A stretch of 64,000 nt of DNA from Catajapyx aquilonaris. Lineage: Eukaryota. Positions within the stretch are counted from its first letter, which is position 1. Each line of letters opens with the position of its first letter. The DNA is taken from contig KZ538346.1 in NCBI GenBank assembly GCA_000934665.2, forward strand, positions 1 to 64,000, read 5' to 3'. Positions 1 to 64,000 of this stretch are shown here, in pieces. The translations under genes were made by a program, and so were the position numbers. The notes beneath the pieces were generated by a model. The model was not told the origin of the DNA and did no database searches. It saw nothing but the letters and a program-made list of their open reading frames with translations.

Positions 1-410
1 ATTTTTGAAAGACGTAATTAAAGCGATTCGCCGATTTTCGTCAAAATCTGACAACCCAAGGGTCAGGGGGCTCGGTGAATTGACATGGAATGACCCATAA
101 GGAATTGATTTTTAGATTCTTAAAAACTATCAAATAGGTAGGCATTTAGGCCCTGAAAACAGTCAAAATAGGGAGTAAAAATCAGTCTGGTCCTAATTTA
201 TTTTAATTTCTACACAATCACAGCCTATACTCTTGGCCATGGAATTTTGCAGCACAGTAACAAACTAGAAGTTATTCCAAAGGGAGCTTCACTCCTCACA
301 AAAGTGTACACTGGATCACCGGATCACCATCAAAGGTGTACACGGATCACCAGAAGTGAATACCCCCTCGAGTTATTCCATATTTTCGTTGGTTAATTGC
401 AGTTATTAGG

Positions 411-770
411 GAGGTGTAGATGGCCGAGATGGTAACGTCTCGGCTTGCTGAGTGAAAGGCCCCAGGTTCGATCCCCGCCTGGAGAACTTTCCTTTCACCT
501 GCGTCAGGAGGGTCTCTGACCTGCACCTTGGAGGTGTCTGGCAACCTAACCTCCTGGGGAACAGCACATGACCCCTTTACCGACATTGCACTTGCACCAA
601 TATAGTTCCCTCACCAAAAATCCCTATCCCTACCCTACATCCTTGACTCCTTGCACCAGTGAATGAAGATAATAGGAAAAATGGAGTGAAATGGTGGTAT
701 TCAACCCCCCTAAAAAGGCTCAGCCTTATCACGGGGTAACGTAAAAAATAAATACACAGTTATTCAGTGA
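411..770 (+). mobile_element. tRNA-derived SINE (family A)
   Basis: A-box TGGCCGAGATGG, B-box GGTTCGATCCC, A-rich tail; related copy at 50641-51010 (-). Confidence 0.75.
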
Positions 771-1969
771 CACCTGTTTGACAGTACATTTCTACATGCT
801 GAAAATGACCTTTTGAAGTCACACAAAACAAATGGATCATACATTCATACTTGAAAAGTGAAATGTCTCCTATATACAGTCAGTTTGTCTGGCATGCCTA
901 CTGCTTCTTCGCTCGTCACAGGTTGAAGTGGGTGGGATTCCTTGATGCAGGAAAACCCTCATAACTCTCGAAAATCTTACAAAACGGCGCTGCATCAAAA
1001 TGGTAGAAATAGGTGCAAAATAGGCGCTAATAGGCCATTTAGGTCCCAACGTCTGAAGTAGGCAATTTTAGGCTCTATAAAACTACGATATTTGAGGTCC
1101 TTGTCATATGAAACTGATAGATACCATATTTTGTTTCCGGTGTTCTGCCTACAAAATAAAAAGTAGGTAGAAACCTAGAAATCCGTTCTTTACTGATTTA
1201 TATTAGTTTCAAAAATATTCAATACAAGGCGAGAAATGGTCTTCTCAGGTCCACTTTAGCCATACTTACCATAATCGGGATTGAAAGAGGATATCCATAC
1301 CTACCTAGCCAGTGTGCATTATTGACACAGGGATTATGCAGACATAAGGTATTTTTTAAAATGTCTAATTAAATAGGTCATCATTGTACAGGACACAAGA
1401 AAATTTGTGCAGAGAGGAAATGGTTCTCCAGTGTGCAGCATAAAAGGTTGATGGAAAGATTGGGCGCCTAATTCTTCTATAACATTTTGTCTAAACATGG
1501 GCATTTCGTTTCATTGCACAACATCTCCATTTTAGTTCGGTAAATCAGATTATATTACAGTCTTCACACGTTATTATCACCGATGTACAATAAGGTCTAA
1601 CAACAATCATTAGGGATTAGGTGCTATGATTGTTCTGAAACAGTAGTAGTGCCATGTGGAAAAAATCCCATGCAAGATTTCGTGATTTATTGCTGTATTT
1701 GCAATATATTTATTTCACATAAACTTCCCAATTTGGGAAACCGCTACCGTATGTGAATAACACCGTCAACACCCTGTTCGATACAGAGGAGCCTAGTGGC
1801 AGATTTGAGAACTTCTTGGGAGGAAAATTTATAGGTTATAGGAAAATTTATAGGCCCCACTTTTATATAGCCCCACGTTCTAGCCGATTCTAGCAAAGCA
1901 AAAGCACGCCTCTGTGTTGCTCAGCCCACGGACACTTATACCTGCTTATACTACGTTCTGGCGTTATCA

Positions 1970-2259
1970 CCTGCCGAGGGATTACGCACCGGGTGGCCAC
2001 TTGAGATCGCTACGAGACATTTCCCAAGGCTATCATGTGGCGGCCCTACCGGACTAAGGCTGAACTTTACAGGTACGAAGGGGAGGGCTACATTGGGGGG
2101 CCCAACATGGCCGCTGGCGGCCATGTTGGGCCAGCATGTAGCCCTCCCCTTCGTACCTGTAAAGTTCAGCCTTAGTCCGGTAGGGCCGCCACATGATAGC
2201 CTTGGGAAATGTCTCGTAGCGATCTCAAGTGGCCACCCGGTGCGTAATCCTTCGGCAGG
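1970..2259. repeat. Near-perfect 290-bp palindrome (hairpin MITE-like)
   Basis: Left half is the reverse complement of the right half except for a few mismatches; centre near 2115. Confidence 0.9.
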
Positions 2260-2491
2260 GGGTGGGTGGGGAGTGACCTAACCTGAGTCTTCAATAACCA
2301 TGGTGTTGCTTTTTCAGCATTGTTCTTCCCATGGTTCTTCCCTATCTACGACACTGGAAGACTTGAGCGATGTTGCCAAGCATGTTGATGATCGGCTACC
2401 GTCCAGGTACCGTCGGCCAGACCGTCGGCTACACTTTTATCAAGCCCTAGGCCCTGGAACATGATTTGGCAACAAGGAATAGCTCTTCAAA

Positions 2492-5400
2492 ATGTCAGAT
2501 GCCGGTGAGTCAGGTCCTCCGTCATATGTGAACGTCTCCCACCACGCTCCTGCTAGCTTCGCATCGCAATCATCAATCCCGATCTCGTCCCTTTTCTCGG
2601 CGTTGGAGACACGTAGGATAAAAATCGAGGACTCGCATAAGAAGCAAGTGAGCGCAGAGTGCGTCATTGATGGAAAGTCAGGAGTGCTGCTGCTAGAAAA
2701 GGCATCATTCGGCACGCAGTTACAACACGTGGCTGGTTTGCTCCGACAAGAGGAAGATAAGTTGTCTGTACAGGAGCTGCTTACTAACGATATATACCAC
2801 AATTTACTTTTGGAGGTGCCAGGTTATCCCTTCACTGGTGAGTGTAATTCTTAATATTATGTTTTCTGGAGGGTCTTAACTCAGAAACTAGGAGGTATGG
2901 TGGAGGGATGAAGAAGAAAGGGGTAAATGGGTGGAATTTTCGTCTCACTGATAGTTACTGCTAACTTAGCAGTACCATTGCCAACACTGGTACTGCTAAG
3001 TTAGCAGTAACTATCAGTGGGACGAAAATTCCACCCAATGTTTGCTTTCGCTTACACATGGTTACTGAAAATCCATGTTTTTCCGGGAAAATGACTAGTG
3101 TGTTGTGTAGCTTGAGACATGTCGGTAACACCATGTACAAGTGGCATGCATAGTGGAATTAATTCCAAGACCTGGCAGTGCCAAACATGGTGGCCATGTT
3201 TAGGAGGTGCAGTATTGATCCTGTATCTGTCGAAATTCAGGCATAGGTCGCATTTCTGGAGCAAAACCACATTTGGCCTTGAAAAGATGAATGTGCCGTT
3301 CTTTTTGGGGGAAGTGGAGGGGTCACGCCTTGAGCATAGGTACAGAAGGGCAAGGAAAAAGGGCACAAACAAAGAAGAACAAAGAATTGCCTATTTCTTT
3401 GCTTGAATGAAAAGTGTGGGATGGGGGAGGGCATTGCAGTCATTGCTGGAACATCTTTGCTCTCCTCAGTCAATGAAAGTGAAACTAACTTTATATACAC
3501 AAATTTATCTCTCTGACCCCTCCTTTTTCCCCGAAGGAATGATGTCATGTTTGAATTTTTGTGGCCATGTGTACATGCCATAGAGTCAAAATTGCTCTGC
3601 CCTCAGTGGATGTTTTGAAAGTGATAAGATTTAGGTTGTAAAATCAGGCAGAAAAGTGGGGAAGCTTCTAGGGAGGAACTGAGTCAAGGAGAGTTTGGTT
3701 TGTTGGCACTACATTACTACGTTACATTACATTACTACAAGAGTCTTAGCCACTTTGTGATCGTGTCTTCTAACCAATAACAAATAACCATGGTCCTCAA
3801 CAATTTCAATATTAGTGGCAAAAAATTGTTTTACATTGTAGCTGTGTGATTTAAATCTGTATTTTGATGGGTAGATGGTGAGAAACGTAAGAGTGCAATA
3901 TTGTTTCTCTTGCCACACATTCAGACTGATCAACATCAGGGCATGCCATGTGTACCATTATTACTTGTAACTATAATGCATTCAGCCTTAGAATAGTGCT
4001 GATGTCACAAGCAAGTTAGTTGTTCATTACAATGTTGATATTTTGGAAGGAGTTTAAAACTCAGTCATGAGGATGGAAATGGGGAGGGTGGGAGCACAGA
4101 GAAAGTGTAGGAGGATGAGGCCCACAAGGGCGGTTCGGAGCCGAGATGACTTGTCATGGCTATCAAATAGCAGGCTGTGTTCATTCCAACCAAAATAATT
4201 ACGTCCAACTATTTAAACTTGCCCAAATCTGATCTCTTGTTGCGATGTGTATAACAGTGTAAATATTTTAATCCACAATACCCTGGCATAACCAAACGTC
4301 CCAAACTGAATGGATTCATTAGGACAGTTATTTTTCATTTACATTAACCTAACAAAACACACATTTGAAAAGAAATACACACAGAAAATTGACCCACACC
4401 CAGACAAAATACATGCTGCTCATGTAACTCCTGTTGACCCCCTCCTGCATTTTTATGATCTGTAATATTCCAAGGACAAATAGGGAAGCACATTTATGCC
4501 TGATTGCACCAACAAAATTACCGATTCGATAGCTCCTAACAGATCCTTAGCAGACGTTAAAAGGGCTATGATCTGTTAGGAGCTATCGGATCAGTAATTC
4601 AGTAGGTGCAATCAGGCATTAGCAAACACCCGCTGAGTCATTCCTGGCAATAGCTCATTGAGGTAGGGAGTAAGTCTCACAGCCCCGTCCCAGGCACGGC
4701 TTGAATGCAAACAATAGAAATTTTTCGTCCCACTGCTAGTTAATGCTAACTTAGCAATACCTGTGCCAAATATAGTACTAAGTTAGTAGTAACTAGTAGT
4801 GTGACAAAAATTCGACCCAAAACTTACTATACATTATTTTGTCCAACCTGTTCTCAGATTTAGTGCTGGGGAAGGGGGATGTCGTTTCTATTTCCCCCTG
4901 CCCCCTGTCGGTAACTTTGGTAAAGCTCGATACCACACAAAGTGACATCGATAGAGCTTTAAAACCTAGTAAAGTTCATATTTGTAACTGTTATAATTTT
5001 CAAATGAAAAGGGTGGAACGCTAAGGTCAAAAATTGGGCTTGGTTCTCCCCTCTCTCGTGATTTTCGCTTCATTCGCATACCTCCACAAATGTACATCGA
5101 CAGAGCTTCAAAACCTGGTAAAAGTCACCCCTCTAACTTTTCCAGTTTTCGAAAAAAAAACACACACGAAGTTTCAACTGCTTTTTGCAGGTGTTCCTAT
5201 TATTTTGTCCAACCGCTGTATAGCTGTCGGGTAAAATCCCTCAGCTGTGACCCTGAGATACAGTAAATTCCCTATAATGTGATACATGCAGAAAATGCCT
5301 GGTGCATGTGATACACATTTTGGAATCTTGCCGGTTATCCATGATGTGATTAACCCTTCCCAAGTTGTACTCTTAGACATTGTCTAGGGTTGTACTATGG

Positions 5401-7768
5401 AGAATAGATTGGTTATAACCGTTTGATAAGCTGATGTTATATTTTAAAAATTATGACTGAATAATTTATTTCCAGGCATCAAGGCAACGTTGACCTACCC
5501 TAGTGAACCTACAACTAGTGAACCTCATGGTGCTGATTCATTCTTGGTCAATGAGACACCTGTAATGTATGACAATGTGACACTGCCTGATCTTACTAAG
5601 CAACCTGAAACCATCCAGGTAGCTATTTTTAACTTAAACCCATTGTTATTAAAATTAATATTAAGCTGGATCAAATGTCTTCATTTTGGTGACTTTTCTG
5701 TAAGCAGAATTTATGGAACACAAATTTTAACAAAACATTGTAAAATTTAATAATTTTAGAATGGAAATAAGGCACATCTGGTTGCTAAAAGTGATGTCCA
5801 TTTACAGTGGGTGAAGCACAGTTTGAGACTCAAGGACAAACCAGAGCGGATTGCATTTGAGGATCCTGATCCCAAGATTGGTTTCACATTGCTTCCAGAT
5901 TTGAAGTGGGACGGCATCCAGAATAGCAAGTTACACCTTATTGCTATTGTTCACCTTGAATCAATCCAGACATTACGAGACCTTACAGCAGAACACTTGC
6001 CACTACTTGAAAACGTGAAGGAGAAAGGGACGGTGAGTTGTCAATCTTTCATCCTTCCTTCCTTCTGTTAATCACTCATATCATGGCTTGATCTGTGTGC
6101 ATTTGTGATTCACATGACCCTGTATGCCTATGGGATGGTTCATGATGCAATACATTATACATAATTATCTTGAATGGTCTTAACTGCGTAGCATCTTCAA
6201 ATATGGATAACTTTATGCTAATTTCAATTGCTCATCCATTATTACAAATCTCTCAGCATGTAAAAAAGCAATAATCAAAAATGGTAATAAATAAGTAATA
6301 AAGAATAAATACTACGAGGGCGAATCAGAAAGTAATTGAAAACTTTTTTAATTCGGAAGTTTCACTAGAGAAACTGAGATATACATATGAAAGGGCAAGT
6401 CTTCCTCTAATTTTAAAAATAGTCACCATACAATTTGGTGCATTTGTTCCATCGGGACACTAGCTTTTCCATACCCCTGCAGAAGAAAGAGTCAGTGTGG
6501 GTGGGAAGCCAGTGGGGGATGGCCTCTTTCACTTCCTCGATGTCGCTGAGGTCTTGAGAAGCTAGTGCTTCTTTTTTGGTCCCAAGAGATGGTTTTAACC
6601 ATGGTCTACCATCTCTTTGGACCAATGAAGAAGCACCTGGCAGGTCAGAACTTCAGCAACATTGAGGAAGTGAAAGAGGCCATCCCCCACTGGCTTCCCA
6701 CCCAGCCTGACACATTTTTCTGCAGGGGTATGGAAAAAGTAGTGTCCCGCTGGGACAAATGCACCAACGTGTATGGTGACTATTTCTAAAATTAGAGGAA
6801 GACTTGCCCTTTCATATGTATATCTCAGTTTCAGTTTCTATAGTGAAACACTTCTGAATTTAAAAAGTGTTCAATTACTTTCTGATTTGCCATCATACAT
6901 ACAATCCTGGTCCAGGTAGTGCTTTAAGCCCTTTGTGGGGTATGTTATGCAGGCCTTTAGGTTTTTTAAAATTCAAGTTACATGTTCTGAACATTTTTCA
7001 AAGGATCCAGGTCCACAAGAAGGGGGTCAGTGGGAAGGGAGGTGCAAGTGCAGTGTCATTGATGGTCATTTGGTGAATTCTCCTGCCTGGTTAGTCTCAA
7101 GGAATTCCACCCAAGACAACCCAATTCTGTACGAGATGAAAGGGGGAAAACTCGGCGTGAAATTGAACCTGGGACCCTTCCATTTGTGGGCATGCATGTT
7201 ACCACAGTGCCACTCTCCTTCCCCATAAAATAATTATTACATGCAATAAATTGTACTAGAGCTCATTGATTACACACTATTTATTAACCTAAGCCAGTCT
7301 ATCAAATCAAACAACCTGTATGGTAGCCACATTTGTGATGTTAATTATTGTAGTAATAGTTAAGAATTTAATTTTTCTTTTCTCCAGTGATATGCATGTT
7401 CACTGGTCACATTTTGTTCTACATTTTGATGGTTCTCTAATTCTTTGATTCCTTCACAGAAAGCAATCTGGGACAAGTATGGTCTTTCATCACATCAGCT
7501 GCGCATCTACCTCTACTACCCCCCAACCTACTGCCACTTCCACGTCCACTTCACATATCTGAATTTTTCTCCTTCCCGAGTCAACACTGAGAAGGCTCAT
7601 CTGCTTGAGACAGTCATCAACAACATAAAATTAATTCCAGACTATTATCAGCAATCAAGCATTCCAGTTGTGGTGCACAAAGGTACGACACTTTACCAAA
7701 GTTACTTGAAGGCAGGATATAATTTTCAAGATGGCTCTAATGACAGCCCTGATGGAAATCAGACCTAG
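2492..7768 (+). CDS. DCPS: m7GpppX diphosphatase (scavenger decapping enzyme DcpS), ~340 aa; exons 2492-2837, 5476-5618, 5808-6032, 7460-7768
   Basis: GT-AG junctions keep frame (phases 1,0,0). Motifs LLLEK, NDIY, IKATLTYP, ETP, FEDPDPKIGFTLLPDLKWDG, LRDLTAEHLPLL, HIT triad HFHVHF, EKAHLLETVINNI match the DcpS family. Confidence 0.93.
2928..3037. mobile_element. ~110-bp palindromic MITE; diverged copy at ~4717-4820
   Basis: GGGTGGAATTTTCGTCTCACTGATAGTTACTGCTAACTTAGCAGTACC and its reverse complement. Confidence 0.7.
4496..4619. mobile_element. ~120-bp palindromic MITE
   Basis: ATGCCTGATTGCACC...GGTGCAATCAGGCAT arms. Confidence 0.65.
6313..6897. mobile_element. Foldback mariner derivative made of two inverted 3' ends, in DCPS intron 3
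   Basis: TA-CGAGGG terminus; both strands encode the mariner C-terminus FFCRGMEK(L/V)VSRW(N/D)KC...GDYF. Confidence 0.85.
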
Positions 7769-8810
7769 GCTGGGTGCCGCCAATATTTTTGTGAATATTT
7801 CTGGCTCAAAATTGAGCCGGGTGGAAGTAAAGGCCAACAGTGTTCACATTGAATGGACTGAGGGTGTGAGTGAGCTTCACTTCGAAAATGTGCGGCTAGT
7901 TCCAGATTCAGTATCAGGATTCCAAGCAGATGATGAGTATATTTCTTTCCGAACCAATGTGGAGCCTCCACCTCTACATGGGTCAGTTTCCAGTGAAATT
8001 ATTCCAGTACCATCCAGTGAGTTGAACGTGAAGCTTGCATGTGGGAAGATTGCCAAAATTGAAGCAGATGTTGATTATCATCTTTGCTGTCGCCGTTGCC
8101 ATAATTGCATTGCACAAGTAAAATTTGCACGAGTATTACCACTCCCTTCGGATTCATGGGAGGAGGACTCCTCCATGTGGTTCTGCCATCCTTCCTCAGA
8201 TGGAGTCAAAGTTGTTCCAAGTGGTGACACATGTCTCTATGGACCTTGCTTTTGGAGATTTAGGGAATCAATGCTGAATCAGGACAGGGTGACATTGGAA
8301 GCATCACAATTGCGATGCAAACATTGCTTGGGTCTCATTGGTGAGCCACACAAGGATGGTGTGAAATTGTGGAACAGCTCAGTATCATGGAACACAGACA
8401 AGTGCCAATCTCCTGAAGCTCATCCATTAGATGACTTTAAAGCCTTATTGGAGAATGTTCTTAAAGAAAATGCTCATGTGATGTGTAAGCTTTGTGTGGA
8501 AGCAGAATCTGAAGGACATACTACACAGTATTTGCTATTGTGGGTGATGGATAAGAGCTTAAAAGTGTATTTAAGGTGTAAGGAAGATGTAAACATGCAA
8601 GAAAAGCAGGTAGTGAAGGTGTTGTTTCAGCATGAGGACCATCGTTCAGAGCTTGTGAAGATGTGGCAACGGGACCTGTGTGTCCATAGAGTGCAGGTGT
8701 CGAGACTGATTTTCCAAGATGCTGTTGAGTCACTAATGGAGAACTTACAATTTGTACCTAAACCGTTCAGAGTTGCAAATGATTTTCTCATCAGCTATGT
8801 TTGGCAATAA
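7731..8810 (+). CDS. UBE3D: E3 ubiquitin-protein ligase E3D-like (HECT_2 family), 359 aa, intronless; overlaps the DCPS 3' end
   Basis: Long ORF with CxxC pairs (CRRC, CKHC) and RVLPLPSDSWEEDSSMWFCH, resembling the HECT_2 LPSxxW...WxCH signature; C-terminal VVKVLF and VPKPFRVANDFLISY. AATAAA at 8806-8811 overlaps the stop. Confidence 0.85.
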   Translation: MALMTALMEIRPRLGAANIFVNISGSKLSRVEVKANSVHIEWTEGVSELHFENVRLVPDSVSGFQADDEYISFRTNVEPPPLHGSVSSEIIPVPSSELNVKLACGKIAKIEADVDYHLCCRRCHNCIAQVKFARVLPLPSDSWEEDSSMWFCHPSSDGVKVVPSGDTCLYGPCFWRFRESMLNQDRVTLEASQLRCKHCLGLIGEPHKDGVKLWNSSVSWNTDKCQSPEAHPLDDFKALLENVLKENAHVMCKLCVEAESEGHTTQYLLLWVMDKSLKVYLRCKEDVNMQEKQVVKVLFQHEDHRSELVKMWQRDLCVHRVQVSRLIFQDAVESLMENLQFVPKPFRVANDFLISYVWQ

Positions 8811-9564
8811 AGTTCAGAGAACTTGTTAGTGAAGTGAAAAAATGACTTATAAATTTTGGGAATGGGTGGGAATGCCAATTCTTTTACTAGCATATTTCCC
8901 TGGAAATTACGGCATGCAGGTATAAAATGAGATTGACTAAGGAGCTGTGAAAAAGTCGGGCAGTTTTTGTGATTTCAATCTTGCCGTGAAAACTATTGGC
9001 AAGGATGTGTTCCAGGATCAGTTTTGTCACTGTCACTTCTAGAAGATCTTGTGCCTATCATTATCAGAAGCTGAAGATAAACTAAATTTTTTCTTGTTGA
9101 GTTTTTAAGAATGAGTTATGAAAATGAGGGTTAACAATTCGAAAAACTGGACTTTTTGAAACCGTTTACTGCCCTAGGAGGAAATTGAAAGGTACAGGAA
9201 TTTCTATTTCCATTGTTACAGCATTTTTAGATGATGCCAAATTTTTTGAGGCACATAGTATATACTGAAACTGATCTAATTAAATTCTAGTATGCACAGT
9301 GATAGTTGGACCATTGTAAAACCCTGCTTGAAGTGTTGCCATATGTGAAACCAGCTTGACTGGTCATTGATTTCATTTAATGGCAGTTTTGTAGAGTATT
9401 ACAATCCTGCAGATGCCATTTTTCTCATCTCCGACGAATTGACAGGTGCTCAAAGTTTCTCTGACTTATCCTAGTAGAATATGAGCACATTTTGGCCATA
9501 ATGATTGCTTGATTTGGTGAGATGACAACAAGAATGACTTCCAAACACACTAGTTGACCATTGA

Positions 9565-9802
9565 TGGCCATCTTTGGCTTCGTCTCAGGTGGAATTTCCA
9601 TAGACTAATCCACCTGGGGGAGTTCACAAAATGACCACACCCAAGACATTGCACTGCACTTTGCACATCTCCTGTCATCCTGCCTGTGGGCCCGGGCATT
9701 ACGTAAAAATGATCCAATATATGTACAAGACATAAATAAAGGTCCGTGCTATATAGGCCTACCTCTGATGAGGTCAAGCACTACCCGCATTATTATTATT
9801 AT
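9565..9802 (+). mobile_element. 5'-truncated SINE (family B) with (TAT)n tail
   Basis: Body matches 48047 family (GGGGGAGTTCACAAAATGACC); flanking TSD ACTAGTTGACCATTGA. Confidence 0.7.
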
Positions 9803-9806
9803 ACTA

Positions 9807-10821
9807 GGGAAAACCATACAGTGACGGGCAGTTTAGTGCGTTGGTCTCAGTAATACATGAATATTCTCACCTTTTCTTTTCACGTAGATGTTCTAAAATA
9901 TTTTTCTAATGACTGAGGTTGTCCCCATTCACATTGCATCAAATTCACTCAAATCGATCAGAATGTGTGTATTTATTTAAATGCACAAAATATCCTACCT
10001 AAAAGACAGTAATGGCCACCCATCCAGATAGTAATGGCCAGGTGTCAAGATAGTGATGGCCATGGCAGCAAAACAATAGTCTCTCGACCGTAGGAATCAA
10101 AGTAGGAACCCCATCGTATTAGGAAGGTAGGCCTAACTGATGTGAGATAAAGCCACTCAAAAGCCTGTAAAGGTTGTCAGGAAATATGACTGATTATTTT
10201 ATTTTGCAAGTATCCGTCACATACAAGAATAGGCTTTGGCCGTTACACACAATAAGATAGGCCTATGGATTTGCTATTGCTGCGAATTTCCTCCTAAATA
10301 ATTGCTGTCATTTCTCTCGAAGAATAACTCGCGTGATCATGATACTTAGGCCAACATATGTGGCATTCAATTTTTTAAAGCATAACGCAGTAGCCTACTA
10401 ATGTCCGTGGCATGGCCATCACTAAGAAACGTCATTAGATGCTGGCTTGATGCTGGACAGTCATGGCCATCCTAATGAATTCATACTCCTGAACAAAGGG
10501 ACTGGTTTCAATCCCATGCTTCAATAAAGCACCTCTAGACCCATACTTTCATATACCTCACATTGCTTTCGGGATATTTATGAGACCAGAAACACACTTA
10601 CAATGCAAGAAAGTCCTTAAGAAAAAAGTTAACATTTACCAGCTGCATTCCAACATGGCCAGTAGGTCTCTGTGTCAGATTCCATTACTGCTCTTGCAAT
10701 GCCTGCTGTGGATTGATTTTTGACCTAGTTCATGCCAGGGGCCACGGGTGTCACACCATGATCATTTATTCATGTTATGTCATTTACACGGCGCAGTGGG
10801 CCATCACTGTACGGTTTACCC
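9807..10821. mobile_element. Non-autonomous TIR DNA transposon, TA target
   Basis: TIR GGG(T/A)AAACC(A/G)TACAGTGA, internal repeated TAATGGCCA motifs; a terminal fragment recurs at ~42909. Confidence 0.7.
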
Positions 10822-12535
10822 TAGTTGACCATTGACAAGATGCCCCTGATGAGAATGCAATACATCAGTGAAGGTAGGTTTCTGGTCCCATCCCCACACC
10901 CTGGAGAAAAAGGAGAATATCATGGTTTAGCCCAGTGGTTCCAACCTTTTACCAACTGTGACCCCCTAAACATGTTTCCATAAAATGATAAATGTGCGAC
11001 CCCTTCCTCCCCTCCCAGGCCCTGTCTACAACTGCCCCCTTTCCAGAAAACATACACTCTGTACGGCCGCAAAAATTGTTCAATTGACACAAAAATTGCA
11101 AAAAAAAAAAGTTTAACCAAGGCTCGCGCTGCCTGCGACCCCACCTACTTTTTTGTGTATTCCCTCTCTCATGTTGGTATCAAATATACCATTATAAATA
11201 CATGAACACAAGCCTAAAGCAGCTAAGGGTCCAAAAATAGTCAATTAATTTGAGTAGGATAATGGAATGTCAGAGAAGGCCTGCAGTGTCTCCAACTTTA
11301 GGCTTGGGACTGTACATTCACATGTGATGGTTGAAGTAAAACGAGTGATTGTAGATAGAGCAGAAATATGGCCTACTGCAGTGTGTTTCAATGAGTTGTC
11401 AGAATGAGTAGTAACTAGTGAATACTGCCAGTAGCTTGTAACATAATATGCATTATTTTCTGTGGAGCTGAGAATTGATTGGGATAACAATCAAAATTAT
11501 GGATATCCTTTGTAGTCTCTATAATTTTTATGCATCAATGTGACAGTCATATTTTGGGTGTGTAAATCCTGAGTTTGACGTCCTTCATGCAGATAATACA
11601 GGTATTAGCATTCCTGGTATGGTAGCTAGCTAAAGCAATAAGGTAAATCATTGAAGATACAGTTTATCACTTTGACAATATTGAGCTATTAGTAACATCT
11701 TATCCTGTCATCTCTGACGCATGTTCTATTGCGCTTGAATGTGTATCATGTCTTTGGAGATTACTTCTGTGACAACAACTGACTGGTTTAAATTACCAAA
11801 GGTACCTCCCTTCTTCAGCTGGTCAATGGCTCAACCATGGTCTTATACTCAGGTCCAGCAGACACTGATGTAGGCATCATTGCTATCTACAATATGTAAT
11901 TTCGATCCTCAATAGAACCTAATGACTAGTTCATGTGCATTTAACCCTGTTACCCTTGCCAGTTAATCTTAGTTAGAGGACTGGGATTAATTAAACTGCC
12001 ATATTTTAAAGCGTTGACAATCATCAGTCAAGGGTTGCTGAAGCTCTAGGGCCGCTGGGAGTTACCTGTAGCAGTTATGCTTCTACAAATGCTATGTTTG
12101 CCAAATGTTTTGTAGATATGACCACGGGTTCCAGCTAAGATTGTTGTTTCATCCGACCTGGTGGAACCAGCCATTAATTGCCATTAATTTTGCTTCTGTT
12201 TAAAGTCCAGGCCCAACCAACAAAGTGTTGATAGCAATATTTTTTGGGGACACAGGCAACCTTGCCAATCTGTAGTCATCACACCATCAGTGAAACACAT
12301 CCTGCCAGTTAGCCTCTTTGGCCTATTCATGTTTACACCATTGTAAAATTACACTTCAAAAGAGCTCTTTGAGTGAAAAGATCGTGATGTTTTCCTGATT
12401 GTTGTGCCAACAAAAAGGTTGTAGCTCTATCTTTCAATTTCCCTTGTTTAATTTAACTGGAGAAAGAAAAAAAAACAGCAGATGTAATCAGTTACCGGTA
12501 CTTACCTTTTTCTGGCAGTTATGCTGTGATGTACC

Positions 12536-12766
12536 GAAGCAGGTTGGCATAGTGGATAAGGCGTCCGACTGCTAATCGGGAGGTCCTGGGTTCGAATCCC
12601 GGGGTCGGCAACCTTGACCGTGGTTTTCTGTGGTTTTCCACGGTCTTTCGAGGATAATTCCGAGGTCACTTCCGTATAATAGGCCACAGCCGCTTCCTTC
12701 CTTCCCTATCCTTGGAGGTTGAAAGGCAATGCTGGGCCAACCTCCTTAAATATCAATTATAAAAAG
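12536..12766 (+). mobile_element. tRNA-derived SINE (family C); copies at ~55340-55563 (-) and ~61960-62187 (-)
   Basis: TGGCATAGTGG A-box, GGTTCGAATCC B-box, shared body GGTTTTCTGTGGTTTTCC...GGCCACAGCCGCTTCC. Confidence 0.8.
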
Positions 12767-15700
12767 TTATGCTGTGATGTATTATGTTTTCTGTTTCATG
12801 TAAAGTTGATGAGAAGTGGTGAGTGAAAGTGCAGGTGAACTCTGTTTGTTTATTGAAACATCCTGTGAGAGAATAAAGCGAATCAACTGATTAAACTATC
12901 AAGGAAATAATTTATTTGCTTGTGGATAGCTGATATATTAAGCATATACACAGTTTGTGAAAAGGAACATGATTGTGAAACATGACATGATCCGAACGAT
13001 TGCCTCCCAAAAACTCTGTGAATCTATCACGCCATGTAAATAAAAGCAATCCATTAAACTGGGCATTAATTGATGTCATGCAGGTTTAACTGACATTCTT
13101 GCCTTGGCTGCTCTACTTCTGTCCCTCTGGAGGGGCAGCTAGGAGAGCACCTGTCTTGTCAGAGAAACTCTGAGAACAAAATAATGCATTTGGTTCTTTT
13201 TACCAAAAATATTAAAACCGTTTTTACTGAAGCGGACGTCTATTGCTGTTGACCAATTGCACCAGCTTGAACTCAAATCCTTGGATCGTCTGCTTCCTTC
13301 AGTGGATGGCTGGGCGGGCGACTGGGGCATCTGGAAAATCGTGGCGGGGAAGATACACGCTTCACCTGCATCCAGACTTCTTGGCCTCTGTTCTCTATGT
13401 CAGAACCGGTCAGAACCAGCTGGGAGCAGCTCTCGCACCAACAGCAGCCCCCCACCACTCTGGCTCCGGTCACCTTCGGTCGAACATTTGAAATGGTGCC
13501 TAAACGTCTGGACATGTCTGCACTGCACCAATAGGAGCCAAGTTTTGCGTCCATTTAACAATTACACATTTTTTTCTATCGTAATGCTACACAAGACTGT
13601 AATTTAAAATGAGAGTTTAAATATTAATATTAGATATTTATTCGATCAGGCTTTTTTTTTGTTTACTGATGCCACCTCTGGGCCGTTTTATAAAACTAGT
13701 GCAGAGACCTCCGCAGTCGCCATCTATTCTAAATCAATGGCGGTGCACGGGTGGGTTCGGGCTGGTTCGGGTGGGCTGCTTGACGTCTGCTGGGGGTCGC
13801 AGTCTGTGACGTCTGCGCCCTGCGTTTCAGCAGCAGATGACGAACGGCAGCCCCAGTGCTAAGGGGTGAAGAACCCATGTTGGTTGACGGAGGGAGGGAA
13901 GGAGAGTGACGTTTAGGTAGGCCTGGCCCATCCACCTACGCTGGCTGCTTGCAACCGACAATAATCAGCTGACTTACTCCCTGGGATGATCCATCAGGCA
14001 TAGCCTCACCTTAGGGAGATCCACCACCCGGAACTAAAGGTGAGGAAGGATTTGTGTTTAGGTGGCAAGGACAGTTGAGGGGGAGAGCTGGGTGGGCATA
14101 TTGTTAGTTAGGTGCTGAGGGAGAAGATACAGGAAGGGTGAGCAAAGAAAATGAATAAAGAGCTCTTAAGTGAGACATGCTGTCTACACTTGTGATTACT
14201 GAGGGACTGTCATAGAGAAATGCTGTGAAGAAAGGGCTGGATAAGAGTAATTCCAGATGGAAGACTGCAATTGGACAAGGTGTCAGACATCAGATTCTTC
14301 ATGTAGCAAAAAATGTAGTAATATCTAATGAATTAATTTGTGCCTCCAGTATATTACCAGTTGATGTTACATATAAACAAAAGTTTTACAAGTGTTTAAT
14401 AAAGGCAAACAGGTTAAGAGTAAGACATATGTTACAGAATTAATCAGATTTTTAAAATCATGTTTCATGCAATATGCATCTAGATCTTACAAATACGATG
14501 TTTTGTTGTAGAATCTTGGGAGGAAGGACCTGATACTCTACTATTTGTTTCTCCAGAAGGCCTAGTACTTTAATAGTGTATTTGTAGAGTTTGAATTGAC
14601 GGAAAGAAATGTCATTCTGTACCACTACATATCTTTACTGAAGGAATCTCACAGGTTGCTTTTGTTTTTGGTTTTCATTGGTTTGTTTTCTGAGGAAGCA
14701 TAATCTGCAGTAACTCCTGCAGATCAAGATATAAGCCACAGCTATTAAAGTGGACCTGTGGGTAAAATTAGGAATTAAGCTGTAAAGGAGACATTGAGTA
14801 ATGGGTCAACTAAGATGGAAGAAGGAGAAGGGTATCTCCTGAGTGGGCAAGGAGAAGTTGGTATATCTTACTATGTATGAAGCCCCTTGGAACGTGTGAT
14901 GCTAAACAAGTGGTGTTGGTTAAGGGGCAACAACAATGCTGGCTACAATGTTCGCCGCTGCCCCTGTGGCTGGCACAAGCAGTGGCGACGCAGGGGAAAT
15001 GGTAGAGATGAGCGGACTGGAACAGTTTGTGCGGATGACACTGGTGGGAGGCGGGGGAACTGCCGTCGCCTTCCCTCACCGGCTCTCAGCTTACATTTAT
15101 GATGGCAGATAAGTAGCTGCCTGGGCCATGAGAGAGCGAAAGAGAGAGAGAGAGAGAGAGAGAGAGTTGAATAATCTATAGTCTTATTGCCATACAAGTC
15201 CTATGCCACTTTGCATCAATTTAGCTTTTGTGAAGTTAAATGAAGAAATATAAATGCTTTTGTTGAAAAACAGTTGTTCTGTTGCTCATAGGTGGTGTGC
15301 CATATAAACCAGTTTGCCAGTAATAAGTTAATTAGTTTTTTGATGCTATAGTATATCTTTTGTCATTGATGTTTCATGCATGTAGAGGTACAGTGGACGA
15401 GGAGAAACACCTCAAGAGGAGGCCTACATAACTTAACCTTGCTACAGTTAAGCCTCATTCTCGATGATCTCTCCCTTCATTGCAGTTGTTCTTTTCTCTT
15501 TCAAGAAAATGTGACTGTTTGTACAAACTGGGGAAGTGGGTAAAGAAAAGTGCCTGCCCTTTTGCATCACATATAACCAGTTTTACTCCCCTTTAAACAC
15601 AACACATGATTGCAAAAATCATGTCCTTTATTGGTTCATCACATTCATGAGAACATACAATATATTTACACATTGACGTCTGTCAAATCTTTATCACTGG

Positions 15701-16823
15701 TTTTGTCAGTAGCAGTTGCAGAGTTGCAAGATTTTTTTATAATGCTTCAGATGGATGGACTTTGTGCTGATAATTTTCTACCTAACAGTGGCCACTTGAA
15801 AAAAATTGCTCACAATGAAAAGTCAATGCAATTCAGGATGGTGTTTTTAAAGCCTTGTCTGATGGCATCAACTGTAGCATATTGAATACCATGTTAAATT
15901 CACCAAATCCACCCACAGCACAATGAATATATACAACTTTGTCACTGCAGTGATAGACGTGGGAGGCACACTTCAGGTTGGCTAATGCATGAAAATATCA
16001 ACACTTTGCCATGTGGAGCTTATACTGTACTCCTCTTGAGGTGCCTCTTCCTCATACTGATGATATAATAATAGCTTTGTTTGTATTTAAAAAGTTCTGT
16101 AATAACTTTCATTATTGTAGTGCCATGGATGATGTATACACTTTGTCAGAAATAAAAGAGCATGCAGATAGCTTAAGAAACATATCAGAGAGGCAATTGG
16201 CAACAGATGCACCAAACGCTTGTCACACACATGCTTGAATCTCTCAGATACATTGATTTGTTTGTTGACTTTCCCTTTTCATGCATGGCCCATGTCAATA
16301 TTATTGCCTCATTACTTGTTATTTACAATTTACGCACACAGAATTTACACTTGGCTAGCATGCAGTTATTAAGCAGCATATCTACAAATATTTAATGACT
16401 ATTTATTAATATGTAAGTTTATTTGGGTAATGTAGGCAGACTGGTTTTTGCAGAACATCATCCAAATATGTTGTTATGGTGCCCTTTGGAGGCTGATTAA
16501 GAACAGTGCAAAGTGGACATAATTGCATAGACTTAGTAGCCTAATTTTTAGAGCTTGGGTTCATTCTTAACTAGAGATGAATGAGTGTGAAGGTTGTCCA
16601 GTGCAAACATTATTGAAACATGTTAGCCTGCAAGTGCATCCAAATATATTTCTTGAGTAAATTACATGATTATTATTTTTCCATATTTCAAGGCTCAGTG
16701 AATAGGCTTACAAAGACTGAATGCAGGGTGGGGGAAGATTGACCTTGGATTCCATTCATGCAGTGTGTCTTGCAATAAAATTCTGTGAAATCGCTGATGT
16801 GAGGGATTTAAAAAATGTGTATA

Positions 16824-17037
16824 TACAGGGTATCTCAACTTTTTTGTCCGAACAATTATCGGAAATATTGCACTAAGCTTCTTATTTTTTAGCAGTGACT
16901 TGCAACCAGTGATGCTTCCCTGGCTTTATCAGCTGAGGGATGTGCCAGGAATGTTGGGGCATATTCTGGCTACATAGCTAGAAGATACGTAGGCTTTTCC
17001 GATAACTGTTCGGACAAAAAAGTTTAGACACCCTGTA
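16824..17037. mobile_element. Tc1/mariner-type MITE
   Basis: TA-CAGGGT ~40-bp TIRs. Confidence 0.7.
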
Positions 17038-17487
17038 TAAGACAATTTTTAAATTGGTGTGATCTAAAAAAGAGTAACAAAAAGTTTTGTACCTTAGGGC
17101 TGCTGAAAATTAACGTTGGTGTCTGCCTTCACTATACTTTCATATCAATGTTAAATGAATTTAACATGATCATATTTTCAAGAGGCTTGCAGTTATTATA
17201 ATCATAGGGTTTAGCAGGCAGTTGACCCATTATTATTATTGGCCTTGATGGTAAGCTATTGTTGTGCATTACTTGCACCCATTATTCACTATCATAGTTA
17301 CATAAATCCATGCTAACACAGCAAAAATGTCTGCACGATCTTGCCTCAAGCCTTGACTACAATGGCAGCATGTACTGACTGCTTTGTAATTACCGAACAC
17401 ATTGCGAGGATGTACATTTCATAAGTGACAAAAAATAAGGCATGCACTGGCAGATCTGGTAAGACGTGTCTGAACTGTGCATTCTCA

Positions 17488-17829
17488 CAGTGGCGTAGGC
17501 AGGGGGGGGGCCCGGGGGGGCCGGGCCCCCCCGAAATGTTGAGAAAAATCAAGGGGCCCCCGAATTTTCCGACGAGTTTTAGAAAATTTTGAGGAAACCC
17601 ACAAATCCATAATAGGCCTAACGTCTATAACCTATATTCTCTATTCTATAAGACGTAAGAAAGCGGGTTCGATCCAATCAATTCGGGGTCTTAGCTCGTA
17701 CTATCTCACTGTCAGACTCTCGCAGTCGCAGTGTCAGTAATCAGTATGGCACAAAAACAATGAAAATGAGAAATCATTACATTAATACTGTAGTTAGCCT
17801 ATACGTAATCATNCCTGCCTACGCCACTG
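17488..17829. mobile_element. TIR MITE with CAGTGGCGTAGGCAGG termini
   Basis: Terminal inverted repeats; 7-bp TSD ATTCTCA. Confidence 0.75.
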
Positions 17830-18673
17830 ATTCTCAGGAATATTTTGCCTGGCCAGTGTTTGGAAAAATTGGATTATGAGTCAATAACACACTCAAACAG
17901 TCTGTTCCAGACACTGGTCCTCATTTTTCTATTGAGTAACGGAATGAGATGTGCACGCTTTAGTCTTGCAGATAAACTGTCCTGGTGGTTTCCCTTGGTT
18001 TCTCAGTGCAAAACTTGAATGCCTTATCAGTGTTGGGAAGATTGCTATTTGGAAGAAACCAGTTAGATGCAATGATAGAATGTATATTATTTTATTTTGT
18101 AATATTCTGATTTGGAAGGAACTATTGTAATGTGAATCTCATTGATATCCAGGATATTTTGTAAATCAGCAGTACATATTCAAAAATTCAAAAATGATGC
18201 CAAAAAAAGAAATAACAGCCTCATGGATGAATAGATGGTTAGGAGGTATTTTCTAGACTAGCATGACTCAAGATATTGTTATTGTCAGTTAGGAATAAGA
18301 TGGGTATAGGATGTGGATTGCAAAGGGAGGAAGGATTAGGAGAGGGAGGGGTGGCAGGTCCTAGATGTACCACAATGCTGGGACCAACGTTGTTGTGGTG
18401 CAAACCCTACGCAACTTTCGCAGCACCCTTTGTCCAAAAAAGCAAGTCTAATGCTGATACATATTGACCAGTCATGTGCATTTAGTCTTGTCAGTGAATT
18501 GCTGAGAAAGTCAACTGTATTACCTGCTTGGACCAAAATGGAAATAGGGGTAGGAAATTCGTAGGATGCTTTTTTGTTGTTCTGGGCAAGTAGATTTTTA
18601 TGGAAAAGTGCATAGTACATAGTGTGAATGAAAAAAGGGAAAGCTAGGATTGCAAAAGAGTGACAGTCAACTG

Positions 18674-19303
18674 ACAAGGAAAGGTCATCCATTGCAGATT
18701 GAGTTGCTGAATGAAACTTGGCACAATAATATAGGCAGGTAAGTTATTAACTAAAGTGCAAACCATTTCGACCAAGCGCTACAAGGTCAAAAGTTATGAC
18801 CTATCGATGTCAGCCTGGACAGCTTACTTAAGCGGGAAGGGTAAAGCACTGGCAGATGAAAAGAAGCACAGCAAATTAGCACTTCTGCATGTTTTTAATA
18901 ATTATATGTTCAAAACATAACATATTTGTACAATCTGCACATCTCATAAAAGACAAGTTCCTGCATTGCAGGCATGTAGCATTCGGACTACTACTCGAGT
19001 CGAAGCAGAATTTGGAAGGCGTTTGGAATGCACCAGGCCTCTCTTCCAAATAGCCAGCTTTGTAAAATACATACTTAATTAAGTTAACAAACCGAGAGGT
19101 CGAAAACTGACAATGAGTCTGCTTTTTTGAGTGCGATAACTGCAACTTTACTCCTAAGGTAAGCTGTCTGGGTTGACATCTAGAGGTTATAACTTCTGAC
19201 CCTGTAGCGGTGGGCTGACACGGTTAACAACTTACCTGCCTTTATTAATGTGCCAAGTTTCATTCAGCAACTCCATCTACAATGGATGATGACCTTCCCT
19301 TGT
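18674..19303 (-). mobile_element. Non-autonomous element with ~150-bp inverted arms around a Cys-rich transposase-like C-terminal fragment
   Basis: Arms 18674-18835 and 19155-19303 are inverted; ORF 18876-19145 QFSTSRFVNLIKYVFYKAGY...CLQC...RCADC...CFEH resembles the C-terminus of pogo-like insect transposases (from memory). Confidence 0.55.
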
Positions 19304-19947
19304 GAGATACAAGGTTGAAATCTTGTGAATTTGCATTATTTTTGATCATCAAAGAGTTGCAGGAAGAGTTGGGAAATTGCAGAAATGTTTTTCTTTATAG
19401 CTAAGATAAATGAGGCCCAATTGTTTGAGATGCACCATGTTCATGAAAAGTTACATGTAAAAAGATTGATGAGGTACCTATTGTAATTCCCCATGCTACA
19501 CTGTGCAAAAAGTATTGTGCATTAATTCATTTTATTGAATGTCATTTTCAACAAACAAAATGCATTTTTAAAAATTGGGCTTCATCTACCATTTCTATAA
19601 AAATTGAGAAAATTATTCCTGCAGATTCTGTTTACCTTCTGTGACCCTTTGAAGTTTAAATACAGATTTGCAACATTTTGAACTGTTTTCCAGTTGATTG
19701 TCACTCTTTCACAAGTCGAGTTTTCACTTTTTAAATCCACCACTATGTCTGAATGATAGTGTGAAATATTTACCATACATTTAGTGATAATTTATGAGTA
19801 GAGCTTTTGCATGTAGTGGAAAACTGAAAAATTAATGGTTGCCAGTAATATTTGGTTTCTACTCAAGTTTTCTTCCCAACACTGCCCAAATTATACACCT
19901 TAAAACACTGTCTGGAACTTGATTCAATTGTTGCCAACAGTGCCAGC

Positions 19948-22900
19948 ATGTCAGGTGGAGAGAAGAAACGTCGGTCCCAGCGGGGCCAGTGCTGGGAAGA
20001 AGCTGGAGCTGAGTTCTACCAAGAGTCATACCCAGCAGATGTTGACATGGAAGCACTGCAGAGGGACCCGACAAAGATCACCACCATGCTGCCTAGCAAG
20101 CAAGTTTCCAGGACAGCCTGTGGTAAGTTTCACATTAATGTCCATAAATGTGGCAGAGAAAGGTTACTAATTGCAAGCTTTCTGACAGCTCCAACCCAAA
20201 CCCGGCGCCAGAGTGTACGGCGCCGTGCATCTACCAGATCAAAGCGACACAGTATGGCCAGGCGGGGGTCTGCCACTACTGAGGTACACCTGGCATCGCT
20301 TCCTGATTTGACTGATGGTGAGTTTATGTTTCTTATGAGACATGGGTTGAGAAATTACGTGAGTAATCATCATGTTGGTGGACCTTCTCACATCATCATG
20401 GCTTGACACAACCGATGTGGCAGGAAAAAGTCATCCAAAGCGCAATCTCTGTAACTAGGCCACCATTTGAACCTGATGACATAAGTTGCACCGAAGTTAC
20501 CAACATGGGGAAGAGAGAGATCATTTTTTTTCCTCTGAACAGATTGCTTCCTCTACTAGTAAACGACATTTACTTTGACACTTGGCTTAATACTGCATTC
20601 CTTTGCGGGCCCAAAATTGCCAGAAAGCAACAAAACCACATGCGATGTGATGGCCATGATCTTGGGTGCATGACTCATCACCTGGTGTGTAATTCAGAGA
20701 GCATATCATCATCAGGCTGACTCATGGCATTAGTTTCAGAGTGGCTGGGATGCTCTTAAGCTTAATTTTTATTTAATGTATTGATTATTAAGGAAAACTT
20801 CCATAAAAATGTGAATATTTTTGCACAATCATGGATCATAGTTCAAGTATATCATGGAAACATGTATCAAGATAAGTGTAGCATACAGGGTGAAGGGAAA
20901 CTCACGGACAGTCGCCAGGTAGACTGATAGTACTCGCAAAACTAATATAGGGATGTGCAATTAGTTTTGGGCTCCGTTGCATAGTTAATGTGTATGGCGC
21001 CGTCAAAGTTTTGTGACATCACATCTGTTCCCCCAGCTTCTATGAAGCAAAAGTCAGTTCAAGGGCTTCCGGTCCCTTGCCTTGGTCCCCTAACACATCG
21101 TCCATGTGCAAAAGGTGATCAAATCCCGTCAGAGTAAGAATCCGGGTATGACACCCATGCACTTTGTCCTTTTTGCCTCATATTCCACCATCCGGCCCTC
21201 TACACTTTAAGGGCGCCGTACGCATTAACTACGCAACAGAGCCAAAAACTAATTGCACATCCTTATATTAGTTTTGCGAGTACTATAAGTCTACCTGGCG
21301 ATTGTCCGCGAGTTTCCCTTCACCCTGTATAAATTAGAGGTTTCACAAATAGCCATGCAAGTATGTGAAAGTGGTAAAAATTATCTTATACGGTACAGTA
21401 ATTACATTGTTATGCTGATAAGGGCGACACGGTGGCAGAGTGGTTAGCGCCATAGCCTTCCACCTGTAAGGTCCCGAGTTCGATCCCCGGGTCGGACAGA
21501 GGATACTTATGTGGATAGAGTTTCGATGGTTTCTCTCCGTGTTCGCGTGGATTTTCTTGGGGTTCTCCTGTTTCCTCCCGCAATCAAAATCCATCACAGC
21601 ACAGGCAATGATTACAGACTGTTCATGAAAAAGATGATCCCCTAAGAGGCCCAAGGAGGCCTATCACGGGCAGGGCTGGAGAGAGGTCTAGCCGGGCCCC
21701 AGGGAAGACAAAGAATCAGGCCCCCTTCACTCGAACACAGACAGTGACAGTTTCAAATTTTCGTTTGAAATTGCTGTCTGCAAGAAAAAGGCATTGGGAT
21801 TATATCGGGGAACATAATCAGTAGAGTCTGGATTTTTAGGCACAAAAAGACCCAGAAATAGGCACGGAAAAACCTCAAATAGGCACAAAAAAATTTTACT
21901 GGAGGATAATGTAACAGAAAATAAAAAAAGCTATAACAATTGTATAGGCATAAAATATAAATATAAGGTCACAAACCAGAGCAAAACCTGAACAACAATG
22001 ATAAACTGACAGGAAATTACGAAACTTAGGCGAAAGACAAAATGCAAGCAAGTATCACTTGCGCTGGACTCTACCACTTATAGCCAGTTTCCACTTGCAC
22101 AATATGTTGCCAAAATTTAGAAAAATATTTGGCACATGCATCACAGAAACATGATTTGTAGTATTACTTCTGAACAATTTTTGTCCTTTCAGGAGCACAA
22201 AAAATACTCCGCAAAAAAAACCAAACGTGCATATGAAGAAATACGCCCCAAAAGTCCCGAAATTGCTTCAAAAAGTTCGAAAACTATCCCAAAAAAAGCC
22301 TAATAGGCATGAAAAGTCGCAAAACCACGAAATAGGCCATTTTAAAACTATAAAACCTACATTTTCCACATCCTGCACTTATGAAATAAATAGATCATTT
22401 CACAAAACCATCCCAACTGTTAAGGAACTAAATAGGCATTTGCCTAAAAATCTGGACTCTATTTTTTTTTTTTTTTTTTTTTTGCATTACCCCATTGGGA
22501 GTTACATTTCCTTTAGGGGGGTAGAATACCACCATCTGGGTGGAACTGGTATACTAAGATAGTATTTAGTGTGTTCCAAGGGTAGGTAGGAGGGACATCC
22601 CCTCCTACCTACCCTTGGTGCACAGACGTTGATGTGCCGTTTTGTGAACTCCCCCGGGTGGCATATGTGGAAGGATCGCCACCCGAAACGAAGCCAGAGA
22701 CGGTCTTACTCTGCGCGAGATGAAGGGGGGAACCCCGGGTTGGGATCGAACCCGGGACCTTAACATCCGCGGGCGCATACGTTACCGCAGCGCCACTTCG
22801 CCTCCCCACGACTCTAATAATAATCAGTAATAGGCTGTATTTACTGTCCATGCAAATATCTTACAGATGGCTAGGCAGCGATAAGCCGGTAACTTTTGAA

Positions 22901-25900
22901 AATTTTGTAGTACCAGTATGTAAATTACGGAAAATTGATCCAGGATGGCAAAAATGTTGAAATGCAGCACATGAAATACTTCAATGACTTGATCTTCTCA
23001 TATGATTCCTGTATGCACATATGACATACCCATGTGCACTACTTGGTTAACTGAACTTTTCTGGCCTTCCTATGGCCGAATTCGTCAATGATGTCGTCGA
23101 AATTCAATTTTCGGGCAAGAGTGGCAATAAGGCATAACATTCCCAAGGAATTCAGTCACTGCTGCCCCATTGACGATCGTGTCTCACTTTTTATTTTGGC
23201 CATAGCACTGAAGGATCGTTCCGCGCCGGCAACTGAGACTGGGAGTGTACAGAATAGGAAATTCATCTCTGATTAATATTTTTGACGAATACTACCGGGT
23301 CACGCGGGGCCCCTTTGGGGGCCCGGGTCTGGGGAATTTTGCTCTCTCTCTCTCTCTCTCTCTCTCTCCCCCCCCCCCCCCCCCTGCCTTTNCCTTGATC
23401 ACGGGGTATCCATTATTAATCATTGTTATGCTGATTCTTGTGCATTGAAGACCTCCAAAACATGGCCCAAGTAAAGATTATAATTATCCTCCTGAGACCT
23501 GAGAAGAATTTTTTAACGCAATGTCAGTTCCTATTGCATTTGCTGAACATTTTCCCAATAAGAAACGAGAAAATTTTTTTAGTTTTAAAATATCGACAAA
23601 AATGGTGACAAACAACCAATGGGAACATTAGGACCCAATTGGTGCTACAAAAGCAGAACGGATGAAAGCTGAAAATTCAAATACCACTTAATGGATCACT
23701 CACATAGTGCTCTATCCTCAAAACAATGTTTTTTACATTCATTTGTGGAATTCGTCATAGAAATTCCTCTCAGAAGACAATTAAAGATAAATGAAATTAT
23801 TTTTGAACGCCACCACTCCAGGAATGGAGCTTGCTCCTTCCCTTCTTACCCGCTAGAGTGGTACCTTGCTATTCTAGATTTTAAAACTGAACTGCATAGT
23901 GAAAAGCGCACTTCCTTATGGGTGTATAGGTACAGGCACTTAAAGAAAAGTCACACCCATTCAGCTAAAAATGCCATTTTTCGGATGTCCATTTAAATGG
24001 GCATTTGGTCTCAGGAAGAAAAGAAAATTACCAGTTCTCTACAGCAACAAAGATTGTCACAGACACTTCTTTTCACAATTCCTAAGACACATTCCTTGCG
24101 AATCCCAGGACATTCACTGCATTGCGAAAATCGCATTCTAAATATGAGTAAAAAAATAAAACTGATCAGATGAGTGCCTAGCTTCAGCAGCGGAATCCGC
24201 CATTTTATCCGCGATTTAATTTTCGCGGCCCAAGCCAGATATTCGACGCTAGGTGGCTACACCTATTGAGGCCAGATTGTAACCATGGGATACCAGCATA
24301 TTACAGTTCTGTTGGCATCACTAGTTGGCGCAAAAAAAATCTTTTGCTGATGTCGACACCAGGTCTCAGGAGGATATTAATTATATTTATATTATATTAT
24401 TATACAGTATTATGATTATGCAGGGTGGTCGCTAAATGGCGCACAAGCTTCAGGTAGCGAGATTCCTTGTGAAAAACCAGTATATTGATGTGAAGGTCCT
24501 ATTGCTCTATGATGTGTGGTTATCTCTCACGAGGCCTCCAAAAGTTGGAGCCGAATTGTGACGTCACGTTCGCCCCCGAAATTCAAACACTACCGTATTG
24601 CTACTGTATTCGGTGTGTTGCCAGGTGTTGCCAGATATTGCCATGCGTTCCCATGCCCCTGTCCCCCACATTCCCTCGTGTTTACAAGGTTCCAGAGAGT
24701 TGGGTAGGAATGTGGGGGACGGCGGCATGGAAACCCCTGGCAACATTTGGCAACACTTGGCAATGAGGCGTCTGCAGTAGCGACTCGCTTTGCTCGGCGC
24801 TGCCCTCCCTCCCGTGGGGCTGCTCCCCACTTGCGCGCCGTAGGCGTGGGGACCGTAATCCATCGTGTTACAGAACATCCACCAGTGACGTCACTGCTAG
24901 TGATGAGGAATATCCGAACGTGCCCTCTCTGAAGTATCGTATTAAATAGAGGTTGGGATGGCAAGTGGAAACAGATGTTAGTAGGCAAAGGGGAGTGGGT
25001 GGGCCATTGTTCTTCCGGCTTTAAAGACCATATGCCAAAATTTTGGGCTGTTGGAGACTATAATTAAACGACTGTATCGAAGGAGTAACGGGGCTGGTGT
25101 CGTGCTTCTTTATGTCTCTCCCTAATGAACTCAAAACCTCTCGTGCAGCCCAGTAGTGGCTTGTTGATTAATTTCCGACTGCAAAGTTCAGTGTACCATT
25201 TGAAATAGCCTGATCTTAGAGTATGTTGTTAACCCATTTATGCCTAAGGTTGAAATTTCTAAATTCGTATAGGTTACCCAGAAATATTCAAGAAAGTGGG
25301 ATATAAATAACTCCCACGTGACTGGCCGTTCCAATAATGGAACGCTAGGCATAAATTCCTTACTGGCAACAATGAATCAAGAATAACATCAATTAAATCT
25401 CAGATTCTCAATGTATCTGACCTGGTGTAACCAGTCTTATGAGACAGATATGTGTCACCATGGTTGTAAGGTCCGGGCACCCCCCCCTCGTATCGCTGGA
25501 CTGCTCTGAACTTAGGTATAAGAAAAGTGCTTCTCTTCTACCTAAGTTCACAGCAGTCCCGTAGGGTCACCACATGTCTATGAAACCATGAAAAGAGCTA
25601 CCAAGTGGCCACCTGCCCTAAGGCGATAAGAGGGGAGAGACCAGACCTTACTATTCTAAGACCATGCTCTGGGCATTCATTGAACAAATTGAAGGGGAAT
25701 CAGGTGGAGGAGATCCTAAATGTAGGCATGTACATTTCCTATGTTTCCCCCTCTAGTTAGTGATTCCTAGATCTTAATTTCCACAACTTCAGCAGCTGAA
25801 TAGTTCATGAGGCCCCTGAACCTTTTCAGAGAGTATCCCAAATGAGGAGACAACTTATGAAGAGATAATGAGGATAAAAGCTATGCCTGTATCCATGGGT

Positions 25901-28900
25901 GTGAAACGTGAGCAGAAGGCGAAACTTAAGAATGGTCCGCGGCTGCGTCTGCAAGGCCTTGATGCTTGGAAATGGCAGAGGCGGAAGGCATGGGATCGCT
26001 TCAAGGAGAGGATGAGAGAGTTCCTGCGAAAGTTTGAGCTGTGGCACTACAGTTTGAAGCAGATTGAGGGGGCCAATGGGACTGGGGTGGTGTCCTATTT
26101 CCTCTTCATCAAGTGGCTCATGTACCTCAACCTAGCCACTTTTGCACTTATGCTGCTTTTCCTAGTGCTGCCAGATGTGTTTGCACAGCAGTCTATGAAC
26201 GACTGGGACCATTGCAGTGGAGGCAATGACACCATGGATAATGACACATGCTGTGTGCATCAGTATGAGGAAGTGGTCAATGCAACAATACTCTCACAGG
26301 TAGGTTGAGTTCTGTAGTCATTGGACTGTCCATGTAGTGATGTTTACGTATCGTAACTTTAGGAGATGAGGGCAAGCATTGTTATGAACTCAGAAATTCT
26401 GACATCGTATGTGTATGTTTCAAGCTCCTAGTCAGATTTGCGATTACTTCATATGTATGAAAGACCTGCAATTTAATTTCACTAAACACGTGGGTACAAG
26501 GCAAAAGAGAGGTTAGTAGAAGTTTTAGGTTGCATTTGGCACTGTTTTCAAGTTTAAATGGTAAAATGCCATTTACCAAGGCACAAGTGCTGTCTTGCCA
26601 TGGAAGGAAGTGCAGTGAAAAGAGGGATCACATGTGATGATGTAATCTTCTCTTGAGTACAGTGTGTCCCACGAATTAATGTCCTTTTTGTTATGTTAAA
26701 TTTCACCTAGAGCGGTTCCTTTTGTGTAGCTTTTTGCTCCCTGATCCAGATGCCCAATTATACAGGGCGAAGGGAAACTTGCGGACAATCGCCAAGTAGA
26801 CTGATAGAGTGATAGTACTCGCAAAACTAATATAGGGATGTGAAATTAGTTTTTGGCTCAGTTACGAAGTTAATGCGTACAGCACCCTTAAAGTGTAGAT
26901 GGCCAGATGGTAAAATATGAGGTAAAAACGACAAGGTGCACGGGTGTCGCACACGGATTCTTACTCGAATGTGCAGCCCCGTCACTTCTATGATATGGTA
27001 GTTCAGTATAAAAGTCTCCGCCAGACGGGGAATTTGTCGCTGGCGCTCCCCCACAGGAATCTACCACTGCCAGCCACCCCAATCCTGTCTGCAAACGCCC
27101 TCCGAGGAATGGACGGTTTGGTTTGGTTCCGAAGGTGGCCAACCCAAACCGACCCCCCCAGTGGATTGCTATGGGGGTGCACCACCGCCAAATTCCCCAC
27201 ATGGAGGAGCCTTTTATATTAAACTACCGTCAACACAGGGCTAGGCTGGAAGAGACAGGGGGCTGCTGATGGGATTTGATCACCTATTGCACATGGACGA
27301 TGTGTTAGGGGACCAAGGCCGGATTATTTGGAGGTCCTCGAGCTGAGTTTCGCTTTTTGAAACAGGTGGAGCGGATGTGATGTCACGAAACTCTGATGGC
27401 GCCATACGCATTAACTATGTATTGGCGCGCAAAACTAATTGCCCATCCCTGTATTAGTTTGGCGAGTACTATCAGTCTACGTGGTGATTACAGTGCACGA
27501 CAAGTTACGCAAAAAGAACAACTTCAGGTGCAATTTGCCATAACTAACAGGACTCGAATTGATTGAGTGACGGTTTATTGGCGCAACAGCAGCACTGGCT
27601 ATACTGCGAGGACCAGAATTCTTGGAACACATTGTATATTGAATATACCTTCCTTGAGATGGGCAATTTCATAATGGAAACAGTTTTCTTTGCTGAAAAC
27701 TTCAAAATGGCGGCAACATTATTTTATGAATAAGAACATAATTGAGTGTTTAGTCCCTCGATTATCTCCTGGTTTTGATGACAATTTGTAGCATCCCTTT
27801 GGTCCATCCCACGTCAATGAGATCCCAAATTTGACAGACTGTGTATTGCCGACATTTCAAGCATTACTTTGTTGTCCACACAGGAAATTATGCACATGCG
27901 CATGTTTGGCTAGAGGGTGCAGGCATCGCATCACATGATCAAAAGGGAAGCAACCCGCCTTACGTGCCTTCCAAGCGCAGTCCATGCATGCGAGAATGCC
28001 ATGATAATGTCCACCCGCATACAGCAAATCCCATCAAATATTTCATGCAGAAATTGAAGTGACAAGTCCTCAGCCACCCTCTCATTACCGTACCAACCTG
28101 TCACCTTGTGACTTTCACGGTTTTATTGAACCAAATAAAGCTTTTGCCAATGCCGATTCCGGACAGACAAAGTGAAGGAGGGGATTCGGATGTACACAGT
28201 AACAGCCAAAATACTTCTATGAGGTGGCCATTGTATGCCTAGTGTATCATTGGGATAAATTGCTCAATATTCACGGCAATACTTTTGAAAGAAAGGTTAA
28301 ATGTTACATTGATAAAGCCTTAAGATCGTTTTTTATTGACTGGACGGTGCTTTCGGTGGGTTGCTTTGCTTTTGATCACTTGATGCAACGCCTGCTCCAT
28401 CTAGTCGCACATGTGCATGCCCATAATGTTCTTTAAGGTTTGAAGGTTATCCCTGCCAATCAGCATTAATCCATGTCCCACAGGTTTTCCACAATAAGTA
28501 CAGCTCGTTTTATATTGACCCCACCTAATACACGAGGGGCGTTGGAAAGTCTTTACACTTTTTTTTTCCCCCCACAAATACATGGCCATGCAAGTCGGCA
28601 GATAAGGCACATATTATCAATAGAACCCTCCTGGAGCTGAATACACTGGCGCCACAGATGTGGCAACCTCTCCATGCCCTCGAAACCTCTTTTTGGAGGT
28701 GCAGCGCACCCAGTCCTGGACAACTGCTTCCTGTTCAACAATGTCCTCGAAATGGCATCGACGAAGGGGTTTTTTCATGGATCCGAACAGATCCATGAGA
28801 AAAAAAAAAAAAAAATCCTTCACAGACGCCATTTTGAAGACATTGTTGACAGTTGTTGACTGTGGGCAATTGTCCAGGATTGGGTGTGCCGCACCTCCAA

Positions 28901-31380
28901 AAGGTGGTTCCAGGAGGGCCTGGAGAAGTTGCCACACCCGTGATGCCAGTGCATTTGGCTCCAGGAGGGTTCTATCAATAATGTGTGCCTATCTGCATGG
29001 GCCCTGCATTTGTGGCAAAAAAATTAAGTGTAAAGACTTTCTGAACGCCCCTCGTATTATGCTCATTGCTTGATTTGAAAATAAATTTTTGGGGGAATTC
29101 AGCTCAGGGGGAGCAGGGCTAACAACTCAGGTGTCTTGTGACTCAATTAGGGCTATTGTGAATTGTTAAACATGCCTATAAACTGGAGTTCTCAAATTTC
29201 CTCCTACTACCAGAATTTGTTTCCATGTGACCATAGAAGGTTGTAAGTTTCTGGTCAAGGTGTCATTACAAGGAATGAACTGAGGAATTCTTGTCATCTA
29301 GGATTGTATTCTCAAAGCTTGGTTAGTGGATGAGCACATGTCTGACGGCCCAAGTAACAACCCTGTATTTCGGCTTTTTGTGTTTTCGAGATATTCGCAT
29401 TTGAAGTTTTTTTGTTTCCATTATCGTATATGGAAATGCATAATTTCAATTGACCATAACTTTGCAAGGGTTGCTCCTACAGTTACGGGCTTTGTACCAA
29501 AAGGTGTGGCTTGCAAAGAGGAGTGCAATGGTGCATTTATCTCCAATTACGTGATTTTCGAAGATAGAGGGTTTTAACTTGTGCCATCAGATGTGTGCAT
29601 GGTGTGCCACAAAATTTCAAGTTCTTTCTTTGAGTGTAAGAGGCCAATGATGCACAGTTTGATATTTCCTGGGGCCATTGGGCTATGGGCCATCTGCTCT
29701 CCCAAGGTAGGTTGTGTACAAAACAGTTGAATCACTGATCTAGACCATAATATTATGTTAACCTTGCATGAAACCTCTGTGCACTGTGTTGAATGGACAT
29801 CATCTATTTCTAACCTGCAGGGTGACTGGATTGTTGACTGGCTGCAAGACTTGGTCCAAGGCACTGGTTGGATGGAGCGCACCCTCATGTTTTATGGCCA
29901 CTACATCCATCGCACTATTGTTCTTCCTGATCCATCACTGCCTCCATACAACCTGGCCCTTGCTTACATCCTGACCATTGCTGCTTCCTTTGCACTCAGC
30001 CTGGTGGCTATGGTACGATCCACTGCTCGAGGTTTTAAAGAAAGCATGCTGGAGCGTGAGGGACATTTTTATCAGTATTGCAATCTGGTATTTGGTGGGT
30101 GGGATTTTTGCATAAGTGGAGGCAAAGCAGCACAATTCAAGCACCGTGCTATATACAACGAAATCAAAGCCAACTTGGAAGCTGAAAGGATGGAGGAGGA
30201 GCGGCGTAGTCGGACACGTCTGGAGCGTACCAAGTTGGCTATCATACGTGTGGCAGCTAATGTTGCAGTATTAGCCATACTGCTGGCAGCTGCAGTGGCC
30301 ATCTTTTACACAGCAGACTTCTCCCGTCATGCCCTATCTGGCAAAAAGCCAGAGCAAGTGTGGGTGTTCCTGCTGGAATTTTTGCCACCGCTTACCATCA
30401 CAGTGCTGAACTTGCTAATACCAACCCTGTTCCAGAATGTCGTGCGTTTTGAGAAGTACACACCATCTTTTGCACTGAGGGTAACCTTGGTACGCACAGT
30501 TTTCTTGCGTCTGGCCAACTTGGCGGTTCTTGTTGCCTCACTCTATGACAAGCTGGGATTGTCACCTGGAAACCACTGCTATAATGTTACTAGCGATCTC
30601 TGGTGCTGGGAGACATATGTTGGGCAGCAGATGTACAAGCTGGCCGTGCTTGATTTCTTTGTAGTAGCACTCATGACATTTGTGGTAGACTTTGCGCGCA
30701 TGCTGGTTGGGCGTAAAACCTCAAGCCGCCTTGCAAAGTGTCTCTCGCGACAGCAGTTTGACCTGCCAAAGCATACACTAGATGTGGTCTACGCACAAAC
30801 ATTGTGCTGGTTTGGAATCTTCTACTCACCCATGCTGCCATTACTGACCGCTGCCAAGTATTTCCTGTTCTTCTATGTGAAGAAGTTTGCATGCTTGATC
30901 AACAGTGCACCTGCATCAAAAGTATATCGCGCTTCACGTTCCAGCTCCATGTACATGGTCGTTCTGCTATTGTCATTTGTGGCAGCAGTGCTTCCAGTTG
31001 GATATTCGGCAGCCACATTATACCCTTCCAAATCATGTGGACCATTCCGAGGCTTGACCAGCACCTGGGGCAAAGTTGTGGAAGCTGTCGCAGAATGGCC
31101 ATCATGGATCAATGCAGTCGTGTTCTTCTTTGGCACAGCGGGATTTGCAGTCCCTCTCCTAATGGTGTTGGCAGTTGGGTTGTACTATTACCATGCAGTG
31201 GCATCAGCAAATCAGCACATGGTAGCAGTGCTGAAGAGCCAGCTGGTGTTGGAGGGACATGACAAGCAGTTCCTGCTAAACAGGCTCAACTTGGTTATCC
31301 GCAAGCACCAAGAGCAATGCCAGCAGCAACAGAGGGGGGGTGATTTTGCTGCCTCCACATCCAACAACTTTGATAATTGA
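19948..31380 (+). CDS. Transmembrane channel-like protein (TMC7-like), ~777 aa; exons 19948-20122, 20189-20317, 25830-26299, 29821-31380
   Basis: Splice sites keep frame (phases 1,1,0). WEEAGAEFYQESYP N-terminus, LKQIEGANGTGVVSYFLFIKWL, FGGWDF, TMC signature CWETYVGQQMYKL, PSKSCGPF and multiple hydrophobic helices. Acceptor AG at 19939-19940 implies an upstream 5'UTR exon. Confidence 0.9.
20884..21329 (+). mobile_element. Tc1/mariner-type MITE with ~115-bp TIRs
   Basis: TA-CAGGGTGAAGGGAAACTC...; inverted copy with an extra insert at 26761-27490; fragment at ~51640-51702. Confidence 0.8.
21422..21670 (+). mobile_element. tRNA-derived SINE with V-domain-like core
   Basis: A/B boxes followed by GAGTTTCGATGGTTTCTCTCCGTGTTCGCGTGGATTTTCTTGGGGTTCTCCTGTTTCCTCCC. 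Confidence 0.65.
22460..22808 (-). mobile_element. tRNA-derived SINE (family B) with poly-A tail
   Basis: Reverse strand AGTGGCGCTGCGGTAAC...GGTTCGATCCC; matches 48047 copy; T-run at 22462-22483. Confidence 0.75.
26761..27490 (-). mobile_element. Second copy of the 20884 MITE, inverted, with internal insertion
   Basis: Same TIRs; internal sequence reverse-complementary to 20884-21329. Confidence 0.75.
27840..28290 (+). pseudogene. Degraded mariner transposase fragment
   Basis: HDNVHPHTA and LSPCDF-like remnants of the HDNA/YSPDLAPSD region, with stops and frameshifts. Confidence 0.55.
28531..29056. mobile_element. Foldback mariner derivative made of two inverted 3' ends, in TMC intron 3
   Basis: CGAGGGGCGTT termini; ~225-bp arms; GMERLPHLWRQCIQLQEG resembles the mariner C-terminus. 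Confidence 0.8.
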
Positions 31381-33812
31381 ATGTGCATTTAAAAACAATT
31401 GTTTAATATTTAAGGAACCTGTCATGTAATCATTTTCGTGTAGGGTGGGACAAGTTTGGAGCATCAATATTGAGTTCTTATTTACTTCATGAATGTAAGT
31501 GCTTAAGTGATATACCTTAAAATGTGAAGCAGATAAGCAATGACCATTGGTGCTCAGAACGTGCCTCACCTGCTGTAATGTCTTAAGACTTTCAGTTGAT
31601 GTGCAGAACATTGCACTTGTGTGATTGTGCAAGATGTTATGCTTCCTGTTATGAAAGGGGCTTCAAAGATTCCTTATAGTAATTTGTCATAATTTATAAA
31701 TGGTATAAGGAGAAATGCCTTCAAATATTGACATTTTATTTGTTTCTTGTTGGATACTGCAAGTGATTCCATATCAAATAGAGCAAGCAATACTTTTACT
31801 TCATATTAGCAGCTGAGCTCTTGATGCATGTACAATGTTTTAGAAACACAATTATCTTTTTATTGTAAATGATTGTAATTAGTTTTTAAATTTCATGATT
31901 ATAACCTGCTTTCAAAAGTCTTGACATTTTAAGGGCTGGTTTTGAAATGCAGAAGTGAAACTTTCCATAATACTATCAGATGTTTTGGGACAGATGATCA
32001 ATTAAGGGTGACAGATGCGTTGTGATCCACTCCTCCATAAGGGGTATCAGGAAAGTAACAGTCATTTCAGGAATGAACCAGTTGTACAATAGATTTTTGA
32101 CAGCACCTTAGTAATGGTTTCATTCATCAATTCAAATTCCTTATCATAGCCTTTTTTGATTTTGCTCCATAAAACCCCCAATCCCTTGCTTCATTCCACA
32201 AGAAAGCAAATGAAAGTCATAATGAGGGCACCGATAGATCTCATTTGTTACTATTGGTACCTACTTGTGACCAATTAATACTGTACGTTTGCATTAACAA
32301 AATGCATTTAAGTGCATTTACCACTTCCATCTCATGTTGCATGAAATGATACCAATCATAAGTGTATCAATGGTACTAAACCTGACTGAAGCCAATATAT
32401 CTGTGAAAATGCAAGTAAATGCAGTTACTGATTTGCACATACATCTGCAATTTGAATGTTTTAAACAAGTAAACCATTTACAGGGTAAGGATAAATATGT
32501 AACTTCTGCTCTCTATGGCTATCTTGATGGTCATAGTCAACACTTCTTAGAAAGTCTGCACTGATAAAAGGTTCATAGGGTAGTTATTGTGAACCTCCCT
32601 TTTTGTTCATTATCTTTGTAGTCTCCTTTTCCTACCTGCTTGTGTCTACTGCATTGTCATTTTCTTTGGTGCTGTGAACAAAGGTATAAGTGATATGTTA
32701 TGCAAATTGCTCATTTAAAAATATACATTGGACCAAAACATGAGTTAGAAAAGGAGGCTCAAACATTGACAAACACGGGTACTTGTTTTTTGAGATTAAC
32801 CTGGGGGCGGGTGGGGATAAAAATTATTGAACCACAGAATAAGAAACAAGGAACTCCACTTTAGTAGAAAGTGCACGTGGGCAGTAGTGATACACTGAGC
32901 TTCACTTAACGTCAAACAGTTTTTCAGAAAGATGAGATGGAGAAAAATCTTTATGAACTCATAATATGTCCAAGTTCCCAAGAATGTGTGACAAGTCATA
33001 TTTAATTGTATGCTAGGACAAGAATTCATTTATCATGCCAAATTTTTCTCCTGTAGTTTTGGGTCTTTCTAATGAGCTGTTTTCAGGTATTGATGCTCAA
33101 GGATATTCCTTTCAATGTCCGCAAGTAATTTCAACTTGGGGGAATATTCCACTTATGCAGTGGTCCTTTTCAGGATCCATGTTTACTGCAGCACTCAATT
33201 CTACCATTTGGAAGAACAGCCCAGAGTGCAAGAACTGGTAGCACACATTTTCTATTAAAGTAGAGTTGTTTCTGATTTGTTTTGCAAGAGATAGGGTATT
33301 GTTGGAAGGAAAGTCATTTCTTGTACATAAGTCAATAAGCAATTAGCTAATATTAATTTATTAACGCAGAGAGTCTGTAAAAATGGGTCTGTGCAGACAG
33401 TGATGTTAAACCAAAGATGATGGTATTCCATGTAGAACACGTCAATACTATGCCTTAATGTACTTAAGATGCTTTAGAGCATTAAAGAATAAAACCTGTA
33501 ACTGTGCCAAATTAATTGGCGCACAGAGACATGTTAACTGCATTGAACTTATTGGCCAATGAGCTTGTTTCTTGCATGATGTTCAACTATGTTTTATTGA
33601 TCTAGTTCAAATAGTCCAGTCAATACAAATTAGCTGTATAAATAAATCGGTGCCACTTAGCTCTCCCAATGTGTACATGTTGTCCAGTTTAGTGGGTTGT
33701 AATGTATACATATAAATATATATTAATGAAAATGACGTTGGATTTCATACGGCATTCGGTAATAAAGACGTTGCAAGTGTCACGATTGAAGGGCAAAGAT
33801 GCTGAGTATGAT

Positions 33813-36800
33813 TTACTGCATTTCCTCTGTGGAATGGATCTGTAATAAGGACACAAGTGCTAGTATTTTGAGAACAGAAGCAACAATAATGCTAACTCAC
33901 TTGTTCTGCAATGGAGATCCAGTCTAAGAGCTTGACCATAGCATCATTATTTGATGGCTGCTTATCCCAATTCCAGTATGTCATCTCCCCGAAGGTGTGA
34001 ACTTGATGGGCATCACGATCTTCACCGACATTTTTGGACTGAGATTCTTGCATCACAAGCAGGCAGTAGTTGTCTGGTAGGTTAAGGTTTTGGCCTTGCA
34101 GTGGATAGCCTCGAAAAACTGCCATCAACGCTAAGAATCAATGATTGTATGTTAGTTTCACTTGATCAGGAACTAAACACAAATATATTTAAGTTTAACA
34201 GGTTATTGCAGGAGGCAGAGTAGCTGCGGTTTGTAAGGGTCCCGGGTTCAATACCAAGCCCTCATATTACTCAAGTGAATCATAAAAACTCAGCCAAATT
34301 TCTCCGAGTGATAGTCTATACTCTAAACTCTAAAGCCCTAATTTACAAATTCAATCAAGAAATATAAGAAGCATGGCAAGCCAGAGCCTGAGACATGCTG
34401 CCATCTGTTGTTACAAAAAATAACAATTGTTTTGAAAGCATTTGGACAAACCCTAGCATAGCCCATGGTTTTAGAGGGCAAGCCAGTGTGTATGGACATA
34501 TGCCCTCTGTTGTTACAAAAAATAACCATGCCTACATTTCATCCAGAAGCATCTAAAAATAGAACAGTCACAACGCCAATAATAATTTGACATCGCACAT
34601 TGGTGCCCCGACCCCATTTTTGTGGACAAAAGTCTGAAACTCATTCGATCATCGTGAAACACTGTATATTTACGTTGTTGGAGGTGTACATGCCATTTTT
34701 AGTGGGTTGAGCCCAATACAGACGATTTTGACAATTTTCATAGTAGTGTTTTGATAGACACGCCTTCATAGGACAGATCGAAATTTCATATTTGTTCCTC
34801 TGGAGAGTCCTTTAGGTATTACATAGCTTGAAATTGCCTCTGTGGATGTAAACTCACTTGCCAGTGGCGTTTCTGTGGATCTGAAAGTGTTGTTATTTTA
34901 AAATCGGTGTATTTCATGCACTGTAGCTGTAAGCCAGGCAGGCCGTGGAAGGGCATGGTGGGCTCTACTAATTCCCAGCCTAAAATCTGTATCTGCAGCT
35001 AGGCGCTCCTGATCTCTTCATGCCTCTGTAGAGGAGAGTCTAACACACAAGATAGGCTGTCTCACCATGGTAGATTCAAGTGGATGTGTTGTAGCTCTAA
35101 TTTTTTCCCTCGAATAAATATTTTCGACACAAACTATCACTTACGTCCCAGTAAGTGACTAACATAGATCAGTCTATCACTAACCATCAAATCACAAAGT
35201 AAATGGACCTAGGCACATTATGATATCTAAATAACTCGAGAACAAGCATGTTTACAAGGGCCAGAGACACCCAAAAATTGCTGAGAAAAACTGGAAGAGT
35301 TATGATTTGAATTTCCCTCTATTTTGGTGAGCAGTACTATATCGCAAAACATGGGAGACGATTTTGCATTTGATTCAAATGCAGCCTGCACTTGAATTAA
35401 ATGCAAAATCGTCTCCATGTTTTTGAGCGATATAGTACCTTTGCAGTTTCCGGTTCTGAAATTTAACATGTACCGGTTTCAGATGCTCTGGATTATTCCC
35501 TTTCTGATTAGAAAGATCTGTATATAATATAATTAATTACGTACTATCGACTTCGTCCATAAAAATGGGGTCGGGGCACCACTGTGCGCCGGTCTCTGAG
35601 GTTAAGGAGAATCATCATGACCACTTGACATTTCCCTTCCAAAGGGTTACCAAATATGACGTGACTGGGCCACTTTAACATTTTGATCAGCAATGCATGG
35701 TGTTCCAATTGAGAGTCTGTTTTAGTTAGCGATTTTTTGTCACAGCAAGGGGCGATCACAACGTGGATCATGTACATTTTCTTCAAACTTGGTACTTCAA
35801 AGGCCACTGTCAAAAAATTTAAAATTTTTGAGATAATGCCTGGAATGGATCTGAATGAGTCCTTAGAATCAAAAAAGTGACACCTGTTGCGATAAAAATG
35901 CCTTAACCCAGGTTTAGAAGTGGAGAAAAGCGTTGCAGTGCCACTCTCCTATTCCAACCTGGTCTTCCTAGCTACTGTTACTTGTGATATCAGTCACCTG
36001 GTCAAAATCAAAACATGGAAACCATTGACCTGAGATATTCCGGGATCGTACCATAAAATAGGCCACAGCCGCTTCCTTCCTTTCCCTGCCTGGAGGTGCG
36101 GGTCAGTGGGGGTTTCTGACTCGCATCTACGCGATCATCTTGGTGAACGAGCCCCCTGAGGGACTGCACACGACCCCCAACTTGATGACATTGCACATGC
36201 ACCAGTGTCCCCCCCTCCTATCCCTACCCTGTCCCTGCACGATAGTGGTAATCCACTCCCCCTAAGAGAGCCCATGGCTCTAGCACGGGGTATATCTTAA
36301 AAATAGCTGTTTACATCGCCCATCGAACACATCAGTCTGAAGCTAGCTGTCCTTGAGGGTGGACGCAAGTCTGGTGGCTCCTGACTATTTACATCCTGGG
36401 CTCAACACCATCGCCTGGAGACGATCGTCAACTAGCACCTTTGGGTGAGATGCCGTCTTCCATGGTGATAGCTGTTTACATCGCCCATCGAACACATCAG
36501 TCTGAAGCTATAGCTGTCCTTGAGGGTGGACGCAAGTCTGGTGGCTCCTGACTATTTACATCACGGGGTTGTTTTTGCATAGTTTTAATGTGAATTTTTG
36601 TATGTTTGTATGTGTACATTGTGCGAGTGTTTATGTGTCTGTAGATGTATATTCATATCATCCTTTTCATCATCATCCTTTTCATTATATACTTTGCGTG
36701 GCCTGACCAGTCACCAAAGGATTCATTAAATTGGTCGTTCGAGATGGTCAGGTGGGTTGTACCTGGTCATCGCTGGTAACCCCATCTTGGGAATATGCCG

Positions 36801-37250
36801 CGAGTGTAATGAATGAATGAATGAATGAAATGAAAATGGTCCACATTTCCTCCTATGAGCCTGGAGTGTCACGTGGGTGTTATACACAGGAAACCATGTG
36901 TCACAGTTTCTCTCTGCATGGGTCATCCACAGTTAATAACCAAGAAGACTGGCACAAGTAATCTGTTCTTGACAGTGACTGACACTCTGTAGATGGCCCA
37001 TACCCCCAGGAGGAGGCAACGAAGCTCGAAACGAAGAGTACCTATTACCAAAGTGCCTGCTATTACCTTGTTGCGGATCCGTCTTAACCTCCTCAACGAA
37101 AGGATGGAAGTATTTGTCCACCTCTGCCGGTCCATCGTGGTTTATCTGGCATGGCATAAGGCACGCATCCTTCGTCAATCGGGGCACGTCGGCTCTATCG
37201 GTTGCGCCGGACGGTGCATCAGTACAAATCCCTCTCAAAACTAACGCCAT
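33813..37250 (-). CDS. RNASEH2C: Ribonuclease H2 subunit C, ~146 aa; exons 37250-37067, 34130-33901, 33839-33813
   Basis: LMPCQINHDGPAEVDKYF, FRGYPLQG, TYWNWDKQPS, LDWISIAEQIHS motifs; GT-AG junctions in frame. Confidence 0.9.
36303..36562. repeat. ~90-bp direct repeat (36303-36395 and 36468-36562), upstream of a (TGAA)n-tailed retroelement end
   Basis: ATAGCTGTTTACATCGCCCATCGAACAC...CTATTTACATC occurs twice. Confidence 0.8.
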
Positions 37251-37540
37251 TTTAGACTTTATGGACCTATCCGTGGACCTATCTCTCCGAGAGGCAGGCG
37301 GGCATAGGCTCAAACTGCCTCAAAGATTCCTGTTCCTTGGGCCGGCTGGCCGGTAGCGGGCAGCACTTGTCAGAAAAACATCGCCAGGCAAGAATGTTTT
37401 GAATAAATTTCTAGTGATTAAGATGTCATTTTTAAACTAAAGGTAGTAAGAAAACCTAGTCATACTTATTTACTAAACAGCTACTAATTTTAGACGGGTG
37501 GCATGGGTGGCATGTTAGCAACCTGGTAACAAATCTAACA
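37251..37540. promoter_or_regulatory. Probable bidirectional promoter between RNASEH2C (-) and COA4/PTRH2 (+)
   Basis: Divergent start codons only 290 bp apart; CGCCATTTT (YY1/Pho-like) overlaps the RNASEH2C ATG. Confidence 0.65.
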
Positions 37541-40500
37541 ATGGCGGCGCCCCACTCTGATGATGAACATCGTGAAAAGGCCGCAGCAGCTGAAGCTGAT
37601 GAGGATCCAGTAGAGAAGCATTTGAAATCATTAGGCTGTCTGGAAAAACACTATAAGGTTCAGGTAAGGGCGGTTTTTTAGAGGGTTATTTCCTAAAGGG
37701 GATGCAATTCGAAATTTTCTGAGCTCAGGACCAGTCACTGGAAATACCATTTTTGGTCAGGCAGGATGCATATGGTGCTGGTTGCACAATCGCAGATAGA
37801 GCCATAAATCCCAGGTTTGCCGTTATTATTGTTGGCAACAATGAACCAGTCTATAGCGATGGCAAAGCCTGGGTTTAAGGCTAAACTTGTTCAACTCCAG
37901 TGTAGTTCGCCTACCGTCAAAAAGTGGAGTGGTAGGGGTAATAAACAAAATGTGATAAAAAATCTCCATTAACCCGTTCGCTACCAGATTGGCCTGAACC
38001 ACGTTGATTTTGGCTTATGTGTACTCACAAGGGAAGTGGATGTAAGGGTATCGGCCTATGGGCCCGAAAATGACACTTCAGGTAAATTGCTGGCCAGAAA
38101 TTCATTGCTGAAAATAAAAAGTGCCATTAGCCAAGCGTTTTCGAGATATGAGCGACAATAGGTGCACAGCAAACCTGCGCGCAGTCGGTAGAGCGTCCGC
38201 CTCATGTTCCAAAGTCTCCCTGTGAGTAGGCATATTCATAATTTTCGCCCATCCAGACTGTTTAGCAACACTGCAAATAGGTTGACATTGATATTTCTTC
38301 TCTCATTCGTGTCCTTGTCAACTTGCAATAACTGCTCAGTGAAACCTCAACCGTAAATGAACGCATGTACAGATAAACAAATAATTACGAAGGGACACGA
38401 ATAATTTATTATTTACTGAGCTTGTGACTATTCATTTTTCCAAATATGAAGCCATGGAGAGAGTAGGTAAGCATCGGCAGAAGATTAAAAAAGTAATGCA
38501 CTTCCCAGCAAGCTGTTTTATTCCTGTTGATTGCAAATTGCAAAGGGGAAGATATGCTGTGATAAACGGTGTTGGGAAAAAAGAATAAGAAAACGATGCT
38601 CCGAGGGCACATGAGGCGGACGCTCTACCTACTGCGCACAGATGTGCCGTGCACCTATCGTCGCTCATATCTTGAAAACGTTTGGCTAATGGCATTTTTT
38701 ATTTTCATCAATGAATTTCTGGCTTGCGATTTACCCGAAGTGTAATTTTCGGGCAGATTGGCCGATACCCCTACAGACACTTCCCTTCTGAGTGCCGGAT
38801 TTAACACCCCCCCCCCCCCNACACTTAAAAATTCCGCCCTTCGGCAATTGCCGTTTCTGCTTGTAGTGGTAAATCAAGCCCTCAAAAATATGATTTTCTT
38901 TGTGATCTCGCCTTTATTTCCTATTATTGTATTGAGAAATATTATTACAACTCGCAGCCGCCCCTAGGTCAGTGCCTACTGTGCCTAATGGGAAATCCGG
39001 CTCTGCGTGTACTTCTATGATAAGGACAAGATATTTTAATAACGGCTATATTTACCCGTTCAGGGAAAACACTATATATGTTTCGGGAGCAATATTAATC
39101 GTCTAGAAGTCCCTAAATTAATTTCCAAAAAAAGTATATGAAAACTCGAAATTCAGGTACTGCCGACCATCTCTTAGGCCAGTGGTTTCCAACCGGGGGG
39201 GTCGAAGGGGGTCGCTAGCCTTTGTCAAACTTGTTTTTTTTTTTTTTTGCAATTTCTGNNNNNNNNNNNNNNNNNNNNNNNNNNNNNNNNNNNNNNNNNN
39301 NNNNNNNNNNNNNNNNNNNNNNNNNNNNNNNNNNNNNCGGGGGGGGGGGGGTCGCACATTTATGGGAACATGTTTAGGGGGTCGCAGTTGGTAAAGGGTT
39401 GGAAACCACTGTGTTAGGCTGATTTAATTATGAAATGCTTGAAAATATGCGGAATAACAACCTTGAGAACCATGCCAGACAAATTTTCGAATAGATGCCC
39501 AGACATAATAGCCTGCCCTTAGACATATGAGGCAACACACACAACATCTCTTTGTAGGAGGATCCCCTCCAAGGCAAGAAAGCTGTTCCAGTGGTGTTTC
39601 ACTGATGCGCGTTTCTGCCAATCAAAGAAATAAATCTCCACAGTTTTGAAACACAGAATTGGTTTGCCATGTCTAGAAACACACAACAATGTTGTGATAT
39701 TGCAACCTTTCTTGGTCAATTGTATATGTGAGGAAGGTGGTGACCGAAGTGGAGGATTGAAGATATGTGCCATGTCTGCCACTTAGAGACATTATGCAAA
39801 AAGCAGATGTATATGGATATCTGGCCACGCCTTGTGAAAGTTTCCCATCATTTTATAACCTGTTGGAAGGGGCTGAACACAAAATAATGCATGGCAAACG
39901 CATTCCACTATCGTAAAAAGGTCTAGGCCTGTGTGTTCCACCCTCCCAGTAACAGTTTATTGGTTAGTTCATGTGATGTTTCCATTCTGGAAGTGATATT
40001 GGATCAAAGAGTCTGAATGTAGAATTTGAACTAGTAGAAATTGCATCAAGGACAATCATGCTTTTGACATTTGACAATGAACTTTAGGAAACATGACATA
40101 TAGAGTTTTAATTGCAGTTCATCAAATACACACACTGTACACCTTTTTTTTTTGAAAGCCACGTACTTGCTTCAATTTGCTGATATTGTTTTGTGAGGAT
40201 TGGTTTAAGTCACTGTAACATAGTTTAATATATTTAAATGGATCCCACCTCCTATTAGCCTTTCTTCATTGTCCTCATCTTTTATCTTTCTCTTGCGCTT
40301 TATGTCCCACTTCGAATATTGTGTACTGAGTATTGCTTTGAATTCACATAGATATTTTGGATAAACTCTTGTTTATCCGCACCTTAACAACATGGTCGGT
40401 GTTAGGCGGGTGGGGGGCCTCCCAACGGTTGGCAACTTTGCGTCGCAAACAATCGGGTGCCTATTGATACTGCTGCATGGTTACATGGAACTGTGCTGTA

Positions 40501-41735
40501 TTCTTCTTTTCGGGCTTTCGGGGATTCAATTCGGGATTTTGAGGTGATTAAGTGGATGGAATAGCCCTTTGTCTTGGTGTTGCTGTATGACTTTTTGTTA
40601 CCGCAACAGTACTGTACATGGTTGTGGCCCTGCCAGGCATGGTACGACGCCCGTGCGTGATATTTTTAGTTTTTGCGGAGCTGAGCGCTTAATGTGGGTT
40701 TCTGTATCCGCAACATTTACTGTCCGTCTTGTGGCGCCGCAGGCCAATGAACGCTATTGTGGCTTTGCCAAGCGCGAAGTACACCTTCACACAGTCCGTT
40801 AAACCAACGAACTACATGACGCCAAGTTCTGCCCGCCTCCACCCGGCTCTCCCCTCCAATCATACCCACGACTCACTCTGCAGGCATACTACTGCGCAGG
40901 CTCATAAAACACGCCTTATGGTGTGACATCATGTCGTTCTCTGGGTTAACGGACTGCAGCAACCATCATGGCTTTCATATTTCCCACCTCCTTCATTAAT
41001 ACTGTGGTCCTAGCACTCGTCTGAACGGTTCTAGTGGCAGGGGTAAGAAGACGCCCTTTATTATGCTCTCTCGGCAACCAGTTGTTTGCGACACGTAGCC
41101 AACGTGTTTGGAGCCCACGACGCCCTCCCAATCTCGCCGCGTCGCTAGGTGCGGATAAACGATAGACTTTCAGATATTTTTTTGTTACTGTTGATTGACA
41201 AGTGATTATTCATGAATGTTATTATTATGTACACCCCGCGAGCATAAAGATGGAGAGGGCAGGCTGCTCTGTCAATTACGGCAATTATGGTATCAAATAT
41301 ACTGTCAAAAATACACGAACACACGCCTGAAGCAGCAAACTCGATCCAAAAATAGTTCATTAATTTGAGTCGGATATAGAAAGGTCAAAAAAGGGTCTGC
41401 TGTCTCCATCTTTATGCTCGCGGGGGTACATGCAACTACAACCTGTCATGTTTTTGTTTTTACTATGTATTCAACACTGAATTGTAATTTCTCATAGTAT
41501 TATCAGTGACGGCAAGTTCTCTCCGTCATAAGGGGAAATAACCCCAGACCTTAATAAATATTATTATTATCATTATTAGTATTAATTTTAGCTTCAAAGC
41601 TTAACTGTCTCTCTACTTGTGCAGGATTGCATTGCACACCACCGCGATTGGAGGCAGTGTCAAGAGGAAGTCAAGCAGTTTCGTGCTTGTATGACTTTAC
41701 ATCAGAAGCGCCTGGAAGATAGGAGTCCCCAATAA
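37541..41735 (+). CDS. COA4: Cytochrome c oxidase assembly factor 4 (twin CX9C protein), 77 aa; exons 37541-37663, 41625-41735
   Basis: Manual translation: MAAPHSDDEHREKAAAAEADEDPVEKHLKSLGCLEKHYKVQ|DCIAHHRDWRQCQEEVKQFRACMTLHQKRLEDRSPQ*. C-X9-C-X9-C-X9-C spacing and DWRQC motif; CAG|GTAAGG donor and TGCAG acceptor, phase 0. Confidence 0.9.
38022..38794. mobile_element. Non-autonomous element with ~190-bp TIRs in the COA4 intron
   Basis: 38022-38215 is reverse-complementary to 38600-38794. Confidence 0.75.
39180..39411. mobile_element. hAT-like MITE (contains an N-gap)
   Basis: CAGTGGTTTCCAACC TIRs; 8-bp TSD TCTTAGGC/TGTTAGGC. Confidence 0.7.
41229..41431. mobile_element. MITE with ~35-bp TIRs
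   Basis: CCCCGCGAGCATAAAGATGGAGA ... TCTCCATCTTTATGCTCGCGGGG. Confidence 0.7.
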
Positions 41736-41746
41736 GCCAACTGAAC

Positions 41747-42223
41747 ATGGATAGAAGTGCAACCGCATGGTGGGCCACGACAGTGGTATGCTCCTTTGGG
41801 GTTGGAGTTGTAGCTGGTACCCTAATTCGACGATGGAGTCACATCTTCAGATCCAGATCAGCTGTTGTGGGTCCATGCAAAATGGTACTTGTAGTTCGAA
41901 ATGACATACGCATGACGAAGGGAAAGATTGCAGCCCAGTGTTGCCATGCTGCAGTAGCCTGTTTTCGAAAGGCCAGCGAACAGGCTCCAGAATTACTAGA
42001 TGCATGGCGTAATAGCGGATCTCCCAAGATTTGCTTGAAAGTGGAGAACAAGGAGATACTGTTGGAACTTCATGGGAAAGCTGAGACAGTGGGTGTGATC
42101 AGTGCTTACATTCGGGATGCAGGTCATACCCAGGTTAGCCCAGGGACCATTACAGTATTAGGTATTGGTCCCGCTGAGGATAATGACGTTGATGAAATCA
42201 CTGGTAACCTAAAATTACTGTGA
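41747..42223 (+). CDS. PTRH2: Peptidyl-tRNA hydrolase 2 (Pth2/Bit1), 158 aa, intronless
   Basis: N-terminal hydrophobic anchor, KMVLVVRNDIRMTKGKIAAQCCHA, PKICLKV, IRDAGHTQV, TVLGIGP, ITGNLKLL. AATAAA at 42252-42257. Confidence 0.93.
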   Translation: MDRSATAWWATTVVCSFGVGVVAGTLIRRWSHIFRSRSAVVGPCKMVLVVRNDIRMTKGKIAAQCCHAAVACFRKASEQAPELLDAWRNSGSPKICLKVENKEILLELHGKAETVGVISAYIRDAGHTQVSPGTITVLGIGPAEDNDVDEITGNLKLL

Positions 42224-42395
42224 TGGTATGTATCATTGTGCCTCAGTCATGAATAAAACTTGTTGAATACAATCTGACTTGCTAGGCCGTCTTATGCCAT
42301 GTGGCACCATCACAGGATTCAAGTAAAACCTGCATTGGTGCAACCTGGCTCATCCTTTTCTCTGTAACCCTGCAGATTCATCTTTTCATATTGAC

Positions 42396-42798
42396 CAATG
42401 GTTCCCAACCCTAGGGTCGCGACCCAAAATTATGTAGCCAACATGTGTTTAAGTGTCGCAAGGAAGGTCAGGAAAATGAATTATTTATTTATTTACATTA
42501 CCCCATTTTAGGGCTGGGCCCTTTTAGGAAGGGGAAATTAATTAAATTAAGGGAAAAGGGGAAGAAGAAAAATAAGGCAAAGAAGAAAAATTCATCTCAA
42601 ATCTACATAAGCATTGTACTGCACCTGGTTGAGCATTTTGGCAATTTAAAAAATTTGCAGGGTAAAATATAGAGATCGGGTGGGGTGGGGGGGGGGGGGG
42701 GGNNNNGGGGGGGGGGGGGGGGAAAGGGGGTCATAAGGGTCACCAGGCCAAGGAAAGGTAGTTTGGGTTGTGACAAAAAAAAAGGTTGGGAACCACTG
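42396..42798. mobile_element. hAT-like MITE
   Basis: CAATGGTTCCCAACC/GGTTGGGAACCACTG TIRs; perfect 8-bp TSD ATATTGAC. Confidence 0.8.
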
Positions 42799-42954
42799 AT
42801 ATTGACCATTAGTACAAGTACAGTACAATACTCAAACCAATTCAGGACATAGAACATCATTTTGATTTGTAATGAAAAATAAGTTTCATTTTTAAAGTGG
42901 CACCATTGTAGGGTAAACCATACAGTGATGGCCCACTGTGCCTTAGTTCTTTAA

Positions 42955-43368
42955 AGGGACACTCCACTCAAAAAACAAGTTTGGCTCTAAAAATCGGGTA
43001 AAAAATCCTGAATGTGTCAGTGCAATTCGTTTTTTACTATGCGGAACGGTAATCCCAGGGCGAGGTGTCAAAGTGTGTCGTCTGCTAATGAGTGGCGCCG
43101 CCACACGTGGAACAGGGGAACTGGAGGGCTGCACCGCTCTGGGATGAGCCTAAGCGCGCGGGACGGCGGGAGCAGCCATCCAGTTCCCAAGGTCCCGAGG
43201 GGGTCGCTGGCGGACGGCCAGCTTCTAGCGCACTATTTGAATTTCCCCACTTTGACCCCTTGCCCTGGGATTACCGTTCCACGTAGCGAAAAACGGATTA
43301 CACCTTCGGATTCAGGATTTTTTGCCCGATGTTTAGAACCAAACTTGTTTTTTGAGTGGCGTGTCCCT
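42955..43368. mobile_element. MITE with ~120-bp TIRs at a TTAA site (Kolobok-like ends)
   Basis: TTAA-AGGGACACTCCACTCAAAAAACAAG... and its reverse complement. Confidence 0.7.
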
Positions 43369-43474
43369 TTCAGAAATAAGCCCTGCTAATGCCATACCAT
43401 GAATCAATGGACATGCTGTGACACCTGCCGTCCCTGGCTTGAACTTGGTCAAAAATCCGTCCACAGATATAATT

Positions 43475-44185
43475 ATACAAGGGGATTTCATAAAGTTCGC
43501 GCCTTTGGGTTGAAGGAAATGAGAGAAATGGTTCAAATTGCACACATGTATTTGTCCTTCTCTCTATATGAACCCTGCAAAGCCACCCATTTTCCCCAGT
43601 GATTCACGACCTGTGGGACACCATCATTTTAGAAGTTGACACTTTGTGCTTGAAAAAAGTTTTCAACCTCAGTGATCACCCCCCTCGTTGCTTTCAAAAT
43701 GATTCCCACACAGTGCTGGTTGCTTCACGTGCGAAAGAGGAAGAAGTTTCCAGGGCGAGGTCCAGGGAATGTGGCAGATGGGGCAGAATATTGTACCCCA
43801 ACTGGCCAGCACTGCCACATTTGCATGGGCAGAATGAGCAGGTGTGTTGTCGTGCACATCTTGCGTCACCATTCCTCGTCTCTTGCGCTTGATCTGGTGA
43901 TGCAGCTTTTACAGGAGGTCTTGATAATTCTGCCCTGTGATGGTCTGACCTTTTCGTGCCTAATTAGTCCTGATAAATCTGCGGGAATTTTAAAAAACCA
44001 CTGAGCATAACCTCTCCAGATGATGGCTGCATCCTGGCCTTCTTCGGCGGAGAGGAACATCGGCAACATTTCCTAAGCCTTTCCGAGGTTGAAAACCTTT
44101 TTCAAGCTCAAAGTGTCGACTTGGGCATTAATGGTGTCCCACAAGTCATGCATAGCTGGGCAAAATGTGTGGCTTTGCAGGGATA
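43475..44185 (-). pseudogene. Rearranged mariner transposase remnant
   Basis: HDNTPAHSA motif on minus strand; internal inverted duplication 43572-43680 / 44083-44182. Confidence 0.6.
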
Positions 44186-45580
44186 ATTTTTTTTAATTTG
44201 TTTTTTATTTGTTTTACCCATGATAGGCCTACATAGGCCCTGTTTGGGGGTGGTACACCACCATCAATTTTCTTGTATCATTTTTCTTTCCTCCAGTGCA
44301 AGGGGACTGGATAGGGATAATGAGGGGGGGACACTGGTGCAGGTGCAATGTCTAACGATTGATGGCGTCGTGGTTGGATGATGATGATGGTGACTTCATT
44401 ACTAGATGATTGGTGATGTGATGTCGGAACGATTGATAGCGTGTTGACTGGATGACTGGTGGCCTGATTGTTTGATACTGGAGGTTCTTGAACTGGTTGA
44501 CTGGTTGGACTGGTTTCAAATCTGGAAGCTCGACGCTTATTGCCAACGATTTAAAATTGATTGTTGCAGTTGATTTTGTGTATTGTTTAGTCTAAGGACT
44601 TGGGAATCTTAATGGTTGGAAAGTTCAATAAACACCTTATAGTCTACAGTCGTCTAGCGGTCACTTGCAATAGTGTCCCAGTAGCGAGACACATACTGTA
44701 GGTGTTTAATTTGTGCGGGTGCTGTTTTCCCCACCATATTCGATAAGTTGAATATTTTTCTTGGTCCCATGGTGGTTTGAGTTATCGGGATTTCACTGTA
44801 CTTGTATGAGGCTGCACCATTAATGTGCAGACTCCTCCTACAACATGAAATTAAGGGGTGTCCCAAGATACCTCATCTAGTGGGGTGACTCTGGACAGCA
44901 AAGATAGTTTAGTTTCACATCAAAAAACAACTGTTATGTGAACAACTGTTCTGTTCTTCAATAAAGTACATATTTCCTAACTGTCTTAAGTAAATCTATT
45001 CAGAATTTTCCATCAATGTCTGAATGGGGCAGCTGAAAAACTGCCAAAAAGCATCCTGTCTTCTACAGTATAGTAAGACTAACCTTACCAAGAAATTGTC
45101 TTCACAAACTTATTTCCCATTTTTGGGCATGTGCATGAAGAAATGAAGCATTTTTGTTCTATACTGGCTCTATGGCACACCATGTCTAGAGAATAATCAA
45201 AAATTCACACCATACAAAATCCTGCAGTAAAAAAAAACGTGTTACAGAAAATGGAAACGCAGTGTAAATTTACAATAAAGTTTATTAATCTTGATATATA
45301 AATGGAGTACCAGTACAGTATTGATTCCTGATTTCATAACAAGCAAAACACCTATTGGATTGATGGACAAAATATATGTAACTCTGATCCATACAGAAGA
45401 ACTACATAAAACTAATCGTGGCAACATATTATTTTAACTTAACCAGAGAAAACACTGTCAGATGCCCTTGTTGGTTTCATTCCTGAAATTGGCAGTGGTT
45501 CAATTGTCAACTTTCAGTACTTGAAGGAAAATATGTTCACTGTAACACTTAAAATAGTAGAAGCACTTATGAATTCAAAT

Positions 45581-46861
45581 TCACCGCTCCAATACCCGCC
45601 GCAGGACCTGCTCCAGCGGGTCCTTCTTGAAATGTGCACTGCGAAGGAAATCATCCCGGGCTGTCTTGGCCAAAAGCACTTCCAGGTTACCTCGGAAGTT
45701 TTCTTCTGGAGTTCCTGCTATTTCTGTACTTATGCCACACTTCCTGACCACACTGTCCAGAAGTTTTTGAGTTGTTACCTTTGGCCACCCCAAAGCTTTA
45801 AGGCGTTGAGGTCCTAGCAAATATTGCAAATATTCTTGCACATCTCGAGTGAATGTGTCTTGCAGCTGTATCAACTGGCGGAACTCACGGAATGACCATG
45901 AAATGGTTTTGGGTGACTTACTATTCCCAGAAAATTCTGAGAGAGCCTTGCGATAAAATAAATGCTTGTACATAACATCATTCTCTGAATGTGTCCGTAC
46001 ATGTCTCATCATAGTTGTCAGGTCTGAAGCTATGGACATGCACACAACACATAACAGCTTAGCCTTATGAAGTGATATATATGCACATCTGTTAGGAGTA
46101 GACGATATGTGGGACAAAAAATGTTGGATTGAGCCTGACTCAGGGGGAGTTTCATAGCACATCTGACAACTCTTTTGACCAAAGGATGCCATCTTCAGCA
46201 TGCGCTTTAACAGCTTAATCGGATGGGCTGACATGGTGTGATGATGGGTAGCACGTAAAGAACCGAACAATTCATGACATAAAGCACAGTAGAATTTAGC
46301 TTGCAACTTACCACTATGCACCTCCCGCACTTTGCAAGCATAAAATGCATCGCAAATCAGGGTTTGGTATGATTGGCACTTATGCTTTCTCAGGTCACAA
46401 ATCTCATTGCATTTGCGGCATAACAGCAAAGGTTTTGAGCCTTTACGCCTAAGTGAATCAGGTTTGCTCTTGATGAATGTCCTGAGCTGCGTCACTTTTG
46501 AATCCTGATCATACTTCGCAGTTCTGGAAGGGGCAAGCCTCTTTTTTGGAGTGGCTGTTTTTTTAATTATATGCTGACATTCTATATGGCTTGTATATCC
46601 TGTAAATTTGCGGAAACTACATCCACAAGGAAGACAAACATGCAGTTTCCCAACAGGTGTTCGGGAATAGTAATGCCCCTTCTTGGTCCTGCCCTGCAAG
46701 CGTGAGTCACTTGCATGTTCCTTAGCACAAGGTTCCAGCTTCCTCTGATGGTTGGACAAGCTGCTTCTCTTGAGAAATGCTCGGGAGCATCTACAGCACA
46801 TGTAGTATTTAATGCCTCTGAACACAAATTCTCCTTGTTTAATGGCAGAGGCAGTCGGCAT
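45581..46861 (-). CDS. C2H2-type zinc-finger protein with dispersed fingers, 426 aa ORF; upstream exons unresolved
   Basis: Fingers such as CLPCGCSFRKFTGYTSHIECQH, CALCHELFGSLRATHHHTMSAH, CVVCMSIASDLTTMMRHVRTH and further degenerate ones. A TTTTCAG acceptor lies directly before the ATG. Confidence 0.75.
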   Translation of the reverse strand: MPTASAIKQGEFVFRGIKYYMCCRCSRAFLKRSSLSNHQRKLEPCAKEHASDSRLQGRTKKGHYYSRTPVGKLHVCLPCGCSFRKFTGYTSHIECQHIIKKTATPKKRLAPSRTAKYDQDSKVTQLRTFIKSKPDSLRRKGSKPLLLCRKCNEICDLRKHKCQSYQTLICDAFYACKVREVHSGKLQAKFYCALCHELFGSLRATHHHTMSAHPIKLLKRMLKMASFGQKSCQMCYETPPESGSIQHFLSHISSTPNRCAYISLHKAKLLCVVCMSIASDLTTMMRHVRTHSENDVMYKHLFYRKALSEFSGNSKSPKTISWSFREFRQLIQLQDTFTRDVQEYLQYLLGPQRLKALGWPKVTTQKLLDSVVRKCGISTEIAGTPEENFRGNLEVLLAKTARDDFLRSAHFKKDPLEQVLRRVLER

Positions 46862-47463
46862 CTGAAAATGTCATAAGAGGATGTCAGCATGTGTAACAAT
46901 GGTGACTGATTTCTACAAATTGTTGCATATAATAATAAAAATAATAAAAATAGGGTCATTCAAAAGAAACGAGAAAAGTGGAATAAGTAATTTATCATTT
47001 TACTGGATGTTTGCAATGATGTTTGAGAAGAATAAGTGCATATTCATATGGCATTCCCAGGTTCAGGAAGTTTGCTGTTAGGTTGATTTGTACAGTAGCT
47101 GTGCAAGGATGGCTGTGCCCTATATGGCAGGCACCAAGGAGAAGAAAGCTATTATTAAGTTTTGGGCAATGAATGGATAAAACCCATGGAAATACATTGG
47201 CAAATGCAAGCACTACATTGATCTCCCATGTGTACCTGGCTGCTAGTGTTGTAAAATATTCCAGAAAGATTAATTTGGTCTGAGACACACTGCTGCCAGC
47301 CCAGTTGAATGCAGCCATAACATCAGGAATTTTTTTACAGCATTTGTAGACTGAGAGATACATGCTGTTCATACATATTCATTAATACGTTTAGTTGGGT
47401 TTTGTACATTTTATGCACAATACTGCTCTCCTCATTGGTGACTATCAGAATGGGTGCATCATG

Positions 47464-47640
47464 TACAATGTTGGACATAAATCGAGGCATACTGCTAGTG
47501 ACATTTTCCGAAGCGGCAGAAGAAGGAATCTTGCTCGCCCGACTTGCAGTATCCATATCTTCGATTCCTTCTTCTGCCGATTCGGAAAATGTCACTAGCC
47601 ACCAGTGCCTCGAATGCCTCGATTTATGTCCAACACTGTA
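47464..47640. mobile_element. Tc1-type palindromic MITE
   Basis: TA-CA(A/G)TGTTGGACATAAATCGAGGCA TIRs of ~65 bp. Confidence 0.75.
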
Positions 47641-48046
47641 TAAACAGATGATGCTGTCCAATCAACCCTCCACTAAGCAACAAACTTGGAAGTTGAATAC
47701 CACACAAATCCATAACTTTTCCTTTCAAACACCAACCCAAACTAGTTTTTAAACAATGTTATTGCATTTTTCTCCTGTTCATTGAGCTTGCTGCTCATCC
47801 TTGGTGTGTGTCTGAAGGCATGCTGCCATCTTTACAAAGCTACTGTCTGACTCCCCCTCCACCTATTGACAACCTGACTGAAGTTATAAGTACCATAGGG
47901 GCCGTCCATAATCCACGCGGACAAGTGAGGGGGGGGGGGGNGGGTAGAAGTCTGTTGTACGCGCGGACAATAAACGTCAAATTAATATTAAGGACTTGGC
48001 CGTTTTTTAGTCAGACCCATCAAATATATCGTAATACCTATGAAAA

Positions 48047-48390
48047 AGGGAGACGGAGTGGCGCCGCGGTAACGCGCGCGCCCACGGAAGTTAAGGTCCC
48101 GGGTTCGATCCCCACCCGGGGTTCCCACCTTCTTTCGTGCAGAGTTGGGCCATCTCTGGCTTCGTTTCGGGTGGCAATTTCCGATAGACTAAGCCACCCG
48201 GGGGAGTTCACAAAATGACCAATTAACGACAGCGCATATGCACTTTGCACATCCCCTCCTAACGACCCGTGAAACACACTAAATACTTTCAGTATACTAG
48301 TTTCACCACAGATGGTGGTAGCCCACCCCCCTAAACGAGCCTCAGGCTCGAGCACGGGGTATCAATAAAAATAATAAAAAATAAAAAAAA
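48047..48390 (+). mobile_element. Full-length tRNA-derived SINE (family B); near-identical copy at 48567-48790
   Basis: A/B boxes, A-rich tail, TSD AATACCTATGAAAAA. Confidence 0.85.
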
Positions 48391-49900
48391 TACCTATGAA
48401 AAAAGGAATTTGTGTGTAGATATCAAAAAATAAAAATACCAATGTATTGAAAATAACACTTTCAGTGTGGCGAGGGAGGGGGGGGGGGGGGNNNNNNNNN
48501 NNNNNNNNNNNNNNNNNNNNNNNNNNNNNNNNNNNNNNNNNNNNNNNNNNNNNNNNNNNNNNNNTGAGGGAGACGGAGTGGCGCCGCGGTAACGCGCGCG
48601 CCCACGGAAGTTAAGGTCCCGGGTTCAATCCCCACCCGGGGTTCCCACCTTCTTTCGTGCAGAGTTGGGCCATCTCTGGCTTCGTTTCGGGTGGCAATTT
48701 CCGATAGACTAAGCCACCCGGGGGAGTTCACAAAATGACCACTACTCGACAGCGCACACGCACTTTGCACATCCCCTCCTAACTACCTTGGAGAATATTA
48801 ACAAGTTTAATCTTGACTCGCTCCAAAAAAATAATTCCGATGGTGGTAATCCACCCCCCATATATGTGTAGATATGGGGTAATGCCAAAAAACAAAAAAA
48901 AACAAAAAAAAAATTGATCAAGCTGTGTAATAATAAGAAGGAGAAAGACATATTATTGACATTGGCAGATTGGAAGGACCACAACCGAGGGGTCCGACAT
49001 TCAAAGAGGATCTCGTACGCAGCTACGAAGGATCACAGGATCAAAGGGGGGATCGGGGATCGGGAGGTGGATCTGAGAGAGGATCATAAAGAGGATCGGA
49101 GGATCGGAGAGAAGATCGGTGGAGGGGGGAAAGGGGGGAACGAAGCAGGCGGAATTCCCCGCTCCTACGAACAAAACGTGGGGTCATTTCCTACATATTC
49201 ACCTATGGAATGTGACACAGACTCAACAGAATGTGACTTGCCATCACACTATGTGGAGTATACAGATGTGGTCCACACTCACACCATCCTTGTTTCATAA
49301 AAAAGACTAGTGCAGTTTGGTTACTCACAGAGGGTGATCGAGTCACTCGAGATAGACTCGATAGGGTGAAAACAAGTGCAGGGGGAGTCAGAAAAGGCAA
49401 TGACGAGGAGGGGATATCTGGAAGTAGTACCAGTGTGCAGCCGGAGCCTCATATCAGTAAGAACATACGCGTTGGTGAGATATGCGCATTTCGAACATTT
49501 AAATGTGAAAAGAAAAAGAAACATCCTGGGAAACGTCGGCAGGATATGTATTATTTAGGAATTATACATCAGTTTTCCTACATGGTAGGACCCTCAGAAA
49601 AATCAAGGAGCACCTACGTACGTATAATTTGACAGTTTTTAAAATTCTACTGCTCAAGTACGAGTGACATAGGGTATGTCATCACCTGTTTCGAGTATTC
49701 ATATGCAAGCTGAAGTGTGCATTTTCAGACAAGCACATATGGAAGTCATGTATGCTATTGCTACTGTAAAAGCAACAATGATGATAATTTCCCATAATGC
49801 CAATAATTGTAACACAAGAACATTAATTTTGACAAGAGCCAGACAATGCATGCTCTTGATCAGCTAGATAACGTGTTGTAACAGGCAACTCTGCCTTTAA

Positions 49901-50182
49901 CCCTGGAACCGTGCCGTGCCTACGAGCATTATGGCAACCGTGCCGTGGGGTCTTTTCGGACCCCACCATATTTTAATTTTTATTAATTATTATATAATAA
50001 TTTTCGATGTATTGACTATATACAATCATTCTTTGAACAATGCCTAAAAGGATCGCTAATTCAAAATAAACCTGCACTTCCTGTTATATACTGTAAAAAA
50101 ATGGCGAACGTTCATTGTAATGATCATTTTAATGCATTTTTTTCCTTGGGGTCCTAAAAGACCCCACGCCACGGTTCCAGGG
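49901..50182. mobile_element. piggyBac-like MITE
   Basis: TTAA-CCCTGGAACCGTG TIR plus subterminal GGGGTC...GACCCC repeats. Confidence 0.7.
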
Positions 50183-50509
50183 TTTAAAAAATCTTTGGCT
50201 GGCCTGACTTCTCTTACTCTCTACTTGCAACTCATTATCATTCAGAGATCGCCAAGCCGATATATCGACTTTGTGACTGTTCTATTTTTAGATCAACACC
50301 AAGTACTTCTGGATGAAAATAATGTAGGCATGGTTATTTTTTCTAACAACAGAGGGCAGATGCCCATAGATCAGATTCAGTTTTTCCCATAAGGAATAAT
50401 AGAAAGTGAATTAATCTGTTCCAGACCCTAAACAATGCCCATTTCAATAAACTTAAACAGAAAACACACATAATTTAATGTAAACATGACAAGATTAAAT
50501 GCCATAGAG

Positions 50510-50635
50510 CAGTGGTTCCCAACCTGTGGGGGGATCGTGAAGCGTTTTCTAGGGGGTCGGGGTAATTTTTATTTGCTATAAATTTCATAGGAAATTTCAC
50601 CACGAAGGTTTCTTGATGTTTTAATGTCTACACTA

Positions 50636-50684
<49 letters not shown>

Positions 50685-51086
50685 CCTGTGATACAACACT
50701 TGGTCGTTATAGGGGGGTGGCAGACCACCATACCGTTTTCTAATTGATTTTACTTCGATCACCGGTGCAAGGATTACTAGGAAATAGGATAAGGGTTGGG
50801 GATTTGGGGAGGGGACACATGTGCAGGTGCATTGTCCAGCGGTGGGCCAGGTACAGTCCCCCAGGAGGTCAGGTTGCCAAGATGCCTCCTTAGGCGCGGG
50901 TCACGACCCATTGACGCAAGCGAAAGGTTTGATCTCGGGTGGGGATTTGAACCCGGGACCTTTCGCATAGCAAACCGAGACGTTACCATCTCGGCCACCG
51001 TGCCTCCCCCTTCTACACTACATTAATCTTCTACTAATACTCGTGGGTAAAAGGGGGTTGCAGCCTGAAAAGGTTGGGAACCACTG
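50510..51086. mobile_element. hAT-like MITE carrying a nested family A SINE (50641-51010, -)
   Basis: CAGTGGTTCCCAACC TIRs; SINE flanked by TSD TCTACACTACATTA with a (TAT)n tail. Confidence 0.8.
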
Positions 51087-52183
51087 CCCTAAAGCCTAGA
51101 TAATAAATTAAAACATGAAAATGGCAATTACTGTACAAGTAAGGAGTGATGTCCTGTGTGGCTGGTGGAATGGAGGGTGGGGAGGAAGAGAAAGATTACT
51201 GTTCAAGGGAAAAGGTCACCTTCCATTATACACTATACTGTATAACCAAACCCACTGTTAAGATTTGGGGATATCACACTATGATGTCATTAAGGGATGA
51301 CAACTATTTGTTCACGAGCTGGAAGGAATGAAAGGTATGCTATGTTTATACATGACCTTGTAATGTAAAATGAGAAGTCGCCCGATGGAGCACATGCTCC
51401 AAGGGTCGAAATTAATAATAATAATATATAACCAAACCCACCAACAATAAAGCGATAAAAACACACTGAAAACACACCAGAGTAACGCAAGAAATGCTTT
51501 CACAGCGAGAGATGACTTGGGCGCACAACAGATGGCGTTTACGCAGCAAGCACATTTTTTTCACCTAGAATGCAGTACAGATCAAATTTCTCTCGAAATT
51601 AGTGTTCGAACTCTGGAACATTCGAAGTACGAGGCACCACTATTAGTTTTACAAGTACTATCAGTCTACCTGGCGATTGTCCGCAAATATGCCTTCACTC
51701 TGAATAAACACAATGGTGCAAAAAAAATCAGTACTGCCTACTTAAAGAGGCAATGCAATTGACACTACTGGGCTTACCAATGACACCCATTTTATGACAT
51801 CCATCTTAAAGTCATCAAGTGCAAATACATGTGAAATAAACTACCAATATAGCAGTATGACATCCATTGTCCACCTCCCTTGCTCCTAATACTTTCCACA
51901 TCTGACCAATCTGTCTCAGTCTCACATATCACATATTACGTGGTTGAGCATGTATACTTTCGCCAGATTGGACAACAAGCATTTCAGTTGAGTACAATAT
52001 GGAAAGGTGTGGTATTAATCCAAAAAAGAAGCTACAAGCGTTTCAGTCTGTTAGCAGATATTTGATCTCCTAAAAGTTACTGGTCGCTGAATGCACTTTG
52101 CTCAACTATATTGGAACACACTATGTATAAGCACCTCATATACCTGTAAATCCAAGCTAGGCTGTGTCCCCATTTCAGAGTTA

Positions 52184-52895
52184 TACAAGGTGAACGAAAA
52201 GTCCTGCATCAATGGGTCATCAATCAGTCATTTGCTTTGTAATAGTGTTTTGTCTTCTGGCAGGTGAACCATGTTGACCACTGCCAAGCTTGTGGAACTT
52301 ACTTGCCTTTGTGGATGTGAAGGCTACACCCACAGAGATGTTGCAGTGGAATTTAATCGAAGGTCCCAGAGTATCTTGAGCAGATTGGTTCCAAAATTCA
52401 AGACCACAACAGGGAGTGTAGCGGGTGCACCCTTATCAGGATGCCCCAGCACATCAGCCAAGGTGGAGAAAATGGTCCTTGTGAAGGTGTGTGTGAGCCT
52501 GTAGAAATCCATACATTGATAATAATCATTCAGCACATCCTTAAGAAGCACAAATTTCACCCTTATGATCTTTGGGCTCGCACACACCTTCGCCAGGTCC
52601 ATTTCCTCTATATTGGATGATGTGCTGGGGCGTCCTGATCAGGGCGCATCCCCTACACTCCGTGGTCCTGAATTTTTGGAGCAATTTGCTCACAGTGCCT
52701 TGCACTATATGAGCTCTTGCTCCAAGTACCTTTGATTAAATTCCACTGTAACGTCTCTGTGGGTGTAGCCTTCGCGTCCCCAGAGGAGAGTGAGTTCCAT
52801 GCGCTCGTCAGTGGTCAACATGGTTCATTGCAAAAAGACAAAACACCATTACGAAGCAAACGGTCCCATTGATGCGGAACTTTTCAGCCACCCTG
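52184..52895. mobile_element. Foldback Tc1/mariner derivative made of two inverted 5' ends
   Basis: Both arms carry the transposase N-terminus (MLTT...EFNRR...KFKTTTGSVAGAPLSGCP, HTH plus GRP-like motif). Confidence 0.75.
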
Positions 52896-53239
52896 TCCTA
52901 TGTGCATATGTGGTGCCTTATATTTTCCTTGAACATTAATTGCCCCCAGAAATGAGGCATGGACTGCAAGCACAAACAAGAGTTTGAGCTCACCTTGTTG
53001 AAGGGTTTGAGCTTCTGCCACAGTCAGCTGGTTCCAGACACCCCCCTTTGGTCAGCAGGAGTGGTTGCAAGGCACAGCCCCAGTCACAAAAGAATGAACA
53101 ACTCCCCAACTCCCCAACTCCCCAGTGAAATTGGAGACCTGTTGGAGACAGTCTTGGCATGGTCTTGGCCGGTCTTGGCAGTGGTGTTGGAGCTGGACAC
53201 CAATATCCTAGCGGCGGCGTCGGCAGATTAAATGTCACA

Positions 53240-53747
53240 CTGGAAATGGCGGCAAAATTGTGAAAGCATGCTCAGGGTGGCCGCATTTATGTGACAAGCT
53301 AACTGTGTAATTGTTATAATTGACCTCAAAAGTCATATATTTATCCTCGATATTGTAGTAAAAAATTTTAATTTTTAATTTTTAGCATAGTTCAGCCCAT
53401 CCGCATGGTGGCGCTGGTGGCGCTGAGCATGTCTCGAAAAACAGTGCACAATCGCTTCCCGTCATTTTCAAGATTGTGAACATTACGAATGTGAAGCTCT
53501 GTTGTTGCCGATTACTGCCGAGGTACTTTGCGATCTCCTGTGGTGGGTACTGTACTGCTAGGTGCTAGTCAGTTACGAAATGAACATTAGGTTGTGAATT
53601 TCGCATGCAATGGTCATGTTACAAGACGTACTTTTTGGGGGGGGGGGAGGACTTGTGCGTTATGTAATCACATATACACGTCACTCGAACTCTGTTACCA
53701 CATTGCCTACTTGAGCATCTATAACCCGTACAGGAGAGACAGACAAC
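53240..53747. promoter_or_regulatory. Probable head-to-head promoter region of DHTKD1 (+) and the zinc-finger gene (-)
   Basis: CpG-richer stretch upstream of the DHTKD1 ATG; AAATGGCGGC (YY1-like) at ~53244; candidate minus-strand exon ending in CAAG|GTGAGC near 52994. Confidence 0.4.
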
Positions 53748-56700
53748 ATGCAGTGCAACAGACCAGGGACTTGGGCATGGATGATGCGGTGCAGGGGAGT
53801 GAGCAGGCAAGCCAGCAGGGTCAGTATACAGCAAGCAATTACTAGCCACCATAGGAATTATCACAGCAGAAGTAGAGAAGTGTTTGGATTCAGGCCCAAA
53901 TCTTCAAAACAGGATCAGTACATGTGTGAGTATGCAAACCTTGTGTTATTTGCCGATATGGCTTCATAAGATAACAGTAATAATAATGTGCTCTGACAAG
54001 TCTGCATTATTTGCAGTATTGGTAAGCATGAGCCCCATTGACACTCGAGGAGTGTAATAAAATATTTCAGTTATCAGATTTGAATTTAATTGTTATTATA
54101 ATATTTGTTAGTCAGTAAAGGCATGAGAAAAATGTTGAGATTTGGTATAAATTTATGATTCTTCTAATTAAACTTTTATAAATGAAAAGTTTAATTCATT
54201 AAAAAGATGAACTTATCCAGCCTGCCGTTCTGTTAATGCTAATTTATCTATTACATGATGACAGTCAATTGTTATCTTTATTTCAAAGGTGTCTGCATAT
54301 TTTAAAACCAGACTCAGAAGCAACTCTGTTCAATGTAAGGGTTATGGGATTATTGTACATATTTATTTATTTATTATTTATTTATTTATTTATTTTACCC
54401 CATTATGGAGCAGAGCTCCTGTAGGGGGACACACCTTAACCATTACACATGGACATGTATCTACTTACATAGCAAAAAAAGTTATGAATATCAAAAATAA
54501 ACTGCTTTGTGGGCTCTGCATACAGTAAGTGCATCTGGTTCGGTGGGCAACGTGGAACATCTTCCAAATAGTTCATACGTGGGGTATGAAAAATGGGGCA
54601 TTCAAATAACAAATGATGGTAGGTAAAGTCTAGACCCATATTGCACCAATCACACACCTGCTCAGGGGGAAATTATTGTACATATCAAATGTATACACTT
54701 GTTTTTAATTTTTTACCCCATGGTAGAGTTGTGCTCTTTTGGGGGGAATATACACTTGTATAGCTACACTTGTTGCAACCGGCGAAAATGCATATCCTAA
54801 GTTCACATCACCCACCACAATGACCACATGTTTTGGTGAAACGGCAGATGTGTCGGTGGAACAATGTGTCTGTACAAGAAAATTGGTTCCGGCAAGTATC
54901 CAAAAACCGTGTAAGGAGAAAGGGCGAATATCCCAGGTGCTAAGGGACGAAGGCCCAAACTTTTCTTTGTGATAAAGTGTGAAACTCGGTACTCTCGTTC
55001 TTTGGACACTTTGGAGCATATTTGGACGTGGGGCCATGCTGGGTGGCCCAGCTGGAGGTCACTTTCACAGGGTTGCCATATTGAACAGGGGCAGCGATTG
55101 CAGCTTACCTTTACATGAATAAGGACCTTGCATTCAGTGATATAAACATGAAACTCGCTACAATATATTGGTCTTTGCACACTTCTGAACATGTCAGATT
55201 TGGGGCCATGATTACCGACCCCAATGGAGGGCACTATCGCAGGGTTGCCATATAATAATAATAATAATAATATAATAATAATTCATACCCAGTTATCAGC
55301 CGGTGGCTCTTTAGGCAGGGAGTTCATCCAAATTTTGTTTTGACTGGAACTCTTTGCTTTCATTTTTACTTTGCTTTTTGGGATAGGATAGGGACAGAAG
55401 GAAGAGGCTGTGGCCTAATTATTTATGAAGCAATCCTGGAATTCTCCTGGGGGGACCATGGGAAACCACAGAAAACCGCGGTTAGGATTGCCGGCCCCGG
55501 GACTCGAACCAAGGACCTCCCGATTAGCAGTCGAACACCTTATCCACTCCACCAAACTGCTTCAGTGCAGGGTTGCCATATCTAACAGACTATGAAACAT
55601 GCGTTTCTTATGAATAGTGAGCTTCCATTCGGTGATAAAGATGTGAAACTCGGTACACTAGTTCTATGGACACATATGAAGATATTTGGATGTGGGGCCA
55701 CGATGTCCGACCCTGCATGCTGGGGGTCTCTATCACAGGGTTGCCATACTAACAGACTGTGCAACATGCGTTTCTATTTGGATAGTGAGCTTGCATTCGG
55801 TGATAAAGACATGAAACTTGGTACACTAGATATTTAGAGCCTTCTAAACATATGTGGACGTGTGGGGAGGGCATGGGGCCACGTGCCCCCCCCNGCGGGG
55901 AACCCTCCTTTTGACATTATATCTATGGGGAGGAGCTTCAACTTCAAGATTATTTTTGATGGTTAATACCGGGTGTAGTACATGATATGTAAGAAATATT
56001 TTTCCCTCTATTTGGGAACCTTTTTGCCACCAATGCCCCCCCCCCCCCCCCCCCCCCAGAAAAAATTCCTGGATCCGCCACTGCTGCTGGAGCTCCCTAT
56101 TCAAATATAAACGTGTTTCCCAGTTTGTTAACCTGTTGAGGACCAGGTTTTTTTGTTGCTATTTGGTTGTTGTTTTTCTTTTTTCGATGTAGAAGTGACA
56201 TTAATGTATAACAACTTCGCGCCAGAATTAATCATTTTAATTCGTGGTGGTCCTTTTGAATGTAAAATTATGGAAAAAATTCATTACAGGGTGTCCCAGA
56301 AATATTTTTTAAATGATCGTCTGGCTCTCAGAACGTCGATAGGCCTACCGAGTTTACATAGTCACTATACACTGTTATTATGGTTGCATAATATTACCAC
56401 AACACTGTACTATGAGAAACTCTCAAGGGTCCAATTTTACGTGACGCCTTGTACTCAGGGCGTTTGTTTACATGAAAGATGACGCGGCAGCTGCGTGTCC
56501 TTGGCATGTTCGACTCAGCTTGGCTCCCGCCCAGTGCATTGTGGGAGCGTCATGGTAGTTTAGCCACCATCCAAGAGATGCCAGGAGTATATTGAACTGA
56601 ATTTGGAACCGCAAAGTTCGAATTCTCTGTGCATGTTTGAGCGCGCCAAATTCAAACATCCGCAGACCCTCATATGAGGCTCGTGGTCTTCAACAGGTTA

Positions 56701-59700
56701 AATATGGTAACCCTACAAAAGTGATTATCAGCAGGGTCGGTAATCGTGGCCCCCGCGTCCAGATATGTTCAGAAGTGTCCAAAGACTAATCGTGGCGAGT
56801 TTCATGTCCTTGTCACAGAATTCAAGCTCACTATTTGAATAAAAATGCCTGTTGCACAGCCTGTTGGATTTCGCAACCTCGTGAGTGACTCACAGCGGGG
56901 TTATCCATCGTGGCCTCACTTCCAGACATATTCATAAATCATAAGTGTCCAAAGACCAATTGTCGCGAATTCACCACCAATGCGACACTACACCCGACCC
57001 CAATATGGTACAAAATGAGCAATCCGTTGAGCTAAGGTCAACCCCTTCCTCTTCCCCGACATTTTAACACTGGACTCAACCATGTGAAGGCACGAGGGCA
57101 CCTACCAATTTCCCAGTCGCAATCTTCTTTGCACCCCAACAAGCCGGTTTTCCAACCAGAAATTGTCCCCCTTTCCTCAAAAATATATTCCAAGGCCACA
57201 GCCAATAGCAATTCCAGAAATTACTAGACACACGTGGTCCAAAAAGGGTTACTCAGAGGCCACCCGGAATTGCCGATAGTGAACCCGGCTGTAGTTTCTA
57301 TTTTTGTGACTCGCAGGAGATAATGCAAACCTTTTGATTTCCGTTATGAACAGTGATTTTCTCTGAAGGGAGCCAAAAATCCCTTCCGTTTCCGTGTTGG
57401 ACAGGTTCCGTTATATCCGTCAAAAAATACATTGCATGCCCTATGCATATTCCCATTCCCGGAAAAATTCTGTAATGGATAGGTTTCCCCTATATCCCAG
57501 TTTCGTTATGGCCAGGTTTCACTGAATTAGCTCTCCTGTAAAATTTATAAAATGGTCTATTCGCCCTTTCTCCTTAATGCCGACGATATGCAAGTTGCAG
57601 TAACACTATTCGTGATGCCTGTTTCTCATGTACTGATCCTTTAAAAAACTAGCTTGTTAGAGGTGTTTTTAGGTAGTACATAATTATCATTGGATACAGA
57701 GAAAACCCTCTAAGTCCTATTTTGGCAGATTTGAGTCATTTACACCAGGGGCTCTCAAACTGTGGTACTTCAAGCCATGTCAAGTGGTACTCATGTGGCC
57801 TGTGCATGTGACTTTGCAGTAGTTTTACCAGTTTATACGCCTTGCGCTTTTTTAAAACTATTCTTTAACTAGTTTTATATCACTTTAACCTCATAATTAC
57901 AGTCATTACAGTGATTATAGTGACATTTTCTTCAAAACAACACGGGTGTAAATTAACCATTCATTGACAGTGGTACTTCAGTTTACTGATCCTCACGGAG
58001 TGGTACTTGTTCAAAAAAGTTTGAGAACCACTGATTTACACCACTAAAGGCGGGTTGCACCAGAGTAAAGGTACGTTTACATGTGAGCGATTTGACGAGC
58101 GAAATCATCACCGAGGCTGAAATTAACAATCGATTTTTCCCTCAAACAATATTGTTTACTTGGGTTACGTAGCCTAGGCGAATATTTCGCTCGTCAAATC
58201 TCTCACATGTAAACGCACCTTAAGATGCACATTCAGGTATGGGACTACCATACCCTTGTTATTAATTGAGGGGGTGAAAATCAAAAACCGACAGCTCCAT
58301 CATAAACGTAACGGAGAAAAAAACGAGAAAAACCTACAGTTTCGCCGTATATGTCAACGTAGATACCTGAATGTAGCGGCTATTCCCATGTAGGCCTACA
58401 TATGTAGGGTTTTTGATACCATATTCAGGTATTATGTAGTCCATGGCATGAGGAATGCATTTCCGGCGCTAACTCATTTTTTAAATTTTCAGGAGCTGTC
58501 GGTTTTTGATTTTCACCCCCTCAATTGTTAGTTCATTGTTTCCACCAATTAATAACAAGGATAGTCCCATACCTGAACCTGCATCTTACTCTGGTGCAAC
58601 CTGCCCTGAAGGTCAGCTGCATGAACTTAGTTAAGGGTAACTATGTAGTTAGTCTATTTATGCAAACAAGAGCAAACAGCATAGTTAACCTTAACTCATG
58701 TTCATACAACTGGCTCCCAGTAGCATTTTTTCTGCTGCATTGCCTGTATTGCCCAGTAAAGTTCATTTAGTCCTAACGATTGATAATGAGCCAGCATGTC
58801 AGGATTTACTGTCTTCACTAGCATGTAAACAAGTGCAAGGTCAAATATTTGCTTAGGATTATCTATATAAAAAAATCTTCGTTGATTTCTCCTCCATGCC
58901 CATGATATCATCTCTGGTAATTATTTCTTTTGTTGGCAATAATTGGACAGTAATGTACAATTCCATCTTCCAACCATGACATTAAAAAGAGGTCATGTGT
59001 TATATGCACAAGTAGCCAAGATTTTTCCGTGACAGACTGGCTCAGTAGTTTTAATATTTTTTGGTATGACATCGTTTTGTCATCTTTTAATTGTGTGTTT
59101 AATTGTGTTAATTGTGTTTTGAAATTTGTTGAAATTTTTGACTTTCACTCTGCAGATCCAGAAGAGTCATTGAGAGCTCAACAACAGCAAAGTTGCTTTT
59201 ACCGTTTAGTCACTGCCTTCAGGGAACATGGCCACAAAGCTGCCAATATTAACCCCATTTCCATTGATGATGTTGCGTAAGTGACCTTTACGCTTGTGCT
59301 TGATGAACCAGGCATGCTCACTTTGATGAGTGCATGGTCATGCCTGCTAGTTTCCTTGTTATTATTCTATTGGTGTGTGTTCCAGATGTGTGCCTGAATT
59401 AAATCCAACTCGCTACGGGTTAGGTATGAGTGACAGAGTGAAATTCAATGGCCTGTTGCACTTTGAAGAGAAGGAAGGTTCCTTAGAAAATGCTTTGGAG
59501 TTGCTAAAAAAATGCTACTGTGGACCACTGTCTGCAGAATTTCACCACTTGGAAGTTTGTAGAATTTTATATCATCAACGGTTTGTGAGGATGCTAAAAT
59601 TCACTTTACTGATACAGGTCGAAGAGGAGAGGGAATGGTTCTGCCAAAGAATGGAAAAGTCTGTGCAAGAATCACTGAGTCCAGAGGAGCGGAAGTCTCT

Positions 59701-60192
59701 GGCAATAGAAATGTTAAAGTCTCAAGCATTTGACAATTTTGTGGCTACCAAGTTTGCCACAGTGAAAAGATATGGAGGGGAAGGAGCAGAGAGCATGATG
59801 GGCTTCTTTACTGAATTGTTTCAACGTTCTGCTCATGGTGACTCCCCATCTCATGACAGCATTTCCAATTCATCAACAATTTAACTTTGTTGCAGATGGC
59901 ATTAGAGAGATTCTGATTGGAATGCCTCACAGAGGCAGGCTAAACCTACTGACTGGCCTATTGAAGTTTCCTCCTGTTCTCATGTTTCGCAAAATGAAAG
60001 GAATGTCTGAGTTTCCAGAAGATATGGGTTCCATTGGCGATGTCTTGTCTCATTTATGTGAGTCTCCATATTGATGTTTGGCACATGTAACATTATCAGT
60101 AATTCAATATTTTGGCAGGTTCATCAGTGGATTTGGATATTGAGGGAAAGACATTACATGTTACCATGTCCCCGACACCATCCCACCTTGAG
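53748..60192 (+). CDS. DHTKD1: 2-oxoadipate dehydrogenase E1 (DHTKD1), 5' portion; exons 53748-53925, 59156-59276, 59386-59554, 59618-59837, 59896-60057, 60119-60192; continues beyond the window
   Basis: Arg-rich presequence then [76 protein letters not shown]. Junction phases consistent. Confidence 0.92.
54960..56970. repeat. Array of ~110-165-bp imperfect units, with inverted units at 56700-56970, interrupted by SINE and MITE insertions
   Basis: Recurring GATAAA...TGAAACTCGGTAC...GGGGCCA...AGGGTTGCCATA at ~54970, 55140, 55632, 55800. Confidence 0.6.
56128..56701. mobile_element. TTAA-type TIR element; ~250-bp inverted partial copy at 60414-60664
   Basis: TAACCTGTTGAGGACC / GGTCTTCAACAGGTTAA termini; the two copies give near-identical spurious ORFs on opposite strands. 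Confidence 0.75.
57746..58033. mobile_element. hAT-like MITE
   Basis: CAGGGGCTCTCAAACT / AGTTTGAGAACCACTG; perfect 8-bp TSD ATTTACAC. Confidence 0.8.
58048..58607. mobile_element. Nested MITE cluster: outer element plus inserts at 58069-58220 (TAA TSD) and 58268-58522 (AATT TSD)
   Basis: Three pairs of TIRs readable directly. Confidence 0.75.
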
Positions 60193-62346
60193 GTAATGTA
60201 TAAAAGAATGCATAATTTTTGCTAGACATTTGTTGTTCACAGTTCTAAAGGAAGTGATATACAATACATGCATTATAATTAATAATTCTTAGGGAGAATT
60301 TGTATCAAGAGAAAGGACTTGACTTCCATAGTAATGGTTTAGTTTAAAGCATCTGAAACTACAAGTATGATATGGAAACTATGACCTCCCTTTTGTGCAG
60401 CAGGCACTAATATTTAACCTGTTGAGGGCCACGCGCCTCATATGAGGGTGTGCGGATGTTTGAATTTGACGCGCTCAAATATGCACAGAGAATTCGAACT
60501 TTGCGGTTCCAAATTCGGTTCAATATACTCCTGGTATCTCTTGGATGGTGGCTAAACTACCATGACCCTCCCACAATGCACTGGGCGGGAGCCAAGCTGA
60601 GTCGAACATGCCAAGGACACGCGACTGCAGCGTCATCTTTCATGTAAACAAACGCCCTGAGTACCAGTGGCGGATCCAGAAAGGTTTTTTTTTTTTTTGG
60701 GGGGGGGGGGGGGGGGNGGGGGGGGGTGTGAACAGGGCCCACCGCGGGCGAATTTTTTTTGGGGTTCGAGGTCACAACCCTTCCTTGCGACCCCAACTTT
60801 GGGGTCGCGACCGCAAAATGGAAAAGAACCCATAGAACAGTGCAATCTTGCACCACTCGCTAATGAATTTGTCCCACTCGCTACTTTACCCGTCATTTCT
60901 TTAATAACTTTAACACGAATGAAGATATCAAAACGAAATTTGAACTGAACTGGCCTCATTATGTGAGAAAGGAAATGGTATCACAACATGGGGTTGAAAT
61001 GGCCACCATTTGCATCCAGGCAGACGTAAACCTGACGTTTCATATATGGAAGGTTCAGGCTAACATGTCCTGAGGCACTACCTGAATTTCTGGGATGGTG
61101 CTTTCTTTCAAGGGGTCAATGGTTCGTGGTTTGTTTCAGTACATATGACACACATCACATGTCGCCATGGCCAAAATTCAGTCCTTTTTTGGTGACCGAG
61201 TCATTTCATAGGGACTTTTGGTCACCATGGTAGCCCGATCTTGTGCCACCTGATTACTTCTTATGAACCTTTCTGAAAAGGTGAGTGTATCAAATCAAAC
61301 AAACCACACTCCATCAACAACTTTAAAGAAATCTGCATCCAAGAAATTCAAGCAGTATCTCAGGACATGCTAGCCAGGACCTTCCAAAATGCCAAAATGT
61401 GGAGTGTCATGTTCAGGCCTGCCTGGACGCAATTGGTAGCCATTTCAACCACATGTTGTGACGCCGTTTCTTTTCTCACATAATGAGGTTAGTTCAGTTC
61501 AAATTTCTTTGCTATACCTTCGTTCATGTTAAAGTCATTAACCCAGATATGCCTGAAAGATTTTTTGTTTAAATTTTGGTTTTTGTTTGATTTTATTAGT
61601 TCATGATAGTCCCCATAACAACAAAAATGATAAAAAAAATTATGGAATGCTAGATTGTAAGAAAAGTGTCGTCTCCTATAGGGGACACTTGGCAAATGTA
61701 ACATCTAGTATGGCTATACTGTATATATACAAGGAAAACGTAAGATATAGGCTGCTGTATTGAAATAAAGATGAAAGTGTTTTTTTAATTAATTGAAAAA
61801 ATTAGAGAAGGAATGTTATAGCTAAGACCCAATGTCCTATATATAGGACATCTAAATTTGCAATAAGTGATTGCAACAAAAATATGAAATATTCTGAAAA
61901 ATGGCTTCTACACCTCCACTCCGTTTATATCAGCCATCGGCTCTTTAGGGGGGAAGTTTGTTTTGGCTGGAACTCTTTGCTTTCATTTTACTATGCTCAT
62001 TGGGATAGGATAGGGATGGAAGGAAGCGGCTGTGGCCTATTAATTACGGAAGCAACTCCGGAATTTCCCTGGAAGGACCGTGGGAAACCACAGAAAACCA
62101 CGGTCAGAGTTGCCGGCCCCAGGATTCGAACCCAGGACCTCCCGATTAGCAGTCGGACGCCTTATCCACTATGCCAACCTGCTTCGGTTACTACACCTCC
62201 ACTACAGAAGGTTCTTTCAAAGTATTACTAAATAATTGCACAAATGGCTTCTCGGGTCTCAGGAGGGTATAGCGGAAACTTGCTCATTGCGGAATTTTAG
62301 AGTCACTTGCTATTCAGATATGTACAGGTTTTGCTGTATATAAATA

Positions 62347-63103
62347 TACAGTGAACCCTGTCCACAATGGACCCTGTGTATAATGGAAACTTGCCTATTT
62401 CGGATTTTTTCACGGTAACTGTCGTATGAAAATTACACAATTTTCGCTATATTCGACGCGGAAATCGTGTACTTTCCATACGCCCGTTACCAGAAAAATT
62501 CCCCAATAGGCAAGTTTCGGTTACGTTCAGGGTCCGTTATGGACAGGATTCACGTCTAGATATATATGTAGTGAAACCTGTCCATAACGTACCCGGAGCG
62601 TTACAAAAACTTGTCCACTGCGAAATTTTTCCGGGAACGGGCGTATGTATAGGACATAAATACCGTGTCGAATATAGCGGAAACGGCTGATATACCGTAC
62701 TATGTATATCCGACATCGTTAAATGGTTCGCGCGCGATCCGCAACAACAGCGCCACTTTTTTCCTCCGCCACTCTCTGCCCACAATGCTTTGCGCAGTTG
62801 CAGCGTTCACTTCCACTCTTTCCCGTTTGGTGCTGATAACTAGGAAAATCGTAATTTTCAGCGGAAACTTGTCAATTACGATTTTCTAGGGCACCGTGCT
62901 ATTCTGCTATACACAGGTTTCACCAGTGGCAGATCTAGACGTCGTTGGTGGGGGGGGGGGGGTGATTTGTCGCCACGCTCCCNNNNNNNNNNNNNNNNNN
63001 NNNNNNNNNNNNNNNNNNNNNNNNNNNNNNNCTGGGGGGGGGGGGGGGGGGGGGGTGATCACCCCGATCACCCCCCCATAGATCCGCCACTGGGCTTCAC
63101 TGT
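62347..63103. mobile_element. Cluster of pogo/Tigger-like MITEs with a nested CAGTGGC..GATC element (62923-63092)
   Basis: TACAGTGAACCCTGTCCA / TAGTGAAACCTGTCCA termini and inverted counterparts. Confidence 0.55.
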
Positions 63104-64000
63104 ACCCAAATGAGAAAGTTTGTATGCATGATAATGTTTGATTGTACATGGCAATGGGTTACCAGCATAGCTACGATGGTTGCCATGGTAACCCAGTTGC
63201 CGGGTAACCCTCGTTTTAAAAATAGTGATTCATAAAAATTCAGTTCGACAAAACGCACAAAATCCGGACACATACAGTAGCCTAGATTACCGGTGCTTGA
63301 CTTGCCGGTCCATTTGTGGTGCATTTGCCGAGTGTCCCTCATAGGGGATTTCAACGCCACCCTCAGACAAGGAAAGTAAAAAATATGCCTATATTTCCAC
63401 ATGAACATCATCATTCATAAGTTTTCTAAGTATTACCAACAAAAAATAACTCACAATGCTAATCAACATTCGAGAATTAATTACTAATCGTCTTCGGAAC
63501 GTGGAGGTGCAGCCATTATTTCCTGAGTTAAACTTCAAACACCTGTATCTTAAAAATCTGTAGCAATATTGAGCAGGTTTGAACTTGTATAGTTAGCTGG
63601 GACTCTACTGAAGCCCCCATCACTACTGCCAGCTCTTTAGCAGAAGAAGAACCTGCGCAAAAAATTAAAATGTAACAACTGTGCAGGTGTCCCCTATAGG
63701 GGACACTCGGCATATCTGGGTTAAAGAAATGTTGTGTAAAGTGGCAAGTGGGACACTGTGAAAGATAGAATAATAACTCGGAAGAAGTGGTTGGAATATT
63801 GCAAATGCAATTCGTAAAAAATTGCGAATGGCCACAGTAATCACTTGGAATTAAATTTCAATTTGAATTTTTATACCAATGTACATTTTGCCCTATTTTC
63901 AGAGTTGCATTTTGTTAACTAAAACGGACATTTAATAATGTCTGATGCTCGGTCTGATGATTGCACAGTGATAATAGAGTCCGGATTTTTAGGCATGGAA

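Follow-up and report, generated by a model that had tools for sequence, protein, structure and literature searches.

The VP1/VP2 junction of caliciviruses is a viral termination-reinitiation junction. For the polycistronic loci of green algae, leaky scanning past upstream ORFs that are weak or short is regarded as the main way in which downstream ORFs are translated. The Drosophila loci stoned and Adh/Adhr, the former associated with Andrews et al. 1996 and the latter with Brogna and Ashburner 1997, reportedly have short intercistronic spacers and no overlap. As far as the main text and readable supplements of the FlyBase survey report, 159 dicistronic gene pairs are recorded for Drosophila melanogaster (Crosby et al. 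2015, PMC4528330); 45 of the 159 loci make both proteins exclusively from dicistronic transcripts, and at the other 114, one gene or both can also be expressed monocistronically. Overlapping pairs are among them; a preliminary description of our locus had noted that dicistronic mRNAs are known in insects. Neither CG2091 nor DcpS occurs in the text and readable supplements of that survey, the polycistronic gene list included, and a DcpS-UBE3D pair is therefore not among the Drosophila cases given there. A literature search for UBE3D, DcpS or CG2091 as dicistronic or bicistronic genes yielded nothing relevant. Overlapping dicistronic pairs are already known in Drosophila, and a description of the DcpS-UBE3D pairing was not found in the literature searched.

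In the window, i.e. the whole stretch of 64,000 nucleotides of Catajapyx aquilonaris DNA analysed here, DcpS and UBE3D are probably encoded on one mRNA. According to the gene model, DcpS comprises 340 codons in four exons, and every intron is of the GT..AG type. RNA-like contigs were taken from X1, the single public run matching the window DNA, which provides contigs only, without strand, 5' ends or local depth. The following features were located:

2282..2491, plus strand: minimum 5' leader of the DcpS mRNA (record 2 of X1, 2282-2836 joined to 5475-5618; the contig starts at 2282)
2492..2837, plus strand: coding part of DcpS exon 1 with start ATG 2492 and N-terminal DcpS domain (gene model; PF05652; X1 joint 2836->5475)
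5476..5618, plus strand: DcpS exon 2 (gene model; X1 joints 2836->5475 and 5615->5805)
5808..6032, plus strand: DcpS exon 3, ending on a codon boundary (PF11969, E=5.8e-12; X1 joints)
7460..7768, plus strand: coding part of DcpS exon 4 with HIT motif and TAG stop at 7766-7768 (translation; PF11969; X1 joint 6031->7459)
7731..7768, plus strand: overlap of the DcpS and UBE3D coding sequences, 38 nt long if UBE3D starts at its first ATG; UBE3D is in frame +1
7731..8810, plus strand: intronless UBE3D-like ORF of 359 aa with HECT_2 domain (PF09814; covered entirely by an X1 contig without a joint)
8806..8811, plus strand: poly(A) signal AATAAA on the UBE3D stop TAA (8808-8810), the first AATAAA/ATTAAA 3' of the DcpS stop
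8836, plus strand: likely cleavage site, given by the end of an RNA-like contig (record 3), 25 nt past the AATAAA and directly before a genomic A6 run

The first gene is DcpS, a scavenger decapping enzyme of the HIT superfamily with predicted m7GpppN hydrolase activity. The translation of exon 1 matched the N-terminal DcpS domain PF05652 with 29.1 bits (cut-off 25; E=1.8e-6), and exons 3 and 4 matched DcpS_C (PF11969) with 46.5 and 24.3 bits, respectively (cut-off 24). A histidine triad is defined as H-x-H-x-H-x-x; exon 4 contains H-F-H-V-H-F, which was aligned by eye with the nearly invariant residues H265, H267 and H269 (alignment A2). In the DcpS tree, the window sequence remained unplaced; its branch was very long, at 2.84 changes per column, and hexapods were nearest. 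The leader 2282-2491 contains six upstream ATGs. Additionally, X1 contains a joint to an alternative acceptor at 5899, after which exon 3 runs into a stop codon beginning at 5902.

The second ORF matched the HECT_2 profile PF09814 over positions 1-367 of 369 (E=2.3e-39, 135.8 bits), and owing to this near-full-length match it is not a chance ORF. The pairs C120/C123 and C196/C199, C152 and the RVLPLPS block R134-S140 were invariant in all 14 sequences of alignment A1. The ORF is thus assigned to the UBE3D/Ipa1 family; regulation of CPSF73/Ysh1 and E2 binding are only predicted for this member. DcpS clears cap remnants after decay, and UBE3D/Ipa1 governs how much of the 3'-end endonuclease is present or how active it is; for the yeast, human and mouse proteins, the available text of four reports describes binding or regulation of this enzyme, CPSF73/Ysh1, which cuts at poly(A) sites, or binding of an E2 (PMC7236606, PMC9385686, PMC11904178, PMC6436931).

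Three in-frame ATGs (7731, 7740 and 7752) are candidates for the UBE3D start and result in overlaps of 38, 29 and 17 nt, the DcpS stop counted. ATG 7731, which begins 35 nt ahead of the DcpS stop codon, has the best context of the three (A at -3, G at +4), and the N-terminal length that it gives matches the homologues. All coordinates of the preliminary description held when they were checked again on the window sequence, including the +1 frame of UBE3D relative to the last DcpS exon, the position of all three ATGs before 7766-7768, the overlap of 17-38 nt and the coincidence of the AATAAA with the UBE3D stop. Its judgement that leaky scanning past DcpS is implausible also agrees with our count of 10 ATGs ahead of 7731, the DcpS start included. 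Between the DcpS stop and 8806, no AATAAA or ATTAAA occurs in the window. The absence of these signals across 1 kb is not improbable by chance (~0.3, a rough estimate).

The contigs of X1 skip all three DcpS introns at GT..AG, and the run therefore behaves as a transcriptome. One contig of 1516 nt joins 5894-6031 to 7459-8836 and covers DcpS exon 3, exon 4 and the entire UBE3D ORF; a separate contig (record 2) spans DcpS exons 1-2. By depth arithmetic, the depth in the bin 8672-9338 is fully explained by record 3, and no other record adds depth in 7338-7458 or 8837-9338. The preliminary description had proposed that one mRNA yields both proteins. Co-transcription is supported by the spanning contig, by the lack of an earlier poly(A) signal and by the conserved tandem described below, and both proteins may be made from this mRNA.

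A contig across both genes does not by itself prove a single transcript, because the same contig would be assembled if overlapping reads came partly from a DcpS mRNA and partly from a nested transcript of UBE3D. UBE3D might be transcribed from a separate start site within DcpS exon 4 (7460-7730) and be expressed from a short monocistronic mRNA, and the long DcpS mRNA would then carry UBE3D as an untranslated 3' part with a shared poly(A) site. We regard this as possible rather than probable. In Drosophila, at least one gene of most dicistronic loci can also be expressed monocistronically (69 + 45 of 159, as given in the readable parts of PMC4528330), which is in line with a nested transcript. 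On the other hand, depth arithmetic for X1 places no RNA contig over 7338-7458, the 121 nt of intron adjoining exon 4, and a UBE3D start site would therefore have to lie in coding sequence; furthermore, the window contains no canonical poly(A) signal for an mRNA with DcpS only. Accommodation of a separate promoter or poly(A) site had been considered impossible for lack of room. For the promoter this was too strong, since transcription might start inside exon 4. A dicistronic mRNA, for which the contig would represent single molecules and UBE3D would lack a separate start site, is the reading that we prefer.

The tight tandem is common to the window, termite-like insects and a springtail. DcpS followed by an intronless UBE3D on the same strand was present in all four metagenome contigs with upstream DNA, which are termite-like and represent two sequence types (L001-L003 are alike, L004 is the second type). 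In each of them, a spacer of 26 nt separates the DcpS stop TGA from the ATG of UBE3D, which has 381-382 codons and no introns. The DcpS exons of these loci share 70-88% identity with termite DcpS. The spacer is identical at 26/26 positions between L002 and L004; at an intron-level divergence of ~10%, the chance of this is estimated at ~6%, so the observation is a weak one. In the springtail Orchesella dallaii, a protein of 740 aa (P0122, a fused gene model) contains PF05652, PF11969 and PF09814 in this order, and DcpS and UBE3D therefore adjoin on one strand there, too. Between lineages, UBE3D proteins share no more than about 27-30% identity, and the tight linkage is therefore old. At 25-31% identity between the window UBE3D and these lineages, the stop-to-start distance nevertheless ranges only from -38 to +26 nt.

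In the termite-like pair, purifying selection acts on both genes, with a dN/dS of 0.32 for UBE3D and a pN/pS of about 0.38 for DcpS, the latter a quotient of two proportions. Extra synonymous constraint in the 3' exons of termite-like DcpS was not significant (5.0 of 106.2 sites changed versus 26.5 of 246.5 in UBE3D; Fisher p=0.10). The selection on UBE3D bears on the idea that its ORF is an untranslated passenger, e.g. an old retrocopy that is falling into decay within the 3' UTR of DcpS, as its lack of introns and its position downstream of another gene's stop might suggest. This is very unlikely: the 359 codons are intact, the HECT_2 profile is matched in full and family-invariant residues are kept, and two termite-like sequences retain an intact counterpart of the ORF, with the above dN/dS. 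A recent insertion is moreover contradicted, because the arrangement is common to distant lineages.

The fused springtail model would be in line with alternative splicing of the locus. A cis- or trans-spliced variant with the AG at 7729-7730 as acceptor would be an mRNA beginning with UBE3D or would encode an in-frame fusion of DcpS(1-238) with UBE3D. The sequence before the UBE3D start reads ttttcaag|ATG, and a splice from 6032 to 7731 would be in frame, because exons 1-3 comprise 714 nt from the ATG and exon 3 ends on a codon boundary; the use of the alternative acceptor 5899 in X1 points in the same direction. However, no X1 joint leads into 7731, and the 1516-nt contig is unbranched there, even if contigs drop rare variants. 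Purines predominate in the tract preceding the AG, nothing comparable to this acceptor precedes the ATG in the termite-like spacer, and to our knowledge spliced-leader trans-splicing is not known in hexapods. Such splicing is therefore considered improbable. A fusion protein might also arise by programmed +1 frameshifting, since both frames are open across 56 nt (7710-7765), but this is hardly credible. The frame relation varies, UBE3D being +1 relative to DcpS in the window and -1 in L002 and L004 (modular arithmetic); a recognisable slippery site was not noted, and the UBE3D homologues have an initial Met of their own at the equivalent position. Among longer proteins, there were 1820 candidates for fused forms of UBE3D, none of which scored, and a DcpS domain was found in 0 of the 47 UBE3D representatives with at least 385 aa among the best 150 representatives (493 matches). 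A comparison of longest-contig sizes between UBE3D and DcpS matches, by which shared transcript contigs were sought, gave no coincidences.

The termite-like loci bear on the nested transcript as well. They possess a conserved ATTAAA 132 nt past the DcpS stop, which could end a DcpS-only mRNA, and more AATAAA signals inside UBE3D; no canonical poly(A) signal was found within about 1 kb 3' of their UBE3D stop. Because of these signal positions, the poly(A) argument of the window is not transferable to the termite-like lineage. An independent promoter, in contrast, gives no evident reason for a spacing of -38 to +26 nt at ~27% UBE3D identity.

The best reading, with a probability of roughly 0.55, is that a dicistronic mRNA is conserved and that ribosomes reach its second cistron by termination-reinitiation or by internal initiation. 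A single spliced and polyadenylated mRNA would extend from the DcpS promoter, with its 5' end at or before 2282, to cleavage near 8836 and would contain both complete ORFs. DcpS would be translated by normal scanning, and ribosomes finishing at 7766-7768 would restart at the nearby ATG 7731. Internal entry at UBE3D is the less likely alternative to this restart. Termination-reinitiation requires a start codon near the upstream stop, and this is the case in the window (38-nt overlap) and in L001-L004 (+26 nt). Reinitiation after an ORF of 340 codons is generally inefficient. The arrangement would be of great age in hexapod-type arthropods, with the short distance between stop and start as the constrained feature. 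It is possible, though not probable, that the mRNA is obligately dicistronic, has been kept so since before the springtail-insect divergence and delivers its second cistron by termination-reinitiation after the 340-codon ORF.

Folding windows of 141 nt revealed no unusually stable RNA structure at the junction (z = -0.52, -0.53 and -0.84). This lack of unusual structure, the poly(A) signals inside the termite-like tandem, the general inefficiency of reinitiation after such an ORF and the minority of Drosophila loci (45 of 159) with exclusively dicistronic expression count against the best reading. For a complex of termite DcpS (P0016) with UBE3D (P0004), a prediction that did not use the alignments gave no answer, with a score of 0.00 versus a mark of 0.34, and it favours neither view.

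If both proteins are made from one mRNA, the locus would be a natural cellular substrate for ribosome restart after a long ORF, and the overlap in one lineage and the 26-nt gap in another provide comparative material. The pairing joins two factors of mRNA metabolism for which no connection was found in the literature searched. In an obligately dicistronic arrangement, the cap scavenger, which acts in the last step of 3'-to-5' mRNA decay, and the CPSF73 regulator would be produced in a fixed ratio. Furthermore, the second cistron seems to be easily missed or mis-joined in annotation, as in the fused springtail model. Only one of 13 UBE3D homologues came from an annotated NCBI genome; DcpS of termite and cockroach is annotated. 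UBE3D may thus look absent from hexapod proteomes, even if it is present.

In comparison with the known systems, the locus resembles the overlapping pairs of Drosophila, in which genes for unrelated proteins lie on one strand in different frames and the downstream ORF starts some tens of bases ahead of the upstream stop (readable parts of PMC4528330). It also resembles the polycistronic nuclear loci of green algae, whose capped nuclear mRNAs carry at least two full ORFs and are conserved between species, according to the available text of PMC7896298. These algae belong to a different kingdom, and leaky scanning does not fit a 340-codon ORF with 10 ATGs. With stoned (stnA/stnB) and Adh/Adhr it shares a long first ORF and a second full-size ORF close behind on one mRNA; the partners there are unrelated to DcpS and UBE3D. 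As in calicivirus VP1/VP2, a long upstream ORF stops within tens of bases of the next start. In influenza B M1/BM2, with its UAAUG, the distance from the end of a long upstream ORF to the downstream start is likewise a few tens of bases at most (accessible text of PMC3035654). At the viral junctions, an upstream element has to tether the 40S subunit, whereas none was identified for DcpS-UBE3D, the junction not being unusually structured. Unlike the Drosophila cases, the DcpS-UBE3D linkage spans lineages at least as distant as springtail and termites. If termination-reinitiation is indeed used, the locus would be a rare cellular case, conserved over long evolutionary distances, of a mechanism described mainly in viruses.

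The gene of the scavenger decapping enzyme DcpS is located in the window in four coding exons (340 codons), with GT..AG borders at every intron, and its 3' end is overlapped by an intronless HECT_2 ORF, designated UBE3D:

2492-2837, plus strand, DcpS exon 1 (coding part), N-terminal DcpS domain, PF05652 match
5476-5618, plus strand, DcpS exon 2, from the gene model
5808-6032, plus strand, DcpS exon 3, DcpS_C, PF11969 match
7460-7768, plus strand, DcpS exon 4, PF11969 match, histidine triad, TAG at 7766-7768
7731-8810, plus strand, UBE3D ORF, 359 codons, +1 frame relative to DcpS

PF09814, the UBE3D/Ipa1 family profile, is matched by the UBE3D ORF almost from end to end (E=2.3e-39), and the ORF retains the residues invariant across 14 aligned family members. 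Its in-frame ATGs (7731, 7740, 7752) all lie upstream of the DcpS stop. Because ATG 7731 has the best start context (A at -3, G at +4) and gives an N-terminus just one residue longer than those of the homologues, ahead of the conserved E, M/I, R-P-R-L block, the coding overlap is taken as 38 nt. The first AATAAA after DcpS (8806-8811) overlaps the TAA stop of UBE3D, as had been noted in the preliminary description; its coordinates for ORFs, stop, ATGs and AATAAA were rechecked and all were correct.

In a 27-row tree of DcpS, the window's organism was placed, without support, closest to hexapods on a very long branch. The end branch measured 2.84 changes per column vs 2.08 for the fungal outgroup, and the highest identity to any row was 40%; the HIT motif is nonetheless intact.

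Window DNA was found in a single public sequencing run (X1, type of run not recorded), whose contigs were aligned to positions 1-20000. Since all three DcpS introns are missing from these contigs, with the joints at the predicted GT..AG borders, X1 behaves as a transcriptome. One contig joins 2282-2836 to 5475-5618. Another, of 1516 nt, joins 5894-6031 to 7459-8836 and thereby takes in the complete UBE3D ORF together with DcpS exons 3 and 4; it stops 25 nt past the AATAAA, just 5' of a genomic A6 run. In expressed, spliced RNA sequence, the UBE3D ORF is contiguous with the DcpS exons. A contig spanning two genes is not proof of a single transcript, and rare variants drop out of contigs; their presence on the same RNA molecules is inferred. 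Arithmetic on the depth table showed that the depth of bins 7338-8004 and 8672-9338 is wholly explained by the 1516-nt contig, so no assembled RNA of X1 extends over the 121 nt of intron preceding exon 4 or beyond 8836. Between the DcpS stop and 8806, neither AATAAA nor ATTAAA occurs in the window, only AGTAAA (7826 and 8117), so that the DcpS mRNA most probably extends through UBE3D.

The AG at 7729-7730 could also serve as a splice acceptor. Such splicing would yield an in-frame DcpS(1-238)-UBE3D fusion, as the last codon of exon 3 is complete; however, this joint is not among the X1 joints listed, of which only the exon 3/4 junction leads into 7460-8836, and the fusion is a minor alternative. 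A second X1 joint, 5618->5899, enters DcpS exon 3 at an alternative internal acceptor and drops the first 91 nt of the exon (contig depth 7.2 vs 26.2 for the canonical joint). The frame is shifted, a stop codon begins at 5902, and a truncated product of 164 residues would result.

The window's UBE3D is as isolated as its DcpS: no close relative was found by a word search (best of 13 matches 26-30% identical) or by searching 1.84 billion representatives with a profile (top identity 31% in the best 150 of 493 matches). Five loci were recovered when metagenome contigs were scanned with the UBE3D family alignment. In all four with upstream DNA (L001-L004; L005 has only 22 nt upstream of the match), DcpS exons immediately precede UBE3D on the same strand, and a spacer of 26 nt separates the DcpS TGA from the ATG of UBE3D, which has no introns. 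L001-L003 are alike (382 codons), and L004 is a second type (381 codons). These loci are called termite-like solely on the basis of 70-88% identity between their DcpS exons and the DcpS annotated in the termites Zootermopsis and Cryptotermes. In the termite-like pair, DcpS (pN/pS about 0.38, a ratio of the computed proportions) and UBE3D (dN/dS 0.32) are both under purifying selection.

One of the 120 DcpS matches listed, a springtail protein of 740 residues (Orchesella dallaii, 'unnamed protein product'), contains PF05652, PF11969 and PF09814 in this order; this fused gene model shows that in the springtail, too, the two genes adjoin on the same strand. According to the protein sequence, the model departs from DcpS about 22 codons short of the expected stop and picks up the UBE3D frame 15 codons upstream of the conserved glutamate. 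Because no methionine lies between, the real UBE3D start is probably at or inside the DcpS tail. Judged from these loci and this model, the tight tandem is thus common to at least a springtail, termite-like insects and the window's organism.

The dicistronic reading of the preliminary description is partly supported and is strengthened considerably by the conserved tandem. We assign a probability of about 0.55 to dicistronic translation. Coupled re-initiation, in which ribosomes ending DcpS on one mRNA would re-initiate at the UBE3D start, is a tentative choice of mechanism. It is favoured by the constantly short distance from DcpS stop to UBE3D start over the lineages (-38 to +26 nt), which is exactly what it needs; an independent promoter, by contrast, would leave the spacing free. 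The main alternative is such a promoter, with a start site inside DcpS exon 4 and a nested UBE3D mRNA, which we regard as less likely. Re-initiation after long ORFs is generally inefficient and no unusual RNA structure was found at the junction; both count against a dicistronic mRNA with coupled re-initiation. So do a conserved ATTAAA in the termite-like loci, 132 nt past the DcpS stop within the UBE3D ORF (identical position, L002 7585 and L004 2438), which might serve to polyadenylate a DcpS-only mRNA or simply be conserved coding sequence, and the lack of a canonical poly(A) signal soon past UBE3D there. Leaky scanning, already held implausible, is ruled out by 10 ATGs, including the DcpS start, upstream of 7731 on the mRNA. 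A frameshift fusion is unlikely since, by frame arithmetic, the window has UBE3D in the +1 frame relative to DcpS and the termite-like loci have it in the -1 frame.

Further features of the window were:

1970-2093 / 2136-2259, inverted repeat, 124-nt arms, 99% complementary, 42 nt apart, directly upstream of the DcpS contig 5' end (2282); probably a foldback-type element
6589-6789, 66-codon ORF in the 6340-6900 part of DcpS intron 3, flanked by what look like inverted copies of one sequence
12539-12610, plus strand, tRNA-Ser(GCT)-like, 72 nt (Rfam 37.7 bits; ARAGORN)
25820-31380, plus strand, TMC (transmembrane channel-like) gene, domain on one large exon (PF07810, E=1.3e-40)
41723-42223, plus strand, peptidyl-tRNA hydrolase PTH2, apparently single-exon (PF01981, E=1.7e-45)
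62111-62182, minus strand, tRNA-Ser(GCT)-like, 72 nt (Rfam 36.4 bits; ARAGORN)

The intron 3 ORF recalls a mariner-type transposase C-terminus and had no Pfam match; low-depth X1 contigs fall within 6340-6900. Very high summed X1 contig depth (3690 in the bin) and many loose ends in the stretch around 12539-12610 suggest a tRNA-derived repeat family, not a single gene.

UBE3D/Ipa1 reportedly acts on CPSF73/Ysh1, the endonuclease of poly(A) sites (PMC7236606, PMC9385686, PMC11904178, PMC6436931), and the pair thus unites two mRNA-metabolism factors; any functional coupling between them is speculation. Full-text searches of openly accessible papers gave nothing relevant on UBE3D, DcpS or CG2091 as dicistronic or bicistronic, and PMC4528330 and its readable supplements, including the polycistronic gene list, mention neither CG2091 nor DcpS. 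Dicistronic mRNAs are indeed known in insects: in Drosophila they form an established class, with 159 dicistronic pairs and 18 gene pairs sharing coding sequence in different frames, according to PMC4528330. The same paper describes monocistronic alternatives for the majority of the dicistronic loci, which counts against the dicistronic reading here. The DcpS-UBE3D locus resembles these dicistronic and overlapping-frame pairs and probably belongs to that kind.

Follow-up and report, generated by a model that had tools for sequence, protein, structure and literature searches.

A probable COA4–PTRH2 dicistronic mRNA in Catajapyx aquilonaris, with an apparent precedent in the fruit fly

Introduction

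Human COA4 and PTRH2 are separate genes on different chromosomes. In Drosophila melanogaster, by comparison, the pair CG44194/CG17327 is listed as "all di/polycistronic", with a 16-nt overlap (Crosby et al. 2015, PMC4528330, File S1). Related fly loci include sloth1/sloth2, with a 79-aa first ORF and a 5-nt spacer, which was tested as leaky scanning (PMC9681215); the twin-CX9C uORFs of CG9865, CG30290 and CG9288 (PMC2276209); and Ccdc56/mtTFB1, a dicistronic mRNA with a small mitochondrial first ORF (PMC4528330, File S1). A good first start together with several internal AUGs is, according to FlyBase curators, the rule in most fly dicistronic loci. We found no paper in the open-access literature on COA4–PTRH2 linkage or its mechanism.

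Here, we describe a COA4–PTRH2 locus in a 64,000-nt stretch of the Catajapyx aquilonaris genome (contig KZ538346.1, positions 1 to 64,000; the window). The arrangement is real and old, yet of a known kind; a fruit fly catalogue apparently lists it already.

Results

A check of coordinates placed the end of COA4 (77 codons, spliced) 11 nt upstream of intronless PTRH2 (158 codons), both on the plus strand. The two ORFs are intact and distinct, as the FlyBase definition of a dicistronic pair first demands. Every position given in the initial annotation was reproduced, namely the COA4 TAA at 41733–41735, the 11-nt spacer as quoted, and the PTRH2 ATG at 41747 in a different frame. Its argument that fusion by readthrough is unlikely also stands: a TGA follows two sense codons past the COA4 stop, and a TAG at 41720 closes the PTRH2 frame. 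The locus comprises the following features.

37516..37531, plus strand: two TRGYAAC-type motifs, 10–25 nt before the COA4 ATG
37541..37663, plus strand: COA4 coding exon 1, 41 codons, with a GT donor; the first CX9C begins here, and the run contig covers it from 37544
37560..37613, plus strand: putative short out-of-frame ORF within COA4 exon 1; AUGs at +20, +23 and +59 give 17, 16 and 4 codons
37664..41624, plus strand: COA4 intron, 3961 nt, phase 0, GT–AG; contig joint 37660/41622, GT..AG (cut +3)
41625..41735, plus strand: COA4 coding exon 2 with TAA and an AG acceptor; weak in-frame AUG at 41691
41736..41746, plus strand: intercistronic spacer, 11 nt, crossed by the run contig
41747..42223, plus strand: PTRH2 ORF, intronless, 158 aa
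41771..41827, plus strand: N-terminal hydrophobic segment of PTRH2, residues 9–27, mean hydropathy 1.75, a probable membrane anchor
41876..42220, plus strand: PTH2 catalytic domain, all 115 profile positions
42252..42257, plus strand: AATAAA, the probable shared polyadenylation signal, read from sequence

Four inverted-repeat elements lie in the COA4 intron, as does an assembly gap. The AATAAA at 42252, initially described as single, is the sole canonical signal in the spliced RNA, although the intron holds four more. No canonical poly(A) signal lies between COA4 and PTRH2 in the window sequence; a weak variant, AATAAG at 41731, overlaps the COA4 stop.

The first protein has the twin-CX9C hairpin, the length (65–85 aa) and the lack of a presequence that define COA4, and its four cysteines are retained in all four loci that carry the pair (the window and the three described below). 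Exon 2 matches the CHCH profile PF06747 (E 1.3e-5, just under the cut-off), and its top Atlas match on its own is COA4 at 0.86, which serves as a lead only. For the orthologue in locus L017, which shares 55% identity with the window protein across 49 aa, the top Atlas match is COA4 at 0.97. Among the CX9C families, COA4 is the one closest to the protein, and a word-based protein search with the exon-2 frame returned no match. COA4 is a conserved, single-copy protein-coding gene; the functional uORF role initially proposed for it would be an additional one.

The second ORF matches PF01981 (E 1.5e-45) and human Bit1/PTRH2 1q7s (E 1.1e-32), and carries the full domain, in which the GK, Q, H, W, DAGxT and GP positions are conserved. 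Hydropathy and alignment both point to an N-terminal membrane anchor, and the initiator methionine, in a context with A at −3 and G at +4, lines up with Met1 of 30 homologues. In the genome, no anchored PTH2 gene other than PTRH2 was found; two further PTH2-fold genes are, by resemblance, presumably of the UBA-PTH2 and PTRHD1 types. A word-based protein search with PTRH2 gave no match at a cut-off that was too strict, and in a PTH2 tree of 41 rows, which bears on one-to-one orthology to human PTRH2 as against an arthropod paralogue and on a retrocopy origin, good support was confined to 5 of 38 inner branches and the window row was unplaced.

Transcript evidence came from one public run, X1, whose type is unrecorded and which we judged to be RNA solely from a spliced joint. 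A 512-nt contig assembled from this run spans 37544 to 42016 with 0 mismatches, is spliced at the predicted GT–AG intron, and continues past the COA4 stop and the spacer into 270 of the 477 nt of PTRH2. Spliced RNA with both ORFs is documented by a contig rather than by a single molecule; the contig gives no start, end or strand, and X1 cover ends at 42016 and is uninformative beyond. Because the contig does not reach the AATAAA at 42252, we infer the use of that signal. No contig in the run leads from the intron into exon 2; each of the five exon bins checked has a depth that the 512-nt contig explains by itself, which argues against a second one, and a transcription start within exon 2 would be invisible to contigs.

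The order COA4–PTRH2 was found again in three of 80 metagenome loci (L004, L005 and L017, with spacers of 11, 4 and 30 nt, the last containing an AATAAA); water-flea-like and other relatives share the arrangement. The L004 intron lies at the same position as that of the window gene, at 130 nt versus 3961 nt. Searching the 80 loci with a profile of the four COA4 proteins added no further locus, the three known ones matching by construction. COA4 was absent from the 1–5 kb covered upstream of PTRH2 in L008, L009, L011 and L012, and the vertebrate-like L011 lacked it within ~1 kb upstream; L006 and L010 are uninformative, as just 32 and 132 nt of upstream sequence are available. Since the predicted intron is spliced exactly in the run contig and the order is repeated in three other loci, the observation goes beyond chance. 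Taken together, the RNA-type contig across both ORFs, the kept order and spacing, and the FlyBase entry for the probable same pair support the dicistronic unit proposed initially. We consider it highly likely that one shared mRNA carries COA4 and PTRH2, and probable that PTRH2 is translated mainly from it.

The start contexts and internal AUGs bear on how the second ORF could be reached. The COA4 AUG of the window has A at −3 and G at +4, and a purine occupies −3 in four of four loci; the first start is thus not a weak one. Internal out-of-frame ORFs in the four loci are all of 17 codons or fewer and all terminate before the PTRH2 AUG. Out-of-frame internal AUGs number 17 against 20.4 expected (P=0.12, a small sample), so that ORF1 is not depleted of AUGs, and chance alone would account for the lack of overlapping ORFs (P=0.78). 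Pure leaky scanning consequently fits poorly, because the COA4 start context is good and internal AUGs are not depleted. In the spliced RNA, the internal ORF of COA4 exon 1 ends 172 nt upstream of the PTRH2 AUG. As far as sequence can tell, neither reinitiation nor leaky scanning shows its usual signature at the window locus.

The TRGYAAC-type motifs just upstream of COA4 could tentatively mark a promoter element, in which case the leader would be very short; the suggestion is faint. The motif lies at −25 to −10 and the run contig starts at 37544, and neither fixes the start site. A copy also lies 25 nt before the DCPS ATG, and others cluster at two other promoter-like sites. It is missing upstream of the PTRH2 and UBE3D ATGs, yet also upstream of those of UBA-PTH2 and PTRHD1. 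The motif was defined post hoc and has 43 copies in the window; a literature search for it returned nothing usable.

Discussion

We tentatively favor a leak-and-relay reading, to which we assign a probability of roughly 45% overall. A single promoter just upstream of 37541 would yield one spliced, capped mRNA ending after 42252, encoding first COA4, a twin-CX9C assembly factor for complex IV in the intermembrane space, and then PTRH2, a peptidyl-tRNA hydrolase with a membrane anchor. Most ribosomes would translate COA4, while a minority, aided by a probably short leader, would skip its AUG and either scan onward or translate the internal ORF of 4–17 codons. After this internal ORF, scanning would resume over 172 nt, bypass the weak AUG at +190 and use the strong PTRH2 AUG. 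The outcome would be PTRH2 at a low, fixed ratio relative to COA4.

Doubtful, though to be taken seriously, is that PTRH2 is made from the shared mRNA by termination and reinitiation right after the full COA4 ORF. The distance from stop to start stays tight despite growth of the COA4 intron (11, 11, 4 and 30 nt in the four loci, −16 in fly), the first AUG is in good context while internal AUGs are tolerated, and the second AUG has G at +4 in all four loci. Against this, a COA4 ORF of 65–77 codons is long for ordinary reinitiation, and known long-ORF reinitiation usually requires an RNA element. The TURBS motif is UGGGA. It occurs in one of four loci, and the junctions show no gain in folding over shuffled sequences (z −0.15 to +1.16); no structured element with UGGGA precedes the stop in the window. 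Viral stop–start coupling operates within ~20–30 nt (PMC10275272), a distance that the 11-nt spacer respects; the 30-nt spacer of L017 weighs against reinitiation. TURBS, junction structure, an Rfam element and readthrough were each checked against the window sequence and rejected.

A second alternative, which we regard as unlikely, is that two units overlap: a COA4 mRNA with an untranslated PTRH2 tail, and a shorter RNA for PTRH2 starting in exon 2 or at dispersed sites downstream of the COA4 AUG. A start site inside an exon would leave no branch in the contig, FlyBase reports that in many dicistronic loci the second gene has a promoter of its own downstream, and the L017 spacer AATAAA together with the window variant at the stop makes COA4-only RNAs possible. 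However, no contig runs from the intron into exon 2, the fly pair is annotated without a monocistronic form, and no listed core-promoter motif lies near the PTRH2 ATG, although this last is a weak test.

Also unlikely to hold as a whole is a broader joint reading, in which TURBS-free cellular stop–start coupling from COA4 to PTRH2 would have been kept from water-flea relatives to flies, setting the ratio at which a complex IV assembly factor and a peptidyl-tRNA hydrolase of the mitochondrial surface are made, while a Daphnia splice over the stop might also give a COA4–PTH2 chimera routed to the intermembrane space.

Very unlikely is processing as in an operon, in which a spliced leader would be attached between the ORFs, and so is an IRES: an AG at 41735–41736 lies 10 nt upstream of the PTRH2 ATG and FlyBase authors hold that IRES use may be common, but that AG has a poor pyrimidine tract (7/16), the run contig passes the junction unbroken, no canonical poly(A) signal lies between the genes, and the junction has no Rfam match and no stable structure. 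A COA4–PTH2 fusion protein, its stop and membrane anchor spliced out and its hydrolase sent to the intermembrane space, is highly improbable: the Daphnia pulex RefSeq model XP_046443783.1 (197 aa) joins the whole CX9C domain to the PTH2 domain, yet it is one of 12 in its cluster, the other four members aligned retain the anchor, a donor over the stop codon in L004 yields no in-frame join, the window has no GT at the stop, no in-frame donor with good consensus and no such joint in the run, and no second fusion occurs among 181 proteins. A word-based search with the Daphnia COA4 part (108–345-aa proteins) returned nothing, not even its own query, and is no evidence against other fusions.

With this locus, a dicistronic pair catalogued in flies reaches distant arthropod-like lineages; branchiopods and insects split ~450–500 million years ago. 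It offers a small natural test case for second-ORF translation in animals despite a good first start and the presence of several AUGs inside ORF1. Annotation pipelines will probably lose one of the two genes or merge both, as the Daphnia model suggests. Nothing suggests that the COA4 and PTRH2 proteins bind each other.

Among known systems, CG44194/CG17327 is very probably the orthologous pair, with CG44194 taken to be COA4. As at the window locus, one mRNA combines a gene for complex IV assembly (PMC13712805) with one for an aminoacyl/peptidyl-tRNA hydrolase (PMC3411240); the fly genes overlap by 16 nt in an 851-nt locus, whereas ours are separated by an 11-nt gap and include a 4-kb intron. 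Human COA4/CHCHD8 and PTRH2/Bit1 (PDB 1q7s) belong to the same protein families. Sloth1/sloth2, the CX9C uORF loci and Ccdc56/mtTFB1 share with the window a short conserved mitochondrial ORF in first place and a short spacer on the same mRNA. Sloth1, in contrast, begins at a non-optimal start and is paired with a paralogue that belongs to the same complex, whereas the window pairs a good-looking first start with unrelated proteins. Green algal bicistronic loci likewise combine unrelated ORFs with a short spacer, and their translation is scanning-based, but the first ORFs of the algae begin at weak starts and hold fewer AUGs (PMC11892635), neither of which the window shows.

A spliced COA4–PTRH2 transcript contig

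The initial annotation had paired two mitochondrial reading frames, and its coordinates were reproduced from the sequence by script:

37541-37663, + strand, COA4 exon 1, 123 nt from the ATG at 37541
41625-41735, + strand, COA4 exon 2, 111 nt ending with the TAA at 41735
41747, + strand, PTRH2 ATG, opening ORF2 of 158 aa

Joined, the COA4 exons encode 77 aa and include two CX9C motifs. PTRH2 begins 11 bases past the COA4 stop in a different frame, which is closed upstream by TAG at 41720, and a TGA two codons beyond the COA4 stop makes fusion by readthrough unlikely, both as originally argued. ORF2 contains the whole PTH2 domain (Pfam profile search), has human Bit1/PTRH2 as its nearest solved structure, shares its first Met with 30 aligned homologues, and has an N-terminal segment that is hydrophobic by hydropathy. 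COA4 exon 2 matched the CHCH profile just below the Pfam cut-off; its first name in the Atlas was COA4 (0.86, a lead), as was that of an orthologue (0.97). Searches of the genome found one match to COA4 exon 2 and at least three PTH2-fold genes, with a membrane anchor only in the window copy among those found. The others include an intron-containing UBA-PTH2 type (contig C209) and a PTRHD1 type (contig C959), both named by resemblance.

One public run of unrecorded type, aligned over 37200-42450, yielded a 512-nt contig that joins 37544-37660 to 41622-42016 with zero mismatches or gaps; as an assembly from one run, it is not a molecule and carries no start, end or strand. The contig skips 3961 nt with GT..AG ends, bearing out the predicted intron, and spans the COA4 stop, the spacer, and then 270 nt of PTRH2. 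With the first canonical poly(A) signal of the spliced RNA at 42252, it is very probable that the PTRH2 ORF is carried in full by the COA4 mRNA.

Gene order in relatives

The proposed comparison of gene order supported the pairing. Metagenome contigs were scanned with a PTH2 alignment, and among the best 80 of 537 loci, tblastn placed COA4 immediately upstream of PTH2 in three. Thirteen of the 80 were inspected by eye; most others appear microbial and were screened only.

L004, genomic, spacer 11 nt, sharing 73% identity with the Daphnia-type query
L005, intronless, spacer 4 nt, grouped in the tree with L004 and Daphnia (support 95/96)
L017, intronless, spacer 30 nt, two ORFs in frame

The COA4 intron of L004 has the same codon position and phase as that of the window. 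COA4 was not found upstream of four animal-like loci (L008, L009, L011, L012; 1-5 kb covered), and the upstream sequence of L006 and L010 is too short to judge. L004 and L005 also share a convergent membrane-protein gene 3′ of PTH2 on the − strand, presumably resembling GPR180/TMEM145, to which the window gives no match. The L017 spacer includes a canonical AATAAA (249-254), where early polyadenylation could possibly give a COA4-only RNA.

The Daphnia pulex RefSeq protein XP_046443783.1 fuses a COA4 CX9C domain to a PTH2 domain without membrane anchor, so COA4 adjoins PTH2 in a named species. This model may be a minor splice form or an annotation chimera. Its junction is out of frame in L004, and a spliced fusion in the window is unlikely.

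How PTRH2 would be translated

Across four loci, the first AUG always has a purine at −3, 4 to 8 additional AUGs lie between both starts, and out-of-frame ORFs are all ≤17 codons, each ending before the PTRH2 AUG. In synonymous shuffles, the absence of ORFs overlapping that AUG equals chance expectation, and depletion of out-of-frame AUGs is not significant (17 vs 20.4 expected, P = 0.12). With a −3 purine and no significant depletion of AUGs, the signature of pure leaky scanning is missing.

We favor, at a probability of roughly 0.45, a leak at the first AUG combined with reinitiation after a short internal ORF, a route that would need no new machinery. Some ribosomes would leak past the COA4 AUG, and a short leader, at which the start of the run contig and promoter-like motifs weakly hint, might favor this; these ribosomes would then translate a short internal ORF and reinitiate ordinarily, with 172 nt left to rescan. 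Stop–start coupling, in which PTRH2 is initiated directly after the COA4 stop, is a clearly weaker candidate. Its best argument is that the spacer stayed tight while the intron expanded to 4 kb; against it, UGGGA, tested at the junction as a presumed reinitiation element, occurs in only one of four loci, and the junction shows no structure. PMC10275272 and PMC2276209 further indicate that direct reinitiation after 65-77 codons usually requires a special element. A separate start site for PTRH2 is slightly less likely still: the run contig's depth (27.8) accounts for the mean depth in each of the five exon bins examined, leaving no second contig that runs from the intron into exon 2, though contigs drop rare forms. 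Fusion, an IRES or trans-splicing are improbable even jointly.

Other features of the window

2492-8810, + strand, second compact pair, DCPS and a HECT_2/UBE3D-like gene
7731, 7740 or 7752, + strand, possible ATGs of the HECT_2/UBE3D-like ORF (PF09814, E 2.4e-39)
12539-12610 (+) and 62111-62182 (−), tRNA-Ser(GCT)-like calls
24590-24770 and 63150-63210, TGGCAAC/TGGTAAC motif clusters
25820-31380, + strand, TMC-family gene (PF07810)
38023-38793, 40346-41425 and 42953-43370, MITE-like elements that carry long inverted arms, within the COA4 intron and shortly after PTRH2
45581-46861, − strand, cysteine/histidine-rich ORF of 426 codons with zinc-finger-like spacing
59351-59884, + strand, exon presumably resembling 2-oxoacid dehydrogenase E1/DHTKD1

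The end of DCPS (PF05652, PF11969) at 7768 overlaps the start of the intronless HECT_2/UBE3D-like ORF, whose stop overlaps AATAAA at 8806; this pair is probably the other dicistronic unit of the initial annotation. The 426-codon ORF had no Pfam match at E 0.1, nor did a Pfam search match the exon at 59351-59884. Both motif clusters are probably promoters, with nearby sites that we take to be CRE-like and X-box-like, and both tRNA-like calls may be tRNA-derived SINEs.

Comparison with known dicistronic loci

In File S1, the FlyBase supplement of PMC4528330, CG44194 and CG17327 overlap by 16 nt and are classed as exclusively dicistronic. Other papers describe CG17327 as an aminoacyl-tRNA hydrolase (PMC3411240) and CG44194 as a complex IV assembly gene (PMC13712805). 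We infer that CG44194 is COA4, an identity for which further searches gave no confirmation, and COA4–PTRH2 is probably orthologous to this annotated fly pair. What is newly added is transcript support in Catajapyx aquilonaris, the depth of conservation, and the question of mechanism. COA4–PTRH2 lacks the pure leaky-scanning signature described for fly sloth1/2 (PMC9681215) and green algae (PMC11892635). The FlyBase tally (PMC4528330) stands at 159 dicistronic pairs, and where loci are exclusively polycistronic their spacers run from −34 to 319 nt; PMC2276209 describes a class with small mitochondrial and twin-CX9C first ORFs. The window locus resembles the FlyBase dicistronic pairs in having two complete, separate ORFs on the same strand and a spliced RNA that joins them, and dual translation is predicted.
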